From an uncultured Bacteroidales bacterium (GTDB taxonomy: Bacteria > Hydrothermota > 32-111): a stretch of DNA of 64,000 nucleotides. The stretch's first letter is position 1, and every line of letters starts with the position of its first letter. Of the stretch, positions 1 through 64,000 are shown one piece after another. The stretch covers positions 19,882-83,881 of the forward strand of contig CAZJAT010000005.1 of assembly GCA_964544145.1 (NCBI GenBank), given 5' to 3'. The translations under genes and the position numbers were made by a program. The notes below the pieces were generated by a model that ran no database searches, was not told where the DNA came from, and was given only the letters and a program-made list of their open reading frames with translations.

Positions 1-119
1 CTATGGAATATGCCGGAGGATTTGAAATTAAATTCAATAAATTCTCACTGGATTATACTTATTCTGCAACACAATATTTAAATGGTATGCATCTTGTGCA
101 ACTTAATTATAATTTCTGA
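1..119 (+). CDS. 3' end of an upstream gene, 5'-truncated by the window. The encoded C-terminus (...FSLDYTYSATQYLNGMHLVQLNYNF*) has alternating aromatic/hydrophobic beta-strand pattern and a terminal Phe, typical of an outer-membrane beta-barrel.
   Basis: Open frame from window edge to TGA at 117-119. C-terminal aromatic residue and strand-like periodicity. Confidence 0.3.
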   Translation, partial: MEYAGGFEIKFNKFSLDYTYSATQYLNGMHLVQLNYNF

Positions 120-127
120 GGTTTATT

Positions 128-2548
128 ATGAAAAGAATAATGTTGATTATCTTTACAATGATTCTTCTTCTGCAGATTTCAGCAGAAAAGATTGATATCA
201 ACAATACCAGTTTATCAGCTTTAGACACATTAATGATCCCTGATGATGTAATAAACGGAATCAAGGAATATATTGAGGAATACGGTGAGATTCAGAGTGT
301 CTATGAATTAAAAAACATAGAGGGTATTGATGATGAAACATTCGAAATACTGAAATTGAAACTGGCAATTTATCCCGATACTGCAGTTGACAGAACATCA
401 ATCTATATTATAAGACTGCAAGACAGATTGGCATCTGAGGAATCTCCAACACAGGGTGCAATTGATATATGGGAAAATATGCTTACACATAGAATGAATA
501 TTAATTCAGTTACTATGAATGAATTACTTCAGATACAGGGAGTAAATATAACAGATGCAGTTGCTATAATGAAAACCAGAAACTCTTTGGGTGATTTCAC
601 TTATGATACACAGATAAGAAGGTCGCCCGGCTTGACTTATTATGCATGGTCACAATTGAGAAATTATATTACATATGAAGAGCCTTCCTCAGATTGGGAA
701 TTCTCAGGTTATGTGAGAAGTAATATGAATTTCACAAATGATGACACTTATAATTACACATCATATACAGGATTGAAGTATTTGCTTTCAGCAGCAGCAT
801 ATCAATTATCTGTTTCAGCACCCGATTCTACCAATATTAGGGATCTCCTTCTTGATGCCGGTGTGAGCAGTGAAGATGTTGAGACAATGCGTGAAGATAT
901 GTTAAGTCAATATGAACAATTGGATAATTATGAAATGGATGGTGATTTTTCCAACAAATTCAGATTGAATTTCGGTAAATATATCAATGCCGGAGGTGTT
1001 ATTGATAAAAACGCAGGTATTGAGGAACTTCAATATAAGGGTTATGTAAATTTTACTAACCTGGGTTTTATTGATAATATTTATTTGGGAAATTACAGGG
1101 TATCAATTGGTCAAGGACTTGTGATGGATAACACAGATGAATACAGAGCAAGACGGTTTGATATAATAAAAGGTTTATTCCCCGATGTGACATCAACGGA
1201 GGGAAACAAATTGACCGGTATGGCTATTGACGGCAATATAGACAGATTCAATTATCTTTTCTTCGGTTCACAGGAAAAAAGAAATGCTGTTTTGAATTCT
1301 GACGGTACAGTCAATATGCTTATCCTGAATAATACAATATTTTCTGAATTCAAAGATAAGCTGGAAGAGAGAATGTTCGGCGGAAGATTTGCTTTTGATC
1401 TTGGAGGACTGGGTTTCCTGCCTCTATCTACACAGATTGGAGTTAGCGGTTTTCGTTCAGCATACAGCAGAACATTCATGATTGACACACTGATGATTGA
1501 TATACCGTTTGATAAAGACAATATAAGCACACCTGTATATACCCAGTCATTCACAGGGAATACAAGGGATGTTATAGGCATTGATTTCAGAACAGATTTC
1601 AAGAATATCTCATTTGAAGGAGAGGCATCAAAACAGGATGATGCTTATGCATATGTTGTCCGCAGTGACCTGATATTTGCAAATTTCTATTTGAAGACGA
1701 TTTTCAGGCATTATGATGCGGGTTATGATAATCCATATGCCAGGCCTTTATCAGAGCAGAGCAGATTTGATGATACTACATTTGAGAAGGAATACAGGTT
1801 GCTTAATCCTCTATTCTCTATGATTGTGGATGACCCGAGACCAAAACCTGAAGAGGGGATATATTTTGAAACAAGATTCAGAATAACAGATAAATTCACA
1901 ATAACAAAGGCATATCTTGATCTTTGGAAAACGCTTGATTACAATATGCATAATTACAGGTTTCAAGGAGAGCTTGAGTATAGACCGGTATTTCCAATCA
2001 GAATACGTCTAAAACAGAAGATTCAAGAAAAAAATCTTTATAAGGTTGTTCATTCAACTACATCTTTTACTTCTGAGACGACATTGAGGGTTTTTGCAAT
2101 ACTGTCCAATAATGACTATATTAATTTTGAAGCAAGGTATGGAAAGGTTGATTTGACAACCAATCAGGGGCTTGCGGATGATTATGTCATTGACGGTACT
2201 TATGTTAATGCATCATTCGAACACAGGATAACAGATTATTTTTCAGTGCTTGGAGGATTTGCGACTTGGAAAACCAATGGCATGAGTCAATGGATTTTCG
2301 AAGATACTGGTATTGATTTCCTCTATGGAGACGGGCAGAAATATTATATTACAATGATAGACCGTATTTCCGAAAATGTTTCCATGAGAGCAAAAGCATC
2401 GATGAATTATCAGGATATCCCGTTTTTTGGGATATATAATCCTAATTCTACATTTAGATATGAAAACGGTGATTTTATTTATATAAGAGATTTTGCTGAA
2501 TACAGCCAGTTATTTAATTTGTCTGTCCAGCTTGATATAAGATGGTAG
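128..2548 (+). CDS. Secreted/outer-membrane protein: signal peptide, two tandem ComEA-type helix-hairpin-helix DNA-binding modules, then a ~630-aa beta-rich C-terminal domain ending in Trp (probable OM beta-barrel).
   Basis: N-terminus MKRIMLIIFTMILLLQISAEK looks like a signal peptide. Residues ~25-80 (INNTSLSALDTL...INGIKEYIEEYGEIQSVYELKNIEGIDDETFEILK) and ~120-170 (NINSVTMNELLQIQGVNITDAVAIMKTRNSLGDF...SPGL) each match the ComEA (HhH)2 pattern NINTAT..EL..I.GVG...A.AI..YR...G.F....L..V.GIG. The rest is rich in alternating aromatic residues and ends ...LDIRW. Confidence 0.5.
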   Translation: MKRIMLIIFTMILLLQISAEKIDINNTSLSALDTLMIPDDVINGIKEYIEEYGEIQSVYELKNIEGIDDETFEILKLKLAIYPDTAVDRTSIYIIRLQDRLASEESPTQGAIDIWENMLTHRMNINSVTMNELLQIQGVNITDAVAIMKTRNSLGDFTYDTQIRRSPGLTYYAWSQLRNYITYEEPSSDWEFSGYVRSNMNFTNDDTYNYTSYTGLKYLLSAAAYQLSVSAPDSTNIRDLLLDAGVSSEDVETMREDMLSQYEQLDNYEMDGDFSNKFRLNFGKYINAGGVIDKNAGIEELQYKGYVNFTNLGFIDNIYLGNYRVSIGQGLVMDNTDEYRARRFDIIKGLFPDVTSTEGNKLTGMAIDGNIDRFNYLFFGSQEKRNAVLNSDGTVNMLILNNTIFSEFKDKLEERMFGGRFAFDLGGLGFLPLSTQIGVSGFRSAYSRTFMIDTLMIDIPFDKDNISTPVYTQSFTGNTRDVIGIDFRTDFKNISFEGEASKQDDAYAYVVRSDLIFANFYLKTIFRHYDAGYDNPYARPLSEQSRFDDTTFEKEYRLLNPLFSMIVDDPRPKPEEGIYFETRFRITDKFTITKAYLDLWKTLDYNMHNYRFQGELEYRPVFPIRIRLKQKIQEKNLYKVVHSTTSFTSETTLRVFAILSNNDYINFEARYGKVDLTTNQGLADDYVIDGTYVNASFEHRITDYFSVLGGFATWKTNGMSQWIFEDTGIDFLYGDGQKYYITMIDRISENVSMRAKASMNYQDIPFFGIYNPNSTFRYENGDFIYIRDFAEYSQLFNLSVQLDIRW

Positions 2549-3717
2549 GAGGAAAAATGAAAAAATTAATATTATCAATAGCACTTATTAGTGTCTCTTT
2601 GTTCGCTTTCAGTTATGGACTTATCAATACAGAAGAAATTACAGGAGACATTGTTGCGCCTCTTTCTGCTTTTTCAGGCGGAGCAGGCAATGTGGTATTC
2701 ATCAGTGACCCTGTGATGAATCCTGCTTTAAGAAAAACTGGTGAAAGTTATTTCATACAGCTGGGTTTTGGAGGTTCACAATTAAGGGAAACAAGAACAC
2801 AGTATGTATTTGATTCATATGACAACAATATAGGCGAAAAGACCATATATGAAAACAGTTATTTTTATGGTGAACCCTATCTGATGGCAGCTTATATTCC
2901 GCTGGCATCATTTGGTGTTTATCTTGGTTATGAAAATCTGTATTCAAAGGATTACAATTATGATAAAATATACAGGGATGATTATTATGTCACACTATTC
3001 TCCGAGAATTACCAAATGGCAGGAAATGTAAATGCATATTTTTTGTCAGTATCATATAAATGGAATGGTCTCACAATTGGGGGAAATTTTTCAATAATGC
3101 AGGGTGATGCAACGACATCGTATTCCATTGTATATGTTGACCCCTCTTATGTGGATTCAACAATGAATGTTGTAGATCAATATTCCGGTTTGAAGGGAGG
3201 ATTTGCATTGTCATATGAATATGATGATTATGCAGCAACTGTGTTCTATCATATTCCCACAATATTAACGGATGAACGTTCTATCGATATTATTGCATCT
3301 GACACAACATTCGCAGCCAGCGAGCTGGATGGATTCTTGCCCACTGTTTTTGGAGGCGGGTTCACATACACTCCATCAAATATCAGGCCTGTCACTCTGA
3401 TGCTTGAAGCAATCTACGAAAGGTGGAGCGAATTAAATGGTGCATTTGCAGAGTATAATGATGTAATCAAATATCACCTTGGAATTAAACATAAGATGAG
3501 AAAAGATTTCTCAATGTTATATGGGATTCTTTATGAACCATATAGAAAAAATAATCACATTGCAGATGTAGGGTTCACTTTAGGTGCAGGTTATGAAATC
3601 AATAATATTGAATTCATGCTGTCTTCTCAATATGTGCAGAATCAATATGTTGATTCAGGCATTAATTATACGAATAGATATATCAAACTGAATGCTGATG
3701 TTGGAATAACATTTTAA
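2542..3717 (+). CDS. Outer-membrane beta-barrel protein with signal peptide, FadL/TodX/PorV-like (NPA-containing N-terminal motif). Translationally coupled to the upstream gene by a 7-nt overlap.
   Basis: Signal peptide MKKLILSIALISVSLFAFS; motif SGGAGNVVFISDPVMNPAL resembles the FadL/PorV N-terminal signature; aromatic-rich strands; C-terminal ...VGITF. Confidence 0.4.
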   Translation: MVGGKMKKLILSIALISVSLFAFSYGLINTEEITGDIVAPLSAFSGGAGNVVFISDPVMNPALRKTGESYFIQLGFGGSQLRETRTQYVFDSYDNNIGEKTIYENSYFYGEPYLMAAYIPLASFGVYLGYENLYSKDYNYDKIYRDDYYVTLFSENYQMAGNVNAYFLSVSYKWNGLTIGGNFSIMQGDATTSYSIVYVDPSYVDSTMNVVDQYSGLKGGFALSYEYDDYAATVFYHIPTILTDERSIDIIASDTTFAASELDGFLPTVFGGGFTYTPSNIRPVTLMLEAIYERWSELNGAFAEYNDVIKYHLGIKHKMRKDFSMLYGILYEPYRKNNHIADVGFTLGAGYEINNIEFMLSSQYVQNQYVDSGINYTNRYIKLNADVGITF

Positions 3718-3728
3718 TAGGAAATAAT

Positions 3729-4307
3729 ATGAAAAGAATTTTATTAATTTTCGCAGTTCTTCTAATATGCATGTCTGTTACGGCTGATGATATTATTCCC
3801 TTTTACAATGATTGTGAAGGGGTTGCAGTTATCAATAAGAGAGATTATGTACCCAATGTAATCCAGCTGTTTGATAATGCTGAGAAAACAATTCATGCAG
3901 TAATATACCAGACAAGATATTATGAGGGATATCCTGACGGAACAAATCGTCAAATGTATAAAGCTATGTTCAGGGCTGTCGAACGAGGTGTCGAGGTCAG
4001 TGTCATTGCAGATCAATCATCATGGAATACATCTTCAACCCTTAAAAATGAGGAATTTGGTAAATTTATGGAAGAGAATGGGGTTAATGTATTCTATGAA
4101 CCGGCTGATAAAACAACACATTCAAAAATAATCATTGTGGATTCCCTATACACTGTTGTGGGATCCACCAATTGGTCATTTTATGCTTTGGAGAAAAATG
4201 ATGAGAGTGCAGTGATTGTCAAATCTGCTTTATTGGCATCAGATTATGAGGACTTCTTTTATAATTTGCTGGAATTTTCAACCGAAGAATTGACAATTCT
4301 GCAATAA
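3729..4307 (+). CDS. Secreted phospholipase D-superfamily protein with a single HKD motif (Nuc-endonuclease-like PLD domain).
   Basis: Signal peptide MKRILLIFAVLLICMSVTA. Perfect HxK(x)4D(x)6GSxN motif: HSKIIIVDSLYTVVGSTN. Size (192 aa) matches Nuc-type single-HKD proteins that dimerise to form one active site. Confidence 0.75.
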   Translation: MKRILLIFAVLLICMSVTADDIIPFYNDCEGVAVINKRDYVPNVIQLFDNAEKTIHAVIYQTRYYEGYPDGTNRQMYKAMFRAVERGVEVSVIADQSSWNTSSTLKNEEFGKFMEENGVNVFYEPADKTTHSKIIIVDSLYTVVGSTNWSFYALEKNDESAVIVKSALLASDYEDFFYNLLEFSTEELTILQ

Positions 4308-4316
4308 GGAGCAAAT

Positions 4317-4907
4317 ATGAAATATTTATTCTCAATAATCATTATTACATGTATGGCCGCATTTATTTCTGCAGAAAATACTGTTAATGAGAAAGGTTTG
4401 GAATATTATAAAGTAGAAGGTGTTTATCCTGTAAATAACAGGGATTATGCACCCAATATGATAAAACTTTTCAATAGTGCACAAAGCACAATACATATTT
4501 TTATGTTAGAAGGCGGTTATTATCCGAATTATCCCACAGGAGTTAACAGACAGCTATACACAGCATTGTTTGATGCTGTAGCGAGGGGGGTTGATGTTAA
4601 GATTATTCTTGATCAGGCAGGATATAATCCGGGTCAGTCAATGAGGAATCTTGAATTAGGGGAATTCCTCCGTTCCGGGGGGGTTGATGTGTATTATGAC
4701 AGCCCTGAGACGACTGTACACAGCAAGACATTAATAATTGACTCTATTTACACTATTGTAGGTTCAACAAATTGGTCTTACTGGGCACTGGATAAAAATA
4801 ATGAATGTTCAGTGATTGTCAAGTCAGCAGATGTGGCATATGAATATGAAAAATATTTCGCTGACATTATGAAAGAATCTCATTCTAAAATGACTGTCAT
4901 CGAATAG
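4317..4907 (+). CDS. Secreted phospholipase D-superfamily protein with a single HKD motif; paralog of the preceding gene (~50% identical by eye).
   Basis: Signal peptide MKYLFSIIIITCMAAFISA. HKD motif HSKTLIIDSIYTIVGSTN. Collinear similarity with the 3729-4307 product (NRDY.PN.I.LF..A..TIH...YYP.YP.G.NRQ.Y.A.F.AV.RGV.V..I.DQ). Confidence 0.75.
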   Translation: MKYLFSIIIITCMAAFISAENTVNEKGLEYYKVEGVYPVNNRDYAPNMIKLFNSAQSTIHIFMLEGGYYPNYPTGVNRQLYTALFDAVARGVDVKIILDQAGYNPGQSMRNLELGEFLRSGGVDVYYDSPETTVHSKTLIIDSIYTIVGSTNWSYWALDKNNECSVIVKSADVAYEYEKYFADIMKESHSKMTVIE

Positions 4908-4916
4908 GAGGCATAG

Positions 4917-5840
4917 ATGAAAAAAACAATAATCGGGTTTATTATAATAATTATTGCAATGCCTCTGATTTCACTTGACCTTATTTTACTCCATACAAAT
5001 GATATTAGAGATGTTTTTCAGGCAAGAGGCGCCACATTTATTAATCCTGATTTCCCGCCCATGTTGGGAGGTGTCTATTCCTTTGCGACTGCTGTGAAAT
5101 GGGAACAGGAAGATGCCGAAAAAGCCGGAAACATAATACTGCTTATGGATTCAGGTAATTTCACTGTGAAACATATTGAAGAGGATTCTATCACAATGGA
5201 CAAATCGGTAGATATCTTTAATTATCTTCATTATGATTGTGTCAATCTCGGTATTGATGAAATATCATCAGGATTTCACTTTATTGAAAAAAATATGAAT
5301 CGTTTCGAAATGCCTCTGCTTCTATCAAATATTAAACCAAAAGATAAAAATGTGCAGTTAAATACAAGGGACTATGTTATATTCAATGAAAAAGGTGTAA
5401 GAATAGGTGTTTTCGGTTTAACAACGGAATATGCGGTATTTGATTTACGAAGACATATTCTAAAAACTGTAGACATTGAACGTGAAATTCAGAAAGCAAA
5501 AATTCTTGTAAATGAATTGAAGGCTAACAGATGTGATGTCATTATCGGGCTTACGTCAATTGGTTTTGAACATGATATGAAATTGGCAGATGAAGTGCCT
5601 GGTATTGATGTGATACTATGCGGTTATGAAGGAAGAGGTATGAGAAATGCTATTGAAAGTCCCTTGAATCACACTATAATATTCAGGGGATATGGAGAAT
5701 TATCTTCGTATGATAAAATTGTTCTTGAACTTGATGAGATAAATAATATTTCCGGATATAAAGCGGAATCAGTTACAATCTTTGAGGAAGCATTTCCTTC
5801 TGATCCGGGAATGGAAGAAATTATGAGCAAATACGAGTAA
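4917..5840 (+). CDS. Membrane-anchored/secreted homolog of the 5'-nucleotidase (UshA/CpdB) N-terminal metallophosphatase domain. Most metal-ligand His/Asn are substituted and the C-terminal substrate-binding domain is absent, so this is a probable pseudo-enzyme.
   Basis: Collinear blocks with UshA: LILLHTND (cf. LTILHTNDHHG, HHG missing), IILLMDSGNF (cf. LLLSGGD), LGIDEIS (cf. IGNHEFD), MPLLLSNI (cf. FPLLSANI), RIGVFGLTTEY (cf. KIAVIGLTTDD), DVIIGLTSIGF (cf. DIIIAATHMGH), VILCGYEG (cf. MIVGGHSQ). N-terminal hydrophobic segment. Confidence 0.55.
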   Translation: MKKTIIGFIIIIIAMPLISLDLILLHTNDIRDVFQARGATFINPDFPPMLGGVYSFATAVKWEQEDAEKAGNIILLMDSGNFTVKHIEEDSITMDKSVDIFNYLHYDCVNLGIDEISSGFHFIEKNMNRFEMPLLLSNIKPKDKNVQLNTRDYVIFNEKGVRIGVFGLTTEYAVFDLRRHILKTVDIEREIQKAKILVNELKANRCDVIIGLTSIGFEHDMKLADEVPGIDVILCGYEGRGMRNAIESPLNHTIIFRGYGELSSYDKIVLELDEINNISGYKAESVTIFEEAFPSDPGMEEIMSKYE

Positions 5841-5855
5841 GCACTAGGAGGTCTT

Positions 5856-7352
5856 ATGGCAGAAAAAGTAAAAAATTATATTGACGGTCAATGGGTTGAT
5901 GCGAAAAGCGGAGAGACATTTGAAACAAGGATACCTGCAAAATGGGATGAAGTCCTTGCCATTGTATCCAAATCAGGAAAGGAAGATACTGATGAGGCAG
6001 TGAAAGCTGCAAAAAAGGCATTTAAAAAATGGAGCAAATTACCTGTTGCAAAGAGAGGAGAACTCTTAGGCAGAGTTGGTGATTTAATGGTGAAAAAGAA
6101 AGAGGAACTTGCTCAGCTTATGGCAAAGGAAATGGGAAAGGTTATTGCAGAAGCAAGAGGTGATGTACAGGAAGGTATTGATACCGCCTATTATGCATTT
6201 GGAGAGGGCAGACGTTTTTTCGGTAAAACATCTCCTTCAGAACTGCCCAATAAGGTAAATATCACATTTCTCAGACCTGTCGGTGTTGCGGGCCTAATTT
6301 GTCCTTGGAATTTCCCCATTGCAATACCTACATGGAAGATGTTCCCGGCTTTGCTTTCAGGCAATACTATTGTAATAAAACCAGCCAGTGATACACCTAT
6401 GTTAGTGGCAAAATTGTTCGAAATAATGATAGAGGCCGGTTTCCCGCAGGGTGTTATTAATATGGTAAATGGTCCGGGTTCAGCAGTAGGCAATGCTCTT
6501 CTTGAGAATACTGATGTCGGTGTCATATCATTCACCGGATCATCCGCTGTAGGCAAGCATATTGCTTCAGTGGGGGGCAAAAGTCTTAAAAAGGTATCAT
6601 TAGAATTAGGCGGAAAGAATGGCCAGATTGTTATGGATGATGCTGACATTGAACTGGCTGTTGATGGTGCTCTTTTTGGTGCATTCGGAACAGCAGGTCA
6701 GCGATGTACAGCTACCTCAAGAATAATAATTCATGAGGATGTTCATGATGAGTTTGTTCAGAAACTCAAAGATAGAGCTGAGAAAATGAAAATCGGAATG
6801 CCGTGGAAAGCTGAAACAGATATCGGTCCGGTCATCAATGAAGCAGCTTTGAATAAAATTCATTCATACACTGAAATTGGCAAGAATGAAGGGGCAACAC
6901 TTGTAACAGGAGGAGAACCTTATACTGAAGGTGAATGTGCCAATGGATGGTTTTACAGACCTACAATATTTACAGGTGTGAAACCCGGCTCACGATTAGA
7001 GCAGGAAGAGATATTCGGTCCCATTTTGTCGATTATCAAAGTTAAATCATTTGATGAGGCAATTGACGTTATAAATGATGTTGAATATGGTCTTTCATCA
7101 TCAATTTACACAAGAGATATAAATAAAGGCATGAAAGCTGTTGAGGATATTGATGCGGGTATTACCTATATCAATGGTCCCACTATTGGTGCAGAGTGCC
7201 ATATGCCTTTCGGCGGCGTCAAAGCAACAGGTAATGGTCACAGAGAAGGCGGATGGACAGTTTATGAGATTTATACGGAACAAAAAACCGTTTATATTGA
7301 TTATTCAGGACATTTGCAGAAGGCACAGATAGATACATCAATTGAGAAATAA
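5856..7352 (+). CDS. NAD(P)-dependent aldehyde dehydrogenase family protein
   Basis: 498 aa; ALDH hallmarks ELGGKN, catalytic Cys in GQRCTA, EEIFGPIL, FTGSSAVGKHIA; SD AGGAGG upstream. Confidence 0.85.
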   Translation: MAEKVKNYIDGQWVDAKSGETFETRIPAKWDEVLAIVSKSGKEDTDEAVKAAKKAFKKWSKLPVAKRGELLGRVGDLMVKKKEELAQLMAKEMGKVIAEARGDVQEGIDTAYYAFGEGRRFFGKTSPSELPNKVNITFLRPVGVAGLICPWNFPIAIPTWKMFPALLSGNTIVIKPASDTPMLVAKLFEIMIEAGFPQGVINMVNGPGSAVGNALLENTDVGVISFTGSSAVGKHIASVGGKSLKKVSLELGGKNGQIVMDDADIELAVDGALFGAFGTAGQRCTATSRIIIHEDVHDEFVQKLKDRAEKMKIGMPWKAETDIGPVINEAALNKIHSYTEIGKNEGATLVTGGEPYTEGECANGWFYRPTIFTGVKPGSRLEQEEIFGPILSIIKVKSFDEAIDVINDVEYGLSSSIYTRDINKGMKAVEDIDAGITYINGPTIGAECHMPFGGVKATGNGHREGGWTVYEIYTEQKTVYIDYSGHLQKAQIDTSIEK

Positions 7353-7357
7353 TAAAT

Positions 7358-7382
7358 GGGGAAATTTAATTTCCCCTTTTTT
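7358..7382 (+). terminator. Rho-independent terminator after the aldehyde dehydrogenase gene
   Basis: GGGGAAATT-T-AATTTCCCC perfect 9-bp inverted repeat followed by TTTTTT, 5 nt after the stop codon. Confidence 0.7.
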
Positions 7383-7394
7383 CTGGAGTGAATT

Positions 7395-7874
7395 ATGAAA
7401 TTAAAGAATACAGTTCTTTTTTTACTTATAGTATTAATATTTACAGGATGTGAGATATTACCCTTTTTACCGACAGCAGATATTACATTGACATTCAATC
7501 CTAATCCTGCTTATGACCCGTATTATACGAGCACCTATGGATGGACTTGGGATGTAAATGTCCGTATAAGGGAAACAGAAAACATTAATATTACATTAGG
7601 TAATTATGGACCCGGCAATGCTGCATGCATCTCCAAATTCCTAACAGCTAATAATCAAGTGGTCAGCACAGATATTTTCTATGCAAATGACATTGAGGAA
7701 TTTTTTGGAACATTGGAGATTTCCGGAAATGCCAGTATATCACATGATGCGACATTCTCTTCATTTACCTATGATGAAGGCAAATTTGTTGAAACATATT
7801 ACGGTATTGATGAAAATGGTGTTATTGTATCATGCACCGATACATTGATACTCATCAATAATACAAAGAAATGA
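7395..7874 (+). CDS. Hypothetical lipoprotein (lipobox-like LIFTGC)
   Basis: N-terminal MKLKNTVLFLLIVLIFTGCE resembles a signal peptidase II site; no recognisable domain. Confidence 0.45.
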   Translation: MKLKNTVLFLLIVLIFTGCEILPFLPTADITLTFNPNPAYDPYYTSTYGWTWDVNVRIRETENINITLGNYGPGNAACISKFLTANNQVVSTDIFYANDIEEFFGTLEISGNASISHDATFSSFTYDEGKFVETYYGIDENGVIVSCTDTLILINNTKK

Positions 7875-8338
7875 AATGTCCTTTCTGCGGGTTTGAAGAA
7901 AACCGGGTAATTGATTCAAGAACAAGCAAGGATGGCCTTTCAGTAAGGCGTCGAAGGGAATGTGTGGAATGCAGCAGAAGATTTACTACATATGAATATA
8001 TTGAAAAATTTCCTGTATTTATTGTTAAAAGAGATGGAAGGAGAGAACCTTATAATAGAGAAAAGATTGTTGATGGGATAAATATTGCGTGTAAGAAAAG
8101 ACCAATATCATCTGAATCAATCAATGAAATTGTGGATAAAGTGGAAAAATATATTTTTTCTAATGAAAGCGGGGAAATTAAATCATCTGATATTGGTACT
8201 ATGATAATGCAGCTATTAAAAGAACTTGATGAGATTTCATATATCCGTTTTGCATCTGTTTACAGACAATTTAAGGATATGAAGGAATTTATGGATGAAT
8301 TGAGTAATCTCATAAACAACGGGAGAAAACATGATTAA
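7871..8338 (+). CDS. nrdR: Transcriptional repressor NrdR
   Basis: MKCPFCGFEENRVIDSRTSKDGLSVRRRRECVECSRRFTTYE: N-terminal zinc ribbon plus ATP-cone, ~155 aa; 4-nt overlap with upstream gene. Confidence 0.9.
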   Translation: MKCPFCGFEENRVIDSRTSKDGLSVRRRRECVECSRRFTTYEYIEKFPVFIVKRDGRREPYNREKIVDGINIACKKRPISSESINEIVDKVEKYIFSNESGEIKSSDIGTMIMQLLKELDEISYIRFASVYRQFKDMKEFMDELSNLINNGRKHD

Positions 8339-9209
8339 AGAGACAAATATTAAAGAATGCAGACTTTTATCAAGGGGTAAGGTAAGGGATATATATGAAT
8401 TTAATGATAATCTGCTTATTATAACTACGGACAGAATATCAGCATTTGATTATATCCTCAATCAAACAGTTCCGGACAAAGGAAAGGTGCTGAACCAAAT
8501 TGCCTTATTCTTCTTTGAAATGACAGAGGATATTATTGAAAATCATCTTATTCATGCTGACTTCAAGCGTTTACCAGATTTTCTTAAAAAATACGAATAT
8601 CTTAAAGACAGATTTGTTGTAGTAAAAAAAGCTGATCCTCTACCTGTAGAATGCATTATAAGAGGATATATCACGGGAAGCGGTTGGAAGGAATATAAAA
8701 GTGCTCATACAATAGGGGGAATGCAAGTTGAACAGGAAATGGTGGAATCAGAAAAATTTATAAAGCCGCTTTTCACTCCCTCAACAAAGGCAGTTGAGGG
8801 GCATGATGAAAACATCACATTTGATAGTATGAAGCAAATTATTGGTAATGATTTGGGAGATGAAGTTAAGATTAAGACAGAAAAGATTTTTGAAAAATGC
8901 ACTGAATATGCATTGAAAAAGGATATTATTATTGCAGACACCAAAATGGAATTTGGTCTGTTGAATAATAAGCTTATTATTATTGATGAATTACTTACAC
9001 CTGATTCATCAAGATTTTGGGATGTAAGTGATTATGAGAAAGGCAGACCACAGAAATCATATGACAAGCAGTATATAAGGGACTATCTCTTGTCAACTGA
9101 TTGGGACAGGAACTCGGCTCCACCTGATATTCCAGATAGTATAATAAAAGATACAACAATGATATATAGAAATATATTCAGGAAATTAACCGGCAATGAA
9201 TTATCCTGA
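8331..9209 (+). CDS. purC: Phosphoribosylaminoimidazole-succinocarboxamide (SAICAR) synthase
   Basis: LSRGKVRDIYEF...LIITTDRISAFD signature of PurC; 292 aa. Confidence 0.88.
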   Translation: MIKETNIKECRLLSRGKVRDIYEFNDNLLIITTDRISAFDYILNQTVPDKGKVLNQIALFFFEMTEDIIENHLIHADFKRLPDFLKKYEYLKDRFVVVKKADPLPVECIIRGYITGSGWKEYKSAHTIGGMQVEQEMVESEKFIKPLFTPSTKAVEGHDENITFDSMKQIIGNDLGDEVKIKTEKIFEKCTEYALKKDIIIADTKMEFGLLNNKLIIIDELLTPDSSRFWDVSDYEKGRPQKSYDKQYIRDYLLSTDWDRNSAPPDIPDSIIKDTTMIYRNIFRKLTGNELS

Positions 9210-11673
9210 CAATATACTAAGTAAAATTCAAAATCCGGCTCAATATACCGGAAATGAATACAATATAATTAAAAAGAATTCCAATGGAAAAATAAGAATG
9301 ATTTTCAGTTTCCCTGATCTCTATTCAATTGGAATGTCTTCATATGGACATAATCTGCTTTATCAGATGTTCAATCAGTATTTTGATGTGTATGCTGAAC
9401 GAGTGTATGCTGTGGAAAAGGATATGGAGTCTGCCATAAGGGAAGGACATATACATTTGAGATCGCTTGAAACTGGAATGGATGTAAGAGAATCCGATTT
9501 TATCGGCTTCACTCTTGAATCTGAAATGACATATACAAATGTATTGCAGATACTTGAACTTTCCGGCATTCATATATTATCGGAGGAAAGAGAGGAAGAT
9601 GAACCGATAGTCTGTGCTGGGGGGACTGCTGTTTATAATCCTTTGCCCATGAATGCATTTATTGATGTTTTCTTTATAGGTGAAGCAGAGAAGATGGCTG
9701 ATGATATTGTCAATATTTTGAGAAAGAAAAAAACTGATAATCTGTCACGAAATGAAACAATACAGCTCTTTGATGAATTGCCGTATACTTATGTGCATTT
9801 GAATACAGGAAGTGAAAAGGATGTTTATCAGGTTACAGCTGATAAAATTGATTCCTTTAAATATTTTAAACGTCCATTGGTACCCAGCTCAAAGGTGGTC
9901 CATGACCGTGTTGTCATTGAATTGAGCAGAGGCTGCACAAGGGGATGCCGATTCTGCCAGGCAGGCTATATATACAGACCTGTGAGAGAAACAAAGAGTG
10001 AAGACATTGTCAGCAGCGCAGTGACACAGATAGCTGCAACAGGATATAAAGAGGTATCACTTCTCTCTCTTTCTGCAACTGATTACACATGTATTAATGA
10101 GCTCCTGAGATCATTGACTGAAGCATTGAATGGTGAACAGGCATCAGTCAGTCTTCCCTCATTGAGAGTTGGAACAGTGGATGAAGCAATTTATGAGCAA
10201 TTATCACAGGTTAGAAAAGCAGGTATAACCATTGCGCTTGAAACTGCTTCTGAACGGATGAAGGCTATAATCAATAAAAACATTTCAGAAGAAGAAGTTA
10301 TCAGAACAGTGGAATCCGGTTTAACATTCGGTTGGAAACATTTCAAATTATACTTTATGATCGGTTTGCCTTTTGAAACAGATGAAGATGTTGTTGCTAT
10401 TGCTGATATTGTTAATCGCATCTCTCAGCAATTCAAGAAAGTCAGATTCAATGTTTCTGTATCACCTTTTGTACCGAGACCTTTCACACCTTTTCAGTGG
10501 GTGGAACAGGCTTCAATGGAAACTATAGCCAGACGTGAAAAAATTATATCGGAAAACATACGAAGCAGAAATGTGGATTTGAGTTATAGAGAACCGGAAA
10601 TATCGCTGCTTGAAGGTGTATTTGCAAGAGGTGATGATGATTTATGCAGATTGATCCTTAAAGCATATAATAAAGGTGCAAGGCTTGATCAGTGGAGTGA
10701 ACATTTTGACTTTAAATTATGGATGAAAGCAGCAGAGGAAGAAAATATTGATTTTGATAAATACAGAGAGGCATATAAGCCTGATGAACAACTGCCTTGG
10801 GATTTCATTAAGACAAAAGTATCACGTTCTTATCTTGAAATGGAATATTTTGCCGCTCAGAACAGATCCTATACAGAGGACTGCAGAGATTCTGTATGCA
10901 CACAATGTTCTGCCTGCAATGGTGAAATAGCAGGTGAAAAAAAACAATTGAAAGCCCATGAAAAAGAGGAGTCAGGTTTCAAAAGAAGAAAGAGAATAAA
11001 AATCATTGCATCGCAGGAAAGGAGAATCAAATTATTTATGGCATATACTGTATCAGAGGATTTTAAATATATATCACATCTTGCAATGATTAATCTGCTA
11101 TCTGCAGGTATGAGAAGAAGTGGAATTGATTTTCTTTATACACAGGGTTTTAATCCAAAAATAAAAGCTGTTTATGGACCGCCAAAACCAGTTGGAGTAT
11201 TCTCTGATATGGAAATAATGGAAGCATTTGTTTTAAGCAAACCTAATGCTGATATTATCAATGATATTAATAGAGCAATGCCTGATGGTATTCGTTTTAC
11301 ACATATTAGAGAAATGGTATCTGACAAAATGTCAGTAATGAAACAGTTGAATAGATTATCTATGATTGTTGAGACTGAAATAACTGAAAGTATAAGGGAA
11401 AACATAAAAACATTCATTGACAGTAAATCTTTCATCACCAAACGATTAAAAAATGATAGAATAGAAGAAGTGGATATAAGACCTTTTGTTGAAAGGATTG
11501 ATATATTTGATTCTTATATAAGGATTATATTACTGTATAATATACAGGGAGGAGTTAAATTTGAGGAGCTTATCAGAGATGTTTTGAATATTGGAGAACA
11601 GGAGAAGAGAATAAGAAGAGAAAAATTTTATAAAATCGAAAATAATATTGAACATTCAATAGAGGAATTATGA
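9196..11673 (+). CDS. Radical SAM protein of the uncharacterised TIGR03960-like family, fused to a C-terminal DUF2344-like (TIGR03936) domain
   Basis: CxxxCxxC motif SRGCTRGCRFCQAG. 825 aa, i.e. longer than a stand-alone rSAM. Sits immediately upstream of an RNase E/G gene, a linkage I recall for this family. Confidence 0.65.
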   Translation: MNYPDNILSKIQNPAQYTGNEYNIIKKNSNGKIRMIFSFPDLYSIGMSSYGHNLLYQMFNQYFDVYAERVYAVEKDMESAIREGHIHLRSLETGMDVRESDFIGFTLESEMTYTNVLQILELSGIHILSEEREEDEPIVCAGGTAVYNPLPMNAFIDVFFIGEAEKMADDIVNILRKKKTDNLSRNETIQLFDELPYTYVHLNTGSEKDVYQVTADKIDSFKYFKRPLVPSSKVVHDRVVIELSRGCTRGCRFCQAGYIYRPVRETKSEDIVSSAVTQIAATGYKEVSLLSLSATDYTCINELLRSLTEALNGEQASVSLPSLRVGTVDEAIYEQLSQVRKAGITIALETASERMKAIINKNISEEEVIRTVESGLTFGWKHFKLYFMIGLPFETDEDVVAIADIVNRISQQFKKVRFNVSVSPFVPRPFTPFQWVEQASMETIARREKIISENIRSRNVDLSYREPEISLLEGVFARGDDDLCRLILKAYNKGARLDQWSEHFDFKLWMKAAEEENIDFDKYREAYKPDEQLPWDFIKTKVSRSYLEMEYFAAQNRSYTEDCRDSVCTQCSACNGEIAGEKKQLKAHEKEESGFKRRKRIKIIASQERRIKLFMAYTVSEDFKYISHLAMINLLSAGMRRSGIDFLYTQGFNPKIKAVYGPPKPVGVFSDMEIMEAFVLSKPNADIINDINRAMPDGIRFTHIREMVSDKMSVMKQLNRLSMIVETEITESIRENIKTFIDSKSFITKRLKNDRIEEVDIRPFVERIDIFDSYIRIILLYNIQGGVKFEELIRDVLNIGEQEKRIRREKFYKIENNIEHSIEEL

Positions 11674-13160
11674 ATTCATTATATATAACAGAAATGCACA
11701 ATGATGTGATTATTGCATACAGAAGTGAAGGAAAACTGACCGAGATTATGGTGGAAAATGAAAAGAGTCAGTCAATAATAGGCAATATCTATAAAGCAAA
11801 GGTAATATCAGTATCATCAGGCCTTAAGGCTGCTTTTGTTGATTATGGGGAGAGGAAAAAGGGTTTTCTTCCTCTTAATTCATCAGATGGAAGAGTGAAA
11901 TTCTCTTTAGAGGGAGTTATTGATGAAGATGTTTTTGCTGAGAGAAAAATAAATGAGAATGATGAAATACTTGTTCAAATCGAGAGAGAACAGATCAGTG
12001 TTAAAGGCGCAAGATTGACATCATATATAACAATACCGGGTAATTTTATGGTATTGGTGCCTGATGTTCATTTTGTAGGTGTATCAAAGAAGATTAGAGA
12101 CAGGAAATTCAGAAATGAAATAAAGCAGTATATCAGAAAATTCCTGGATCCCAATATGGGTGTTATCATCCGGACAGCTGCTTATGATGCTCGAAAATCT
12201 CAAATAAAAAAAGAATACAAAGATTTGGTTAATATGTGGAAAAAAGTAGAGAAAAATACTGCATCACTAGAAACGCCTGCACTGGTGTTTAAAGAAAGTT
12301 CATTTATCATCAAAACAATAAGAAATATTATGAAAAAGGGATTGGATGAAATCATCACAGATTCAAAGGACACATATAATGATATTATGCGTTATTTTTC
12401 CTTTGTTAATCCGCGTATGAAGAAAAAGGTTTCTTTTTATCAATTTGAAGTGCCATTACTGTCATATCATGAGATTGACAGGGAGATGGAAACAATGTTT
12501 GACGACAATGTATATCTCAAACATGGTGCATATATTATTATTGAACCGACAGAAGCACTAACTGCAATAGATGTAAATAGCGGGAAAATGTCAAGAAAGA
12601 TAGATAATAAAAATCTGATAACAGATGTTAATTTGATGGCAGCAGAGGAAATCGCACGCCAGCTACAGTTAAGGGATATCGGAGGTCTGATTGTTGTTGA
12701 TTTTATTGATATGAATGATGAGGTAAGCAAACGAAAGGTAGTATCTGAATTTAAGAGGTTTCTGCGCAATGACAGATCCACAACAAGGGTATTAAAGGTA
12801 TCTAAATTCGGATTAGTGGAGATGACGAGGAAGAGGGTGCGCCCTACTGCCATTGATCTTTTTGTTGAAAAATGCAATTGCTGCCAAGGTAAGGGATATA
12901 CACCGAAACCGGTATATACTGCATTAAAATTTGTACGTTGGCTTAAGGAAAACGGGAAGACATACAAGAATGATACATTGATTGTTACAGGCAGAGAAGA
13001 TGTGATAAATGAAATAAACAAAATTTTGAAACCCTATCTGCGTTCTATAATGAAAGATTGGATGCTTGATATCAAGATTGAAGATAATGAAGGAATAAAA
13101 AAGGGATTTCTTGAGATCTATTCCTATAAGAAGCTGGAAAAGGTTGCAGCAATAAATTAA
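11670..13160 (+). CDS. rng: Ribonuclease G/E family endoribonuclease
   Basis: N-terminal S1 domain IGNIYKAKVISVSSGLKAAFVDYGERKKGFLPL; catalytic-domain block IIEPTEALTAIDVNSGK; 496 aa; overlaps upstream gene by 4 nt. Confidence 0.85.
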   Translation: MNSLYITEMHNDVIIAYRSEGKLTEIMVENEKSQSIIGNIYKAKVISVSSGLKAAFVDYGERKKGFLPLNSSDGRVKFSLEGVIDEDVFAERKINENDEILVQIEREQISVKGARLTSYITIPGNFMVLVPDVHFVGVSKKIRDRKFRNEIKQYIRKFLDPNMGVIIRTAAYDARKSQIKKEYKDLVNMWKKVEKNTASLETPALVFKESSFIIKTIRNIMKKGLDEIITDSKDTYNDIMRYFSFVNPRMKKKVSFYQFEVPLLSYHEIDREMETMFDDNVYLKHGAYIIIEPTEALTAIDVNSGKMSRKIDNKNLITDVNLMAAEEIARQLQLRDIGGLIVVDFIDMNDEVSKRKVVSEFKRFLRNDRSTTRVLKVSKFGLVEMTRKRVRPTAIDLFVEKCNCCQGKGYTPKPVYTALKFVRWLKENGKTYKNDTLIVTGREDVINEINKILKPYLRSIMKDWMLDIKIEDNEGIKKGFLEIYSYKKLEKVAAIN

Positions 13161-13285
13161 CAATTTGTATATTGTCTGCATGAGCAATGTATATGTGCTG
13201 AAATCGGGGATTATTGTTTTGGAATCCTTCTTAAACGAATAAATAACATGATTTATACAACGATTGTCAAAATCGTGTATACCTG

Positions 13286-13313
13286 TTGAAATTTGTCCAT
13301 TTAATAGTATAAT
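13286..13313 (+). promoter_or_regulatory. Putative sigma70-type promoter for the gcv operon (TTGAAA-N16-TATAAT)
   Basis: TTGAAA at ~13286-13291 and TATAAT at ~13308-13313, about 50 nt upstream of the gcvT GTG start. Confidence 0.35.
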
Positions 13314-13363
13314 ATTTATCTGATTTTAAGAGATATTTTATATTATTTTAAAATGGAGGACCT

Positions 13364-14455
13364 GTGGATAAAAAGACAGCATTGTATGATGCACACATTG
13401 AAAAAGGCGGGAAAATGGTTCCCTTTGCCGGTTATATTATGCCTGTTCAGTTTCAGGGTATTGTTCACGAAGTAAAACGTGTACGCTCAACTGCTGGTGT
13501 ATTTGATGTTTCACATATGGGAGAAATTAATGTTACAGGTGAAAGAAGAAAAGAATTTGTAAATCATATTACAACAAATAATGTAATGGATTTAAAACCG
13601 AATCAGGTTCAATATTCAATGATGCTCTATGAAAACGGTGGTATTGTTGATGACCTGCTTGTTTATAATCTGAAAGACAGAATTCTGCTTGTTGTTAATG
13701 CTTCAAACACAGATAAGGATTTTGAATGGATAATGAACAACAAATGGGATGATGTCGAGATTGAGAATATTTCATCATCAATTTCACAGATTGCACTGCA
13801 GGGACCTAAATCAAATGATATTATGAAAGAGCTGACAGATTATGATCTTGATTCAATACCGTTTTACCATGCAGCAGAGACAGATGTGTGCGGTATAAAT
13901 GCTGTATTGTCAAGAACCGGTTATACGGGTGAAGATGGATTTGAGATATATATGCCCAATGAACATGCAATGAATATATATAAGAAGATGATGAACGCCG
14001 GAGCAGAATATGATATTGAACCCATAGGTCTGGGTGCAAGAGATACACTTCGCTTAGAGATGAGATATATGCTGTATGGCAATGATATTACAAAGGACAC
14101 AACACCTCTTGAAGCGGGACTTTCATGGGCAGTCAAAATGACAAAGGATGAATTTATAGGCAGGGATGTATTGATAAAACAGAAAGAAGACGGGTTAACA
14201 AAACGCTTATGTGCATTTGAAATGCTTGAACGGGGCATACCCAGGCATGATTACAGGATATTTATTGATAATGAAGATATGGGTTTTGTTACAAGCGGCA
14301 ATGCTTCACCGTCATTGGATAAATACATAGGACTGGGTTATGTGAAGGTACCATATAATAAAGTAGGTAATGAGATCTATATTCAGATAAGAGATAAAAT
14401 GGTTAAGGCTTTGACAGTTAAACCGCCATTCTATAAGAATGGTTCACACAAATAG
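13364..14455 (+). CDS. gcvT: Glycine cleavage system T protein (aminomethyltransferase), GTG start
   Basis: TALYDAHIEKGGKMVPFAGYIMPVQF...; 363 aa; SD GGAGGA 5 nt upstream of GTG. Confidence 0.9.
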   Translation: MDKKTALYDAHIEKGGKMVPFAGYIMPVQFQGIVHEVKRVRSTAGVFDVSHMGEINVTGERRKEFVNHITTNNVMDLKPNQVQYSMMLYENGGIVDDLLVYNLKDRILLVVNASNTDKDFEWIMNNKWDDVEIENISSSISQIALQGPKSNDIMKELTDYDLDSIPFYHAAETDVCGINAVLSRTGYTGEDGFEIYMPNEHAMNIYKKMMNAGAEYDIEPIGLGARDTLRLEMRYMLYGNDITKDTTPLEAGLSWAVKMTKDEFIGRDVLIKQKEDGLTKRLCAFEMLERGIPRHDYRIFIDNEDMGFVTSGNASPSLDKYIGLGYVKVPYNKVGNEIYIQIRDKMVKALTVKPPFYKNGSHK

Positions 14456-14464
14456 GAGGAAACG

Positions 14465-14848
14465 ATGAACGCACCTAAGGATTTGAAATATACAAAATCA
14501 CATGAATGGATCAAAATAGATGGTAATATTGCTATTCAGGGTATTACAGATTATGCGCAGAATGAATTATCTGATATTGCATTCGTTGAATTGCCTGACA
14601 TAGGAAATGCAGTTAAAATGGGTGAGTCCTGCGGTACTATTGAAGCTGTAAAAGCAGTATCAGATCTCTATGCTGCTGTTTCTGGAGAGATTGTGGAAAT
14701 TAATAATTCAATTGCAGATGGTCCTGAAATTATCAATGAGGATGCATTCGGTAAAGGATGGTTTTTTAAGATTAAAATGAATGACATTGCAGAAGTTGAT
14801 AAATTGTTGAATGCTGAAGAATATGTAAAATTCACTGAAGAAGAATAA
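14465..14848 (+). CDS. gcvH: Glycine cleavage system H protein (lipoyl carrier)
   Basis: YTKSHEWIKIDG...ESCGTIEAVKAVSDLYAAVSGEI with lipoyl-Lys in EAVKAV; 127 aa. Confidence 0.9.
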   Translation: MNAPKDLKYTKSHEWIKIDGNIAIQGITDYAQNELSDIAFVELPDIGNAVKMGESCGTIEAVKAVSDLYAAVSGEIVEINNSIADGPEIINEDAFGKGWFFKIKMNDIAEVDKLLNAEEYVKFTEEE

Positions 14849-14858
14849 TGGAGAAAAT

Positions 14859-16196
14859 ATGAAATATATTCCTTCCGGAAAAAAGGAATTTGAAGATATG
14901 CTCAAGGGATTGGGTATAAAATCATTTGATGAATTAATAACACATATCCCGGAACAGATGCGTGATAGGGATCTTCAAATTGAAGAGGGCATATCTGAAT
15001 TCGAATTAATGAAAAAAGCAAAATTGATTGCTGGAAAAAACAAAAATACCGCAAATAACATCTCATTTATGGGCTGTGGTATTTATGATCATTATATTCC
15101 CCCCGCAGTGAGACACATTGCATTGAGACCCGAGTTTTACACTGCTTATACACCATATCAGGCTGAGGTGTCCCAGGGTACATTGCAGGTAATATATGAA
15201 TTTCAATCAATGATTTGTGAGCTGTATGACATGGATATATCCAATGCTTCAATGTATGATGGTGCATCATCCACTGCTGAGGCATGCCATATGGCAATTG
15301 GTATTCAAAAGAAAAAGAGTATATTATTGTCTGACATGCTTCATCCGTCAATAAAAGCAGTTATAGGCACATATCTAAAGGGAATGGATATTCAATATGA
15401 CACAGTTAGTTCAATAAATGGTTTAACAGATATATTGGATCTAAAGAATAAACTAACCGATAATACTGCGGCATTTGTAATACAGACACCCAATTTCCTT
15501 GGTTGCCTGGAAGACATGGCAGGAATTGCAGAAATAGTAAAAAACAGCAGTGCAATGCTGATTGTAAATCAAAATCCCATGTCATTGGGTTTACTGAAAC
15601 CCCCTGGTTTCTATGATGCAGATATTGCAGTAGGGGAAGCTCAGACATTGGGCATACAACAGGCATTCGGCGGTCCTCTGATAGGTGTATTTACTGCAAA
15701 AAAACAATATGCACGTTCTATGCCAGGCAGAATTATAGGTAAAACGGTTGATATTAAGAATCGAGAAGGATATGTAATGACCCTGCAAACAAGGGAACAG
15801 CATATAAGAAGAGAAAAAGCAACAAGTAATATATGTACAAATGAAGGATTATGTCTTCTTATGTCAACAGTCTATATGGAGCTTTTAGGAAGAGAAGGTT
15901 TTTATACTGTATCAAGGGATTCTGCTGCAGCAGCACATTATCTGCAAACCAGTATGAATGGTATAAGCGGTATTGAAATGATTTATAATAATGAGTTTTA
16001 TAATGAATTTCCGGTAAAGATAAAAAACCTCAATACTGTTTATGAAGATATGAAAAAACTTGGATATTTGATGGGAGTTAAAATGCATCAATTTGGAGAT
16101 AAATACAAGGATGTAATTCTGCTCGCTGCTACTGAAAAGAGGTCCAGGCAAGAAATTGATAAATTTATCATGGATTTGAAAGGGGTGTGTAAATGA
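14859..16196 (+). CDS. gcvPA: Glycine dehydrogenase (decarboxylating) subunit 1 (P-protein alpha)
   Basis: 445 aa; conserved GcvPA blocks (ALRPEFYTAYTPYQAEVSQGTLQ, GGPLIGVF). Follows gcvT-gcvH. Confidence 0.88.
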   Translation: MKYIPSGKKEFEDMLKGLGIKSFDELITHIPEQMRDRDLQIEEGISEFELMKKAKLIAGKNKNTANNISFMGCGIYDHYIPPAVRHIALRPEFYTAYTPYQAEVSQGTLQVIYEFQSMICELYDMDISNASMYDGASSTAEACHMAIGIQKKKSILLSDMLHPSIKAVIGTYLKGMDIQYDTVSSINGLTDILDLKNKLTDNTAAFVIQTPNFLGCLEDMAGIAEIVKNSSAMLIVNQNPMSLGLLKPPGFYDADIAVGEAQTLGIQQAFGGPLIGVFTAKKQYARSMPGRIIGKTVDIKNREGYVMTLQTREQHIRREKATSNICTNEGLCLLMSTVYMELLGREGFYTVSRDSAAAAHYLQTSMNGISGIEMIYNNEFYNEFPVKIKNLNTVYEDMKKLGYLMGVKMHQFGDKYKDVILLAATEKRSRQEIDKFIMDLKGVCK

Positions 16197-16435
16197 TTTT
16201 TGTGACTAAGATGGATATTATTTCAGGTAAGACAGATGAAGCAATTGAATTGGTGAAAACTGTAAAAGCACCTGATAATATAAAAATAAATAATTTTTAT
16301 CAAATGTTCGGTAAACCGGATTTCTACCTTATATTTGAAGCTCCTGATGAAGACAAAGCACTTGATTTTGTGATGCACTACACTTCAGCATTGGACACAT
16401 CTACATCACTAGGTATATCAATAGATGAACTGTAG
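16193..16435 (+). CDS. GYD-domain-like small protein
   Basis: 80 aa; GKPDFYLIFEAPDED resembles the GYD-family core (G.YD...I.E.PD); 4-nt overlap with gcvPA. Confidence 0.4.
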   Translation: MIFVTKMDIISGKTDEAIELVKTVKAPDNIKINNFYQMFGKPDFYLIFEAPDEDKALDFVMHYTSALDTSTSLGISIDEL

Positions 16436-16440
16436 GTTTT

Positions 16441-16956
16441 ATGAATAAAGGTAAAACTCATATATATACCGGTAATGGAAAAGGTAAAACAACGGCAGCT
16501 TTGGGATTAGCAATGAGAGCAGTGGGACATGGCATGAGTGTTATTATGATTCAATTTATGAAGAAAAATGAAATGTATGGTGAATATGCAGTGATGAGTA
16601 AAATTGCTCAAATAGAACAATTCGGCACAAATGAATTTGTCAATCTTGACAATCCAACAGATATTGATATTAGTGAAGCAGAGTCCGGATTAAAATTTGC
16701 TGAAACGATAATTATGGCAGGAACATATGATGTAATTATTCTCGATGAAATACTTGTTGCTGTTTCATTTGGTTTGATACCTGAAGATAGCGTTATTGAA
16801 TTAATGAAATTGTGCAGGGGAAATGCTGAATTGATATTAACAGGCAGGGGTGCAAGTGATGTTATAATTGATGAAGCTGATTTAGTAACTGAAATGTGTG
16901 AAATAAAACATTATTACAGTAAGGGTATAATCGCACGGGAAGGTGTTGAATATTGA
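16441..16956 (+). CDS. cobO: Cob(I)yrinic acid a,c-diamide / cob(I)alamin adenosyltransferase (CobO/CobA/BtuR family)
   Basis: P-loop TGNGKGKTTAALGLAMRAVGHG near the N-terminus, 171 aa, characteristic of the CobA-type ATR. Confidence 0.85.
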   Translation: MNKGKTHIYTGNGKGKTTAALGLAMRAVGHGMSVIMIQFMKKNEMYGEYAVMSKIAQIEQFGTNEFVNLDNPTDIDISEAESGLKFAETIIMAGTYDVIILDEILVAVSFGLIPEDSVIELMKLCRGNAELILTGRGASDVIIDEADLVTEMCEIKHYYSKGIIAREGVEY

Positions 16957-17891
16957 CTGAAAAATTATTAAAAGAATTTATTAGCGGTGATAAAAAAGCT
17001 TTAGCAAGGATTATCACATTGATTGAAAACGAGACATCACAGGGAATAGAATTACTCAGCAATATTTACACTATAGATAAAATGGGATATCGAATAGGAA
17101 TAACCGGTGCTCCGGGTGTAGGGAAGTCAACTACAGTCAATGCTCTGATAGAACAATTTACAGATAAAGAAAGTATTGGTATAATCGCAGTTGACCCTTC
17201 AAGTCCTTTTACAGGAGGGGCAATACTTGGTGATCGACTAAGAATGACAAATAGTTTAAAATATGAAAATGTTTACATACGTTCTGCCGCATCAAGGGGA
17301 TCAATGGGAGGACTTGCTACTTCAACTGAAAGTATAGCAACTGCTATGGAAAAATTCGGCAAATCTACAATATTGATTGAAACAGTCGGTGTAGGGCAGA
17401 GTGAATTGGATGTAATGGAGATTGCGGATACTGTGATAGTCATTTTAGTGCCGGAATCAGGAGATTCAATTCAAGCAATGAAAGCAGGGATAATGGAAAT
17501 AGGAGATATTTTTGTGATAAATAAATCTGACAGAGAAGGTGCAGACCGAGCAGTTCAGTATGTAAAATCAGTATTATCAATGAATGGAAAGAAAAAATGG
17601 AATCCGCCTGTAATTAAGATGAGTGCAAAACAGAACTTGAATGCGGATAAATTAATGGAATCTATTCTAAAACATAAAAAGTATCTTGAAGAGAATAAGT
17701 TGTTTGAAGCTAACAGGGAAAAAAGAAGAAAAAAGGAAATTGAAGAAATTATGAGGGATATGTTCAGCAGAGTAATAAGAAAAAAACTAAATAATTATAA
17801 TTATTCTGAATTTTCCCCCCATAAGATGGCAGAGCAGATTATGAAAAATATTGAAAAAAAAGATATGGAGGAATTATGGAAAAAAGGATAA
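16953..17891 (+). CDS. meaB: Methylmalonyl-CoA mutase-associated G-protein (MeaB/ArgK family metallochaperone)
   Basis: [17 protein letters not shown] Walker A, 312 aa; overlaps cobO by 4 nt. Confidence 0.85.
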
Positions 17892-18277
17892 GGGTACTTA
17901 TCGCTAAACCGGGACTTGACGGGCATGACAGAGGAGCTAAGGTTATTGCGAGAGCATTATCAGATGCAGGAATGGAAGTTATTTATACAGGATTGCACCA
18001 GACACCGGAAAACATTATAAAGACAGCTATTGAAGAAGATGTTGATGTGGTTGGACTGTCAATTCTCTCAGGAGCGCATATGACTATTATCCCTAAAGTC
18101 ATTGAATTATTGAGGGTAGAAGGAAGAGATGATGTATTATTGACAGGCGGAGGAATTATTCCTGAAGATGATATGAAAAAATTGGAACAAATGGGTTCAG
18201 GCAAATTGTTCGGCCCGGGTTCAAAAACGTCTGATATCATTGAATATATAAATGAATGGTATAATAAAAATAAATAA
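17876..18277 (+). CDS. B12-binding small subunit/domain of a methylmalonyl-CoA mutase-type acyl-CoA mutase
   Basis: [23 protein letters not shown]...[10 protein letters not shown] contains the DxHxxG cobalamin-binding motif; 133 aa, as in split archaeal/clostridial MCM small subunits. Confidence 0.8.
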
Positions 18278-19455
18278 TGGAGGTCATTATGCATTTACTT
18301 TTGTCAGAGGAACTCCTTGATGTAAAAACACTGGCCAGACAGCTTGCTGAGGAAAAAATAAAACCTGTTAGGGAAGAATGTGATGAAAAGGCTGAATTCC
18401 CCCACCAGGTTATGAAATATATGGCGCAAGCAGATATGTTTAGAGTATTTGTACCTGAAGAATATGATGGTATGGGTCTCGGTATGGCAGCTATGTCTAT
18501 TGCTACTGAAGAGTTCTCACGTGTAGATGCCGGGATTGCATTGGGGTATGCAGGAAGCGGATTGGGATGTACACCTATTTTACTTTACGGGAATGATGAG
18601 CAAAAAAAGAAATACCTTCCTTTAATAGCATCAGGTGAGAAATTGGCAGCATTTGGTCTGACTGAAGCGGATGCGGGTTCAGATGCAAGTAATATTAAGA
18701 CAATTGCAAAAAAAGATGGCAATGATTATATCTTAAATGGAACAAAACAGTTTATTACAAATGGTGAAGTTGCTGATGTATATATTGTTATTGCAAATGC
18801 GATCCCGGATAAGGGTGTAAGAGGACTTACGGCATTTATTGTGGATAAGGGAACAGAAGGATTTTCATTCGGAAAACATGAAAATAAGATGGGTATAAGG
18901 GCTTCAGCAACAAGCGAATTAGTATTTGATAATTGCAGAGTCAGCAAGGATAATATTCTTATTGGCGAAGGAAATGGATTTAAAGTGGCAATGAGAACTC
19001 TGGATTACTCACGTATAGGAGTAGGAGCTCAAGCACTGGGTATTGCTCAGGGTGCTTATGAAGCAGCAGTTGAATATGCTCAGGAGAGGGAACAGTTTGG
19101 CAAAAAAATAATCAGTTTTCAACTTGTGCAGGCGATGCTAGCAGATATGGCAATCAAGATTGAAGCCGCAAGAGCATTAACATATACAGGTTTGATTTAT
19201 ATGGACAGAGGAGGCAGGGATATTGCAAGAGTTAGTGCTCAAATAAAAACATTCTGTTCTGATGTAGCAATGGAAGTTACTACTAATGCAGTTCAAGTTC
19301 TTGGTGGTTATGGATATATGAAAGAATATCCTGTGGAAAAGATGATGAGGGATGCTAAAATCACTCAAATCTATGAAGGAACCAACCAAATTCAGCGTCT
19401 TGTTATTGCGAAAGAGATTATAAAACGTGGAGCCGAAATAACGGATATGTATTGA
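18277..19455 (+). CDS. Acyl-CoA dehydrogenase (short-chain/butyryl-CoA dehydrogenase-like)
   Basis: 392 aa; ACAD blocks GLTEADAGSDASN, GTKQFITNG, YEGTNQIQRLVIAKEI; 1-nt overlap with upstream gene. Confidence 0.85.
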   Translation: MEVIMHLLLSEELLDVKTLARQLAEEKIKPVREECDEKAEFPHQVMKYMAQADMFRVFVPEEYDGMGLGMAAMSIATEEFSRVDAGIALGYAGSGLGCTPILLYGNDEQKKKYLPLIASGEKLAAFGLTEADAGSDASNIKTIAKKDGNDYILNGTKQFITNGEVADVYIVIANAIPDKGVRGLTAFIVDKGTEGFSFGKHENKMGIRASATSELVFDNCRVSKDNILIGEGNGFKVAMRTLDYSRIGVGAQALGIAQGAYEAAVEYAQEREQFGKKIISFQLVQAMLADMAIKIEAARALTYTGLIYMDRGGRDIARVSAQIKTFCSDVAMEVTTNAVQVLGGYGYMKEYPVEKMMRDAKITQIYEGTNQIQRLVIAKEIIKRGAEITDMY

Positions 19456-19458
19456 TAT

Positions 19459-19908
19459 ATGGATAAATTAGTGCAGCAAGTGAGAAATATTGTTCAGCAT
19501 TCAAGAAGCAGGAACAATGCATTACAGAAAATATGTGATGTTCTTAGAGAAGAAGTGTCTGAATTTGACTGGGTAGGATTTTACACTATTTCAGAAAATG
19601 AAAAAAATATGCTGGAATTGGGACCTTATTCAGGGGATCCTACAGAGCATATTAAAATTCGTTTCGGTGATGGGGTATGCGGGCAGACTGCATTGACGAA
19701 TAAAACATTTATAATTCAGAATGTTAAAGAAGAAGCAAATTATCTATCATGTTCTCCTCATGTGAAAGCTGAGATTGTTGTTCCGATTTTTAAGGATAAT
19801 TGTTTTATTGCAGAATTGGATATTGACTCACACACACAAAATTCAATATCAGCAGACTATAAATTACTATGTGAAGATATAGCACACATAGTAGAAGAAT
19901 TATTTTAA
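19459..19908 (+). CDS. GAF-domain protein, free methionine-(R)-sulfoxide reductase-like (MsrC/YebR family)
   Basis: 149 aa; WVGFYTI...GPYSGDPTEHIKIRFGDGVCGQTAL...AEIVVPIF matches the fRMsr GAF signature. Confidence 0.65.
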   Translation: MDKLVQQVRNIVQHSRSRNNALQKICDVLREEVSEFDWVGFYTISENEKNMLELGPYSGDPTEHIKIRFGDGVCGQTALTNKTFIIQNVKEEANYLSCSPHVKAEIVVPIFKDNCFIAELDIDSHTQNSISADYKLLCEDIAHIVEELF

Positions 19909-19927
19909 GTATAGTTAGGAGGTCTTA

Positions 19928-20299
19928 ATGAAAGAACTTATTAAAAGTGATGACTTCAAAACAGAAAAACATATTCCAGTCATAGATATCCTGGAAAAAG
20001 GTGACAGGATTACAGTATCTGTTACAGTGGGAAAGGAGATACCTCATCCGAATACAACGGCCCATCACATAATGTGGATGGAATTATATTTTTTACCAAA
20101 GGATGATAAATTCCCTTATCTGTTGGGCAGGTATGAATTATCCTCACATGGCGCATCTGCTGAAGGTGCAGACACCAGTACTGTTTACAGCGAACCTCAT
20201 GTTCAAGCTGTTTTCAAAACAGGAAAAAAAGGTATATTGCATGCACTTTCTTATTGCAACATACACGGATTGTGGGAAAGTAAGGCTGAACTGAATTAA
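19928..20299 (+). CDS. Superoxide reductase, 1Fe-SOR/neelaredoxin type (no N-terminal desulforedoxin domain)
   Basis: KHIPVI, HHIMWMELYF, CNIHGLWE provide the His4Cys iron-site pattern; 123 aa; no N-terminal CxxC cluster. Confidence 0.85.
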   Translation: MKELIKSDDFKTEKHIPVIDILEKGDRITVSVTVGKEIPHPNTTAHHIMWMELYFLPKDDKFPYLLGRYELSSHGASAEGADTSTVYSEPHVQAVFKTGKKGILHALSYCNIHGLWESKAELN

Positions 20300-20318
20300 T
20301 AAATCAATATAAATATTG

Positions 20319-20348
20319 CATTGAACTTTATTGTTTCAATGTTTTTCC
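20319..20348 (+). terminator. Weak rho-independent terminator after the SOR gene (AT-rich 7-bp stem plus T-run)
   Basis: CATTGAA-N9-TTCAATG followed by TTTTTCC; overlaps the longest-ORF start of the next gene. Confidence 0.35.
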
Positions 20349-20363
20349 TTCTGGGGGCTATTT

Positions 20364-22109
20364 ATGGATATGCGCTGGGATTTATCTGTACTCTATAATT
20401 CATTCAATGACAAGAAATTTATAAATGACACGGATCATTTTCAATATCTGATAAATGAACTGAATGATTGGATTGATAAGATAGACAAGGACAGTAATAA
20501 ACAAGAAGTGATTGAAACATATATAAAATACACTCTGCAATTAGAAGATCTGATAGAAACACTATATAGATTTACCAACCTGTCAATTGCAGTTGACAGC
20601 AGTAATGATGATGCAAAAAAACACATGGATATTCTCAGAGGTAAAATGAATGGTTTAGTCCTGCCTGAAGTGAAGTTTAGAAAATGGTTGAAAGATATTG
20701 ATATTAAATTATTATTTGAGTCACAATTAATTAGAGATCACCAGTTTTATCTTGAAGAGATGAAAAAAAACGCAGGATATTTACTTAGCGATAAAGAGGA
20801 ACAATTGATATCAGATATGAGAATGACTGGTTCTAATTCATGGTCAATGCTGCAGAATATGCTTGTCAGTGAACTATCCGGAATTGTTGATGGTGAAGAA
20901 GTAACAGTCTCTGATTTGAAAAACAAATATTATGAAAATGACAGCAATGTTAGAAAAACTGCATATGATGAAGAGATGAGTATATATCCGAAGATTGCAA
21001 AGATCTCAGCAGCGGCACTTAATTCCATAAAGGGTGAAGTGATCACTATTTCAAAGAAAAGGGGATATCCTTCACCAATGCATATGACATTGCAGAATAG
21101 CAGGATGAATGAAAAAACACTCAATGCTATGATTGAGGCGATTGAAGACAAACTGCCGGTATTTGAAAAATATTTTATAAAGAAAGCTAAAATGCTTGGA
21201 CATGATAATGGACTTCCATTTTATGATATATTTGCGCCGATAAGTGATACTGAAATGAAATTCAGTTATGATGAAGCGAGGGAATTTATTGTATCAAATT
21301 TCAGAACATTCTCAGATGAATTGGCAGATTTTGCAGACAGAGCATTTGAAGAAAAATGGATTGATGCAGAACCAAGAAAGGGAAAGAGAGGGGGTGCTTT
21401 CTGCGCGGGAATACATTCAAAGAGGCAGTGCAGAGTATTGACTAATTTTGCGGGTACGTTTTCTAGTGTCACCACATTGGCTCACGAACTTGGGCATGGA
21501 TTTCACGGTTATTGTCTTTATGATGAGAGTTCCATTAATTGCAGTTATCCTATGCCTATTGCAGAAACAGCGTCAATTTTTTGTGAAAGTATTGTAGTTA
21601 ATGCTGCAATTGAGAAAGCAAGTGACACTCAAAAACTTAATATACTTGAAACACAAATTTCAGATGCTGGTCAGGTTATTGTTGATATTTACGGAAGATT
21701 TATCTTTGAGAGTGAATTCTTTAAAATGAGAGAAAATGCTCCATTAAGTTTGGATGAAATAAAATCATTATTTTCACATTCACAGATCAAGGCATATGGA
21801 TCCGGATTAGACAAAAAATATCTGCATCCCTATAGGTGGATTGATAAACCTCATTATTATTATGCAGGTTTGAATTTTTATAATTTTCCATATGCATTCG
21901 GTTTACTCTTTGCTAAGGGTCTGTATGCAATATACAAGAAGAAAGGTAATGCATTTGTTCCTGAGTATTTTGATATTCTTAAGAATTCAGGGAAGCATTA
22001 TATTGAAGATATTACTGCAATGGCAGGAATAGATATATCAAAACCAGACTTCTGGATTCAATCCCTATCCCTTATACAACAGGAAATTGAAACTTTTATA
22101 AAGCTCTGA
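20364..22109 (+). CDS. pepF: Oligoendopeptidase F (M3B family zinc metallopeptidase). Start moved to MDMRWDL (track ORF starts at 20331 inside the upstream hairpin).
   Basis: HEXXH motif TLAHELGHGFHG plus downstream Glu; ~580 aa typical for PepF. Confidence 0.85.
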   Translation: MDMRWDLSVLYNSFNDKKFINDTDHFQYLINELNDWIDKIDKDSNKQEVIETYIKYTLQLEDLIETLYRFTNLSIAVDSSNDDAKKHMDILRGKMNGLVLPEVKFRKWLKDIDIKLLFESQLIRDHQFYLEEMKKNAGYLLSDKEEQLISDMRMTGSNSWSMLQNMLVSELSGIVDGEEVTVSDLKNKYYENDSNVRKTAYDEEMSIYPKIAKISAAALNSIKGEVITISKKRGYPSPMHMTLQNSRMNEKTLNAMIEAIEDKLPVFEKYFIKKAKMLGHDNGLPFYDIFAPISDTEMKFSYDEAREFIVSNFRTFSDELADFADRAFEEKWIDAEPRKGKRGGAFCAGIHSKRQCRVLTNFAGTFSSVTTLAHELGHGFHGYCLYDESSINCSYPMPIAETASIFCESIVVNAAIEKASDTQKLNILETQISDAGQVIVDIYGRFIFESEFFKMRENAPLSLDEIKSLFSHSQIKAYGSGLDKKYLHPYRWIDKPHYYYAGLNFYNFPYAFGLLFAKGLYAIYKKKGNAFVPEYFDILKNSGKHYIEDITAMAGIDISKPDFWIQSLSLIQQEIETFIKL

Positions 22110-22280
22110 ATCTAAGGCCGGGCCTTGACATTTTGACATTTAAATTGTATTTAAATTTTTTGTAGGTTATGTTATAGAATGGCTTATGAGTTTTGGGAGT
22201 TGCCAATTTGTTAAATATGGGGCATTGTTCCACAAAAAACATTAAAAAAGTGTCAAAATGCCAAGGCCCGGCCTTAGATC
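22110..22280. repeat. REP doublet (REPIN/MITE-like). Two inverted copies of a ~29-nt element (core AAGGCCGGGCCTTGACATTTTGACAT) with a near-palindromic GC-rich head, separated by ~110 nt.
   Basis: Left copy ~22111-22139 (tctAAGGCCGGGCCTTGACATTTTGACAT); right copy ~22250-22280 is its reverse complement with 2 mismatches. The same element flanks the Y1 transposase gene at 60464-61452. Confidence 0.7.
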
Positions 22281-23338
22281 TTAGTGTTTACTATATATGG
22301 GGAATTGATTGTGGTGAGGGAGTTGAAGGTGAGTCCCGGCATGGGCAGCATACGTGCAGATAAAGGTTTCTGATATCTGTCTGATACAGATTTTAAATCA
22401 TTTATAAGAAGTGCGATTTGTTCAGAGCTTATATCACCGGGCAGGGGAATCATATCCAAACCGCAACCACAGACAGTTGAATACAGTATTATACTATAAG
22501 CATCAATTGTGCGCATAGACCAATAATGGGCAAGTCCCCTGTCTTCCATAATTGGAAACATAATTCCATTATATCCCGTCTTTTTGAAAGGAGAATCTTT
22601 GATTATATCTGTAATCTGTTTAACCAAAGCAAGTGTACCGCTGCTGCCAAATTGTGATATCATGAAATCAAATGCATACGCAATTGAGCCATCATTATCT
22701 ACAGACGGATTCAGTGAATAATCAGTGCCAATGTATTTATATCCTGAAATTTCCTCAATCTTATAGCCAATATTTTCAATCACACTGAATTGTCTGTACA
22801 GATGATCCCTCAATATGTTAATATCACGGTTTTCATTAAATGAGTTATACAATGTGTCTCCCCATTCCAACCCAATTGAAAAACCATAAATATCTGAACC
22901 GAATGAGGAGGGAAAAAACGGTATATATGGTATGAGATTTAGTCCGGCTGCAAATCTGAAATTATTCATTACATCCTCTTCGGCTAAATTCATCATTATT
23001 CTGGATGCATTATAAACACTGTCAACCGATTTACAATTATAGGATAATGAAAGATTTTTATTTTCATTAATAATAGTTGTAATAGCTGAATTGTCTACAT
23101 TCTCTTCATAAATTCCGAGACTTATAAACGGGAAATCATATTTGTCACCTAAATGATTTATTATTGAAGCATTCGTTAAATGATTTTTATTAGTGGTTAA
23201 TGAAATACGTACAGTTTGAATTTCCAAAGGATGACAAATGTTTTTTAGTAATGATTTTAATTCATTAAGATGTTTGAATTCATTTTCAAGAATGGTTTTT
23301 CCGTTTCCTGTAAAAAAAGTAATAGTCCTTATCTTCAT
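22274..23338 (-). CDS. UPF0210/DUF711-family protein (divergent member)
   Basis: N-terminal IRTITFFTGNG (cf. RTITMGISL) and C-terminal GIMFPIMEDRG...CGCGLDMIPLPGD...RMLPMPG (cf. FIPVSEDEG...CSVGLDMIAIPGD...RIIPAPG) match UPF0210 blocks. Stop codon lies inside the REP. Confidence 0.5.
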   Translation of the reverse strand: MKIRTITFFTGNGKTILENEFKHLNELKSLLKNICHPLEIQTVRISLTTNKNHLTNASIINHLGDKYDFPFISLGIYEENVDNSAITTIINENKNLSLSYNCKSVDSVYNASRIMMNLAEEDVMNNFRFAAGLNLIPYIPFFPSSFGSDIYGFSIGLEWGDTLYNSFNENRDINILRDHLYRQFSVIENIGYKIEEISGYKYIGTDYSLNPSVDNDGSIAYAFDFMISQFGSSGTLALVKQITDIIKDSPFKKTGYNGIMFPIMEDRGLAHYWSMRTIDAYSIILYSTVCGCGLDMIPLPGDISSEQIALLINDLKSVSDRYQKPLSARMLPMPGLTFNSLTTINSPYIVNTKI

Positions 23339-23357
23339 ACTGAAATTCTATCATAAT

Positions 23358-23654
23358 TTAACAGGAGGTCAATTGTCCCCAATATATAATTTTTTTAATA
23401 CATTTACATAAATTATCATTATCCATTCCTCTGTAGAGCATCAGTCTGCAATTGCGCTGTTTCATTTGGGTTAATATATCATTTGTCAATGTAGCAGTAA
23501 AAGGTAAAATAGATGATTTAATATCTCTGACAAGTATTTCATCAATTATTTCAAGAGCTTTGCAGCAATCAGAATCAATTACAATCAAAATTGCATCGCA
23601 TTCCATACCCGTGCATATGGAATTCTCAGTATCAATGCCGTGAGAATGACACAT
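23358..23654 (-). CDS. Small hypothetical protein, possibly a divergent ACT-like (UPF0237-type) partner of the UPF0210 gene. Real start may be the internal MECDAIL.
   Basis: 98 aa; AILIVIDSD...ALEIIDEIL...DIKSS...TLTNDILTQM loosely follows the UPF0237 ACT pattern; sits immediately upstream of the UPF0210 gene. Confidence 0.3.
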   Translation of the reverse strand: MCHSHGIDTENSICTGMECDAILIVIDSDCCKALEIIDEILVRDIKSSILPFTATLTNDILTQMKQRNCRLMLYRGMDNDNLCKCIKKIIYWGQLTSC

Positions 23655-23729
23655 TTAATTTTTAGAGCATTTTTAAATTACAAACATATTACTTGACTTT
23701 ATAATGTTATTTATAGTATCATTAAAATT

Positions 23730-26700
23730 ATGAATAAAATACCCAAAGCCAAGACTGTAAGAATTGGTTTGAGTTTTGTAAATCCACTTGTAATAATACT
23801 ATCCATTTTATTATCATTTACCTATATTTATGCAGATGATTATGTTCTGAAATCAGGTTGTGAATATGATTATCCGCCTTATTGTTTTGTTAATGAGGAT
23901 TCAATAGCAGATGGGTTTTCTGTAGAACTGCTTCAAGCAGTTATAGATGCGATGAATCTTAAGGTTTCCTTTAAAACATCAAATTGGAATGAATTGAAGA
24001 GTGAATTGGAGCAAGGAAAACTTGATGTGCTTCCCCTTGTGGGAAGAACACCTGAACGTGAGCATTACTTTGATTTTACAATACCCTATTTTCCTATGCA
24101 TGGTGCTATTGTTGTGCGTAAGGATAATCAAAGTATAAAGGTATTAGATGATATTAATGGAAAAAAAATCGCTGTTATGAGCGGGGATAATGCACAGGAA
24201 TTTGTGCAAAGTATTGATATAAATTGTGATATTATCACAACCCCCACATTCAAGGATGCTCTTAAAGATTTATCTGAGGGGAAATATGATGCAGTAATTA
24301 TACAGAGGCTATTAGCGATACAATTAATAAATGAATTAGGTATCAAGAATCTGAGAATTATTGAACCGCCTTTAGTTGAATTTAAGCAGAGTTTCTGTTT
24401 CGCAGTTCATGAAGGCAATAAGGAATTGTTGGCAAAACTTAATGAGGGATTGGCAATTGTTATTGCTGACGGTACTTATAGAATGCTTCACACAAAATGG
24501 TTTGCTTCTATACACTCCATGAAGAATCAGTCAATACTTGTCGGTTGTGATTATAATTATCCCCCATGGGAATTTCTTGATGAAAACGGAAATCCTGCAG
24601 GTTATAATGTTGACCTTACTAAAGCCATTGCCTTGGAAATGAATCTCAATATTGATTTCTATGTTTCTGACTGGGATGATGTTATCATGAGACTTAAAAA
24701 TGGTGACATAGACATTATACAGGGAATGTTCTACTCTGAGGAAAGAGCAAAAGTATTTGATTTGTCAAACCCTCACTTTGTAATCACTCAGACAGCCGTA
24801 ATTAGGGAAGATCATGAGAGAATCAATAGTGAAGAGGAATTACAATACATGACAGTGATTGTAGAAAAAAGCGATATTATGAATGAATATTCATTAAAAC
24901 ATGATATTGACAGTATTATTGAAGTAGAAACAACAGAGGAAGCCCTGCAGCTGCTGTCATTAGGAATCGGAGATTGCGTGCTTATGGGAAGAATACAGGC
25001 TCAGTATTTAATTGACAAAAATGAGTTGACAAATCTGGTAATCAGTGATTTGAGGATTGCATCATATGAATATTGTTATGCTGTATTTAAGGGTGATGAC
25101 AATATGCTGTCCATTTTTGATGAAGGATTGAGATTTATCAAGGAATCTGGCAAATACAGGGAATTACGAAACAAGTGGTTTGGTGTTTATGACAGAGATA
25201 ATTATTTTTCTATAATAAAGAATTCAATTATAATTTTGGTATTATTGATAATAATAATCATTGCAATAATGACTTGGTCATTTTCTCTCAGGCAAATGGT
25301 CCGAAGACGTACCATGGAGCTGGAAGTAGAGATTGATGAGCATAAAAGAGCTGAATCTGCATTAAAGGATGAAGAAAATCTACTTGCAGCTGTTATGAAT
25401 AATATTCCCGTTATGTTGATACAATACAGCAGCAATACTGATATCCGTATTTTAAATAATGAATTTGAGAAAAAGACAGGATGGAAGAATGAGGATTTGC
25501 AGGGCATTGATTTAATGTCTGAATTGTTTCCGGATGATAATTACAGAAGGGATGCAATTAAATATATGAGCAGTACATCGCTGAAATGGAAGGAATTTAC
25601 GCTTTTAACCAGAGATAGAGGGATGATAGATACAGAATGGTGCAGTGTAGAACTAGACAATAATGTGTATATTGGAATTGGGATTGATATCACTGAAAGA
25701 AAGAAGAATGAAGAACAGCTGAGAAAGATCGACAGACTTGATTCTCTTGGAATACTTGCAGGAGGCATTGCCCATGACTTCAATAATCTGCTTACCGGAA
25801 TTATAGGTAATCTCACTTTAATTTACTCAGACATTAAGGGTAAGAGTGAACTGGAGAGTGCTATTGAAGATGCTCTAAAATCATCAAACAGTGCAAGAGA
25901 CTTAACTAAGCAATTGCTTACATTCTCAAGTGGAGGAAGACCTGTAAAGAAAATACTGTTAATGAAAGAGATTATCAAAGATGCAGCTAGATTTGTTATG
26001 AGCGGTTCCAATAATAATTTAATAATGGATATTGCAGATAATTTGTGGAATGCAGAAGCAGATGAGTCGCAGATAAAACAGGTTTTACAAAATATTATAA
26101 TGAATGCCAATCAGTCTATGCCTTCAGGAGGCAATATAGATATATATGCTAAGAATGTGTATTTTGATAAAGTGGATTATCATATAAATAAAGGAAATTA
26201 TATTGAAATATGTATTTCAGATTCAGGTATAGGAATGGAACCGGATTTGATTGCAAAAGTTTTTGATCCATATTTTACAACTAAACAGGGTGGGAGCGGA
26301 TTGGGGCTTGCTATTGTCAGTTCCATTATTAAATCACATTCCGGATATATTGATATTAAGAGTGCTCCCGGAAAGGGTACTGCTGTAACAGTATATTTGC
26401 CGGCAACACTGAAAAGTGCAGATGAAATTGAAGAATTATCTATTATGGATAATACGAAGAGACAAGGACGTATACTCGTAATGGATGATGAGGATATGAT
26501 TTTAAAATTGGTGACAAAAATGCTTACAAGGGCAGGATACAGTGTTGAAACTGCGAAGAATGGGCAGGATGCTATCAATAAATATAGTGAAAGTATGAAT
26601 AATAACCAAAAATTCAATGCTGTTATACTGGATTTGACCATACCGGGGGGTATGGGAGGAAAGGAAACGGCTCAGCATATTCTTGATTTGGACATAAATG

Positions 26701-26849
26701 CCGTTCTTATTGTTTCAAGCGGTTATTCAAGTGATGATACAGTATCAAATTACACTGATTTCGGCTTTAAGGGTATGGTATTAAAACCATATCATATGCA
26801 GGATATGCTCAATGAAATCGAACGAGTACTTTTTAAAGAAAATAAATAA
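23730..26849 (+). CDS. Hybrid sensor histidine kinase/response regulator with two periplasmic solute-binding (SBP_bac_3-like) domains, TM helix, PAS, HisKA, HATPase_c and C-terminal REC domain
   Basis: Signal/TM at N-terminus; two repeats of the D..LL.......N.......W..... SBP pattern; TM IIILVLLIIIIIAIM; H-box GIAHDFNNLLTGIIGN; G-boxes DSGIGME/GGSGLGLA; REC ILVMDDEDMILKL...DLTIPGGMGG...KPY. Confidence 0.85.
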   Translation: MNKIPKAKTVRIGLSFVNPLVIILSILLSFTYIYADDYVLKSGCEYDYPPYCFVNEDSIADGFSVELLQAVIDAMNLKVSFKTSNWNELKSELEQGKLDVLPLVGRTPEREHYFDFTIPYFPMHGAIVVRKDNQSIKVLDDINGKKIAVMSGDNAQEFVQSIDINCDIITTPTFKDALKDLSEGKYDAVIIQRLLAIQLINELGIKNLRIIEPPLVEFKQSFCFAVHEGNKELLAKLNEGLAIVIADGTYRMLHTKWFASIHSMKNQSILVGCDYNYPPWEFLDENGNPAGYNVDLTKAIALEMNLNIDFYVSDWDDVIMRLKNGDIDIIQGMFYSEERAKVFDLSNPHFVITQTAVIREDHERINSEEELQYMTVIVEKSDIMNEYSLKHDIDSIIEVETTEEALQLLSLGIGDCVLMGRIQAQYLIDKNELTNLVISDLRIASYEYCYAVFKGDDNMLSIFDEGLRFIKESGKYRELRNKWFGVYDRDNYFSIIKNSIIILVLLIIIIIAIMTWSFSLRQMVRRRTMELEVEIDEHKRAESALKDEENLLAAVMNNIPVMLIQYSSNTDIRILNNEFEKKTGWKNEDLQGIDLMSELFPDDNYRRDAIKYMSSTSLKWKEFTLLTRDRGMIDTEWCSVELDNNVYIGIGIDITERKKNEEQLRKIDRLDSLGILAGGIAHDFNNLLTGIIGNLTLIYSDIKGKSELESAIEDALKSSNSARDLTKQLLTFSSGGRPVKKILLMKEIIKDAARFVMSGSNNNLIMDIADNLWNAEADESQIKQVLQNIIMNANQSMPSGGNIDIYAKNVYFDKVDYHINKGNYIEICISDSGIGMEPDLIAKVFDPYFTTKQGGSGLGLAIVSSIIKSHSGYIDIKSAPGKGTAVTVYLPATLKSADEIEELSIMDNTKRQGRILVMDDEDMILKLVTKMLTRAGYSVETAKNGQDAINKYSESMNNNQKFNAVILDLTIPGGMGGKETAQHILDLDINAVLIVSSGYSSDDTVSNYTDFGFKGMVLKPYHMQDMLNEIERVLFKENK

Positions 26850-26880
26850 ATTCGGATATAATTAATACAATGGAGGAGTA

Positions 26881-29580
26881 ATGGAAAGGAAATTTCTATT
26901 AATTATAATGTTTTTGTTTACTGCAGCATTCTGCATCAGCGGATTTGACATGAGCGGGCTTTTTAACAATGAATATGCAAATTCAATGCCTGATACTGCA
27001 ACTAATTTACAGATTCATACATTCACAAATTATTATCCCGTTGATTCTGATATCCTTATGTTTCTATATGCCAGAAGAGGAAATGGTGTTACAGATACAA
27101 TGTACTCAGGAACGGGCTTTGTTAAAGTGTTTGAAGAACTCAGAGACAGTTCATTTACGGCATTTCTTTTCGGACCAGAAGATTTTTATCCTATTATCAA
27201 CAATGGCGAAAGTTTTTTCTACTTCAGTAATTCTGATACTGAACTTGTATCAATAAGAATTGAAGATTCACTAAATATTATTAAACCGTCATTTCACACT
27301 AACATTCAATTCAGGTTAAAATCAGATACTGCGACTCAATTAGCAGGTATTGATGATACATTGATGACCATTGATATGCCATTACAGTTGTTTATCAGAT
27401 TTGAGGATGACAGTGAAAGAATCTTTTTTGATTATGCTCCTATAATGAGTGACAGTACAATGAAGGTGACTGTTGTAAGCAATGAGGACTCTACTGTTAC
27501 ATTATCATCATTGGGTTCAACATCACATTCGGAGATTTATCCCATGCTTGTCAATGGAGGATATATTGTGCAGATAGCATCTAGCATAGTTAGAGATTTT
27601 GATATAATCTTTGAACCATTATTGACCAGTCCTCCTTTAAATGCAGATACATTTCATTTTGTGTGTTTGCCTCAATCCGAATCGCCTCTGCTTATGACAT
27701 TTTCATTCACAGGATATAATCAGACAATTGGCAAGGAAAAGGGTCTCATTATGCTTAATATGGGTGATAATGGTCCTATTTCATCGAATAATTCATCAAT
27801 ACTAAATGGTGAACTTTATGATTTAACAGGTAAAGGCGGTATCTTATCCCCTCTTTCAGCTGTAACAATGACATCCGGTATTGCTCAATATGCTATTAAC
27901 TGTGATTCTGTAAATGAATGTCTTGTATTGAAAACAGAGGAAAGTGGATTGCCTGATTTAGTGAATTATACACCATTTGTGACAGTTAAATTTCTTCCGC
28001 TTGGTGAAGCTGTAATGTCAAAGGCAATTGTACAGGCAATTGCTGAAATAGGTGATACCATCACAGGTAAATTATATATAAGTGATGCATATGAAACAGT
28101 GGATAGTTCTTATAATGGGTATGCGGAATTTGATGTAAATATTAATGATTACAGTATACTTGACCCAATTATTCCTGTATATGATGATTATATACCGATT
28201 ATTAATGGATATGGTGATTTTAGAATTTACTATCCATATGCTGGATCTACAAGTGTGACATATCTGGATGGGGAAAAAGGCGGATTTACAGATGCATATT
28301 TCTCTGCAAATGGTTTTGACGGTGAAGAGATATCAATTATATGGATGTATGCAACAGATTCAGGGTGTGACAGATTTGAGATGTATGAGGATGAAGTTAT
28401 TTATGCTGTAGGTAACAAGGCAATAATAACTGTTGCAGCTATGAGTGGAGATTCAATAAGCAGAAATTACAATAATTATGCTGATATTTCTCTATCAGGA
28501 ACTGCGGTATCCGAAATTGATTCTGTTTATTTGGGAAGCGATGGTATAGGTTTATTCAGTGTAATTGATACTTCATCAGGTGCTGTTTATATTACTGTTA
28601 GTGACAGCATATATTCTGTAACAGATACCATTTACTTCAGTGACAGTGATGAAGCTGCATTTATTGTTTGTGCCGGACCTGATACATCTTTAATGAATGA
28701 GGATTATGATATCACATTTTTTGCTATGACCACTGATTTCAGAAATGATACAATGTATAATGGTACTATGACATTGATGATTAATGATGATAAAGGCGAT
28801 ACGAGCAGCCTGTCTCTGTCTCATAATCCCGATGCAGTATCAATAGTCAAAGGAAAGGCTATTGTCACTTTTTCTAATTCAGATGCTGAAAGGATAAGTT
28901 TTGATGGATACAGTGTTTCCGGGTCCGATACAATATTGGTTGAAGCAAAGGAATTAATTGCACAATATCTATTTTATGTTGATGAAAAAACTGTTATTAA
29001 TGAGATAGAAGATACACTGTTTGTGCATATTGCAGATGCGGATAGTATTATTGAGTCGTATAATACTGTAATTGACAGTATCTATGTAGAAGAAGAATTT
29101 GATAATACATCTGTAAGCATAACAAGCACTTATAATCCTATTACAGTAAACAATGGTACCGGATTTATCGCAATAAGCGATACTGAGAGTGAAAATGTGA
29201 AGATATATGCAGAATACGATGATACACTTATTAATGGAAACAATATTTACAGGATGATATTTGACCTATCCTCATTAACAGGGATAAAAAACCGGTCATT
29301 GATACCTGAAGTATCCTATTTAGAATCATCTATTTTAAATAGAGATTTTGTTCCTGTAAAATTCGGCATTGCAAAGGATTCCTACGCAAATTTAAGTATA
29401 TATGATAAGACGGGCCGCATGATAAAAAATCTATATAAGGATTATTTGAGCAGGGGACATTATATGGTTAAATGGAATGGTAATGATTCAAATAATAATT
29501 CTGTCCCCAATGGAATATATTTTATGATACTTAATATTGATAATGACATTTTGTCAAAAAAGATTATTATTACAAGATAA
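26881..29580 (+). CDS. Large secreted protein with a type IX secretion system C-terminal sorting domain (Por_Secre_tail-like); function unknown
   Basis: Signal peptide MERKFLLIIMFLFTAAFCISG. The last ~80 aa (NLSIYDKTGRMIKNLYKDYLSRGHYMVKWNGNDSNNNSVPNGIYFMILNIDNDILSKKIIITR) match the T9SS CTD pattern. The body is Ser/Thr/Asp-rich and beta-like. Confidence 0.65.
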   Translation: MERKFLLIIMFLFTAAFCISGFDMSGLFNNEYANSMPDTATNLQIHTFTNYYPVDSDILMFLYARRGNGVTDTMYSGTGFVKVFEELRDSSFTAFLFGPEDFYPIINNGESFFYFSNSDTELVSIRIEDSLNIIKPSFHTNIQFRLKSDTATQLAGIDDTLMTIDMPLQLFIRFEDDSERIFFDYAPIMSDSTMKVTVVSNEDSTVTLSSLGSTSHSEIYPMLVNGGYIVQIASSIVRDFDIIFEPLLTSPPLNADTFHFVCLPQSESPLLMTFSFTGYNQTIGKEKGLIMLNMGDNGPISSNNSSILNGELYDLTGKGGILSPLSAVTMTSGIAQYAINCDSVNECLVLKTEESGLPDLVNYTPFVTVKFLPLGEAVMSKAIVQAIAEIGDTITGKLYISDAYETVDSSYNGYAEFDVNINDYSILDPIIPVYDDYIPIINGYGDFRIYYPYAGSTSVTYLDGEKGGFTDAYFSANGFDGEEISIIWMYATDSGCDRFEMYEDEVIYAVGNKAIITVAAMSGDSISRNYNNYADISLSGTAVSEIDSVYLGSDGIGLFSVIDTSSGAVYITVSDSIYSVTDTIYFSDSDEAAFIVCAGPDTSLMNEDYDITFFAMTTDFRNDTMYNGTMTLMINDDKGDTSSLSLSHNPDAVSIVKGKAIVTFSNSDAERISFDGYSVSGSDTILVEAKELIAQYLFYVDEKTVINEIEDTLFVHIADADSIIESYNTVIDSIYVEEEFDNTSVSITSTYNPITVNNGTGFIAISDTESENVKIYAEYDDTLINGNNIYRMIFDLSSLTGIKNRSLIPEVSYLESSILNRDFVPVKFGIAKDSYANLSIYDKTGRMIKNLYKDYLSRGHYMVKWNGNDSNNNSVPNGIYFMILNIDNDILSKKIIITR

Positions 29581-29612
29581 AGGGGCTTTTCCCCCTTTAT
29601 CAAGGGGGTTGT
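29581..29612 (+). terminator. Terminator-like hairpin (GGGGC-TTTT-CCCC plus T-run) with an overlapping alternative hairpin (CCCCCTT...AAGGGGG) that would sequester the sixA SD
   Basis: AAAGGGGCTTTTCCCCCTTTAT directly after the stop; the second inverted repeat CCCCCTTTATCAAGGGGG ends 4 nt before the sixA ATG. Confidence 0.45.
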
Positions 29613-30077
29613 ATGAAAGTATATATTGCAAGGCATGGTGAAGCATTGAGTAGTAGTGTTAATAAGGAGAAGCCTTTATCACTGATTGGCAGGGAAGAGA
29701 CTGAGAAAATTGCATGTTTCATAAGATTACATCTGTCTGTACAGATTAAGAAAATAATCTCTTCACCAAAAGCAAGAGCATTTGAAACAGCTGAAATCTT
29801 TGCTGAATTTTTAAAACCCGAACATGGTATAAAAATTGAAAAGCGCTTGCTACCTGACATGACTGCATCTGATAATTATGAAGATTTAATGGATGAAGAC
29901 GATGATTTTATGATTATAGGCCATAGACCCTATCTGGATTCAATTATTGCTCTACTGACTGTCAATGAAGAGTGTGATTTTATTGATATTGGAAACAGTA
30001 CTGTTATATGTTTGGAAGGGAATATGGATAAGGGATTCAATATTCAATGGATTCTAAGACCAGAGTTAATAAGATGA
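29613..30077 (+). CDS. sixA: Phosphohistidine phosphatase SixA (histidine phosphatase superfamily)
   Basis: VYIARHGEA with the RHG catalytic motif at the N-terminus, 154 aa, internal His in IGHRP. Confidence 0.7.
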   Translation: MKVYIARHGEALSSSVNKEKPLSLIGREETEKIACFIRLHLSVQIKKIISSPKARAFETAEIFAEFLKPEHGIKIEKRLLPDMTASDNYEDLMDEDDDFMIIGHRPYLDSIIALLTVNEECDFIDIGNSTVICLEGNMDKGFNIQWILRPELIR

Positions 30078-30082
30078 AAAAA

Positions 30083-31339
30083 TTAATTCTCAATATTCCC
30101 TCTTAATTTTTTAAAGTATTCTATACGTTTCTTCATCTCACGCTCAAATCCGCGCTCAACTGGTTTATAATACTCATGCTCAGGCATATTATCTGGAAAG
30201 TATTTTTCATCCACATAAGAATTTTCAAAATCAGGAGGGTATTTATAATTCTCCCCGTACTGCAAATCCTTCATTAAATCAGTTGGTGCATTTCTGAATT
30301 TGAGTGGAACAGGGGCATTGGAATAATGATCAGAATCTTTTAATGCATCTTTATATGCATTATATACACTGACGGATTTGGGGGCTAATGACAGATATAT
30401 AACACACTGAGCCAATGCAAGTTCACCCTCAGGACTACCCAATATCTCGTATGCTTTATATGCATTAATAGCTACACCAAGGGCATTGAAATCAGCATTT
30501 CCAATATCCTCGGAAGCAATACGTATTAATCTTCTCCCAATATACAGAGGATTTTCCCCTCCATTTAGCATGCGGGCAAAATAGTAAAGTGATGCATTTA
30601 CATCTGAACCCCGAACAGCTTTATGCATAGCTGAAATAAGATTAAAATGTTCCTCTCCTGATTTATCATATGGCACGAATTTTCTGTTTAACACTTTTTT
30701 TAGATCATCAGAAGTATTTATTGTCTTAAATTTAGAAGCTGTTTCTACAATATTTATTGCCTGTCTTGCATCATAATTGGAATACTTGATTATTGTATCT
30801 ACAATTTCTTTCTTGAAGGATATGCCGAGTTTGTCCAATGCTTTTTTAATTAGTATGTCCAAGTCATCATAAGATAATTGTTCAAATACAACAACTGTCA
30901 TACGTGACAATAATGCATTATTTATTTCAAATGACGGGTTTTCAGTTGTTGTGCCAATCAGTTGTATGCTTCCATTTTCTACAAATGGCAGCAAAGCATC
31001 CTGCTGAGCTTTATTCATTCTATGTATTTCATCAATGATAATGTATAAAGGAGTTCCTTTGGATTCAGCTGCAATTTTCTTAAATACAGTTGTTGAGAAA
31101 GAAACGCCATTAATCGCCATTACAGGCATATTAAAGTGATGAGAGATAATATTAGCTAATGTAGTTTTACCTGAACCGGGGGGACCAAAAAATAACAGTG
31201 AAACGGGTTTGCTGCTGTCAAGTATACCGCTAATGATACCATTATGCCCCAAGAGTTTTTTCTGACCCAAAAAATCATTAATATTCTTAGGTCTCAGTTG
31301 TTCGGCGAGAGGTATGAATTCAGTATCCATAGTCTTCAT
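30083..31339 (-). CDS. rarA: Replication-associated recombination protein A (RarA/MgsA AAA+ ATPase)
   Basis: Walker A GPPGSGKTTLANII, Walker B IIIDEIHR, 418 aa with the C-terminal MgsA helical domain. Confidence 0.88.
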   Translation of the reverse strand: MKTMDTEFIPLAEQLRPKNINDFLGQKKLLGHNGIISGILDSSKPVSLLFFGPPGSGKTTLANIISHHFNMPVMAINGVSFSTTVFKKIAAESKGTPLYIIIDEIHRMNKAQQDALLPFVENGSIQLIGTTTENPSFEINNALLSRMTVVVFEQLSYDDLDILIKKALDKLGISFKKEIVDTIIKYSNYDARQAINIVETASKFKTINTSDDLKKVLNRKFVPYDKSGEEHFNLISAMHKAVRGSDVNASLYYFARMLNGGENPLYIGRRLIRIASEDIGNADFNALGVAINAYKAYEILGSPEGELALAQCVIYLSLAPKSVSVYNAYKDALKDSDHYSNAPVPLKFRNAPTDLMKDLQYGENYKYPPDFENSYVDEKYFPDNMPEHEYYKPVERGFEREMKKRIEYFKKLRGNIEN

Positions 31340-31958
31340 CTATTAAACAGACTGTAATTCTGTTATGCGGGTAGCACATACGCGTAATTACAGTAACATA
31401 GCATATAGTATCATTGTGCTCGCAATCAATACAATGTCCCGTTGTGATGCATGGGGTTTTTAAATTAAACCGTTCACAATTTTTCACAGCTGCAGTATTT
31501 TTTGCTCTCTCAATGGCATCATTTAAATTATTTCTAATCTTTTTAACAGATGAAACAAGAATGACCTCTTTAGGTCCGAATGTTATGGCGCCGACTCTAT
31601 TTCCCCTCTTGTCAATATTGACAATGATACCGTCGCTTGAGATTGCATTTATACCTGCAAAATATAAATCTGCCTGAAGCGCCATTCTTTCTGAAGATAA
31701 TTTTGATTCTTCATTATCAGCAATTCGCTCAATATATTTTTCTGCGTGGGCAATAATACGATCTTTAAGTCCTGACTGTTGTAATGTCATTGAACCGCCA
31801 AAGGCGATTGTTCTGTTAATCTTTATTTTCTTTGATAGATACTCAAAACACTCATCAACACTATTAAAAAAATCTGCATTGAAATGATGTTTTCTCAGAT
31901 TTTCAATTGTGAGTTCTACTATTCTATCCAATATAATATTCTCCTGCAGTTGGGGCAA
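31320..31958 (-). CDS. LUD-domain protein (LutC/YkgG-like, DUF162) with a C-terminal Cys-rich tail
   Basis: ADLYFAGINAISSDGIIVNIDKRGNRVGAITFGPKEVILVSS resembles the LutC core; C-terminal C..GHC.DC...C....C. Confidence 0.4.
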   Translation of the reverse strand: MPQLQENIILDRIVELTIENLRKHHFNADFFNSVDECFEYLSKKIKINRTIAFGGSMTLQQSGLKDRIIAHAEKYIERIADNEESKLSSERMALQADLYFAGINAISSDGIIVNIDKRGNRVGAITFGPKEVILVSSVKKIRNNLNDAIERAKNTAAVKNCERFNLKTPCITTGHCIDCEHNDTICYVTVITRMCYPHNRITVCLIDEDYGY

Positions 31959-32275
31959 TGTATTATCTTTTCATTTTTATTTTCAATGCTTATAAACTCT
32001 GTGGGTAATTTCGTAAAGCATCCATAACAGACATCCTCGCTTGCCTGCGAAACAGCACGGAATTTATATCTTTTTAGGATTTTATCATATTCGGCCAGAA
32101 TAACCGGATCAATTTTCTTTCTAATGTCGTTTTTTAAATTTTCTATTTCCTTTTCTTTTGCATGCAGTTTAAATCCTATTTCCTCTTCTTTCAGTTTAAC
32201 GCGCCCCATATCCATTTCTGATAATTGAGTGTCTAAATCAGATAATTGCACTAATAATGCCAGCTGCTTATTCAT
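31919..32275 (-). CDS. Coiled-coil protein with C-terminal C4 zinc ribbon
   Basis: CYGC...HCPNC; N-terminal heptad-like region LSDLDTQLSEMDMGRVKLKEEE. Confidence 0.4.
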   Translation of the reverse strand: MNKQLALLVQLSDLDTQLSEMDMGRVKLKEEEIGFKLHAKEKEIENLKNDIRKKIDPVILAEYDKILKRYKFRAVSQASEDVCYGCFTKLPTEFISIENKNEKIIHCPNCRRILYWIE

Positions 32276-32739
32276 AATATGTCCTCCATATTCTCTTCAA
32301 TTGATTTTATCATTTCAATAAATTCCCCAGTTGATCCAACCTTCAGATAATTTTTGTTTTTTGTCAGTTCCTTTGACAGGGCAGCTATTTTACCCAGTAA
32401 AATCAAATACTGATTTGCTTCATCAAGGGGGGGGGCTATTATCAGGAACACAATGTGTACAGGTTTACCGTCCATTGCCTCATATTCTATCCCCTTTTTT
32501 GATATACCAATGAACAATTTTAATTCCTCCAAGATAAGTGATCTGGAGTGTGGTATTGCTATACCTTTACCTATTCCGGTAGTTCCCAAAACCTCTCTTT
32601 GTTTCAATGAGCAGAATATGAGATTCTTTTTTTCATCACTGAAATCTGTTTTATCAAGAATTTCCTTGAATAACTTTTCTTTGGTTTTACTTTTTAAGTT
32701 CATTATTATATGTTCATTCCTGATAAATCGTGTTATCAT
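32272..32739 (-). CDS. ptsN: PTS EIIA type-2 domain protein, nitrogen-regulatory EIIA-Ntr (PtsN)-like
   Basis: 155 aa; GKGIAIPHSR contains the phosphorylatable His; FIGISKKGIEY and HIVFLIIAPP blocks. Confidence 0.65.
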   Translation of the reverse strand: MITRFIRNEHIIMNLKSKTKEKLFKEILDKTDFSDEKKNLIFCSLKQREVLGTTGIGKGIAIPHSRSLILEELKLFIGISKKGIEYEAMDGKPVHIVFLIIAPPLDEANQYLILLGKIAALSKELTKNKNYLKVGSTGEFIEMIKSIEENMEDIL

Positions 32740-32747
32740 CGGTCCTC

Positions 32748-33839
32748 CTATAAAGTTATTGGAAAATTCGCACTGATTTGATATGTTAATCCTCCCTTCA
32801 TATATTGATCGGGAGTACCTGAAAATGCAATATCAATTCTGTATCCGCTCATATCGTAACCAATACCCATGGCCAAGCTCACTGCCTCAAGACCGTAAAA
32901 CTCCTTTAATTGAGCCCCGCACCTTATAGAAGGGCTTCCGCTTAAAAGTGATTCTATAAAAGTACCGTCATTAATCTGGCGTTTAATTGTATATTCAATG
33001 CCTGCTTTATACACATATGGTTTATTCGATTGCAAAATTTTATCTACATCAATTGTGATAAACAGTGATTCCATTGCAAGAAAAGATAATCCGGCAGTTG
33101 CTGAAAATGGAATAATCTGCCTGTCATATGAAATGTCATGACCGCTTTTGCTGTCACCTGACCAATATATATGAGTAATAATGTTTTTTAAAGAAAGTCC
33201 CGCTGTCAAACCATTTATTGTGTACAGAAAACCTGCGTCCAAACCATAACCATGGCCATTGGATATATCTGAAAAAGCACTGTCTATCTGTGAAGAATCC
33301 GATGGGTCAGTAAATAAACTTGTTTCAGCGAATCGGCCATTGAGATATTTCAGATTAATACCGAAGAAAACAGGTACATCATACATTGCACCTGCTCCCG
33401 TAAATGTAGTTAGTGTGAGAATATATTCATCAAGGTGCACATCAAAGTCCCTGATTATCATTTCATTTGGGAAATATCTATCTGAGTAAGACACTGAATA
33501 TAGTGGATGGTATGATATACCGCCTTGAAACCCCATTAAAGACATAAATGAAATATGCTTACCATAGATAGAAGGATCTAATTCAAGCAATCGGCTCAAA
33601 TCACTGTTATTTTCATTCGCAAATGATATGTGAAACACATTATTTATAAGAGTAGCAGCCGCAGCGGGATTCCAGAATGCCGCTGCTGGATTATTTGTTA
33701 CAGCAGTACCTGCATCTGCAAGCCCTTTAATCCTGGCAGACGGCTGAGATGAAGGGTATGTTTCAGGTAGTGGAACTTCTAAAGCATAAATAGTAGTAAA
33801 CAATAATCCGAATAATACTAGATTAAATAATTTCATCAA
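32748..33839 (-). CDS. Outer-membrane beta-barrel protein, FadL/TodX/PorV-like
   Basis: Signal peptide MMKLFNLVLFGLLFTTIYA; motif KGLADAGTAVTNNPAAAFWNPAAAA resembles the FadL/PorV N-terminal signature; aromatic-rich strands. Confidence 0.45.
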   Translation of the reverse strand: MMKLFNLVLFGLLFTTIYALEVPLPETYPSSQPSARIKGLADAGTAVTNNPAAAFWNPAAAATLINNVFHISFANENNSDLSRLLELDPSIYGKHISFMSLMGFQGGISYHPLYSVSYSDRYFPNEMIIRDFDVHLDEYILTLTTFTGAGAMYDVPVFFGINLKYLNGRFAETSLFTDPSDSSQIDSAFSDISNGHGYGLDAGFLYTINGLTAGLSLKNIITHIYWSGDSKSGHDISYDRQIIPFSATAGLSFLAMESLFITIDVDKILQSNKPYVYKAGIEYTIKRQINDGTFIESLLSGSPSIRCGAQLKEFYGLEAVSLAMGIGYDMSGYRIDIAFSGTPDQYMKGGLTYQISANFPITL

Positions 33840-34909
33840 TACTCCATAATTGTTTCTTCATTATTAATTACTCTTAATGCACCTAATACCAATGCGAGTA
33901 TTTCATCCTCCCCGGGATATATATGTATATCACCCAGGAATGAGATATGATCAAATATCATATCTGTTAATAAGTCATTATAAGCAATGCCACCTGTTAT
34001 AATAATTGCATCAATATTACCTTTTAGAACAGCAGCCATAGCTCCTGCATATTTTGATACTTGATACATCATTGCACGTAATACCAGCTCAGCATGTTTA
34101 TTCCCTGAATTCATAAGTTCAATTGCTTCCGGAACTGAATCAGTTCGTAAATAGGAATACATTCCTCCCTGTTTTGTCAGGAGGTTTTTCATTTCATCTG
34201 CTGTAAATTTGCCGCTATAGCAGAGTTTCATCAATTGTGTAACAGGTAATCCTGCTGCTCTCTGCGGGGAAAAAGGACCTTCATCATTTGCATTATTAAC
34301 ATCAATCATTAAACCGTTTTTATGAGCAGATACAGAAATACCGGTTCCAAGGTGAATTATTATCAATGAAGAGGTATTGTAATTATTATCATTCTCCTTA
34401 GCCCATTTTTTCCCTACCATTTTCATATTCAATGCATGGGAGAGCGATTTGCGCTCAATAAGATTTAATCCTGAAATGCGGGACACGTCTTCAAATTCAT
34501 CGACTGATACAGGATCAACAATGAATTTTAATTTGTCCCCAGCAAGTTTGTCAGCAATCAAACATCCTAAATTAGAAACATGGTCAGCAAGCACATTCCC
34601 TGACAATACGTCATTTATCATTTTAGTGTTAATAGCATATGTGCCGGACTTTAATGGTTTAAATGGTCCACCTCTTGCAACAAATACATCAATATCATCA
34701 ATTGATATATTATTATCCTTTAATGTACTTAGTATTATTTTGATGCGCATATCGAGCTGATCTGTTGTTGTCTTAAAATTCTGTATATCATCTTTGTAAT
34801 GTTCTACACTTTTGCTGAATATCTCATCTTCATTATCATATAATCCGATTTTTGATGATGTTGCTCCAGGATTAATTGCTAGAATTTTCATAATATTCTT
34901 CTCCATCAA
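33836..34909 (-). CDS. buk: Butyrate kinase (ASKHA superfamily acyl-kinase)
   Basis: MKILAINPGATSSKIGLY, IIHLGTGISVSAHKNG, GGIAYN...; 357 aa; no adjacent ptb. Confidence 0.85.
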   Translation of the reverse strand: MMEKNIMKILAINPGATSSKIGLYDNEDEIFSKSVEHYKDDIQNFKTTTDQLDMRIKIILSTLKDNNISIDDIDVFVARGGPFKPLKSGTYAINTKMINDVLSGNVLADHVSNLGCLIADKLAGDKLKFIVDPVSVDEFEDVSRISGLNLIERKSLSHALNMKMVGKKWAKENDNNYNTSSLIIIHLGTGISVSAHKNGLMIDVNNANDEGPFSPQRAAGLPVTQLMKLCYSGKFTADEMKNLLTKQGGMYSYLRTDSVPEAIELMNSGNKHAELVLRAMMYQVSKYAGAMAAVLKGNIDAIIITGGIAYNDLLTDMIFDHISFLGDIHIYPGEDEILALVLGALRVINNEETIMEY

Positions 34910-36247
34910 TTATTGGTTACTGTTATTATTATTATTATTATTATTATTTATTGTTTCATTATTGGCCGAATGATCATTTGTTTCAGGGATTGTATTGAAT
35001 TTATTTTTATTGATAGGTTTATCCTCTGTATTACTGCCTGTGTTGTGATGCTCCGAATCAGGTTTAATATTGTTTTTAATGTTCATTCTTAACCGGCTCA
35101 TTTCAACTATCTTGATGGCTTTCATAACCGTATGCATGTCAATCATTATATTATTATACTGCATTATGCCTGTTCCCTGATCCTTTGTTTCTTTATATAA
35201 TGCAACAATCTCCTTCGCTATATTCAGCTCTTCCGGATGTGGCGAAAATATATCATGAATGATATTTATATGTGAAGGATTTGACAATAATTTGCCGTCA
35301 AACCCCATAGCCTTGATGCGCCTACAAATCTTTTTAAAGCCTTCAATGTCTTCTGTGCCGCTGTATATGCAGTCCAATGCCTGCTTACTGAAGCTTTTAG
35401 CAGCATTAATAAGGGTTTTACGTGCATGATCTAATTCATATTCTCTGTCAGTAACTCTTATTCCAAGTGAAGCAGCATAATTGTCGGCCCCTAAAGCAAG
35501 CATTATAACTCTGTCATTTGAATTAGCAATCTCATAAGATTTTTCAATTCCTTTAGCACTTTCTATTATTGGTATTATCTTTACATAATTATGTTTCATT
35601 TGATACTTTTTTTCTGTTTTTTCTATTATGTCAGCAACTTTTTTTACATCATATTCACTCTCACATTTAGGGATTAATATACCATCAGGTTCAGACTGGA
35701 GAATTTCCTCAATATCTTCATTGCCGCATATATCCAATGTATTTATTCTGACCATTTTTTCAGAACTTCCAAAATCAATTGACTGCAGGGCATTTTTTAC
35801 AAGAATTCGTGCACTATCCTTTTCTTTAATAGAAACTGTGCTTTCCAAATCAAAAATTATACAATCAGGATTATATTTCACGATATTACTCATAAGATAG
35901 GGATTGTTCCCTGTTATTAATACGCAGCTGCGTCTTAATCGGTACTTATAATAGGGCTTTTCCATATAATACTTTTTTTCCATTTCCTGTGATGCTTTCA
36001 TTATCGCGGATTCCACTCTTGCCTTTACGACAAACTCAGCAGCACTATTATCAAGAATATCGAACTTAGCATTTATAATTCCATACATATTAATTATTGC
36101 ATTTATAGTTTCGGCAATTCTACTGTAAGCTGATTCACCTTCAATAGATGAAATATTTACTGTTAAGCCGCCTGATGATGGTTCAACAGAGACCCTGATA
36201 TCACCTTTCTCATTATTTCCTGTTACGGCTTTTCTTTTAATTTCCAT
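34910..36247 (-). CDS. Fusion of a citrate-lyase acyl-carrier (CitD-like, prosthetic-group Ser replaced by Lys) with a citrate lyase beta/citryl-CoA lyase (CitE, HpcH/HpaI family) domain; poly-Asn C-terminal tail
   Basis: N-terminal KAVTGNNEKGDIRVSVEPSSGGLTVNISS (cf. CitD AVAGTLESGDVMIRIAP...LQINSS). Then RRSCVLITGNNP...IIFDLESTV...ARILV...GFDGKLL collinear with CitE. Tail NNETINNNNNNNNNSNQ. Confidence 0.75.
   Translation of the reverse strand: MEIKRKAVTGNNEKGDIRVSVEPSSGGLTVNISSIEGESAYSRIAETINAIINMYGIINAKFDILDNSAAEFVVKARVESAIMKASQEMEKKYYMEKPYYKYRLRRSCVLITGNNPYLMSNIVKYNPDCIIFDLESTVSIKEKDSARILVKNALQSIDFGSSEKMVRINTLDICGNEDIEEILQSEPDGILIPKCESEYDVKKVADIIEKTEKKYQMKHNYVKIIPIIESAKGIEKSYEIANSNDRVIMLALGADNYAASLGIRVTDREYELDHARKTLINAAKSFSKQALDCIYSGTEDIEGFKKICRRIKAMGFDGKLLSNPSHINIIHDIFSPHPEELNIAKEIVALYKETKDQGTGIMQYNNIMIDMHTVMKAIKIVEMSRLRMNIKNNIKPDSEHHNTGSNTEDKPINKNKFNTIPETNDHSANNETINNNNNNNNNSNQ
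34919..34947. repeat. Trinucleotide microsatellite (TTA)8-9 (AAT on the coding strand) encoding the poly-Asn tail of the CitDE fusion
   Basis: ttattattattattattattattatt run at ~34921-34944, directly seen. Confidence 0.8.
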
Positions 36248-36259
36248 TAAGTCCTCCTT

Positions 36260-37444
36260 TTATAATTCCTCAGTAGCATACTCATACAATTTCCTTATCA
36301 ATTTAAGTCCGGAGCTTTTGGAATAATTCCTTGTTGCATACTGATGACAGAAAAGAGATACTTTGCTTTTAAAATTATCATCCAGAAGTTTCTCAATATT
36401 ATCTGCCAAATTATGCTCATTCATATCCTGAATTTTCATACCATTATTCTCATTTATAAAATAGGATAATTCACCTATATCTGACGAAAGAACAGGTGTT
36501 CCCATTGATAAGGATTCCAAAGCCCTTATGCCGAATTTTTCAAATCTGACAGGCATTACGTGAAGGTTGGCGAGATGATTGATTAGAGGCTGTTCCTCAA
36601 TGGTAATTTCAGGAAAATAAAGAAAGTATTGTGGGTGTTTTTCGACCATATCCCTAACTTGCTTGCTGTATTCTCCCTTTCCAATAACAATAAAGCATAT
36701 ATCCCAATTATTTGCCAGAAGTTTCTCCGCTGCTTTTATAAAAATGTCAATTCCTTTAATATGGGAGAGATTGTCATGATACAGTACAATCTTTTTACAT
36801 TTTTCATTAATGCTGAAATAATTTCTATACATATCTTCCTGTCCATCAATGAATTTAAATATATCATCATTATAACCCCTGTATATCAATTTTAATTTTA
36901 TGCTGTCCAGTTCAAACTCATTGCGCAGTTCATTCTCAATCTGCTTTGAAGGTGCAATAATATATGATGTTTTAGCAACTGCATTTTTCACATAATCGCC
37001 GTAACGCAAGTCCTCTCTGGAAGTGTGTATCTCATTCCCGAATGAAGTCGTAATAACAGGGACTTCAGCAATATCAGCAATGACTGATGTATTCACCCAT
37101 AAGTATTGTGAATGAATAATGTCCGGTCTAAATGTTTCAATGATTTTAGCGAATGCTTTCTGAAGATATGTCTCATACATTTTGATATGTGCATCTGCCA
37201 TTGAATAAAACTTGTTTGAAGTATTAGGATGTGTTGTAAAACAAGGGAATTCAAAATCCGTATAAGGTTTCCCGAATGGTATTGTTATTGTCTTGTATAT
37301 TCGTTCATATTGTGTTTTACCATTATCAAAATTAACACACAGTACATCATGGCCGTGTGACTGGAAATAGTAACTGATTTCATCAGTATACATTCCACTT
37401 GATGACTTTGCCAATGGGAATGGTGTGACAATAAGTATCTTCAT
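36260..37444 (-). CDS. Glycosyltransferase family 4 (GT-B fold, group 1)
   Basis: N-terminal MKILIVTPFPL...SSGM; C-terminal E(x7)E-type block GIRALESLSMGTPVLSSDIGELSYFI; 394 aa. Confidence 0.8.
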   Translation of the reverse strand: MKILIVTPFPLAKSSSGMYTDEISYYFQSHGHDVLCVNFDNGKTQYERIYKTITIPFGKPYTDFEFPCFTTHPNTSNKFYSMADAHIKMYETYLQKAFAKIIETFRPDIIHSQYLWVNTSVIADIAEVPVITTSFGNEIHTSREDLRYGDYVKNAVAKTSYIIAPSKQIENELRNEFELDSIKLKLIYRGYNDDIFKFIDGQEDMYRNYFSINEKCKKIVLYHDNLSHIKGIDIFIKAAEKLLANNWDICFIVIGKGEYSKQVRDMVEKHPQYFLYFPEITIEEQPLINHLANLHVMPVRFEKFGIRALESLSMGTPVLSSDIGELSYFINENNGMKIQDMNEHNLADNIEKLLDDNFKSKVSLFCHQYATRNYSKSSGLKLIRKLYEYATEEL

Positions 37445-38535
37445 TCATCCCCCATGGAAATACCCAATCTACGTGCAGTTTCAACGAGTTGTCCATTGAT
37501 ATTTACATATTTTTTCTTATTAACAGCATTTTCAATAGGAACAGTTACAATTGAGGTCCCCTGTAAACTTACCATATGACCGAATTTTTTTTGAGCAACA
37601 AGATTAGCTGCTTCAACTCCATATCTGGATGCAAGAATTCTATCATATGCACAGGTGATTCCACCCCTCTGTATGTGTCCCAATACTGTAGTACGCACTA
37701 TCAAATCGGAATTGCTGCTTATGAAGTTATCAATATAATAACCAATGCCTCCCAGTCTGGGTAATTCCCCTTTTTGAGGATGATTCTCTATAGTGATATT
37801 TTCTTTTCCTTTCTCGAATGCTCCCTCTGAAACAACGATAATTGAGAATGCAGATCCTTTCTCCTTTCTAGCATTAATTTTATTAATAATGGATTCAAAA
37901 GAAAATGGAATTTCCGGAATAAGTATAATATCAGCTCCACCTGCGATACCGGCATTTAATGCTATCCATCCTGCATCTCTTCCCATTACTTCCACAATCA
38001 TTATCCGATGATGTGATTCGGCAGTTGAGTGAAGTTTGTCTATAGCATCGGTTGCGGTATTGATGGCAGTTTGAAATCCGAATGTATAATCAGTTGCGGA
38101 GATGTCATTATCAATTGTTTTTGGTACACCCACTATATTTGCACCCTTTTTATATAGGGCATTTGCGATATTCAAAGTGCCGTCACCTCCAATCACTACA
38201 AGACCGTCAATACTGAACTCAATGAGGGTTTTCAGAATACTGTCTGAAACATCTATCAGCTTAATTTCATTATTGACCTTAATAGGATATTGAAAGGGAT
38301 TTCCTCTGTTGCTTGTACCCAATATTGTTCCGCCTTTAGGCAGAATGCCGCGTATATCTTTTAGTGTCATTCTATAAATATTTTCACCGCCATTGATCAA
38401 TCCGTCAAAGCCGTCCTTAATACCCATCATCTCCCAGTTGTAATGTAATATACCGGATTTAACAATTCCTCTTATCACAGCATTAAGACCGGGACAGTCC
38501 CCTCCGCCTGTGAGAACTGCTACACGTTTTATCAT
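37441..38535 (-). CDS. pfkA: 6-phosphofructokinase (ATP-dependent type by GGDG motif)
   Basis: GGGDCPGLNAVIRG, VIGGDGTLN, MGRDAGWIAL, 364 aa; SD GGAGG upstream. Confidence 0.88.
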   Translation of the reverse strand: MIKRVAVLTGGGDCPGLNAVIRGIVKSGILHYNWEMMGIKDGFDGLINGGENIYRMTLKDIRGILPKGGTILGTSNRGNPFQYPIKVNNEIKLIDVSDSILKTLIEFSIDGLVVIGGDGTLNIANALYKKGANIVGVPKTIDNDISATDYTFGFQTAINTATDAIDKLHSTAESHHRIMIVEVMGRDAGWIALNAGIAGGADIILIPEIPFSFESIINKINARKEKGSAFSIIVVSEGAFEKGKENITIENHPQKGELPRLGGIGYYIDNFISSNSDLIVRTTVLGHIQRGGITCAYDRILASRYGVEAANLVAQKKFGHMVSLQGTSIVTVPIENAVNKKKYVNINGQLVETARRLGISMGDE

Positions 38536-38549
38536 CTATTCCTCCAAAA

Positions 38550-38622
38550 TGGACCAGAGCGGAGTTGAACCGCCGACCTCATCCTTGCGAAGGATGCGCT
38601 CTCCCAACTGAGCTACTGGCCC
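38550..38622 (-). tRNA. tRNA-Ala (anticodon CGC) with G3:U70 identity pair; 3' CCA not encoded
   Basis: Minus-strand sequence GGGCCAGTAGCTCAGTTGGGAGAGCGCATCCTTCGCAAGGATGAGGTCGGCGGTTCAACTCCGCTCTGGTCCA folds into a cloverleaf. Anticodon loop CTTCGCAAG; acceptor G3 pairs with U70. Confidence 0.85.
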
Positions 38623-39287
38623 TTCTTTGCTATTATAATCATCTTATTATACTTATTAAAAAATGTATTTGCAATAAGATCAATACTTTTTATTATAAAT
38701 AATGGCAATGAATGAGAAAATTTGAAAAATGCAGTATAATTAAGTAATTTATTTTCATAGAATATTGTACGCTCTACTGTAAATCCATTCTTATATAAAA
38801 TCTTATTTATAGATTCGGGTTTAAATGAGTGAAGATGGGCATTGAGCGGCGTTTCTTTATTGCAGTGAACACAAAGAGTAAATCGTCTTTTTTCATTATA
38901 TGGCACAGAAATAATCAGTGTTCCATCAACCTTCAATATTCTGTTGATTTCAGAGATACACTGATTGACATTGGTAATATGTTCTAATGTTTCAGAAATT
39001 ATGGCATTGTTAAAATTGTCACTCTTTATAGGCAGGGATAGCGCATCACCTTCAATTTTCAATTTACAATGAGTATTATTGATTTGAGATATATCAACAG
39101 AGAAAAAATCATCACTATTATTTTTACAAATATATCCATCAGCACTTCCGATGTCTAATGTTGAACCTTTTGAAACTAGTGATCTTATCATGCGATATCT
39201 ATAATTCATTCTTCCGCGTTCATTTGCTGTTAGGTCATTATATTCCATAAGATTATTATCAATTGAATAATGTTCAGTATAATTCAA
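38613..39287 (-). CDS. Class I SAM-dependent methyltransferase (Methyltransf_11-like)
   Basis: Motif I LDIGSADGYI, post-I and motif II-like LKVDGTLIIS; 224 aa; 3' end overlaps the tRNA 5' end by ~10 nt. Confidence 0.65.
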   Translation of the reverse strand: MNYTEHYSIDNNLMEYNDLTANERGRMNYRYRMIRSLVSKGSTLDIGSADGYICKNNSDDFFSVDISQINNTHCKLKIEGDALSLPIKSDNFNNAIISETLEHITNVNQCISEINRILKVDGTLIISVPYNEKRRFTLCVHCNKETPLNAHLHSFKPESINKILYKNGFTVERTIFYENKLLNYTAFFKFSHSLPLFIIKSIDLIANTFFNKYNKMIIIAKKGQ

Positions 39288-39478
39288 TTTTTTCTATCCT
39301 CAATCAGTTTTTTTAAGCTTCTGTCATAAGTAAGTTCTGCTTCAGTACTAAAAAAACATGCAGGGAATTCATTCATTGAATTATGATATTCAATACATTC
39401 CTTGCAATTACCATGTCTTTTACAGCTTCTGTATGTGCAGGGGCATTTAGTATTAATGTTTTCCATTACTATGCTCAT
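39284..39478 (-). CDS. Small cysteine-rich protein (CPCx4Cx2HGxCx2C, 'cysteine-rich small domain'-like)
   Basis: KCPCTYRSCKRHGNCKECIEYH...ACFF; 64 aa; overlaps the methyltransferase gene by 4 nt. Confidence 0.4.
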   Translation of the reverse strand: MSIVMENINTKCPCTYRSCKRHGNCKECIEYHNSMNEFPACFFSTEAELTYDRSLKKLIEDRKN

Positions 39479-39930
39479 AAAAAGTAAAAAATAAATCCTA
39501 TTCCTGCATTAAAATCCAGAGAAGTAGCAGGAATAACATCTAATATGGGTGAGCATTCAATGAACAGTTCAATAGGAATGTCAGGGAATTGCAATCCTGC
39601 TCCTGCAGTAAATTTTACTCCCACATTGGTGTTATTGTTTGTTTTGATTCTGATTCCCGGTCCTGTATAGAAAAAAAGAGGTAATGTGATTTCTCCATCA
39701 TCGCTTTTCACGGAATAATAGAAATTGTAAGAATAACCAAAACTTCCGTAAACCATACTAGCCGGAATATCCCACGCAATAATCGAATTAATGCTGTTAT
39801 TCTGATTGAGATTCACTTTTAATTTTATGCCTGTTGGATTACCTGCATAAATGCCTGCCCCGAAATGATTGGATGCATGCGATGTTAAAAAGACAATTAG
39901 AGAGAGGATGATGATTACAGCTCGTTTCAT
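39475..39930 (-). CDS. Small outer-membrane beta-barrel-like protein with signal peptide
   Basis: MKRAVIIILSLIVFLTSHA; Gly/aromatic-rich alternating strands; C-terminal FIFYFL. Confidence 0.4.
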   Translation of the reverse strand: MKRAVIIILSLIVFLTSHASNHFGAGIYAGNPTGIKLKVNLNQNNSINSIIAWDIPASMVYGSFGYSYNFYYSVKSDDGEITLPLFFYTGPGIRIKTNNNTNVGVKFTAGAGLQFPDIPIELFIECSPILDVIPATSLDFNAGIGFIFYFL

Positions 39931-42900
39931 TATTTTAACTCCATTTTGCTATTTATTTGTTCCAGAATTGAATCACAGAATGTAATAATGTTTTTTTTAT
40001 CAATATCATGTGCAATTGTCAGAGCTTCATTGGCAAATTTTATCGCGCTCCCGAATTCATTCATAATCATTTTCAATTCAGCTCTTTTTGAAAGAAAATG
40101 GGAGAGAGGGAATCTTGCATTCATTTTTCTAATAATGGATATGCATTTTGCAAAATATTTATCAGCCTCACTATTTTTTCTCTGAAGTTTGTACAGTTCT
40201 GCCATATTGCCTAAATCAATTGCTTCAGACCACTTATTACCAATTTGTCTATCAATAATAAGAGCATCTTTATAATATTTCAAGGATTTTGCGTATTGAC
40301 CTTCTGTTGCATAGAAATTTGCAATATTGCCAAGTACTATTGTCTCATTTTCAAGATTGTTAACATCCTTATCAATTTCAAGAGCTTTAAAATAATATTC
40401 TAAAACTCTATCTTTCTCGCCCATATCATTGTACACTTGTCCCATATTACCAAGCACAATGGCTTCTGATCTCCTGTTACCGATTTTCCTGTTTATTCTG
40501 AGGGAAATGCTGTTATGATGTATACTCTGTTTAAATGACTCGCTGTTTCTATATATCAAACCGATACGCAGATGAAGTTTTGCCTGAGAGTTCAAATCAT
40601 TGCTTTTTTCAGCATCTTTCAGCGCTCTTTGATAATATTTCATTGCTCTCTGGTCATCACCCTGTCTGTAGAGCACTAAACCCATATTGGAAAATATGGA
40701 GTTTCTCAGTTTTCTGTTTTTTTCTGCATATTTCAATGCATTATTAAACTGTATTATTGCTTCATTAAAATCACCCTTATTATAATAGACAAGTCCCATA
40801 AGTTCGTAGATTTTACTCATTCCCTCAATATCATTTTTCTTTTTGTAAAGGTTAAATGAGCTGTTATACTGAACAATTGCTTTCTTATATTTACCAAGCG
40901 ACCAGTATATTTCTCCAAGTGTTTTATAGGCATTTGCACATAAAAGAATATTTCTCTTGCATAAACGAATAGCTTTTTGAAGCACCTTTACACCCTCATC
41001 ATAGTTGGCAGTGTGCAGCATAATATTGCCGAGATTGATATATGCATGAGCTTGCTGTGATTTTGAAATGTCAAGTTTCAGTAATTCATATATAAGTTTG
41101 ATGGCAATTTCATTCGAGTATGTGCTCATGTATCGTTCAATTGCCAATTTTAAATAGTGCATCTTTTTATTCTTAATATTTGCCTGTTTATAGTGATAGT
41201 ATAATATCTCATAATATGGGCTAAGATCATTGCTGTATTGCTTTTCATAAAGCGAGGCAATCCGAGAATGCAGTTTTTTCAATTCATCTTCAAACTGCAT
41301 CTTATAGGCAATCTCATGTAATAATGTATGTCTGAAAACACCAAGATTTTTCGAAATAACAGATATAATTTTATTCCTTTCTCCCTCAGTGAGGATTTTC
41401 CCGATATTCTTTCCAACAAGTAAATTCAACAGAATTATTTCAAACTCTTTCCCGAAAACCGATGCTTTCTTTATTCCTTCTCTTGTAACAGCTGATAAAG
41501 AGTCCAGCCGTGATACAATTAATCTGTCAATGCTTGACGGTAATTCATAATCCGCTTTGGATAAATTAATTGAATTGCCATTATGCTCAATTAAATCATT
41601 GTTGGCAAGATGTATTGTGATTTGCTCAAGGAACAAAGGATTGCCTTCAGATTTTTCCCATAATAACTGAAGTAAGGTATCTGATGGTTTTTTTTCAAAA
41701 AAAGCAGTAATAAATAATTTTACTCCTTTAAAATTGAAATTATTCAATGGAATACTTATATGCTTCAAACGAATTCTGTCCGTTACGCGATTCTTCTCTC
41801 TGAAAACAATAATAAGACCTGCATTTAATATGTTATCCTGGAAAGCGTAGTTGAGAAAATCTATGGTTTCCTCATCTGCCCACATCATATCGTCAAATAC
41901 AAATATCTGTCTTCTCAGACTGCATTCTTTAATTAATATTTGGCGAATAATGTAGAATGTGGTTTCCTGCATTTCCTTTCCTGATATATGTTTTAATATA
42001 CCCTCATCTGCTAGTGAAAAAAAGTGATGTATGTATTTGGAATATGTCTCATACTGTTCACTGAAATGTGATGCAAGATATTTATCAGCTTTTGATTTCT
42101 TTCTATCCCTGTCATCATAGTATCCAAAGTCCATTATTGATGCTATGACTTGTTTGATAGGTGACATAGGTTCAAACAAAACTGAATCACATAAACCGTA
42201 ATGAAATAATATTTTACTGTTTTGTAATGTATGGTATACAATGCGGGTTTTCCCGATACCGCTTTCACCCTCAATATAAATGATTGGGGATTTACTTTTT
42301 TTAAATGTATTTTCAATATAAGTTATTATCCTATTTTGTTCATTTTCCCTTGATACGAAAGGAGAAGCAAAATCAATAACCCTGTTTTTCTTGGATTCAA
42401 TACTATATAGACTGATTTTTTTCTTTTTTCCCTTTACATTGAAATAATTCTCAAATGCAAATTCAAATGTTCTGCTCTCCTGTTTAACACGTTCACTTAT
42501 ATATATTTTCCCTTTGCTAAGACATGATATCCTTGATGCAGTATTGACTATATCACCAAGAACAGTATATTCCATCCAATTTTTACTCCCAATAAAACCT
42601 GTATAGGATATACCATAATCAATGCCTGCTGAAATATTCAAATGTTTAAATTCATCTCCAATCTTTACAGCCATATTCAAGGCATTTTCAATCATATTTT
42701 CTGATGCAAATGGAGCACCGAATATTACAAGTATGATTCCGCCTTTTTCTGTAAAATCAACCTTATTGAAATATCCGTTCATTTCAATGGAATATTCCAT
42801 TATACTTGTTATAAGTCTATTCAGCTCATTTCTCTCAATATCATTGCTGAAATTAAAGAAGAGAGGGACAGTTTTTCTGAACTCACCCTTTATGCTGAGT

Positions 42901-43553
42901 TCACTCAGGATATCGGGAAAGAAATCCTTGTTGAATTTTGAAGAAGGTATTTTTGTTTTTGCTTTTTTATTTTTTTTAGTAATGTTCAAATCAACTGTAA
43001 GAATATTATTCATTTTTTTATAGGGTATGAGAGATTTCTTAAGCTGAGGAAGGATTTGTGTATCCAGACAGACAGTATCCGGTTTTGCATGCTGCTGAAT
43101 CTTTATTGCATCTCTTATCCCACTGCCTTTAAAATAATATGTTTTAAATATACTGGATATTATTTCCCATTGAATATCGCCCTTAGCAATCCCCAATCGT
43201 ATATGCATTTTATTTTCAGTATTTTCGTTGAATCTCTTGAATGTTTGAATAATATTGCTGCCTATTTCAATGATTTGCTCAATACTGTCTGTAAAGCGAA
43301 ATACTGCTGTAAATGCATCTCCTGCAAAATTGGTTATAAATCCGTTATTGGTATATACAATATCAGTAATTTCACCGAATGTCTGGTTAAGAATATAACC
43401 GGTTTTTTCGGCGCCCGTTTTACCTTCACTGAGTAATTGTTCCAATAGGGGAGTGAAATTACAAATATCACAAGAAATAACATATGCATCGGATGTTCCA
43501 AAATCATTATTTATGTGTTCCTGTATAAAACCAGGTATGAGATTTTTTTTCAT
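39930..43553 (-). CDS. Multidomain signalling protein: tandem class III adenylate/guanylate cyclase homology domains (complementary pseudo-heterodimer) + STAND/AAA+ NTPase + C-terminal TPR array
   Basis: CHD1 ~aa 18-160 (VISCDICNFT, NFAGDAFTAVF, LGIAKGDIQWE). CHD2 ~aa 215-345 (LVIFGAPF, GFIGSKNWMEYTVLGDIVNTASRIS). Walker A IEGESGIGKTRIV, Walker B VFDDMMWAD. More than 8 TPR-like repeats (YYNKGDFNEA, LGNMGQVYNDMGEKD...). Confidence 0.8.
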   Translation of the reverse strand: MKKNLIPGFIQEHINNDFGTSDAYVISCDICNFTPLLEQLLSEGKTGAEKTGYILNQTFGEITDIVYTNNGFITNFAGDAFTAVFRFTDSIEQIIEIGSNIIQTFKRFNENTENKMHIRLGIAKGDIQWEIISSIFKTYYFKGSGIRDAIKIQQHAKPDTVCLDTQILPQLKKSLIPYKKMNNILTVDLNITKKNKKAKTKIPSSKFNKDFFPDILSELSIKGEFRKTVPLFFNFSNDIERNELNRLITSIMEYSIEMNGYFNKVDFTEKGGIILVIFGAPFASENMIENALNMAVKIGDEFKHLNISAGIDYGISYTGFIGSKNWMEYTVLGDIVNTASRISCLSKGKIYISERVKQESRTFEFAFENYFNVKGKKKKISLYSIESKKNRVIDFASPFVSRENEQNRIITYIENTFKKSKSPIIYIEGESGIGKTRIVYHTLQNSKILFHYGLCDSVLFEPMSPIKQVIASIMDFGYYDDRDRKKSKADKYLASHFSEQYETYSKYIHHFFSLADEGILKHISGKEMQETTFYIIRQILIKECSLRRQIFVFDDMMWADEETIDFLNYAFQDNILNAGLIIVFREKNRVTDRIRLKHISIPLNNFNFKGVKLFITAFFEKKPSDTLLQLLWEKSEGNPLFLEQITIHLANNDLIEHNGNSINLSKADYELPSSIDRLIVSRLDSLSAVTREGIKKASVFGKEFEIILLNLLVGKNIGKILTEGERNKIISVISKNLGVFRHTLLHEIAYKMQFEDELKKLHSRIASLYEKQYSNDLSPYYEILYYHYKQANIKNKKMHYLKLAIERYMSTYSNEIAIKLIYELLKLDISKSQQAHAYINLGNIMLHTANYDEGVKVLQKAIRLCKRNILLCANAYKTLGEIYWSLGKYKKAIVQYNSSFNLYKKKNDIEGMSKIYELMGLVYYNKGDFNEAIIQFNNALKYAEKNRKLRNSIFSNMGLVLYRQGDDQRAMKYYQRALKDAEKSNDLNSQAKLHLRIGLIYRNSESFKQSIHHNSISLRINRKIGNRRSEAIVLGNMGQVYNDMGEKDRVLEYYFKALEIDKDVNNLENETIVLGNIANFYATEGQYAKSLKYYKDALIIDRQIGNKWSEAIDLGNMAELYKLQRKNSEADKYFAKCISIIRKMNARFPLSHFLSKRAELKMIMNEFGSAIKFANEALTIAHDIDKKNIITFCDSILEQINSKMELK

Positions 43554-43587
43554 TAAAAAAATGGGGAGCTAAAAGCTCCCCTGTGAA

Positions 43588-44673
43588 TTATTTAGCTATT
43601 GCCGGAATTACTTGGTTTATATCAATCTGATGTTCACTTCCATCCTCAAATACGGCAATCATATATGATTTGTATGCAGGGTTCAACAGGTTGTTCGGAT
43701 CCCATATTACACCCTCAAGGTCAGCTGCATGAACACCGTCTTTGGTTAATTCTCCAGTAAATTCAATCTTGGTATATTCGATTGTCTGTCCACCATAAGG
43801 TCCATCAACATATTCGGGGTCTTCAGTATCAATGTCAATCTTCCATCCAGTATCATATTCAACAACAAGATTGACAGTCTCGTCTCCGGTTGATGTTATT
43901 GTGTATTCAACCCATTCATCATTGATTTCATCCTCTACACGGAAATTTGCTTCATCAACAACAAGCACATAATCATCAATGGGATCATCTTCTGTATGTC
44001 CTTCATATCCGATTGTAATGTTGTATTCATCTGTGACGCCCCATGTTACTGATAGGTCAATGGGTACATATTCATCATAGCCGAATTCATCAGTTTCTGT
44101 TGTGAATTCTGCATCAAATGTGATGTATACAAGCTCAGTATCATCAATGGAAAGTGTTATATCAACTGTATTCGGTGTTTCCTCATCAGGGTCGCCTGCA
44201 TAGTATGTAATACGGTCAAAGAGCAATTCGACGGAGTGTTCTTCATTGTCAATTGATGTGTCAATAAATGACCAGATGAAAAGGTATCCATCTGTAGGAT
44301 ATGAATCATCTGTCAGGATGAAATTGTATGATGTAGAATCATATTCATAGGTTCCGTATACAGTATCAAGAAGTAATTTCGTATCCATATCACCGTTCAT
44401 GAGATTGAATGGTATAAGATAATCTGCAGCTGTGCCGCCTTTGGAAAAGAAGTCAGTTGCAGCAGCCATAGCTAGCTCTGTATTCTCACCCTCAATATCA
44501 TTTACACCTGCATTTACATCATCCTCAAAAGTATCAAGGAAATCCTCGATTTCTGTTTGTGTTACATCCTGAGGCAGAAGAAAACAAGATGAAATTGAAA
44601 ATACAAAAATAAGCAGTACTGCCATTAGAATGATTTGAGTTCTTTTCATATAATACCTCCTAATTATATTCAT
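43588..44673 (-). CDS. Hypothetical acidic (Asp/Glu/Thr-rich) secreted lipoprotein
   Basis: Signal peptide plus ...FSISSCF lipobox-like; highly acidic body; no recognisable domain. Confidence 0.45.
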   Translation of the reverse strand: MNIIRRYYMKRTQIILMAVLLIFVFSISSCFLLPQDVTQTEIEDFLDTFEDDVNAGVNDIEGENTELAMAAATDFFSKGGTAADYLIPFNLMNGDMDTKLLLDTVYGTYEYDSTSYNFILTDDSYPTDGYLFIWSFIDTSIDNEEHSVELLFDRITYYAGDPDEETPNTVDITLSIDDTELVYITFDAEFTTETDEFGYDEYVPIDLSVTWGVTDEYNITIGYEGHTEDDPIDDYVLVVDEANFRVEDEINDEWVEYTITSTGDETVNLVVEYDTGWKIDIDTEDPEYVDGPYGGQTIEYTKIEFTGELTKDGVHAADLEGVIWDPNNLLNPAYKSYMIAVFEDGSEHQIDINQVIPAIAK

Positions 44674-44807
44674 TTTGATAATATTATATATATATATTTA
44701 TGTATAGTCAAGTAGAGTAATAATTTATTAATAAAAATAAAAATATATCTATTGATAAATCCTTTGAAATATCTTATTATATTAAATCAACATATATGAG
44801 GAGTCGT

Positions 44808-47363
44808 ATGGAAAAGCACTATGATTTCGCTTTAGCTCAGAAAAAATGGATAAAGAGATGGAAAGAAGAAAATACCTGGCATGCTGTAGCTGATAATAGA
44901 AAATCATACAGCATTGTAATACCGCCTCCCAATGTGACAGATATTCTTCATCTGGGACATGCTTTGAATAATACCATACAGGATATTCTGATTAGGTATA
45001 ATCGAAATAAGGGATTCAATACAGAATGGTTGCCTGGAACCGATCATGCGGGTATAGCAACACAGGTTGTTGTTGAAAAACGTCTTGCAGTTCAGAACAG
45101 AACTAAGAATGATCTTGGAAGAGAATTGTTTGTTGATGAGGTATGGTCATGGGTTAATGACAGAAAGGATACAATACTGAAGCAATTAGAAGGTATTGGA
45201 GCATCATGTGATTGGGATAGAAAGAAATTTACACTGGATAGCGACCTTTCTGAAACCGTGGCAATAGTGTTTAAGAAATTATATGATGAAAAGTATATTT
45301 ACAGAGGAACATATATTGTCAACTGGTGTCCAAGATGTCATACTGCATTGTCTGATGAGGAAGTTGAATATGAAAACAGAAACGGTAAATTATACTATTT
45401 GCGTTATCCGCTGAAAGATAAGAAAGAGCATATAATTATTGCTACAACAAGACCTGAAACAATGCTCGGAGATACAGGCATTGCCATTAATCCGAATGAT
45501 GAAACAAAACAGCATCTAATCGGCAGTACTGTAATACTGCCATTAGTTAATAGGGAAATACCAATTGTCGCCGATAATTATGTTGATATGGAATTTGGTA
45601 CCGGCTTTGTAAAGGTCACTCCTGCTCATGATCCCAATGATTTTGAAATAGGTAAACGTCATGGATTGGAAGAAATAATTATTATGGATGAAAACGGAAT
45701 AATCAATCATAATGGAAAAGAATACGAGGGATTGCGCAGGGAAGATGCAAGAAAGAAGATTATTGATGATTTAGATGAGATGGGACTGATAGAAAGGATT
45801 GAAGATTATAATAATTCAGTAGGAACATGCTATAGATGTCATACCACAATAGAACCATATTTATCTGAACAGTGGTTTGTAAAAATGAGTGAACTTGCAA
45901 AACCTGCTTTGAGAGCTTCAGTAAATGGTGATATCTCATTTTACCCGACAAGGTGGAAAGGGGTTTATGATCATTGGTTGAACAATATCAAGGACTGGTG
46001 TATATCGAGGCAGTTATGGTGGGGACACAGAATTCCTGTTTATTACTGTGATGACTGCAAAGAAGAATTTGTAAGTATTAAGAAGGCTGTTGAATGTCCC
46101 AAATGTAAATCAAGTAATATCAGACAGGATGAAAATGTACTGGATACATGGTTTTCTTCATGGTTATGGCCTTTCTCCACATTGGGATGGAAAGACAATA
46201 CAGAGATATATAAGCAATTTTATCCTACAAATGTCATTGTTTCAGCCTCAGAAATACTATTTTTCTGGATAGCAAGAATGATAATAGCCGGATTGCATTT
46301 CACTGGGGAATTGCCCTTTAAAGATATTTATATTCACGGTACAGTTAGGGACGATAAAGGCCGCAAGATGTCTAAGTCCTTAGGTAATGGTATAGATCCT
46401 CTGGAAATCACATCTGAATTCGGTGCAGATGCATTAAGATTCTCATTGTTATATGTTGCAGGTCAGGGAAAGGATCCCAATATTAATAAATCAACATTTG
46501 AGCTTGGAAGAAATTTCGCCAATAAAATATGGAATGCAGTAAGATATATTCTCTTAAATGAAGAGCATATATCAGTTGCAGAAACTGTTTCACCTGAAAA
46601 TATATTTGACGGCTGGATACTCAGTAAATTGTATGAACTTGAACAATCAGCAGAAAAAAACCTTAATTCATATAGATTCTATGATTATGTAAGGGATGTA
46701 TATGATTTCTTCTGGCATGATTTCTGTGACTGGTATTTAGAGATTATCAAGGCAAATAGTGAAAGCAATAGGATTGCAATATACATTATAAACAGATTTA
46801 TCTCACTATTAAATCCTATAATGCCATTTATTACTGAAGAGATAAATGAAATTTTGGGTAATAGTGAACCTATTCACAAAAAATCAATTGATAATACTGA
46901 ATTTGAATTTAAAAATAATATTATAATGATGGAAACATTAAAATCCCTAATCACAAGTATTCGTAATTTTACTGCCGAAACGGGAATGAATAATATTCAA
47001 ATTATGACAAACAGTGAATCTGAATTTATATATGAACATCTTGAATTGATTAAGGCTTTAACAAAGAATAATGAATTGATAATAATAGAAAAAAAGCCGG
47101 AGAAAGCAATTCCTGCAGTATTCAATCAAGGTATGCTGTTTATACCATCACAGGATATAGAAAATCCTGAAATAATCTTGGATAATTATCGAAATGAACA
47201 GCTGACATTAAGCAAACAATTAGAAAAGACCCAAAACACTTTAAATAACGAGAATTTTCTTAATAAAGCTAATCCTGTCATAATTGAAGAAATGAGGATT
47301 AAAGCAAATACTTTAAAGGAGAAAATAAACAGAATCAATGTTATTATTGATTCTCTAAAATAA
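44808..47363 (+). CDS. valS: Valine--tRNA ligase (start taken at the second ATG, preceded by SD GAGGAG; track ORF begins at 44796)
   Basis: HIGH motif PNVTDILHLGHA, KMSKS motif KMSKSLGN, CP1 editing insert, C-terminal coiled coil; ~850 aa. Confidence 0.9.
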   Translation: MEKHYDFALAQKKWIKRWKEENTWHAVADNRKSYSIVIPPPNVTDILHLGHALNNTIQDILIRYNRNKGFNTEWLPGTDHAGIATQVVVEKRLAVQNRTKNDLGRELFVDEVWSWVNDRKDTILKQLEGIGASCDWDRKKFTLDSDLSETVAIVFKKLYDEKYIYRGTYIVNWCPRCHTALSDEEVEYENRNGKLYYLRYPLKDKKEHIIIATTRPETMLGDTGIAINPNDETKQHLIGSTVILPLVNREIPIVADNYVDMEFGTGFVKVTPAHDPNDFEIGKRHGLEEIIIMDENGIINHNGKEYEGLRREDARKKIIDDLDEMGLIERIEDYNNSVGTCYRCHTTIEPYLSEQWFVKMSELAKPALRASVNGDISFYPTRWKGVYDHWLNNIKDWCISRQLWWGHRIPVYYCDDCKEEFVSIKKAVECPKCKSSNIRQDENVLDTWFSSWLWPFSTLGWKDNTEIYKQFYPTNVIVSASEILFFWIARMIIAGLHFTGELPFKDIYIHGTVRDDKGRKMSKSLGNGIDPLEITSEFGADALRFSLLYVAGQGKDPNINKSTFELGRNFANKIWNAVRYILLNEEHISVAETVSPENIFDGWILSKLYELEQSAEKNLNSYRFYDYVRDVYDFFWHDFCDWYLEIIKANSESNRIAIYIINRFISLLNPIMPFITEEINEILGNSEPIHKKSIDNTEFEFKNNIIMMETLKSLITSIRNFTAETGMNNIQIMTNSESEFIYEHLELIKALTKNNELIIIEKKPEKAIPAVFNQGMLFIPSQDIENPEIILDNYRNEQLTLSKQLEKTQNTLNNENFLNKANPVIIEEMRIKANTLKEKINRINVIIDSLK

Positions 47364-48439
47364 TGTCTAATACTATAAAGAAAGGAATTAAATTATTCTT
47401 AGCGATAACAGTGATAACATTATTGGTATTGCTTATTATGACTGTATCAGATGAAACATTGAATTCGCTGAAGAGGATGCAGCCGATATATTTCCTTTAT
47501 GCCTTCATTATGCTTGTAATATATTATTTTTTGGATGCAGTACGCATTAAGGTTATTTGCAGGGCTTTGGGATATAATGTTCCAATAAGAACAGGTTTGG
47601 ATATAATCATTTCGGGGATATTCTTAGCAGCAGTAACACCATTTCAGACAGGTGGTTTGCCTGTTCAGCTGTATGTACTCAAACAGAGAAATATATCATA
47701 TGGTGAAGGTTCATTGATTTTATTTATGAGGGGAGTTACAGCATTGTTTTTCTATATTGTAGCATTGCCATTTATATTTGGTATATATGCCAATGTGTTT
47801 TCATCTTCAATTGTCCAGAATCTTATAAAATATCTGCTAATTGCATATGGAGTTGCAGTTTTATTTTTTGTGTTTGCACTCTTTGCACCGGATAAAATTA
47901 TACGTTTACTTTATAAATTTGACAGTTTCCTTAAAACGATCAAGGTGTTGAAATCTGACAAGATAATTAGAGTTATCAATTGGTTTGAAGAAGAAGTGGA
48001 AATGTTTTTAAAAGGATTGAAGTTATTCTTCACCAAAAGAAAGCTATATATTTTTACATCGCTTATTCTGACATTTATTTCATTTATATTTTTCTTTTCA
48101 ATTGCATTGATTATACTGCTAGGATTGGGTGTGCCTGTTAAAAATCCTATAGAAGTAGTAAATCTGCAATTTCTTCATGCATTTTTAGTTATGTTTATGC
48201 CAACCCCGGGAGCCAGCGGGATATCTGAAACACTTTTTGCAACATTGTTCAGTTCAGTCTGCTCCAGGGAATTGCTTGGCATATATGCTATATTATGGAG
48301 ATTCTTCACATTTTATTTAGGTGCTGCAATAGGTGGCTTCCTTACTCTGCACATTATAAACAGGTCAGGTAAATCCATTGAGGAATTAAAGGAAGAAAAC
48401 TCATTAACATCACATAAAATTGATGAAGAAAAGAATTAA
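47363..48439 (+). CDS. Flippase-like/UPF0104 (lysyl-PG synthase TM-domain-like) polytopic membrane protein
   Basis: ~8 predicted TM helices; signature FMPTPGASGISETLF; start overlaps the valS stop (TAATG). Confidence 0.55.
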   Translation: MSNTIKKGIKLFLAITVITLLVLLIMTVSDETLNSLKRMQPIYFLYAFIMLVIYYFLDAVRIKVICRALGYNVPIRTGLDIIISGIFLAAVTPFQTGGLPVQLYVLKQRNISYGEGSLILFMRGVTALFFYIVALPFIFGIYANVFSSSIVQNLIKYLLIAYGVAVLFFVFALFAPDKIIRLLYKFDSFLKTIKVLKSDKIIRVINWFEEEVEMFLKGLKLFFTKRKLYIFTSLILTFISFIFFFSIALIILLGLGVPVKNPIEVVNLQFLHAFLVMFMPTPGASGISETLFATLFSSVCSRELLGIYAILWRFFTFYLGAAIGGFLTLHIINRSGKSIEELKEENSLTSHKIDEEKN

Positions 48440-49418
48440 AATCGGTGTCCTACTTTTATTTTTCTGTACATTAATTGCATATATTACTTTAACTGCAGTT
48501 TTTGTCCGTGATGTACCGAGTCTCTCAATACTCGATTTAACATGGAACCGGGTAATTTTTATTGCAGTCTTATTTATATTATTGTATGTTTTTAACTCCT
48601 TGCGTGTTTTTGAATTAGCTAAGGCATTCACATCAACATTTACATTTAAAGATTCACTGATATTCACTATGGGAGGAATCTTTCTCGGTCTCATTACCCC
48701 GTTTCAATCTGGAGGAATTCCCTTTCAGATATATCTGCTGAGTAAACGGGGTGTGCATGCAGGAGAGGGAGCATCGCTTCTATTTATAAGGGGCATTCAG
48801 TCTTTTCTGATATTCTTGATTACCATTCCATTCACATTTATTTTTTTCTCACAATTATTTGACAATAATCTGGTGTCAGCTTTATTCAGATATTTATTGG
48901 GTTTCTATATTTCAGTTATTATAATTATCGGTATTGCCGTACTCTTTACAGAGGGATTAAAGAGACTAGTATGTAAAATAAAACATAGGGGTCTGAAAGA
49001 AATATTACTGAAAGTGCTTGGGGAAACAAATAATTTCAAATATGGACTTGTAAATTACTTGAAAAAAGCAAAACTTCATTTTGTTTTTTCAACAGTATAT
49101 ACTGCACTATCACTCTATCTCATGTTCTCAATGACATATTTTATAGTTTTAATATGCGGAGGTAAAAATGATTTTTTCCTGTCATTTAACATTCAGCTTT
49201 TGTTAACATATTTGCTTGCTTTTGTACCCACACCCGGTTCGAGCGGTTTTGCGGAGGGCTCGGGTGCTCTGTTTTATTCAATACTGATTCCTAAGAACAA
49301 TATTCTCATTTATATATTCATGTGGCGTTTGATTACCACATATATACCTTCTCTTATCGGATTTTTTTCCATTTCTGCGTATTTAAAGGCTTTCTTAGCT
49401 GAATATGATTCTACTTGA
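48420..49418 (+). CDS. Flippase-like/UPF0104 polytopic membrane protein, paralog of the upstream gene
   Basis: Signature FVPTPGSSGFAEGSGALF; similar TM topology; 20-nt overlap with the paralog. Confidence 0.55.
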   Translation: MMKKRIKIGVLLLFFCTLIAYITLTAVFVRDVPSLSILDLTWNRVIFIAVLFILLYVFNSLRVFELAKAFTSTFTFKDSLIFTMGGIFLGLITPFQSGGIPFQIYLLSKRGVHAGEGASLLFIRGIQSFLIFLITIPFTFIFFSQLFDNNLVSALFRYLLGFYISVIIIIGIAVLFTEGLKRLVCKIKHRGLKEILLKVLGETNNFKYGLVNYLKKAKLHFVFSTVYTALSLYLMFSMTYFIVLICGGKNDFFLSFNIQLLLTYLLAFVPTPGSSGFAEGSGALFYSILIPKNNILIYIFMWRLITTYIPSLIGFFSISAYLKAFLAEYDST

Positions 49419-49467
49419 AAATTAAAAATAATCATATATATTATTATTTACTAAATAAGGAGCAAAA

Positions 49468-50616
49468 ATGAATATATACTTGGATAACAATGCAACAACA
49501 ATGATTGATGCAAGAGTCCTGGATAATATGAAAAGATATTTAAGTGATGTATATGGAAATTCATCATCCCATCACGAAATCGGTCTTCAGGCAGGGACTT
49601 TGCTTAATGAGTCCAGGGAAAAAATTGCACATCTGATTAATTGTGATGCAGATGAAATCATCTTCACCGGTTCAGGTACTGAAAGTGATAATATGGGGGT
49701 ACGCGGATATATGAATAAATTCAAACCCGGAGAAGCTCATATTATTGTATCAGCGATTGAACATCCTGCGGTTCTTAATAATGCTAAACAATTGATTAAG
49801 GAGGGATATGCTGTTGATTTTGCTCCTGTTGGTATAGATTCTATTATTGATATGGATAAGCTAAAGGTATTGATTAAAGAAAACACAAAATTAATATCAG
49901 TGATGACAGCAAATAATGAAACAGGGTCATTGCAGCCTGTAAAGAAGATTGCAGAATTTGCAAAGGAAAAAGGGATTGTGTTTCATACAGATGCAGTGCA
50001 GACAATGGGAAAACTTCCTGTAGATGTGAAGGAAATCGGATGTGATATGCTCTCTGCGTCAGCGCATAAATTCTATGGTCCCAAAGGTGTGGGTTTTCTT
50101 TATATTAGAAAGAATATAAGGATAATGCCTGTGATGTTTGGAGGGAGACATGAATACCAACTTAGGCCAGGTACAGTGAATGTCCCTTCAATAGCGGGTA
50201 TGGCAGATGCCCTAGAATATGATTTAAAGGAATATGAGAGCAATAAGCTCAGGATACTTGCTTTGAGAGAAAGACTGAAGAATGGTCTGTTGTCAAATAT
50301 TGACACAGTGAAGATCAATACACCTGAGAAATCAATATACAACACCCTTAATGTTTCATTACCTGGTCTTGAAGGAGAATCTATGCTGCTGGAATTAAAT
50401 AGCAGAGGTGTTTATGTTTCCACCGGATCAGCATGTTCTTCAGACAGTCTGCAAGCATCACATGTAATGATGGCAATGGGAAATGACCATCTGCATGCTC
50501 ATGGTTCTTTACGCCTTTCACTAGGTAAGTATAATACTGAAGAAGAAATTGACTGTGCTGTTAAAATCATAACAGAATCAGTAAACAGAATCCGGGAAAT
50601 ATCGCCCTATAAATAG
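49468..50616 (+). CDS. nifS: Cysteine desulfurase (NifS/IscS class V aminotransferase)
   Basis: PLP-Lys in SASAHKFYGPKGVGFLY, catalytic Cys in STGSACSS, 382 aa. Confidence 0.88.
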   Translation: MNIYLDNNATTMIDARVLDNMKRYLSDVYGNSSSHHEIGLQAGTLLNESREKIAHLINCDADEIIFTGSGTESDNMGVRGYMNKFKPGEAHIIVSAIEHPAVLNNAKQLIKEGYAVDFAPVGIDSIIDMDKLKVLIKENTKLISVMTANNETGSLQPVKKIAEFAKEKGIVFHTDAVQTMGKLPVDVKEIGCDMLSASAHKFYGPKGVGFLYIRKNIRIMPVMFGGRHEYQLRPGTVNVPSIAGMADALEYDLKEYESNKLRILALRERLKNGLLSNIDTVKINTPEKSIYNTLNVSLPGLEGESMLLELNSRGVYVSTGSACSSDSLQASHVMMAMGNDHLHAHGSLRLSLGKYNTEEEIDCAVKIITESVNRIREISPYK

Positions 50617-50625
50617 GAGAAAGAG

Positions 50626-51003
50626 ATGTATTCAAAAGAAGTAATAGAGCATTTTCGAAATCCGCGCAATGTCGGCAAAATGAAAGACCCCGATGGCATT
50701 GGACATGTAGGTAATCCGCAATGTGGCGATGAGATGATTATATATATTAAAGTGGATAATAATATAATAGTAGATGTAAGCTTTGAGACATTCGGATGTG
50801 CGGCAGCTATTGCTTCATCATCAATGACAACAGAATTGGTAAAAGGCAAGAGTATAGAAGAAGCATTGAAAATAACAAACAAGCAGGTAGCTGATAAACT
50901 CGGAGGATTACCTCAAAATAAAATACATTGTTCAGTATTGGCAGAGGACGGGATTAAATCAGCTATTGATGATTATAATGAGAAAAAGAATGAAAGAGTT
51001 TGA
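50626..51003 (+). CDS. nifU: Fe-S cluster assembly scaffold (NifU N-terminal/IscU-like)
   Basis: GNPQCGDEMIIYIKV, FETFGCAAAIASSSM, conserved three-Cys pattern; 125 aa. Confidence 0.85.
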   Translation: MYSKEVIEHFRNPRNVGKMKDPDGIGHVGNPQCGDEMIIYIKVDNNIIVDVSFETFGCAAAIASSSMTTELVKGKSIEEALKITNKQVADKLGGLPQNKIHCSVLAEDGIKSAIDDYNEKKNERV

Positions 51004-51727
51004 TGATTTAATAGAGATTATCAGGCGTCTAAGGAAGGACTGCCCATGGGACAGGAAACAGACCCATCATTCATTAAGGAAATATGCGGTTGAAGAGGCC
51101 TATGAATTGGTAGAGGCTGTGGAAAATGGAGATCCTCAATGGATAAAGGACGAGGTGGCAGATATGTTAACACAGGTCATGCTGCATACAGCAATAGCAG
51201 AAGAAACTGGAGAATTTGATTTTAAAGATATGCTTGAACATCATATTGATAAATTAAAGAGAAGGCATCCCCATATTTTTGCTGACGCGTCAGCAGAAGA
51301 CGAGAAGGAAGTATTGAAGAACTGGGTTAATATTAAGAAAAAGGAAAAAAATGATTATTCAGTTATGGACAGTATTCCTGTGCTTCCAGCCCTGCTTTTG
51401 TCTGCGAAAATCCAGAAACGAGCATCAACAATGGGTTTTGACTGGGAAAATATAAGTGGGGTTTATGATAAAATATATGAAGAGATAGAAGAGCTCAAGC
51501 AGGCCGAGACTATGGAACATGCTGAGGAAGAATTGGGGGATCTGCTCTTTGCTGTTTCTCATTTGGCAAATCATTTGGGTATAGACCCTGAGATTGCTTT
51601 AAAGCAAGCAGTAAATAAATTTATTTCACGATTCAGGGACGTTGAGAATGCAATAAATAAATCAGAGCATCAATTATCTATTGTAGAAATGGAAGAAATA
51701 TGGCAGACAGCAAAACGAAAGGACTAA
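50966..51727 (+). CDS. mazG: Nucleoside triphosphate pyrophosphohydrolase MazG
   Basis: Two MazG EExxE-type repeats (AVEEAYELVEAVE..., EELGDLLFAV); WDRKQTHHSLRKY N-terminal block. Confidence 0.85.
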   Translation: MMIIMRKRMKEFDDLIEIIRRLRKDCPWDRKQTHHSLRKYAVEEAYELVEAVENGDPQWIKDEVADMLTQVMLHTAIAEETGEFDFKDMLEHHIDKLKRRHPHIFADASAEDEKEVLKNWVNIKKKEKNDYSVMDSIPVLPALLLSAKIQKRASTMGFDWENISGVYDKIYEEIEELKQAETMEHAEEELGDLLFAVSHLANHLGIDPEIALKQAVNKFISRFRDVENAINKSEHQLSIVEMEEIWQTAKRKD

Positions 51728-52452
51728 ATAGCCCCTTCGTTTGAATTGTTTTCCTTTTCTTCTGATGGACTGTTGTCCGAAGTTTTTTTCTTGTTAAGCC
51801 CTAACTGATTCATAATCGTTTCCATATCAGCCTTAGTTTCATATCCTTTTGTATTTTTGTGCGACAAATCAATCTTTAATCCCCGGAGCATATATTTTAT
51901 AAAATCCTCTTTGTCCATCTTCAATGCTGTAGGTCCTTTTGCTTCAATAAGGTCAATCCTTATCTTATGTTTTTCAATTATTGAGGTTAATGGCAGCTCT
52001 TCATAATGGTCAAATCTTCTGTAGGATGATATATCAGCTTGAAATTTATTTGTATTTGTGTTGCTTATTAAATCACTTCCATCATCAAAAACGGAAATAA
52101 TGGATATGTAAGGTAAGTCAGAAAGTCCAAGATATTTCTGTATCACATTGGGTAGATTCTGGGATACTAATGCAAAAAGATTATCATCGCTGAAGAAATA
52201 TCCTCTATGATAATTGGGAAAGGCGATATTCTCTATTGTGTAATCAGTAAGTTTTTCTGCTCCCAAACCAAGGATTTCCTTCTCTTTACTTAAAAAATAT
52301 GATGTATTGATAGAAGGCATAATGGGTTTTTCCTTGATTGATGCTATTTCAGGAATATCAGTTAATTCATTTTTCTTATACATTATGAATACATAGCCGA
52401 CTACTGCAATGAGTATAATGAATACAATAATGAATAGCATACATACTCCCAT
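51724..52452 (-). CDS. Hypothetical single-pass membrane protein
   Basis: N-terminal TM MLFIIVFIILIAVVGYVFIMY; no recognisable domain; Ser/Glu-rich C-terminus. Confidence 0.4.
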   Translation of the reverse strand: MGVCMLFIIVFIILIAVVGYVFIMYKKNELTDIPEIASIKEKPIMPSINTSYFLSKEKEILGLGAEKLTDYTIENIAFPNYHRGYFFSDDNLFALVSQNLPNVIQKYLGLSDLPYISIISVFDDGSDLISNTNTNKFQADISSYRRFDHYEELPLTSIIEKHKIRIDLIEAKGPTALKMDKEDFIKYMLRGLKIDLSHKNTKGYETKADMETIMNQLGLNKKKTSDNSPSEEKENNSNEGAI

Positions 52453-52491
52453 TGTTAAGAGCAGGACTTATAAGTCCTGCTCTGTTTACAA

Positions 52492-53646
52492 TTATTCAGA
52501 TTCTGCGGGTTCTTCTTTTTCAATTCCTGTTTTATCTTCAACCTCTTCCTCTTCTTCCAGCTCATCGAAGTCCTCTTCTTTTTCTTCCAAAAGATTCACA
52601 TCATCCTTAATCTTTACAAGATTAACATATATTAATGTCAAACCTGCTGTCCATGATGTGATAAAATAGGAAATAATTGAAAAACCGATAATATAGAATA
52701 CAATACCAAGAAGAACACTGGCAATATTCACAGCCCAATTACCTGTTGTAAATGGATGATATGACAACATGAATGGAACGAATTTAATTGCAATCTGTTC
52801 AGAAATATTGTATGCGGGGACTGGGGGAAGGAAATGGAATCCATTTGCCCATATATGCAGCCATGAGCCTCCATTCCATAGTGATAATGCCCATCTTGTC
52901 AATTCCATAGTATATCTCAAAATCAGACTCAATATAACTGTTCCAATTGAACTCATTGCCATCACAAGACCTGACCATAGAATCAAACGCCATGGCTGGT
53001 CCCAAACGATGGAGAATATCTCGAAGAGAGTATCAAATGTATCGGATTTTGATGTTCCTGCAACAACAGGTGATACAAATAATGATACTGCAAATATAAT
53101 TATCAAATAAACTGTGAACAGAGCTCCGAACAGAATCGGAACAATGAATAAAATTAGGAAAAGTGGACCAAAGAACGGAATACGTCCTATTAATCCAAAT
53201 AGGAATGCACCTAAAAGCATTATAGCAATTAAAATAATCAGTGTTATAGGAGCAAGGAATGCACTTTTCCAGAATTTTAGCGCATATTTGTTTGCCTCTT
53301 TCATTTCAAAGAATTCATTTCCTTTAAGTTGCTCAAATGTAATCTTAGCAACAGCCGTTTGGCCGAAAATAAAAGCAATGAAATAAAGAACAATTCCTAT
53401 TCCCCAAATGATCCATGAGTACCAGTGCATTACTGTAATCCCCAAAACAGGTATAGGGAATAGTTTATAGATATTCCATATATCTGCTATTGTGTTGCCA
53501 TTTGTCATATATGCTATATAAGCAAAGATGAAATAAAGTATAAAACCTATTATCATCGATGATATCATGACAAACAGTTTTTTTAAGGATAAACCCAATC
53601 TGGTCGCTCTGAAGAGATCCTTGAAGTTATAATGGAGCTCTATCAT
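52492..53646 (-). CDS. Hypothetical polytopic membrane protein with strongly acidic C-terminal tail
   Basis: At least 7 hydrophobic segments; C-terminal EEKEEDFDELEEEEEVEDKTGIEKEEPAESE. Confidence 0.45.
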   Translation of the reverse strand: MIELHYNFKDLFRATRLGLSLKKLFVMISSMIIGFILYFIFAYIAYMTNGNTIADIWNIYKLFPIPVLGITVMHWYSWIIWGIGIVLYFIAFIFGQTAVAKITFEQLKGNEFFEMKEANKYALKFWKSAFLAPITLIILIAIMLLGAFLFGLIGRIPFFGPLFLILFIVPILFGALFTVYLIIIFAVSLFVSPVVAGTSKSDTFDTLFEIFSIVWDQPWRLILWSGLVMAMSSIGTVILSLILRYTMELTRWALSLWNGGSWLHIWANGFHFLPPVPAYNISEQIAIKFVPFMLSYHPFTTGNWAVNIASVLLGIVFYIIGFSIISYFITSWTAGLTLIYVNLVKIKDDVNLLEEKEEDFDELEEEEEVEDKTGIEKEEPAESE

Positions 53647-53833
53647 AAATCCTCCTGTTTTTGATTGTTATTTCAGATATTTAATTATCACAATAATTAT
53701 CAATGCGAATAATACAATAAATTTGATAAGATGTCCTTTAAATGAGTAAGTGTATTTTTCCCTGTGAATTAATTTATACTTATCAAAATATTTCATAAAT
53801 CTAATATTATCATAAAGGCATATATTGTCAAGT

Positions 53834-54445
53834 TTAATTATTTATATATATAAAGAAGAGTATTGGATTATAAAATTTCTCAAATAATTCTTCAATTTGT
53901 TTACAATCAATTGAATAACTGAGATATGTTTGCCTGTTATCCCTAATGCCTATGAATTTGGGGGGTATTTTAAGAATTTCAAAGTGAAGATGGTCGAGGT
54001 ATTCACCCCATTTGTCAAGTTTCTCTGAATCAATAAAACTGGCTATAACAGAAAAATGATTAACAGTGTCCCCGGGCTCAACCACTATATCAACAATGTG
54101 GGTATAGGTGGAATATATTGTGCGGCCATCATTGAGATTATGTTTTATTATCACATTTGATGATGATTTATTTTTCAACACAGAGATTACTTTCCCCTCA
54201 GCACAGGCAAACACAGGATTAATCTCTCCAGGTTTTTTCCCTGGATTCATAATATCAATTCCAGAATGGAAGTGAGAGGGTATATTGTTATAGCTTTTTC
54301 TCAAGATACCGAATTCTCCTACTGAGGTTATATATGAGGATTTGAGAATTCTGCGGTTTTTTACATCTATTGGAAGGTAGAATTCCAAACCTGATGTGAA
54401 AATCGGCAGTATGAGAAGTAGAAATAGTGCTTTATTTTTTTTCAT
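53834..54445 (-). CDS. M23-family (LytM-domain) peptidase, secreted
   Basis: Signal peptide MKKNKALFLLLILPIFTSG; HFHSGIDIM (HxxxD) and HLHFE (HxH) zinc-site motifs. Confidence 0.65.
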   Translation of the reverse strand: MKKNKALFLLLILPIFTSGLEFYLPIDVKNRRILKSSYITSVGEFGILRKSYNNIPSHFHSGIDIMNPGKKPGEINPVFACAEGKVISVLKNKSSSNVIIKHNLNDGRTIYSTYTHIVDIVVEPGDTVNHFSVIASFIDSEKLDKWGEYLDHLHFEILKIPPKFIGIRDNRQTYLSYSIDCKQIEELFEKFYNPILFFIYINN

Positions 54446-54499
54446 AATTCTATATAATTATATGTAAAAATTAATATAATTCAACAGCAAAGGGTTAAT

Positions 54500-64000: not shown

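What the first reader, a model, noticed from the sequence alone, without database searches (positions are those of the whole stretch)
128..5840. All-secreted five-gene locus: ComEA-like DNA-binding OM protein, FadL/PorV-like barrel, two single-HKD nucleases and a dead 5'-nucleotidase homolog; candidate extracellular-DNA capture/degradation system
Five consecutive co-directional genes with overlaps or short gaps all encode exported proteins. Gene 1 carries two complete ComEA-type (HhH)2 DNA-binding modules in front of a large beta-rich (barrel-like) domain. Gene 2 is a FadL/PorV-like barrel. Genes 3 and 4 are paralogous Nuc-type single-HKD PLD-superfamily proteins with perfect HxKx4Dx6GSxN motifs; this class includes the secreted endonuclease Nuc. 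Gene 5 is a 5'-nucleotidase N-domain homolog with most catalytic His replaced. DNA-binding, nuclease and nucleotidase-like parts in one exported module suggest eDNA scavenging (phosphate/nucleoside acquisition) or a DNA-uptake accessory system. I do not know of a described outer-membrane protein carrying tandem ComEA modules.
Basis: partly seen in the sequence, partly recalled or inferred. Interest (0 to 1): 0.75.

Follow-up and report, generated by a model that had tools for sequence, protein, structure and literature searches.

The report
Outer-membrane DNA capture and breakdown locus
An uncultivated WOR-3-group bacterium carries a gene cluster, shared by relatives in several little-known phyla, that looks built to catch DNA outside the cell, pass it through a previously undescribed outer-membrane barrel and cut it up, although no activity has been tested.

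Summary
The five genes are real and have the stated domain content. Gene 1 is two HHH_3 modules plus a ~600-aa beta-barrel. Gene 2 is a FadL/BamG-fold barrel. Genes 3 and 4 are two intact single-HKD PLD proteins. Gene 5 is a truncated 5'-nucleotidase N-domain lacking its metal-binding motifs.

The unit is larger than reported. The window starts inside an upstream PorV/PorQ-like barrel gene (U2). Before that lies a secreted protein (U1) with two OB-fold modules, a weak DUF5689 match and a T9SS-type tail.

In 86 related loci from WOR-3, TA06, Edwardsbacteria, Cloacimonadota and others the order is U1-U2-G1-G2-[PLD]-G5. PLD genes occur only where G5 is the dead short form (23 loci). Intact 5'-nucleotidases occur without PLD (26 loci).

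The closest known systems are the Bacteroidales ddb DNA-utilization loci and the Riemerella transformation genes. These share a DUF5689 surface protein but use a TonB-dependent transporter, which G1 is not.

Caveats: the HhH hairpins have lost their second glycine, and module 1 is acidic here. Topology and transport direction are inferred, and nothing is tested experimentally.

Verdict: a new variant of a known kind, built around an undescribed barrel family.

The parts
3..119 (+). 3' end (38 codons plus stop) of U2, a 287-aa PorV/PorQ-like outer-membrane barrel. The gene starts 745 nt before the window.
   Evidence: The frame-3 translation ...GGFEIKFNKFSLDYTYSATQYLNGMHLVQLNYNF* matches the C-termini of U2 in L003 and L007. 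The source contig L087 holds the full gene at 6700-7563. NCBIfam PorV/PorQ family gives 27.7 bits here over the full length, and 48-80 bits in relatives, all below the cutoff of 90.
128..2548 (+). G1: an 806-aa outer-membrane protein made of a signal peptide, two HhH2 modules, a helical insert and a large beta-barrel.
   Evidence: ORF; HHH_3 twice; AF2 pLDDT 84.5, pTM 0.81. The family has 161 representatives at E<1e-30 and relatives in 246 GTDB species.
128..184 (+). G1 signal peptide (MKRIMLIIFTMILLLQISA | EK)
   Evidence: Read directly from the sequence; no predictor was run.
179..364 (+). HhH2 module 1 (aa 18-79). It is acidic (net charge -10); hairpin 1 has no GhG motif and hairpin 2 reads GID.
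491..673 (+). HhH2 module 2 (aa 122-182). It is neutral here and mildly basic in most relatives; its hairpins read GVN and GLT.
   Evidence: The alignment to ComEA 8dfk and to the tandem HhH modules of EEPD1 9yi2 supports the assignment.
695..2545 (+). G1 barrel region (aa ~190-806). DSSP gives about 24-25 long strands, and the chain ends in the aromatic beta-signal ...QLDIRW.
1712..1852 (+). Most conserved segment of the G1 family (aa 529-575, YDxGYDNPYxRxFSEQxRFDDTxFEKxYRL..DDPxPKPE). It is a long non-strand connection between two strands and is a candidate lumen plug or gate.
   Evidence: Consensus and invariant columns, DSSP, coordinates. The plug or gate role is inference.
2542..3717 (+). 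G2: a 391-aa FadL/BamG-fold outer-membrane barrel (386 aa if translation starts at the alternative ATG at 2557).
   Evidence: AF2 pLDDT 82.8. Foldseek hits are BamG 9n2d_B at E 1.5e-18 and TM 0.74, then FadL. It is homologous to the gene in the same position in distant loci (26% identity, E 2e-21 to L006).
3729..4307 (+). PLD-A: a 192-aa exported single-HKD PLD-superfamily protein of the Nuc type.
   Evidence: PLDc_2 at 76.6 bits. NucT and DrmC models match below their cutoffs.
4119..4172 (+). HKD motif of PLD-A (HSKIIIVDSLYTVVGSTN)
4317..4907 (+). PLD-B: a 196-aa paralog of PLD-A, 43.5% identical to it.
   Evidence: PLDc_2 at 91.7 bits. The best solved relative is the Nuc endonuclease 1BYR at E 3e-8. 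Paralogy is shown.
4719..4772 (+). HKD motif of PLD-B (HSKTLIIDSIYTIVGSTN)
4917..5840 (+). G5: a 307-aa exported 5'-nucleotidase-family protein consisting of the N-domain only. All five metal and catalytic motifs are lost and the C-terminal substrate domain is absent, so it is a conserved pseudoenzyme.
   Evidence: NCBIfam SoxB/UshA at 62-68 bits, far below the cutoffs. Aligned with the intact long orthologs. It is conserved as well as G1 is (67% to L003, 28-38% to distant clades).
7358..7376 (+). First terminator-like hairpin downstream, GGGGAAATTTAATTTCCCC followed by a T-run. It lies after the aldehyde dehydrogenase gene (5856-7352), which follows G5 by 15 nt. The aldehyde dehydrogenase is not conserved next to G1 in distant relatives.

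Best explanation
This is a cell-envelope system for capturing, importing and breaking down extracellular nucleic acid. It is a DNA-utilization locus built from T9SS-style parts rather than from a TonB-dependent transporter. All steps below are inferred; only the architecture and its conservation are shown.

1. U1 is a secreted protein with two OB-fold modules, a DUF5689-type region and a T9SS-type C-terminal domain. It binds DNA at the cell surface and is held there through that C-terminal domain by the adjacent PorV/PorQ-like barrel U2.
2. G1 is a roughly 24-stranded barrel with no close structural relative. It forms the outer-membrane conduit.
3. G1's N-terminal tandem HhH2 modules sit in the periplasm. 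They either bind incoming DNA, as ComEA does, or dock the periplasmic enzymes.
4. G2, a FadL/BamG-fold barrel, is an accessory partner of G1. The analogy is BamG, which binds the BamA barrel and anchors a surface protein.
5. In the periplasm the DNA is degraded. In most lineages an intact UshA-type 5'-nucleotidase (long G5) releases nucleosides and phosphate.
6. In this genome's lineage G5 has become a truncated, catalytically dead scaffold, and one or two Nuc-like single-HKD nucleases were added. Here there are two paralogs, which may form a heterodimer.
For: Domain content and models.

Source contig: L087 shows U1 and U2 directly upstream of G1 in this very genome, with 0 mismatches over 13,717 nt.

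U1: an OB-fold at 39 bits (cutoff 27) and the ExeM/NucH N-terminal region at 49 bits. Among 27 U1-like proteins, 13 match the OB-fold model, 9 match DUF5689 (best 4e-14), 17 match FlgD_ig and 12 match Por_Secre_tail. None has a nuclease catalytic domain.

Synteny: the order U1-U2-G1-G2-[PLD]-G5 holds over 86 loci from several candidate phyla. Cloacimonadota keep a bare G1-G2-G5(long) unit.

PLD and G5: there is a perfect split. 23 loci have PLD plus short G5, and 26 have long G5 without PLD. The long forms keep all metallophosphoesterase motifs and score 205-231 bits against UshA/CpdB models.

PLD proteins: all 34 keep the HKD motif and a signal peptide. The nearest solved relative is the Nuc endonuclease.

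Dead G5: it is conserved as well as G1 is.

Second cargo-anchor pair: some loci add a PHP-type CehA/McbA metallohydrolase with a T9SS tail plus its own PorQ-like barrel.

Literature: DUF5689 proteins partner outer-membrane barrels in DNA uptake and utilization in Bacteroidota (PMC8459023, PMC12478041). PorV and PorQ anchor PorU and PorZ at the surface (PMC5562754). BamG is a FadL-fold barrel that binds BamA and anchors BamH (PMC12611786).

Periplasmic placement of the HhH modules: some relatives carry TPR repeats N-terminal to the HhH modules. In my knowledge of PgaA, BcsC and PelB, such repeats on outer-membrane barrels are periplasmic.
Against: - All four HhH hairpins lack the second glycine of the GhG motif. 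Module 1 has net charge -10 and module 2 has net charge 0 in this protein. ComEA-specific models are not reached: TIGR00426 scores 40.8 against a cutoff of 53.1, and TIGR01259 scores 38.5 against 152.
- In this genome DUF5689 scores only 16.7 bits (cutoff 28.6) and PorV/PorQ only 27.7 bits (cutoff 90).
- The DSSP strand count is ambiguous (24 or 25). I had no model coordinates, so topology, pore size and the presence of a plug are unknown.
- No nuclease or DNA-binding activity has been shown for any member.
- Synteny among close relatives also includes housekeeping genes, so only the distant loci are informative.
- The direction of transport cannot be read from sequence.
Confidence: 0.5

Rival explanations
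1. The envelope machinery is the same, but its purpose is DNA uptake for natural transformation. G1 would be the outer-membrane entry point feeding ComEC, as proposed for the Riemerella DUF5689/barrel/HhH proteins. The nucleases would process the DNA rather than catabolise it.
For: In Riemerella, a DUF5689 surface protein, its neighbouring outer-membrane barrel and a separate HhH protein are each essential for transformation. The ddb paper links such loci to transformation systems. One WOR-3 subclade keeps only U1-U2-G1, with no degradative enzyme. From my own knowledge, not checked here, the single-HKD nuclease NucT has been tied to transformation in Helicobacter pylori.
Against: Most loci couple G1 to a 5'-nucleotidase, which is a catabolic enzyme that yields nucleosides and phosphate. 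I did not examine whether the same genomes carry comEC, dprA or comF.
Confidence: 0.15
2. The locus is a surface display and anchoring platform. The three barrels (U2, G1, G2) serve only to secrete or hold U1 and the enzymes at the cell surface. In this reading the HhH-like modules are protein-docking domains. DNA may be degraded outside the cell, but it does not pass through G1.
For: U2 is PorV/PorQ-like and U1 carries a T9SS-type tail. A second cargo-plus-PorQ-like pair sits in the same loci. G2 resembles BamG, which anchors a surface protein. The HhH hairpins are degenerate and module 1 is acidic. HhH-like folds with no DNA role exist: relatives of G1 also hit the T2SSK and PsbU models.
Against: Cloacimonadota keep G1-G2-G5 without an adjacent cargo or PorQ-like gene. 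A ~600-aa barrel with highly conserved internal loops is more than an anchor needs. The PLD proteins and G5 have plain signal peptides and no T9SS tail, which points to a periplasmic location, so the substrate must reach them.
Confidence: 0.15
3. The locus is not about nucleic acid. It is an outer-membrane lipid or envelope-biogenesis module, with the PLD proteins as phospholipases and G2 as a FadL-type transporter of hydrophobic molecules. It lies next to lpxL-like, lptC/A/B and rpoN genes.
For: PLDc_2 proteins also match cardiolipin synthase models weakly. G2 has a FadL fold. In this clade the locus follows Lip_A_acyltrans, OstA-like, ABC_tran and sigma-54 genes, and the start codon of U1 overlaps the stop codon of rpoN.
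Against: The lpt/rpoN neighbourhood is lost in distant loci while the U1-U2-G1-G2-G5 order persists. The partners that are conserved are an OB-fold/DUF5689/ExeM-like protein and 5'-nucleotidases. The best solved relative of the PLD proteins is a nuclease.
Confidence: 0.07
4. The locus is an exporter of an anionic polymer, such as extracellular DNA or a phosphodiester-linked polymer. G1 would then be analogous to the TPR-plus-barrel exporters PgaA, BcsC and PelB, and the periplasmic enzymes would modify the polymer.
Confidence: 0.05
5. The locus is an anti-phage defence element, because the PLD proteins match DISARM DrmC and Mko models.
For: PADLOC DrmC scores 35-44 bits and NCBIfam DrmC 40-50 bits.
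Against: The scores are far below the cutoff of 133. Only the shared PLD domain matches. All PLD copies have signal peptides. The locus has no DrmA, DrmB, methylase or helicase partners, and genes 1, 2 and 5 have no PADLOC hit.
Confidence: 0.01

Closest known systems
Bacteroidales ddbABCDEF DNA-utilization loci (Sharan et al., PNAS 2025, PMC12478041)
   Same: It has the same polysaccharide-utilization-locus-like logic. One co-directional cluster combines a surface DUF5689 DNA-binding protein encoded next to an outer-membrane barrel with exported nucleic-acid hydrolases. U1-type proteins here match the same Pfam family, DUF5689.
   Different: The transporter DdbC is a TonB-dependent-type barrel. 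G1 has no Plug, TonB_dep_Rec or CarbopepD_reg match and instead carries HhH2 modules. Surface attachment here is by a T9SS-type tail plus a PorQ/V-like barrel, not by lipidation. The enzymes are PLD and 5'-nucleotidase types. There are two further barrels (U2, G2). The hosts are WOR-3, TA06 and Cloacimonadota, not Bacteroidota.
Riemerella anatipestifer natural-transformation genes RA0C_RS04920, RA0C_RS04915 and RA0C_RS02645 (PMC8459023)
   Same: The three ingredients match: a DUF5689 surface protein, an adjacent outer-membrane barrel and an HhH protein proposed to receive DNA in the periplasm.
   Different: In Riemerella the HhH protein is a separate gene elsewhere in the genome, and the barrel carries a carboxypeptidase-regulatory-like domain. 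Here the HhH modules are fused to the barrel. The role in transformation has not been tested here.
ComEA, the periplasmic DNA receptor of competence systems
   Same: Both have the HHH_3 fold, each module has the same length, and both are exported.
   Different: The ComEA-specific models are not reached. The GhG hairpins are degenerate and the charge is acidic or neutral. The modules are tandem and fused to an outer-membrane barrel. As a two-module unit, the best solved match is the tandem HhH region of EEPD1 (9yi2).
BamG of the Bacteroidota BAM complex, and FadL
   Same: The G2 model superposes best on BamG (TM 0.74, E 1.5e-18) and then on FadL.
   Different: Sequence identity is only 14-18%. 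The NCBIfam BamG model gives no hit for the window protein and 50-65 bits (cutoff 250) for its distant orthologs. G2 is encoded next to G1, not next to bamA.
Nuc (pKM101) and NucT single-HKD nucleases
   Same: They share a single HKD domain, a mature size of about 170 aa, a signal peptide and an intact catalytic motif. Nuc 1BYR is the best solved relative.
   Different: Scores are 30-42 bits against NucT equivalog cutoffs of 211-351. Here two diverged paralogs sit in tandem. Activity is untested.
[quoted passage not shown]
   Same: A protein with a T9SS-type C-terminal domain is encoded next to a small PorV/PorQ-family barrel. Some loci have two such pairs. The known pairs anchor surface proteins in this way.
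   Different: The matches are below the family cutoffs. The cargo is a DNA-binding or hydrolase protein rather than secretion machinery. I did not check for a T9SS in this genome.

Membership tests
ComEA (competence DNA receptor) | HhH2 domain (Pfam HHH_3) | tested here: met
   54.5 bits against a cutoff of 27, in two stretches covering profile positions 5-65 of 65.
ComEA (competence DNA receptor) | Reaches the ComEA-specific models TIGR00426 and TIGR01259 | tested here: not met
   40.8 against 53.1, and 38.5 against 152.
ComEA (competence DNA receptor) | Canonical GhG hairpins and a basic DNA-binding surface | tested here: not met
   The hairpins read none, GID, GVN and GLT. Net charge is -10 for module 1 and 0 for module 2. 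Most relatives have a module 2 charge of +1 to +7.
ComEA (competence DNA receptor) | Binds double-stranded DNA in the periplasm | not testable with these tools
   Needs a gel-shift assay and localisation experiments.
TonB-dependent transporter / DdbC-type barrel | Plug domain, TonB box and a 22-strand TonB_dep_Rec barrel recognisable by profile | tested here: not met
Bacteroidales ddb-type DNA-utilization locus | DUF5689 protein encoded next to the outer-membrane barrel | tested here: inconclusive
   In this genome the match is 16.7 bits (cutoff 28.6), although it aligns over profile positions 2-217 of 217. Relatives score 28.7 bits (L003) and reach E 4e-14 at best.
Bacteroidales ddb-type DNA-utilization locus | Exported nucleases in the locus | tested here: inconclusive
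   There are two exported Nuc-like HKD proteins. Their enzyme family differs from the Ddb nucleases, and their activity is untested.
Bacteroidales ddb-type DNA-utilization locus | Locus required for depletion of exogenous DNA | not testable with these tools
   The organism is uncultivated.
FadL / OMPP1 / BamG barrels (gene 2) | 14-strand FadL fold | tested here: met
   Foldseek gives TM 0.74 to BamG and 0.68 to FadL at probability 1.00.
FadL / OMPP1 / BamG barrels (gene 2) | Sequence-profile membership (Pfam Toluene_X, NCBIfam BamG NF053685) | tested here: not met
   The window protein has no hit at E<=1. Its distant orthologs score 50-65 bits against a cutoff of 250.
PLD superfamily, Nuc-type single-HKD nuclease (genes 3 and 4) | PLDc_2 domain with the HxKx4Dx6GSxN motif in a single-domain protein of about 170 aa | tested here: met
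   76.6 and 91.7 bits. The motif is intact in all 34 orthologs.
PLD superfamily, Nuc-type single-HKD nuclease (genes 3 and 4) | Reaches a nuclease equivalog model (NucT) or has shown nuclease activity | tested here: not met
   NucT models score 20-42 bits against cutoffs of 211-351. Nuc 1BYR is still the best solved relative at E 3e-8. Activity is untestable here.
5'-nucleotidase / UshA family (gene 5) | Dimetal-site motifs DxH, GD, GNH[ED], H and GHxH | tested here: not met
   They are replaced by NDIRD, SGN, GIDE, TSIG and GYEG. The long orthologs in other loci keep all five.
5'-nucleotidase / UshA family (gene 5) | C-terminal substrate-binding domain (5_nucleotid_C) | tested here: not met
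   The protein ends at aa 307, before that domain begins. The long orthologs of 504-588 aa carry it.
T9SS cargo with PorV/PorQ-family anchor (U1 and U2) | C-terminal sorting domain on the cargo, and a PorV/PorQ-family barrel encoded next to it | tested here: inconclusive
   The C-terminal sorting domain is found in 17 of 27 U1-like proteins by FlgD_ig and 12 of 27 by Por_Secre_tail (best 2.9e-11). U2 scores 27.7-79.7 bits against a cutoff of 90. I did not check the genome for core T9SS genes.

The most novel reading that the evidence does not exclude
The G1 family may be a new kind of outer-membrane DNA translocon. It would be a large (~24-strand), TonB-independent barrel with its own periplasmic ComEA-like modules, fed by a T9SS-anchored OB-fold DNA catcher. 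If so, whole candidate phyla (WOR-3, TA06, Edwardsbacteria, Cloacimonadota) would have a route for taking up DNA that needs neither a type IV pilus and secretin nor TonB.
Probability: 0.3. Interest if true: 0.85.

Novelty: new variant of a known kind. Interest (0 to 1): 0.62.

Why it matters
How DNA crosses the outer membrane is understood for secretin and type IV pilus systems. For TonB-dependent DdbC-type transporters in Bacteroidota it has only recently been proposed.

A conserved barrel fused to ComEA-like modules would be a third architecture. It always sits next to DNA-binding and nucleotide-degrading partners, in at least 246 species of uncultivated, mostly anaerobic sediment and digester lineages. 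It would point to extracellular DNA as a nutrient, or a gene source, for these phyla.

It also offers a clean natural experiment in enzyme replacement: the active 5'-nucleotidase is swapped for a dead scaffold plus HKD nuclease(s).

The parts are small enough for heterologous tests: the PLD proteins, the HhH modules and the U1 OB modules.

Tried and rejected
- AlphaFold-database fold search for G1: the library was not available.
- TonB-dependent transporter or DdbC membership for G1: rejected, with no profile match and only generic barrel similarity.
- BamG membership for G2: rejected at the sequence level, since only the fold resembles it.
- Defence-system reading (DISARM DrmC): rejected, because only the shared PLD domain matches, the proteins are exported and there are no partner genes.
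- Lipid or LPS-biogenesis reading based on the lpt/rpoN neighbours: rejected, because that neighbourhood is not kept in distant loci.
- A nuclease catalytic domain in U1: searched for and not found in 27 U1-like proteins.
- Rfam scan of the window: only one tRNA, nothing in the locus.
- Promoter scan: uninformative, with 54 sites against 46 expected by chance.
- Literature searches for WOR-3 with ComEA or extracellular DNA returned nothing. I found no description of an HhH-barrel fusion.
- Exact strand count and sidedness of G1: I could not settle these because model coordinates are not exposed. Reasoning from DSSP strand parity suggests 24 barrel strands with the N-terminal region in the periplasm, but a count of 25 is also possible.
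- NJ tree of G1: it is too weak at deep nodes to say whether the PLD-plus-dead-G5 state arose once or several times.

Full report
**Observation**

The window holds five co-directional ORFs at 128-2548, 2542-3717, 3729-4307, 4317-4907 and 4917-5840. The gaps between them are -7, 11, 9 and 9 nt.

- Gene 1 (G1, 806 aa) has two HHH_3 stretches, at aa 18-79 and 122-182 (54.5 bits, cutoff 27), and no other family at E<=1.
- Genes 3 and 4 are PLDc_2 proteins (76.6 and 91.7 bits).
- Gene 5 (G5) matches only the N-terminal half of SoxB/UshA-type 5'-nucleotidase models, at 62-68 bits and far below their cutoffs.
- Gene 2 (G2) has no hit.

All five N-termini look like signal peptides, but this was judged by eye only. 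The region has ordinary composition, about 35% GC. Rfam finds nothing in it.

**Organism and true extent of the locus**

G1 homologs come from candidate division WOR-3, TA06 and 'Stahlbacteria' metagenome bins.

The window's first 119 nt encode the C-terminus of another gene, ending ...LVQLNYNF*. The source contig was recovered as L087 and is identical to the window over 13,717 nt, with window position 1 equal to L087 position 7445. On that contig two more co-directional genes precede G1:
- **U1** (657 aa) has a signal peptide and two OB-type modules. It also carries a C-terminal beta-sandwich tail.
- **U2** (287 aa) ends in an aromatic beta-signal.

In this genome U1 scores as follows:
- OB-fold: 39 bits (cutoff 27).
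- ExeM/NucH N-terminal region: 49 bits.
- DUF5689: 16.7 bits (cutoff 28.6), although the alignment runs over the full length of the profile.

U2 gives a full-length but weak PorV/PorQ-family match of 27.7 bits (cutoff 90).

Relatives give stronger signals. Among 27 U1-like proteins:
- 17 match FlgD_ig.
- 13 match the OB-fold.
- 12 match Por_Secre_tail (best 2.9e-11).
- 9 match DUF5689 (best 4e-14).
- None has a nuclease catalytic domain.

U2 orthologs reach 48-80 bits on the PorV/PorQ model.

**Conservation**

A profile of 31 G1 homologs finds 161 cluster representatives at E<1e-30. All ten distant members I checked keep the HHH_3-plus-barrel architecture, and two add N-terminal TPR repeats.

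A scan of GTDB species representatives finds relatives in 246 species. The best 80 are labelled WOR-3, TA06, Edwardsbacteria, Cloacimonadota or Coatesbacteria, with a few odd labels.

I built HMMs for each neighbouring gene and tabulated 86 loci.
- The recurrent order is U1-U2-G1-G2-[PLD]-G5.
- One WOR-3 subclade keeps only U1-U2-G1.
- Cloacimonadota keep a compact G1-G2-G5 unit, with unrelated genes on the opposite strand upstream.
- The lpt/rpoN genes upstream and the aldehyde dehydrogenase and nrdR genes downstream are shared only with close relatives. They are therefore neighbours, not parts of the system.
- In the window the aldehyde dehydrogenase follows G5 by 15 nt. The first terminator-like hairpin comes only after it, at 7358-7376.

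**The PLD/G5 switch**

G5 comes in two forms. Long forms (504-588 aa) carry Metallophos plus 5_nucleotid_C and keep the DxH, GD, GNH[ED], H and GHxH motifs. They score 205-231 bits on UshA/CpdB-type models. Short forms (275-309 aa) stop before the C-domain and have lost essentially every metal and catalytic residue. In the window these positions read NDIRD, SGN, GIDE, TSIG and GYEG.

PLD genes sit between G2 and G5 in all 23 loci with a short G5, and in none of the 26 loci with a long G5.

The dead G5 is conserved about as well as G1: 67% against 75% identity to L003, and 28-38% against 35-39% to distant clades. It is therefore retained for some non-catalytic role.

On a rough NJ tree the PLD-plus-short-G5 state appears in at least four clades. 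Two PLD copies occur only in the window's clade. All 34 PLD ORFs keep HxKx4Dx6G[ST]xN and a signal peptide, and the window paralogs are 43.5% identical. The best solved relative is the Nuc endonuclease 1BYR (E 3e-8), ahead of a phospholipase and MitoPLD/Zucchini.

**Structures**

The G1 model is confident (pLDDT 84.5, pTM 0.81). It has two helical HhH modules, one strand, a three-helix insert at aa 205-270, and then about 24 long strands ending in ...QLDIRW.

The following is my inference from DSSP strand parity, taking the C-terminus as periplasmic. The long, highly conserved connections at aa 326-362, 385-412, 450-477 and 529-575 fall on the periplasmic or lumenal side. The variable 766-789 loop falls outside. 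The N-terminal region is periplasmic if the barrel has 24 strands. The TPR-extended relatives fit a periplasmic N-terminus. I could not verify any of this without model coordinates.

The G2 model (pLDDT 82.8) matches BamG from three Bacteroidota BAM structures (E 1.5e-18, TM 0.74) and then FadL. BamG is a FadL-fold barrel that binds the BamA barrel and anchors the surface lipoprotein BamH (PMC12611786).

**Caveats on the 'ComEA' label**

The modules align with ComEA and, as a tandem unit, with EEPD1. All four hairpins have nevertheless lost the second glycine of the GhG motif, reading none, GID, GVN and GLT. Module 1 is acidic in most family members (-10 here). Module 2 is neutral here and +1 to +7 in most relatives. 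ComEA-specific NCBIfam cutoffs are not met. DNA binding by G1 is therefore plausible for the family but doubtful for this particular protein. The nucleic-acid reading rests mainly on the partners.

**Comparison with known systems**

In Riemerella anatipestifer, transformation needs three proteins: a DUF5689 surface protein, the adjacent outer-membrane barrel and a separate HhH protein (PMC8459023).

In Bacteroides thetaiotaomicron the ddbABCDEF locus is required for depletion of exogenous DNA. It encodes three nucleases, the TonB-dependent-type transporter DdbC, the DUF5689 protein DdbD and DdbE. It has been compared to polysaccharide-utilization loci (PMC12478041).

The present locus shares the logic and the DUF5689/OB surface protein, but it differs in three ways:
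- It replaces the TonB-dependent transporter with an HhH-fused barrel.
- It replaces lipoprotein anchoring with a T9SS-type tail plus a PorQ/V-like barrel. PorV and PorQ anchor PorU and PorZ in the known system (PMC5562754), and T9SS genes are reported in other FCB phyla including Cloacimonadota (PMC11285876).
- It uses PLD and 5'-nucleotidase enzymes.

Some loci add a second tail-bearing cargo, a CehA/McbA PHP-type metallohydrolase (95.5 bits, cutoff 80), with its own PorQ-like barrel. I found no paper describing the HhH-barrel family.

**Mechanism, verdict and scores**

Best explanation (confidence about 0.5): U1 catches DNA at the surface and is held there by U2. G1, with G2 as an accessory partner, passes DNA or oligonucleotides into the periplasm, where its HhH modules receive the DNA or dock the enzymes. 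Periplasmic HKD nucleases degrade it, together with a 5'-nucleotidase in lineages where that enzyme is still active. In this genome G5 is a dead scaffold. Every step of this mechanism is inferred. Only the architecture, the conservation and the PLD/G5 switch are shown.

Rivals:

| Reading | Confidence |
|---|---|
| Same machine, used for natural transformation | 0.15 |
| Surface anchoring platform with no passage through G1 | 0.15 |
| Envelope or lipid function | 0.07 |
| Polymer export | 0.05 |
| Anti-phage defence | 0.01 |

Novelty: a new variant of a known kind, namely DNA-utilization or uptake loci, built around an undescribed outer-membrane barrel family. Interest: 0.62.

Noticed in passing
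L006:13414-15647 (similar in L019, L021, L025, L035, L055): After the long G5, these loci carry a second cargo-anchor pair. It is a 446-aa CehA/McbA (PHP-type) metallohydrolase with a T9SS-type tail (95.5 bits, cutoff 80), followed by a 298-aa PorV/PorQ-family barrel (79.7 bits). A RecJ-like DHH protein comes next. The metallohydrolase may be the surface nuclease or phosphoesterase of loci that lack PLD.
   Followed up: partly
P0105 (1251 aa) and P0142 (668 aa), distant G1 relatives: These carry TPR repeats N-terminal to the HhH modules and barrel. This recalls the TPR-plus-barrel polymer exporters PgaA, BcsC and PelB.
   Followed up: no
L087:4713 (source contig, 2732 nt upstream of window position 1): The start codon of U1 overlaps the stop codon of the sigma-54 gene rpoN. 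That gene in turn follows lptB-like and OstA-like genes. In this clade the DNA locus may therefore be transcribed together with the lpt-rpoN cluster.
   Followed up: no
window 5856-7352: An aldehyde dehydrogenase lies 15 nt after G5 with no terminator in between. Its best models are alpha-ketoglutaric semialdehyde or 2,5-dioxovalerate dehydrogenase, at 538 bits and below the cutoffs. A strong promoter-like site (11 of 12 matches) lies inside the end of G5 at 5653-5680.
   Followed up: partly
window 23730-29580: A 1039-aa hybrid sensor kinase with two SBP_bac_3 domains is followed by an 899-aa protein. The only Pfam match of that protein is a FlgD_ig-type (T9SS-like) C-terminal tail, so it is another candidate surface cargo.
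   Followed up: no
window 39930-43553 (- strand): A 1207-aa protein combines an adenylate/guanylate cyclase domain, an AAA_16 ATPase and MalT-like TPR repeats. This is a STAND-type signalling protein.
   Followed up: no
window 58285-60483 (- strand): A 732-aa patatin-like phospholipase has about 500 residues with no Pfam match after the patatin domain.
   Followed up: no
window 56067-57764: A 565-aa ORF has no Pfam match at E<=1e-5.
   Followed up: no
L004:10512-10931: In the WOR-3 subclade that keeps only U1-U2-G1, the gene after G1 is a 139-aa Pyr_excise protein (pyrimidine-dimer DNA glycosylase family). This is another DNA-acting protein next to G1.
   Followed up: no

Follow-up and report, generated by a model that had tools for sequence, protein, structure and literature searches.

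A predicted outer-membrane barrel with two ComEA-type HhH modules, encoded in a conserved cassette that may acquire extracellular DNA in uncultured bacteria

To our knowledge, just two routes by which DNA crosses the outer membrane (OM) are understood: (i) the type IV pilus/secretin route, with free ComEA; and (ii) the TonB-type DdbCD route of the Bacteroidota, described more recently. In the V. cholerae ComEA model, HhH modules are said to retain, on the periplasmic side, the DNA that crosses the OM. In sediments, digesters, and hot springs, extracellular DNA ranks among the major sources of phosphorus, nitrogen, and carbon. In those parts of PMC12478041 that deal with the ddb locus of B. thetaiotaomicron, DdbC is described as a carboxypeptidase-regulatory domain, a plug, and a 22-strand barrel, and the partner proposed to bind DNA alongside the OM transporter is a DUF5689 protein. 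Transformation of Riemerella cannot do without any of three proteins: a DUF5689 protein, for which DNA binding is likewise proposed, its OM partner, and a separate HhH protein (PMC8459023). The HhH protein, RA0C_RS02645, has an HhH domain at residues 236–301, and three HhH domains are mentioned (PMC8459023).

The window examined here, meaning the whole stretch of DNA that was analysed, comprises 64,000 nt from an uncultured Bacteroidales bacterium (GTDB Hydrothermota; 32-111) and corresponds to positions 19,882–83,881 of the forward strand of CAZJAT010000005.1 in assembly GCA_964544145.1. An earlier note on this DNA had described one gene as encoding an OM protein with two ComEA-type modules, a description borne out by the 806-aa open reading frame, its HHH_3 matches, and the barrel model. 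The protein has a four-part architecture, consisting of a signal peptide, two HHH_3 domains, a barrel, and a C-terminal beta-signal (Table 1). AlphaFold2 modelled the whole protein at a pLDDT of 84.5 and a pTM of 0.81, with the signal peptide as a helix at residues 2–17 and low pLDDT at residues 16–18.

Table 1. Positions, in the window, of the HhH-barrel gene, its parts, and the surrounding cluster
Feature	Position	Strand	Remarks
3' end of FadL/PorV/TraF_2-like barrel gene (~290 aa)	3..119	+	last 38 codons plus stop; cut by window edge
HhH-barrel gene	128..2548	+	806 aa: signal peptide, two ComEA-type modules, large predicted outer-membrane barrel
Type I signal peptide, residues 1–19	128..184	+	MKRIMLIIFTMILLLQISA before EK; lipobox Cys absent; read from sequence
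HhH module 1, residues 20–82	185..373	+	HHH_3 31.0 bits alone; acidic, net charge -10
Acidic helical linker, residues 83–119	374..484	+	conserved; family motif RLASEExPxxGAIDxWE
HhH module 2, residues 120–183	485..676	+	HHH_3 33.0 bits alone; mildly basic
Barrel domain, residues ~190–806	695..2545	+	~24–26 strands (DSSP of model); C-terminal beta-signal QLDIRW
FadL-like barrel, 386 aa	2557..3717	+	alternative start 2542; paralogue of upstream barrel
PLD nuclease 1 (Nuc/NucT-like, putative)	3729..4307	+	signal peptide; PLDc_2 E 2.1e-21; HKD intact: HSKIIIVDSLYTVVGSTN
PLD nuclease 2 (putative)	4317..4907	+	signal peptide; PLDc_2 E 4.4e-26; HKD intact: HSKTLIIDSIYTIVGSTN
Short UshA/5'-nucleotidase-like protein, 307 aa	4917..5840	+	SoxB, UshA NCBIfam 1e-19 to 1e-17, below cut-off
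Aldehyde dehydrogenase gene	5856..7352	+	Aldedh
Terminator-like hairpin	7358..7376	+	follows aldehyde dehydrogenase gene

An HhH fold is indeed predicted for the N-terminal region, as two (HhH)2 domains for which ComEA is the best solved match. Pfam HHH_3 (PF12836) matches two stretches of the protein (E 1.3e-14, 54.5 bits overall), and each module separately (residues ~19–80 and ~120–182; scores in Table 1) exceeds the gathering score of 27. According to Foldseek, the best solved match is Geobacillus ComEA (8dss_B; 63 columns, RMSD 1.8 Å, 33% identity), with an E-value that is weak (0.013) because the HhH domain is small; a second ComEA structure, 2duy, superposes at an RMSD of 2.2 Å. When the family profile was compared with PDB sequences, ComEA entries 8dss (1.9e-7) and 8dfk (4.9e-7) aligned over module 1. 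The tandem HhH pair of EEPD1 (PDB 9yi2) covers both modules, at 3e-4 with the single sequence and 3e-16 with the family profile. The two NCBIfam ComEA models score below their thresholds (TIGR00426, 40.8 vs. 53.1 bits; TIGR01259, 38.5 vs. 152 bits). The same fold is found in PsbU, yet PsbU does not bind DNA.

In canonical HhH motifs, the Gly-hydrophobic-Gly hairpins make the DNA contacts. The modules had been said to reproduce the ComEA pattern almost position for position; this is true of the fold-defining residues, but the hairpins are replaced in the 806-aa protein by P-D-D, G-I-D, G-V-N, and G-L-T, and are degenerate likewise across 31 aligned close homologs. Some distant relatives match the canonical HHH model (PF00633), and HHH_3 is retained in every barrel-bearing relative examined. 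Module 2 carries a net charge of 0 to +7 across the family and has a conserved R-D-L-R-R patch in which R178 is invariant. The modules may bind DNA. A pairwise alignment of modules 1 and 2 scored 23 against 22.4 ± 4.2 for shuffled sequences, so that no similarity between them was detectable. A recent internal duplication was rejected because this pairwise similarity is not significant; judged from their sequences, the modules appear to be old, diverged copies.

An unlikely alternative is a surface-anchoring platform in the OM, made up of the large barrel together with its two FadL/PorV-like neighbours, that displays a T9SS-type surface protein, with no DNA passing through the barrel. The HhH modules would then serve in protein–protein contacts or periplasmic docking, like PsbU in photosystem II, and any DNA handling would be confined to the surface protein and secreted enzymes. 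The degenerate hairpin glycines and the acidic module 1 fit this alternative. So does the conservation of the linker and of the barrel loops above that of the HhH modules, as protein interfaces would show: the linker, which the AlphaFold2 model folds as two helices (residues 91–101 and 109–120), has a column conservation of 0.59, vs. 0.52 and 0.53 for the two modules. Left unexplained by an anchor is the constant retention of HHH_3, which is canonical in some distant relatives.

The C-terminal ~620 aa are 15.8% aromatic and end in LSVQLDIRW with alternating hydrophobics, a typical OMP beta-signal whose family consensus is QLDxRW; the ~630 aromatic-rich residues ending in Trp of the earlier note are thus recovered at nearly that length. 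In the AlphaFold2 model, DSSP assigns to this region a long antiparallel series of ~24–26 long strands, along with a helical insert at residues 204–272 (net charge -11) and conserved long loops at residues 327–361 and 530–574. Foldseek against the PDB returned OM barrels for 50/50 of the matches listed (E 2.5e-7 to 1.7e-5; TM 0.2–0.33), among them FimD, MtrB, LptD, AlgE, TonB-dependent receptors, OmpM/SlpA, and PapC ushers. Model and listed matches both favor a barrel, as had been proposed, over a soluble fold, and, judged from strand and loop lengths, the barrel may be closed around an open lumen. Such a strand number far exceeds what an anchor would need. Residues 190–806 have zero Pfam matches even at E ≤ 10, and the family profile found no solved relative of the barrel among PDB sequences. 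Profiles of the named barrel families (LptD, usher, TonB-dependent receptor, secretin, FadL, and porins) do not match the HhH-barrel protein, and TonB_dep_Rec, plug, and CarboxypepD_reg were matched neither in the barrel nor in its neighbours. By these sequence comparisons, the large barrel appears to be a new family that lacks a Pfam model and a solved structure.

Two known identities were considered for this barrel and rejected. LptD was suggested by the upstream lptC/lptA/lptB-rpoN genes of close relatives and by a similar strand count; it was ruled out because no LptD/OstA profile matches, HhH takes the place of a beta-jellyroll at the N-terminus, and distant loci lack the neighbouring lpt genes. 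Kinship with the flanking FadL-like barrels was likewise ruled out, as hhalign gave a probability of 1.4% between the large barrel and the neighbouring FadL-like family.

Since the strand number is apparently even, the N-terminus would be periplasmic, and the HhH modules would lie on the periplasmic side. This bears on a third possibility, that the modules reach the surface as an adhesin or matrix anchor through which the cell attaches to extracellular DNA on particles or in biofilms. The ComEA-like character of the modules and the LTD and Ig-like domains of neighbouring surface proteins would suit such a role, but the periplasmic N-terminus, the mere ~8 residues that separate module 2 from the first barrel strand in the model, and the co-encoded nucleases, which would destroy the matrix, make it very improbable.

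The genes that surround the HhH-barrel gene in the window are closely packed, with intergenic gaps of 8–15 nt throughout positions 128–7352, and the transcription unit probably ends at the terminator-like hairpin. At the left edge, the frame-3 translation (MEYAGGFEIKFNKFSLDYTYSATQYLNGMHLVQLNYNF, then the stop) can be aligned to the C-terminal ends of the proteins encoded upstream at loci L006 and L007. The earlier note had reported an overlap with the start of a second barrel gene. The next gene does encode a FadL-type barrel, with homology to its counterparts in L005 (E 2e-21) and L004 (E 3e-6), but a 7-nt overlap requires ATG 2542 as the start codon; ATG 2557 comes with an AGGAGG Shine-Dalgarno sequence, opens a signal peptide, and leaves an 8-nt gap. 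Further downstream, PLD nuclease 1 also matches the NucT and DrmC models below their own cut-offs. The UshA-like protein is probably non-catalytic, because alignment with intact long versions reveals that 5/5 metallophosphatase motifs are substituted and that the C-terminal domain is missing. Aldehyde dehydrogenase is kept only in the close relatives L001 and L006, and its membership of a DNA-acquisition cassette is doubtful. The locus has no pilus or secretin genes, and no energy source for transport (TonB box, pilus) is evident; the remainder of the window holds housekeeping genes only.

These genes bear on whether the cassette could instead be a conduit for natural transformation that imports intact dsDNA and passes it to ComEC for recombination. 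ComEA-type modules are hallmark competence parts, and the PLD nuclease NucT is linked to transformation in Helicobacter; on the other side, the two putative nucleases with intact motifs, or a 5'-nucleotidase, in the operon point to DNA breakdown, and comEC, dprA, and comF were not found within the 64-kb window. The essential trio of Riemerella (PMC8459023) speaks for a conduit, as does the view of the Ddb authors, in the relevant parts of PMC12478041, that nutritional and transformation systems are evolutionarily related. On balance, a transformation conduit seems quite improbable.

The conserved gene neighbourhood, which the earlier note did not see, is the strongest evidence for function. 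Across 86 loci, gene families were clustered with jackhmmer, and the counts below are given relative to testable loci. A small FadL/PorV-like barrel is encoded directly upstream in 54/68 loci, a big surface protein upstream in 37/52, and a FadL-like barrel directly downstream in 50/75, the L003-type clade being one that lacks the downstream barrel. A nucleotidase or PLD gene lies ≤6 kb downstream in 41/55 loci, with PLD genes in 20/55 and nucleotidase-type genes in 41/55; the HKD motif is retained in 34/34 PLD ORFs. Members of the upstream small-barrel family match TraF_2 (19/41), Toluene_X (11/41), and UPF0164 (8/41), with single matches to PorV and PorP_SprF, and 7/44 members of the downstream family match Toluene_X. 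The two families are paralogous (hhalign probability 98.7%). At the distant locus L087, the barrel is accompanied by an LTD protein, a multi-HhH protein, and FadL-like and PorP/SprF-like barrels.

The surface-protein gene of the present locus falls beyond the left edge of the window, and the link to DUF5689 rests on homologous loci. Among 38 members of the upstream surface family, Pfam DUF5689 is matched in 24/38 (best 4e-14), OB-fold in 25/38 (best 1.5e-11), and LTD in 10/38, and most carry FlgD_ig or Por_Secre_tail tails, with Ig-like domains among them. Its N-terminal domain matches the solved EEP nucleases 9sf8/9sf9 at 1e-7. At L006, the closest locus examined (77% identity), the upstream protein has 661 aa and covers positions 4–217 of the 217 positions of DUF5689. 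The T9SS-type tail of the family matches the C-terminal domain of PorU (9e-6), which favors the anchoring platform, as do the PorV/PorP/FadL-like character of the flanking barrels and the L005-type loci, where pairs of a cargo protein with such a tail and a small barrel are repeated. A platform leaves the frequent co-encoding of periplasm-directed nucleases and nucleotidases unexplained.

A word-indexed protein search found 35 close homologs of the 806-aa protein. Searching in that way with the family profile added no further proteins to these 35, and an exhaustive HMM search was used to widen the family to 161 cluster representatives (E ≤ 1e-30; clusters at 50% identity). The fusion of HhH modules to a barrel is present in 246 species-level genomes; it is unusual relative to characterised ComEA proteins, as had been claimed, but it is conserved and not rare. 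The hosts are all uncultured (WOR-3, TA06, Edwardsbacteria, Cloacimonadota, and similar phyla) and come from sediments, digesters, and hot springs. A literature search found no published description of the fusion.

We propose that the 806-aa protein is the central OM component of a conserved cassette that acquires extracellular DNA for nutrition, independently of a pilus and of TonB, and we regard this proposal as evenly balanced between right and wrong. It is based on the ComEA-like modules, the OM-barrel model, the conservation, the DUF5689 neighbour, and the co-encoded PLD or nucleotidase genes. DNA would be captured by the surface protein of nuclease-type DNA-binding modules (DUF5689, OB-fold, LTD), which bears the T9SS tail and would be kept on the cell surface by the small FadL/PorV-like barrel of the adjacent gene. 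The wide 24–26-strand barrel could then admit DNA or large fragments, which the tethered HhH modules would grip in the periplasm as a built-in ratchet or hand-off. Finally, the DNA would be degraded by the PLD (Nuc/NucT-like) nucleases that carry signal peptides or, in other lineages, by an intact 5'-nucleotidase; that DNA passes through the barrel and that it serves as a nutrient are both conjectural. Counting against DNA acquisition are the substituted hairpins, the charge of module 1 (-10) and of the insert at residues 204–272 (-11), the example of PsbU, the lack of an evident energy source, the 14/55 loci in which no PLD or nucleotidase gene occurs within 6 kb, the further absence of the downstream barrel in the L003-type clade, and the degenerate nucleotidase-like protein of the window.

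A broader and more tentative suggestion, which we consider possible but doubtful, is that the HhH-barrel represents a third type of OM DNA translocon, independent of pilus and TonB and widespread in uncultured FCB-type phyla. In such a translocon, a wide monomeric barrel would receive dsDNA from the DUF5689/OB-fold surface receptor, and the tethered modules together with periplasmic degradation would rectify inward movement. If true, this would add a third OM DNA route, in which ComEA-like modules are built into the channel protein, and this protein would work together with one homologous to the DNA receptor of the Bacteroidota. In phyla that lack genetics, the HhH-barrel offers a concrete, testable candidate for foraging on DNA and possibly for taking up genes. 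The family spans hundreds of uncultured species, and the barrel family itself appears new.

In comparison with known systems, the nearest in gene content are ddbABCDEF and Riemerella RA0C_RS04915/04920, which also place a DUF5689-type surface protein beside an OM barrel (PMC8459023 and, in its account of the locus, PMC12478041). Secreted or periplasmic nucleases, here two putative signal-peptide PLD proteins, are shared as well, and in Riemerella an HhH protein is also required. However, the barrel of these systems is a TonB-dependent-type transporter with a carboxypeptidase-regulatory domain, whereas the HhH-barrel belongs to an unrelated family with fused HhH. Their DUF5689 protein is a lipoprotein, whereas a T9SS-type tail is found in HhH-barrel loci, which add two FadL/PorV-like barrels and use PLD nucleases or 5'-nucleotidases as enzymes. 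Large monomeric barrels with N-terminal periplasmic domains and a comparable size and strand number are known from LptD, the FimD/PapC ushers, MtrB, and OmpM/SlpA, but their N-terminal domains are of beta-jellyroll, plug, or SLH type rather than HhH. Human EEPD1 (9yi2), which of all solved structures matches best by sequence, shares the N-terminal tandem ComEA-like HhH pair; unlike the HhH-barrel, it is a eukaryotic intracellular protein in which the pair is fused to an EEP nuclease domain and a barrel is absent. ComEA has the same (HhH)2 fold and, like the modules described here, is probably periplasmic, but it is small, either soluble or anchored in the inner membrane, and carries a single HhH domain, in contrast to two domains plus a ~620-aa barrel. 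With type IV pilus/PilQ and free ComEA, the proposed mechanism would share a wide OM channel and DNA held by periplasmic HhH; the modules of the HhH-barrel are covalently tethered, two per barrel, whereas ComEA accumulates freely.

At the N-terminus of the HhH-barrel protein are a type I signal peptide (MKRIMLIIFTMILLLQISA, followed by EK) and two stretches matched by Pfam HHH_3 (E 1.3e-14). Scanned separately, each module exceeds the gathering score of 27 (residues ~19-80, 31.0 bits; residues ~120-182, 33.0 bits), which confirms the duplicated ComEA-type modules that the earlier note had placed at the front of the protein. NCBIfam ComEA models match both stretches as well, though with scores below their cut-offs. 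However, the faithful ComEA pattern claimed for both modules was overstated, as P-D-D, G-I-D, G-V-N, and G-L-T stand where the diagnostic Gly-hydrophobic-Gly hairpins would be expected (31/31 aligned close homologs share this degeneracy), and no similarity between module 1 and module 2 is detectable (Smith-Waterman score 23 vs. 22.4 +/- 4.2 for shuffles). The ~620 residues that follow are, as described, rich in aromatics (15.8%) and end in Trp (LSVQLDIRW, a typical beta-signal); they have no match in Pfam, even at E<=10. The reported overlap with the next barrel gene exists only if ATG 2542 is used, whereas ATG 2557, the first codon of a signal peptide with an AGGAGG Shine-Dalgarno sequence ahead of it, gives an 8-nt gap.

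An AlphaFold2 model of the whole protein, for which 31 homologs were used, is confident (mean pLDDT 84.5, pTM 0.81), and predicts a helical linker between two four-helix modules, followed by about 24-26 long beta-strands with a helical insert (204-272) and extended non-strand segments at 327-361 and 530-574. A separate model of the N-terminal 172 residues (pLDDT 81) best matches Geobacillus ComEA 8dss_B (63 columns, RMSD 1.8 Å, 33% identity), ahead of PsbU, the Tex HhH domain, the Thermus ComEA-related 2duy, KIF22, and TEFM. Against PDB sequences, the family profile finds the EEPD1 tandem HhH pair (3e-16) and ComEA (1.9e-7 and 4.9e-7), with no match for the barrel part. For the whole-protein model, all 50 Foldseek matches listed from the PDB are outer-membrane barrels (SlpA, FimD/PapC, FadL, MtrB, AlgE, LptD, and TonB-dependent receptors), but none has a TM-score above 0.33, and none of the solved families is thus a specific relative. 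Together, the model, Foldseek, and family-profile results support an HhH fold at the N-terminus and speak against a soluble non-barrel fold for the C-terminal part, so neither of the two outcomes that the earlier note named as refuting was obtained; its interpretation of the architecture, ComEA modules joined to an outer-membrane barrel, holds. Long loops alternate with short turns in a pattern fitting an even strand count: 26, or 24 when the conserved 721-732 mini-hairpin is taken as part of a loop. Ushers and LptD have strand counts in this range. With an even count, the N- and C-termini would both be periplasmic, and the HhH modules with them.

The linker is more conserved than the HhH modules themselves, with E105 and D113 nearly invariant, and conservation across the linker and the two extended segments (0.59-0.65) equals or exceeds that of the strands (0.55). 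The best-conserved barrel motifs, GQGLVMDNTDEY, YDNPYARPLSEQ..FDDTTFEKEYRL, and WKTNGMSQWIFE..IDFLYGDG, map to predicted loops or to a predicted mini-hairpin, outside the membrane strands; conservation in the family peaks at WKTNGMSQWIFE (residues 714-725). Conservation this high is unusual in the loops of outer-membrane proteins, and points to candidate lumen-lining, gating, or partner-contact elements.

A word-indexed search found 35 homologs (25-100% identity). An exhaustive profile search extended the family to 161 representatives of clusters at the 50% identity level (E<=1e-30), many of them full length, and 246 of the species-representative genomes scanned contain relatives. The best 80 of these 246 genomes belong to WOR-3, TA06, Edwardsbacteria, Cloacimonadota, Coatesbacteria, and a few odd bins. 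HHH_3 is kept in every barrel-bearing variant checked, some with strongly canonical HhH motifs and one with added TPR repeats. This marks the fusion as old and stable, and rules out an assembly artefact or an oddity of this genome. The barrel family is without a Pfam model, solved structure, or literature, and no published description of the fusion was found.

The main functional evidence is the gene neighborhood, for which ORFs were called in 86 homologous loci and neighbors were grouped with jackhmmer and counted. In 54 of 68 testable loci, the gene next to the HhH-barrel on its upstream side encodes a ~260-330-aa protein; a large protein gene precedes that one in 37/52, and a ~360-490-aa protein gene lies immediately downstream of the HhH-barrel in 50/75. 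These flanking small barrels are paralogues (hhalign probability 98.7%), both FadL/TraF_2/UPF0164/PorV-like with the NPA motif kept. The large surface-protein gene falls past the left edge of the window; the 38 members of this protein family carry DUF5689 (24/38, best E 4e-14), OB-fold nucleic-acid-binding (25/38, 1.5e-11), LTD (10/38, 3.4e-17), and Big_5 (13/38, 4.1e-48) domains, and FlgD_ig (31/38, 4.8e-09) or Por_Secre_tail (11/38, 1.7e-07) tails. The N-terminal domain of the large protein matches that of the solved EEP-family nucleases 9sf8/9sf9 (1e-7), and its tail the PorU T9SS C-terminal domain (9e-6). Gaps of 8-15 nt separate the genes between 128 and 7352, and the remainder of the 64-kb window holds housekeeping genes.

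Positions of features in the window and in homologous loci (L)
Feature	Position	Strand	Remark
Upstream small protein, C-terminus	3-119		coding
HhH-barrel gene	128..2548	+	806-aa ORF
Acidic helical linker between HhH modules	374-484		res 83-119; family motif RLASEExPxxGAIDxWE
Best-conserved barrel motif regions	1106-1210, 1715-1849, 2267-2347		res 327-361, 530-574, 714-740
UshA-like gene	4917-5840	+	
Terminator-like hairpin	7358-7376		after gene run 128 to 7352
Lipoprotein-like N-terminus (…LIFTGC)	7395-7874		159 aa; no Pfam match
Hybrid sensor kinase	23730-26849		1039 aa; SBP_bac_3 (two stretches), HisKA, HATPase_c, receiver
Borderline FlgD_ig-like C-terminal tail (27 bits)	26881-29580		899 aa; sole Pfam domain
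Adenylate/guanylate cyclase domain, AAA_16 ATPase, many TPR repeats	39930-43553	-	1207 aa
No Pfam match at E<=1e-5	43588-44673, 52492-53646, 56067-57764	-, -, +	three ORFs, 361-565 aa
lpt/rpoN + lpxL-type region	L006:2675-6134, L001:1616-5126		upstream of cassette; outside window
UshA-like comparison gene	L005:10879-12417		also L018, L029, L075, L086
PHP-domain protein, small barrel	L005:12414-14644		second pair, after nucleotidase gene
LTD protein, multi-HhH protein	L087:4207-6929		311 aa, 596 aa

In the closest relatives, the cassette lies directly 3' of a lptC/lptA-like/lptB/rpoN cluster and a lpxL-type acyltransferase, an adjacency not present in distant loci. In a distant relative of the locus (L087), the LTD and multi-HhH proteins are encoded immediately upstream of the HhH-barrel, and an S8 peptidase and a PorP/SprF-like barrel downstream. 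The 159-aa gene sits 3' of an aldehyde dehydrogenase gene, as do 159-161-aa genes in L001 and L006. The 899-aa protein, encoded directly 3' of the sensor kinase, may be further T9SS-type surface cargo, judging from its tail.

Within 6 kb downstream of the HhH-barrel, a UshA/5'-nucleotidase-type gene is found in 41/55 loci and a PLD gene in 20/55. Signal peptides and intact HKD motifs are present in both PLD proteins of the window, as in all 34/34 PLD ORFs of the locus set. The UshA-like protein has all 5/5 metallophosphatase motifs substituted and lacks the 5_nucleotid_C domain, and is thus a probable pseudo-enzyme; PLD-free loci have an intact ~510-560-aa version in its place. Among the listed loci the split is complete: the short degenerate version always occurs with PLD, and the long intact one always without.

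From the observed architecture, family, and neighborhood, the most plausible reading of the cassette is a variant of the outer-membrane systems for DNA acquisition reported recently from Bacteroidota, a reading to which we give about an even chance. The surface protein would capture DNA, anchored via its T9SS-type tail by the neighboring small barrel; in support, cargo proteins with such tails are repeatedly paired with small barrels in L005-type loci. There, a 446-aa PHP-domain protein with such a tail precedes a small FadL/PorV-like barrel (also in L019, L021, L025, L035, and L055), suggesting a repeated "cargo plus its own anchor barrel" module. That the HhH-barrel is an eDNA adhesin is very improbable. 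DNA or its fragments would cross via the 24-26-strand barrel, where it would be bound on entry by the tethered HhH modules in the periplasm and degraded there by PLD nucleases or 5'-nucleotidases; the conduit-plus-ratchet step specifically is rather doubtful. Against DNA acquisition stand the degenerate hairpins, the acidic charge of module 1 (-10) and the helical insert (-11), the precedent of PsbU, which has an HHH_3 fold without DNA binding, the lack of an obvious energy source, and the 14/55 loci with neither enzyme nearby. A surface-display platform, with the HhH modules as protein-interaction domains, is an unlikely alternative.

DUF5689 is a domain of DdbD, from the ddbABCDEF locus of B. 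thetaiotaomicron (PMC12478041), and of RA0C_RS04920 from Riemerella anatipestifer (PMC8459023). Each has been proposed to bind DNA at the cell surface as the partner of an outer-membrane transporter. Depletion of exogenous DNA requires the ddb locus (PMC12478041). In Riemerella, the RA0C genes are essential for natural transformation, which additionally depends on another protein, one that carries three HhH domains (PMC8459023); that the present cassette is a transformation conduit is improbable. As a candidate DNA-acquisition system, the cassette has the same receptor type (DUF5689) and nuclease content as the Ddb and Riemerella loci. On the other hand, it has the HhH-barrel and two FadL/PorV-like barrels instead of their TonB-dependent-type transporter.

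What the first reader, a model, noticed from the sequence alone, without database searches (positions are those of the whole stretch)
39930..43553. 1207-aa protein: complementary tandem cyclase domains (one composite active site) fused to a STAND NTPase and TPR array
By motif alignment, CHD1 keeps both metal-binding Asp (SCDICNFT, NFAGDAF) but has a degenerate transition-state Asn/Arg block (GSGIRDAIK). CHD2 lacks the second metal Asp (KGGIILVIFGAP instead of GDA...GAP) but keeps GDIVNTASRI. This is the same division of labour as mammalian AC C1/C2, so the two domains probably form an intramolecular pseudo-heterodimer with one catalytic site. They are followed by a P-loop NTPase (GESGIGKT / DDMMWAD) and at least 8 TPR repeats. 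This effector + STAND ATPase + TPR-sensor layout is used by signalling ATPases (mycobacterial AC-ATPase proteins) and by antiviral STAND (Avs) defence proteins. Here the effector would be a cNMP-synthesising cyclase instead of a nuclease, which is a possibly novel sensor-coupled second-messenger generator. Note that the locus is chromosomal and not flanked by obvious defence genes.
Basis: partly seen in the sequence, partly recalled or inferred. Interest (0 to 1): 0.65.

Follow-up and report, generated by a model that had tools for sequence, protein, structure and literature searches.

The report
Bacterial soluble-adenylyl-cyclase-like STAND–TPR enzyme
This gene encodes a bacterial relative of the animal "soluble adenylyl cyclase": two unequal cyclase halves form one cAMP-making site and are fused to an ATP-switch and a repeat sensor, a layout already described in bacteria and animals, so it is a real but ordinary member of a known family.

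Summary
ORF 39930-43553 (-) encodes 1207 aa. It has two cyclase homology domains (each passes Pfam's threshold alone), an AAA_16/STAND NTPase and about 8-11 TPR-like repeats.

The split of catalytic residues is real and conserved. C1 keeps both metal Asp (D29, D79; 109/110 and 110/110 homologues). C2 has none, but keeps Lys264, Thr330, Asn337 and Arg341.

The layout is not new. Sequence, family-profile and AlphaFold/Foldseek comparisons all put human soluble adenylyl cyclase (ADCY10) first, with C1 matching C1 and C2 matching C2. Full-length sAC carries the same P-loop/STAND plus TPR tail. The bacterial version has been described for Leptospira LA_4008 and Myxococcales orthologues.

The family is large: at least 510 loci in species-representative genomes across many phyla. 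Here it sits in syntenic housekeeping DNA of a probable WOR-3-like bacterium (inferred from the names of the nearest homologues). It has no family-wide partner gene, no phage copies and no Avs match.

Best reading: a cytosolic class IIIb adenylyl cyclase gated by a STAND/TPR sensor whose ligand is unknown. The defence reading is unsupported. Verdict: new member of a known kind, low interest.

The parts
39930..43553 (-). Whole gene: 1207-aa C1-C2-STAND-TPR cyclase
   Evidence: ORF list. Domain hits. 136 homologues of the same length and domain set.
42984..43502 (-). CHD1 / C1 (about residues 18-190). It carries both metal-binding Asp (D29 = 43467-43469, D79 = 43317-43319) and the pyrophosphate-contacting basic residue R119. 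Its Asn/Arg block is degenerate (R147...K151).
   Evidence: PF00211 36.5 bits alone. phmmer aligns residues 22-191 to human sAC C1 residues 40-217, with D29~D47 and D79~D99. D29 is kept in 109/110 homologues, D79 in 110/110, and position 119 is K or R in 105/110.
42390..42887 (-). CHD2 / C2 (about residues 223-388). It has no metal Asp (N234, G272). It keeps K264 (42762-42764), T330 (42564-42566), N337 (42543-42545) and R341 (42531-42533).
   Evidence: PF00211 42.1 bits alone. phmmer aligns it to human sAC C2 residues 323-423, with K264~K334, T330~T405, N337~N412 and R341~R416. N337 is kept in 107/110 homologues, R341 in 108/110, T330 in 81/110 (plus 11 Ser), and K264 in 53/110 (plus 15 Arg). 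The seven most frequent residues printed at the two Asp-equivalent positions include no Asp.
41274..42362 (-). STAND NTPase module (about residues 398-760). Walker A is GESGIGKT 429-436 (42246-42269). Walker B is IFVFDDMMWAD, residues 550-560 (41874-41906). Other motifs are sensor Arg R585, the GNP motif 637-639, and a winged-helix region containing FRHTLLHEIAY.
   Evidence: AAA_16 49.2 bits; NB-ARC 20.3 bits, below threshold. Invariant or nearly invariant across the family: G432, G434, K435, D555, D560, R585 and G637-N638-P639. AF2 model pLDDT 93.4. The top PDB fold hit is 6mfv, a STAND protein with a TPR sensor, E 8.8e-17.
39936..41273 (-). Helical-repeat / TPR array (about residues 761-1206). 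There are 23 helices, and about 8 canonical TPRs of 40-aa period lie between about 830 and 1150.
   Evidence: TPR_12 2e-40 in 4 stretches, TPR_1 and TPR_2 in 5 stretches each, TPR_8 in 7. Helix list of the model. LGN/Pins-type TPR fold hits.
43554..43581 (-). Terminator-like hairpin (GGGGAGC-TTTTA-GCTCCCC plus a T-run) that ends one base before the cyclase ATG. Its link to the cyclase's expression is inferred, not shown.
   Evidence: Scan and sequence. The same arrangement occurs in relatives L001, L003, L004 and L006, and 4 of 8 pairs show changes on both sides.

Best explanation
The gene encodes a cytosolic, sAC-type (class IIIb) adenylyl cyclase.

Catalytic core. The two cyclase homology domains fold onto each other within one chain and form a single composite active site. 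C1 gives the two metal-binding Asp (D29, D79) and the pyrophosphate-contacting basic residue (R119). C2 gives the base-recognising Lys264 and Thr330 and the transition-state Asn337 and Arg341. The pseudo-symmetric second site is degenerate.

Regulation. The product is most likely cAMP. Output is set by the C-terminal STAND module, a nucleotide-bound switch (Walker A, Walker B and sensor Arg are intact). That switch is coupled to a TPR array, which binds an as yet unknown ligand or partner protein. The active site is already complete in one chain, so the STAND/TPR part probably acts by autoinhibition and its relief, or by assembly into oligomers. It probably does not act by bringing two catalytic halves together.

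What is shown and what is inferred. Shown: the domain set, the residue split and its conservation, the fold match to sAC, the family size and the genomic context. Inferred: the product, the on/off mechanism and the ligand.
For: - Both CHDs pass Pfam's threshold on their own.
- Single-sequence phmmer puts human sAC first and pairs C1 with C1 and C2 with C2.
- The family profile hits ADCY10 at E 3e-61 in one collinear stretch covering both domains. The next cyclase scores about 91 bits.
- The AF2 model of residues 1-400 has pLDDT 94 and pTM 0.92. Its top 24 PDB hits are all human sAC cores (E about 1e-29, TMq 0.80-0.84), followed by AC9 C1/C2.
- The residue mapping agrees with the published functional table of human sAC: D47, D99, K144, K334, N412, R416 (PMC12867704) and T405 (PMC12250328).
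- Across 110 homologues the C1 Asp pair and the C2 Asn/Arg are nearly invariant, while the C1 Asn/Arg positions and the C2 Asp positions are not conserved.
- STAND evidence: AAA_16 above threshold, invariant Walker and sensor residues, and 6mfv as the best fold match.
- A eukaryotic sAC-family protein (Protostelium) aligns collinearly through C2 and the whole NTPase module at E 2e-29.
- Thr in place of Asp is the class IIIb signature shared with sAC (PMC2613629).
Against: - No enzyme assay exists for this protein or its close relatives.
- Lys264 is kept in only 53/110 homologues (plus 15 Arg), so base specificity may vary across the family.
- From background knowledge, the sAC-related Dictyostelium sGC makes cGMP. 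Family membership therefore does not fix the product.
- The bicarbonate-binding residues of human sAC are absent (N75 for K95; I150/K151 for R176). Bicarbonate control of the sAC kind cannot be assumed.
- Even for mammalian full-length sAC no regulator acting through the STAND domain has been found (PMC12802110). The switch mechanism is therefore an analogy with other STAND proteins.
- Model coordinates could not be inspected, so distances in the active site were not measured.
Confidence: 0.8

Rival explanations
1. An Avs-like antiviral STAND sensor. The TPR array recognises a phage protein, the NTPase module oligomerises, and the cyclase makes a cyclic nucleotide as an immune signal.
For: The general layout of effector + STAND + TPR is shared with Avs proteins. 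Avs3 appears among the fold hits, though only at rank 46 with E 2.9e-9. There are weak PADLOC matches to Pycsar cyclase models, best E 1e-6.
Against: - No Avs model matches. The PycC hits are partial and weak, as expected for any CHD.
- The neighbours are housekeeping genes: ValRS, PFK, a glycosyltransferase, citrate-lyase-like and glycine-cleavage genes.
- Gene order is conserved with relatives whose cyclase is only about 45% identical. This points to vertical descent rather than a variable island.
- No cNMP-responsive effector or any other partner is conserved next to the gene across 80 loci.
- No copy was found in 50,697 phage records.
- The closest characterised relatives are signalling enzymes.
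Confidence: 0.04
2. A nucleotide cyclase with another product (cGMP, or a pyrimidine cNMP) rather than cAMP.
For: Position 264 varies across the family: K 53, R 15, E 10, G 10. From background knowledge, the sAC-related Dictyostelium sGC is a guanylyl cyclase. Rv0386 uses an unusual mode of substrate selection (title of Castro et al. 2005, cited in PMC3789758).
Against: This protein itself has the Lys/Thr pair that human sAC uses for adenine (PMC12867704, PMC12250328). It has no Glu/Cys-type guanine pair. The Pycsar models match only weakly.
Confidence: 0.1
3. A catalytically dead pseudo-cyclase that only binds nucleotide, like the class III cyclase-like ATP-binding protein of Pseudomonas (PDB 6yii).
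For: 6yii is among the two-domain fold hits, with E 2e-13 and TMq 0.60. One of the two pseudo-symmetric sites is clearly degenerate.
Against: All residues of one complete active site are present and nearly invariant in the family. That argues for selection on catalysis. The match to sAC is much better than the match to 6yii.
Confidence: 0.04
4. An exported host-directed cAMP-raising factor, as proposed for Leptospira LA_4008.
For: It has the same domain architecture as LA_4008 (PMC3789758).
Against: The N-terminus runs straight into the cyclase domain: residues 8-12 are helical and the first strand starts at residue 18 in the model. No signal-peptide predictor was run. The nearest named homologues come from environmental, uncultivated lineages such as WOR-3 and Cloacimonetes. 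The family is spread over many free-living phyla.
Confidence: 0.02

Closest known systems
Eukaryotic soluble adenylyl cyclase (sAC, ADCY10), full-length isoform
   Same: - Same order of parts: C1, C2, a P-loop/STAND module, then TPRs (PMC10668965, PMC12802110).
- Same split of catalytic residues: C1 holds D47/D99/K144, and C2 holds K334/T405/N412/R416.
- It is the best sequence, profile and fold match, and the match is collinear.
- A protist member aligns through the NTPase module as well.
   Different: - About 20% identity in the core.
- This protein is about 400 residues shorter than the 187-kDa mammalian protein.
- The bicarbonate-binding Lys95/Arg176 are not kept (N75; I150/K151). They are also missing in most non-mammalian sACs (PMC12867704).
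- The heme domain and autoinhibitory motif reported for sAC were not looked for here.
Leptospira interrogans LA_4008 and Myxococcales orthologues (MXAN_4545, STAUR_4866, COCOR_04748)
   Same: [quoted passage not shown] That is the same architecture in bacteria. Leptospiria and Spirochaetales loci are among the relatives found here.
   Different: LA_4008 was proposed to act on host cells from culture supernatant. The present protein is from a probable free-living WOR-3-like bacterium. No direct sequence comparison with LA_4008 was made.
Mycobacterium tuberculosis Rv0386-type cyclases and rhizobial/Cupriavidus plasmid-borne cyclase-ATPases
   Same: A class III cyclase domain is followed by an AAA_16/STAND NTPase and helical repeats. 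Plasmid-borne relatives align to residues ~220-827, that is C2 plus the NTPase module.
   Different: They have a single CHD, so they must pair as homodimers to build active sites. From background knowledge, Rv0386 also ends in a LuxR-type HTH. No such domain is detected here.
PH0952 (PDB 6mfv) and MalT/AfsR-type STAND regulators with TPR sensors
   Same: The NTPase + helical + winged-helix + TPR sensor fold is shared. 6mfv is the best PDB match to residues 395-1207. There is a TPR_MalT hit below threshold, and AfsR appears among the profile hits.
   Different: Their effector parts are DNA-binding domains or are absent, not a cyclase.
Avs antiviral STAND proteins / Pycsar cyclases
   Same: Generic effector-STAND-TPR logic (Avs), and a class III cyclase fold (PycC).
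   Different: No Avs HMM hit, and only weak partial PycC hits. There is no adjacent effector, no defence-island context and no phage copies.

Membership tests
sAC-type tandem-CHD cyclase with STAND-TPR tail (ADCY10 / LA_4008 kind) | Two class III cyclase homology domains in one chain | tested here: met
   Each half passes the PF00211 gathering score alone: 36.5 and 42.1 bits against 21.9.
sAC-type tandem-CHD cyclase with STAND-TPR tail (ADCY10 / LA_4008 kind) | C1 carries both metal Asp and C2 carries none | tested here: met
   D29~D47 and D79~D99. C2 has N234 and G272 at the equivalent positions. The seven most frequent residues printed at those columns include no Asp.
sAC-type tandem-CHD cyclase with STAND-TPR tail (ADCY10 / LA_4008 kind) | C2 carries Lys, Thr (the class IIIb signature), Asn and Arg | tested here: met
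   K264~K334, T330~T405, N337~N412 and R341~R416. The class IIIb definition is in PMC2613629.
sAC-type tandem-CHD cyclase with STAND-TPR tail (ADCY10 / LA_4008 kind) | Intramolecular head-to-tail C1:C2 pseudo-heterodimer like the sAC core | tested here: met
   AF2 pLDDT 94 and pTM 0.92. The top 24 Foldseek PDB hits are sAC, with TMq 0.80-0.84. This rests on a prediction, not on an experimental structure.
sAC-type tandem-CHD cyclase with STAND-TPR tail (ADCY10 / LA_4008 kind) | P-loop/STAND NTPase directly after C2, followed by TPRs | tested here: met
   AAA_16 above threshold. TPR families. Fold match to 6mfv. Collinear alignment to a eukaryotic sAC-family protein through the NTPase module.
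sAC-type tandem-CHD cyclase with STAND-TPR tail (ADCY10 / LA_4008 kind) | Direct homology of the tail to that of human full-length ADCY10 | tested here: inconclusive
   Only fragments of ADCY10 came back from the protein database, and the AFDB library was unavailable. The link rests on the Protostelium homologue and on the published domain descriptions.
Mammalian bicarbonate-activated sAC (functional subclass) | Bicarbonate-binding Lys95 and Arg176 | tested here: not met
   N75 aligns with K95, and I150 (K151 next to it) aligns with R176. Across the family Lys occurs at position 75 in only 5/110.
sAC-type tandem-CHD cyclase with STAND-TPR tail (ADCY10 / LA_4008 kind) | Adenylyl cyclase activity | not testable with these tools
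   Needs an enzyme assay.
Avs (antiviral STAND) defence proteins | Match to Avs family models | tested here: not met
   PADLOC returns only TPR and weak PycC models.
Avs (antiviral STAND) defence proteins | Location in variable defence islands or mobile DNA | tested here: not met
   Housekeeping neighbours. Gene order is conserved with relatives whose cyclase is about 45% identical. No phage hits.
Avs (antiviral STAND) defence proteins | Activation by a phage protein; protection from phage | not testable with these tools
   Needs phage challenge experiments.
Pycsar | Cyclase gene next to a cNMP-activated effector gene | tested here: not met
   The window neighbours have no such domain. No neighbour family recurs across phyla in 80 loci.
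Rv0386-type mycobacterial cyclase-ATPase | Single CHD acting as a homodimer, with a C-terminal LuxR-type HTH | tested here: not met
   Two CHDs. No HTH/GerE family appears among the 25 listed of 30 Pfam hits.

The most novel reading that the evidence does not exclude
The STAND-TPR tail senses an invading or foreign protein (for example a phage component) and switches on cAMP synthesis as an alarm. That would make this widespread family a cyclase-armed branch of the antiviral STAND proteins. By descent, it would hint at an immune origin for animal soluble adenylyl cyclase.
Probability: 0.04. Interest if true: 0.8.

Novelty: new member of a known kind. Interest (0 to 1): 0.25.

Why it matters
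The finding itself is modest. It adds a member from a probable WOR-3 lineage to a family whose layout is already in the literature.

Its practical value is indirect. What the STAND-TPR tail of soluble adenylyl cyclase does is still unknown, even in mammals. Purified full-length sAC showed no isoform-specific regulator (PMC12802110). Compact bacterial homologues such as this one give very confident structure models for both halves (pLDDT 93-94). They could serve as tractable systems to find the ligand and the switching mechanism.

The family-wide conservation pattern also gives a clean natural example of one composite active site being kept while its pseudo-symmetric twin decays.

Tried and rejected
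- Defence system. PADLOC gave no Avs hit and only weak PycC hits. The context is housekeeping and syntenic. The neighbour clustering of 80 loci found only lineage-specific synteny and adjacent paralogues, with no effector. There was no phage match. Rejected as the main reading.
- Functional operon with the flanking unknown ORFs. The 361-aa upstream and 151-aa downstream ORFs are conserved only in the closest clade (L001-L006) and absent from the other 76 loci. They are treated as neighbours, not as parts.
- Recent internal duplication. CHD1 and CHD2 show no significant BLAST similarity to each other. Each pairs with its own sAC counterpart, so the duplication is ancient.
- Direct comparison with the full-length human ADCY10 tail. 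The database search with a human C1 fragment returned only fragments. The afdb50 fold library was not available. A single-sequence PDB search with the NTPase region found nothing.
- Papers by Kobayashi et al. 2004 and Kleinboelting et al. 2014 are not held. Their content is cited only through papers that quote them (PMC11006738, PMC3085406, PMC12867704). Two literature searches found nothing useful.
- Other copies in the window: none.


Full report
**Observation.** The minus-strand ORF 39930..43553 encodes 1207 aa.
- SCDICNFT 27-34
- NFAGDAF 75-81
- GSGIRDAIK 143-151
- GGIILVIFGAP 271-281
- EYTVLGDIVNTASRI 328-342
- GESGIGKT 429-436
- DDMMWAD 554-560

Pfam reports Guanylate_cyc in two stretches, AAA_16 (398-574) and a long series of TPR families over about 830-1150. 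Scanned separately, CHD1 (36.5 bits) and CHD2 (42.1 bits) each pass the 21.9-bit gathering score. The central region passes AAA_16 (49.2 against 32.6) and gives a sub-threshold NB-ARC hit.

**What the catalytic part is.** A plain phmmer search of the PDB with either half puts human soluble adenylyl cyclase (sAC, ADCY10) first, and the pairing is like with like. CHD1 (22-191) aligns to sAC C1 (40-217), with almost no score on C2. CHD2 aligns to sAC C2 (323-423), with only a trace on C1.

A profile of 92 family members hits ADCY10 at E 3e-61. This is one collinear stretch covering both domains (profile 19-402 against sAC 36-471). The next cyclase, CyaC, scores about 91 bits.

An AlphaFold2 model of residues 1-400 is very confident (pLDDT 94.0, pTM 0.92). 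Its first 24 Foldseek hits in the PDB are all human sAC cores (E about 1e-29, TMq 0.80-0.84 over both domains). The C1/C2 pair of membrane AC9 comes next. The two domains are therefore predicted to form a sAC-like intramolecular pseudo-heterodimer.

**Catalytic residues.** I used the phmmer alignments and the published functional tables of human sAC (PMC12867704 Table 1; PMC12250328). The mapping is:

| This protein | Human sAC | Role |
|---|---|---|
| D29 (C1) | D47 | metal binding |
| D79 (C1) | D99 | metal binding |
| R119 (C1) | K144 | pyrophosphate contact |
| K264 (C2) | K334 | base recognition |
| T330 (C2) | T405 | base recognition |
| N337 (C2) | N412 | transition state |
| R341 (C2) | R416 | alpha-phosphate contact |

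- C2 has N234 and G272 where a self-sufficient domain would have the two Asp.
- C1 has R147...K151 where Asn...Arg would be.
- In 110 homologues aligned over the N-terminal region, these counts hold:
  - D29 is kept in 109 and D79 in 110.
  - Position 119 is K or R in 105.
  - N337 is kept in 107 and R341 in 108.
  - T330 is kept in 81 (plus 11 Ser).
  - K264 is kept in 53 (plus 15 Arg).
- The C1 Asn/Arg positions and the C2 Asp positions vary. The residues printed at the C2 Asp positions include no Asp.
- Exactly one composite site is therefore under selection.
- Thr in place of the substrate Asp is the class IIIb signature that sAC shares (PMC2613629).
- The bicarbonate-binding pair of human sAC is not kept (N75 for K95; I150/K151 for R176). 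Across the family Lys occurs at position 75 in only 5 of 110. The same loss is reported for most non-mammalian sACs (PMC12867704).
- CHD1 and CHD2 have no detectable BLAST similarity to each other, so the duplication is old.

**The tail.** An AlphaFold2 model of residues 395-1207 is also confident (pLDDT 93.4, pTM 0.87). It shows a P-loop alpha/beta domain, a helical domain, a winged-helix region and then 23 helices of repeats.

The best PDB match is 6mfv, the STAND protein PH0952 with a TPR sensor (E 8.8e-17 over 747 columns). LGN/Pins-type TPRs follow. Avs3 appears only at rank 46.

Family-invariant or nearly invariant residues include Walker A G432/G434/K435, Walker B D555 and D560, a sensor Arg (R585) and a GNP motif (637-639). 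The nucleotide switch therefore looks functional.

**Family and context.**
- The protein database gives 136 relatives at E <= 1e-10. Almost all are 1200-1400 aa with the same domain set. Those named come from WOR-3, Cloacimonetes, Atribacteria, Chloroflexi, Calditrichaeota and others.
- A near-identical copy differs by one residue, M116L.
The 80 best loci kept match across nearly the whole two-domain region. They come from Saprospiraceae, Spirochaetales/Leptospiria, Gemmatimonadota, Anaerolineae, Acidobacteriota, Cloacimonadota and WOR-3.
- The nearest named homologues suggest the source is a WOR-3-like bacterium. This was not tested directly.
- The neighbours in the window are ordinary chromosomal genes. 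They include valyl-tRNA synthetase, phosphofructokinase, a GT4 glycosyltransferase, a methyltransferase, a citrate-lyase-like protein, glycine-cleavage proteins, RNase E/G and MgsA.
- The order unknown 361-aa ORF, cyclase, methyltransferase, PFK, GT4, citE recurs in relatives whose cyclase is only about 45% identical. None of these neighbours recurs in the other 76 loci.
- An all-against-all clustering of neighbours finds only lineage-specific synteny and, in 7 loci, a second adjacent paralogue.
- There is no phage copy. Plasmid and chromid hits are single-CHD relatives that align only from residue ~220 onward.
- PADLOC gives no Avs match and only weak, partial PycC matches.

**Comparison with what is known.**
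[quoted passage not shown] The mammalian tail is referred to as a predicted STAND domain (PMC12802110, citing Leipe 2004 and Danot 2009).
- Bicarbonate-responsive sAC-like cyclases from Chloroflexus are also on record (PMC11006738 and PMC2613629, citing Kobayashi 2004, which I could not read).
- An amoebozoan protein (Protostelium nocturnum) matches human sAC at E 1e-33. It aligns collinearly with residues 223-793 of this protein, that is C2 plus the whole NTPase module, at E 2e-29. Homology to eukaryotic sAC-family proteins therefore extends beyond the catalytic core.
- I could not obtain full-length human ADCY10 for a direct test.

**Mechanism.**
- Most likely (confidence about 0.8): this is a cytosolic class IIIb adenylyl cyclase with one intramolecular C1:C2 active site. 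Its output is gated by the STAND nucleotide switch in response to something bound by the TPR array.
- The site is complete within one chain, unlike in single-CHD relatives such as Rv0386. The tail therefore probably works through autoinhibition and its relief, or through higher-order assembly. This is inference by analogy with sAC (whose full-length form is less active, PMC12802110) and with other STAND proteins.
- The product (cAMP) is inferred from the Lys/Thr pair. It is not certain, because position 264 varies in the family and a sAC-related guanylyl cyclase exists in Dictyostelium (background knowledge).
- Rivals are an Avs-like immune sensor (about 0.04), another product (about 0.1), a dead nucleotide-binding pseudo-cyclase like 6yii (about 0.04) and an exported host-directed factor like LA_4008 (about 0.02).

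**Verdict.** The claim of novelty and the defence analogy are not supported. This is a new member of a known kind, the bacterial sAC-like C1-C2-STAND-TPR cyclases. Interest is low (0.25). The main value is as a tractable model for the still unexplained tail of soluble adenylyl cyclase.

**Side observation.** A strong terminator-like hairpin with a T-run (43581-43554) ends one base before the cyclase ATG. The same arrangement, with different stem sequences and changes on both sides in 4 of 8 pairs, is present in four relatives. How the cyclase is transcribed and translated past it is unexplained.

Noticed in passing
window 43554-43581 (- strand); also L001 ~5958-6000, L003 ~5955-5997, L004 ~1220-1263, L006 ~564-605: A terminator-like hairpin (G-rich 7-9 bp stem plus a T-run) lies between the upstream ORF and the cyclase. 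It ends 1 nt before the cyclase ATG, leaving no room for a ribosome-binding site or promoter. The arrangement is conserved in four relatives with different stem sequences, and 4 of 8 pairs have changes on both sides. It may mean expression by read-through or some form of attenuation. Unexplained.
   Followed up: partly
window 43588-44673 (-): A 361-aa acidic ORF with an N-terminal hydrophobic stretch ending in Cys (lipoprotein-like by eye) and no Pfam match. A homologue (37-58% identity) sits directly upstream of the cyclase in L001-L004 and L006, but not in more distant family loci.
   Followed up: partly
window 39475-39930 (-): A 151-aa ORF with a signal-peptide-like N-terminus and no Pfam match. 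Its ATG overlaps the cyclase stop codon by one base (TAATG), which suggests translational coupling. It is present at 54-57% identity in L005 and L006 and absent from L001-L004.
   Followed up: partly
loci L022, L026, L027, L032, L045, L076, L082; L008/L018/L046: Seven of 80 genome loci carry a second family paralogue next to the first. One Gemmatimonadetes MAG (J002) has at least three separate loci. This is a lineage-specific expansion of the family.
   Followed up: no
plasmid hits H1-H12, e.g. NZ_CP012032.1 Leptospira borgpetersenii 16165-18051: Relatives on plasmids and chromids of Rhizobium, Sinorhizobium, Cupriavidus, Burkholderia and Leptospira align only to residues ~220-827. These are single-CHD plus STAND forms that lack the C1 half.
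   Followed up: no
window 23730-26849 (+): A 1039-aa hybrid sensor kinase with two periplasmic SBP_bac_3 solute-binding domains, HisKA, HATPase_c and a receiver domain.
   Followed up: no
window 58285-60483 (-): A 732-aa protein with an N-terminal patatin-like phospholipase domain. The rest of the protein has no Pfam match at E <= 1e-5.
   Followed up: no
window 33836-36247 (-) versus L001 12720-15651: In relatives L001 and L002 a citF gene (515 aa) lies between the ACP-CitE fusion gene and the acetate-kinase-like gene. In the window the acetate-kinase-like ORF (33836-34909) follows the ACP-CitE gene (34910-36247) directly, so citF appears to be missing here.
   Followed up: no
window 43206-43208 (codon 116 of the cyclase): The only database copy of this protein (P0001, a 7.2-kb Logan contig) differs from it by a single residue, M116L.
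   Followed up: yes
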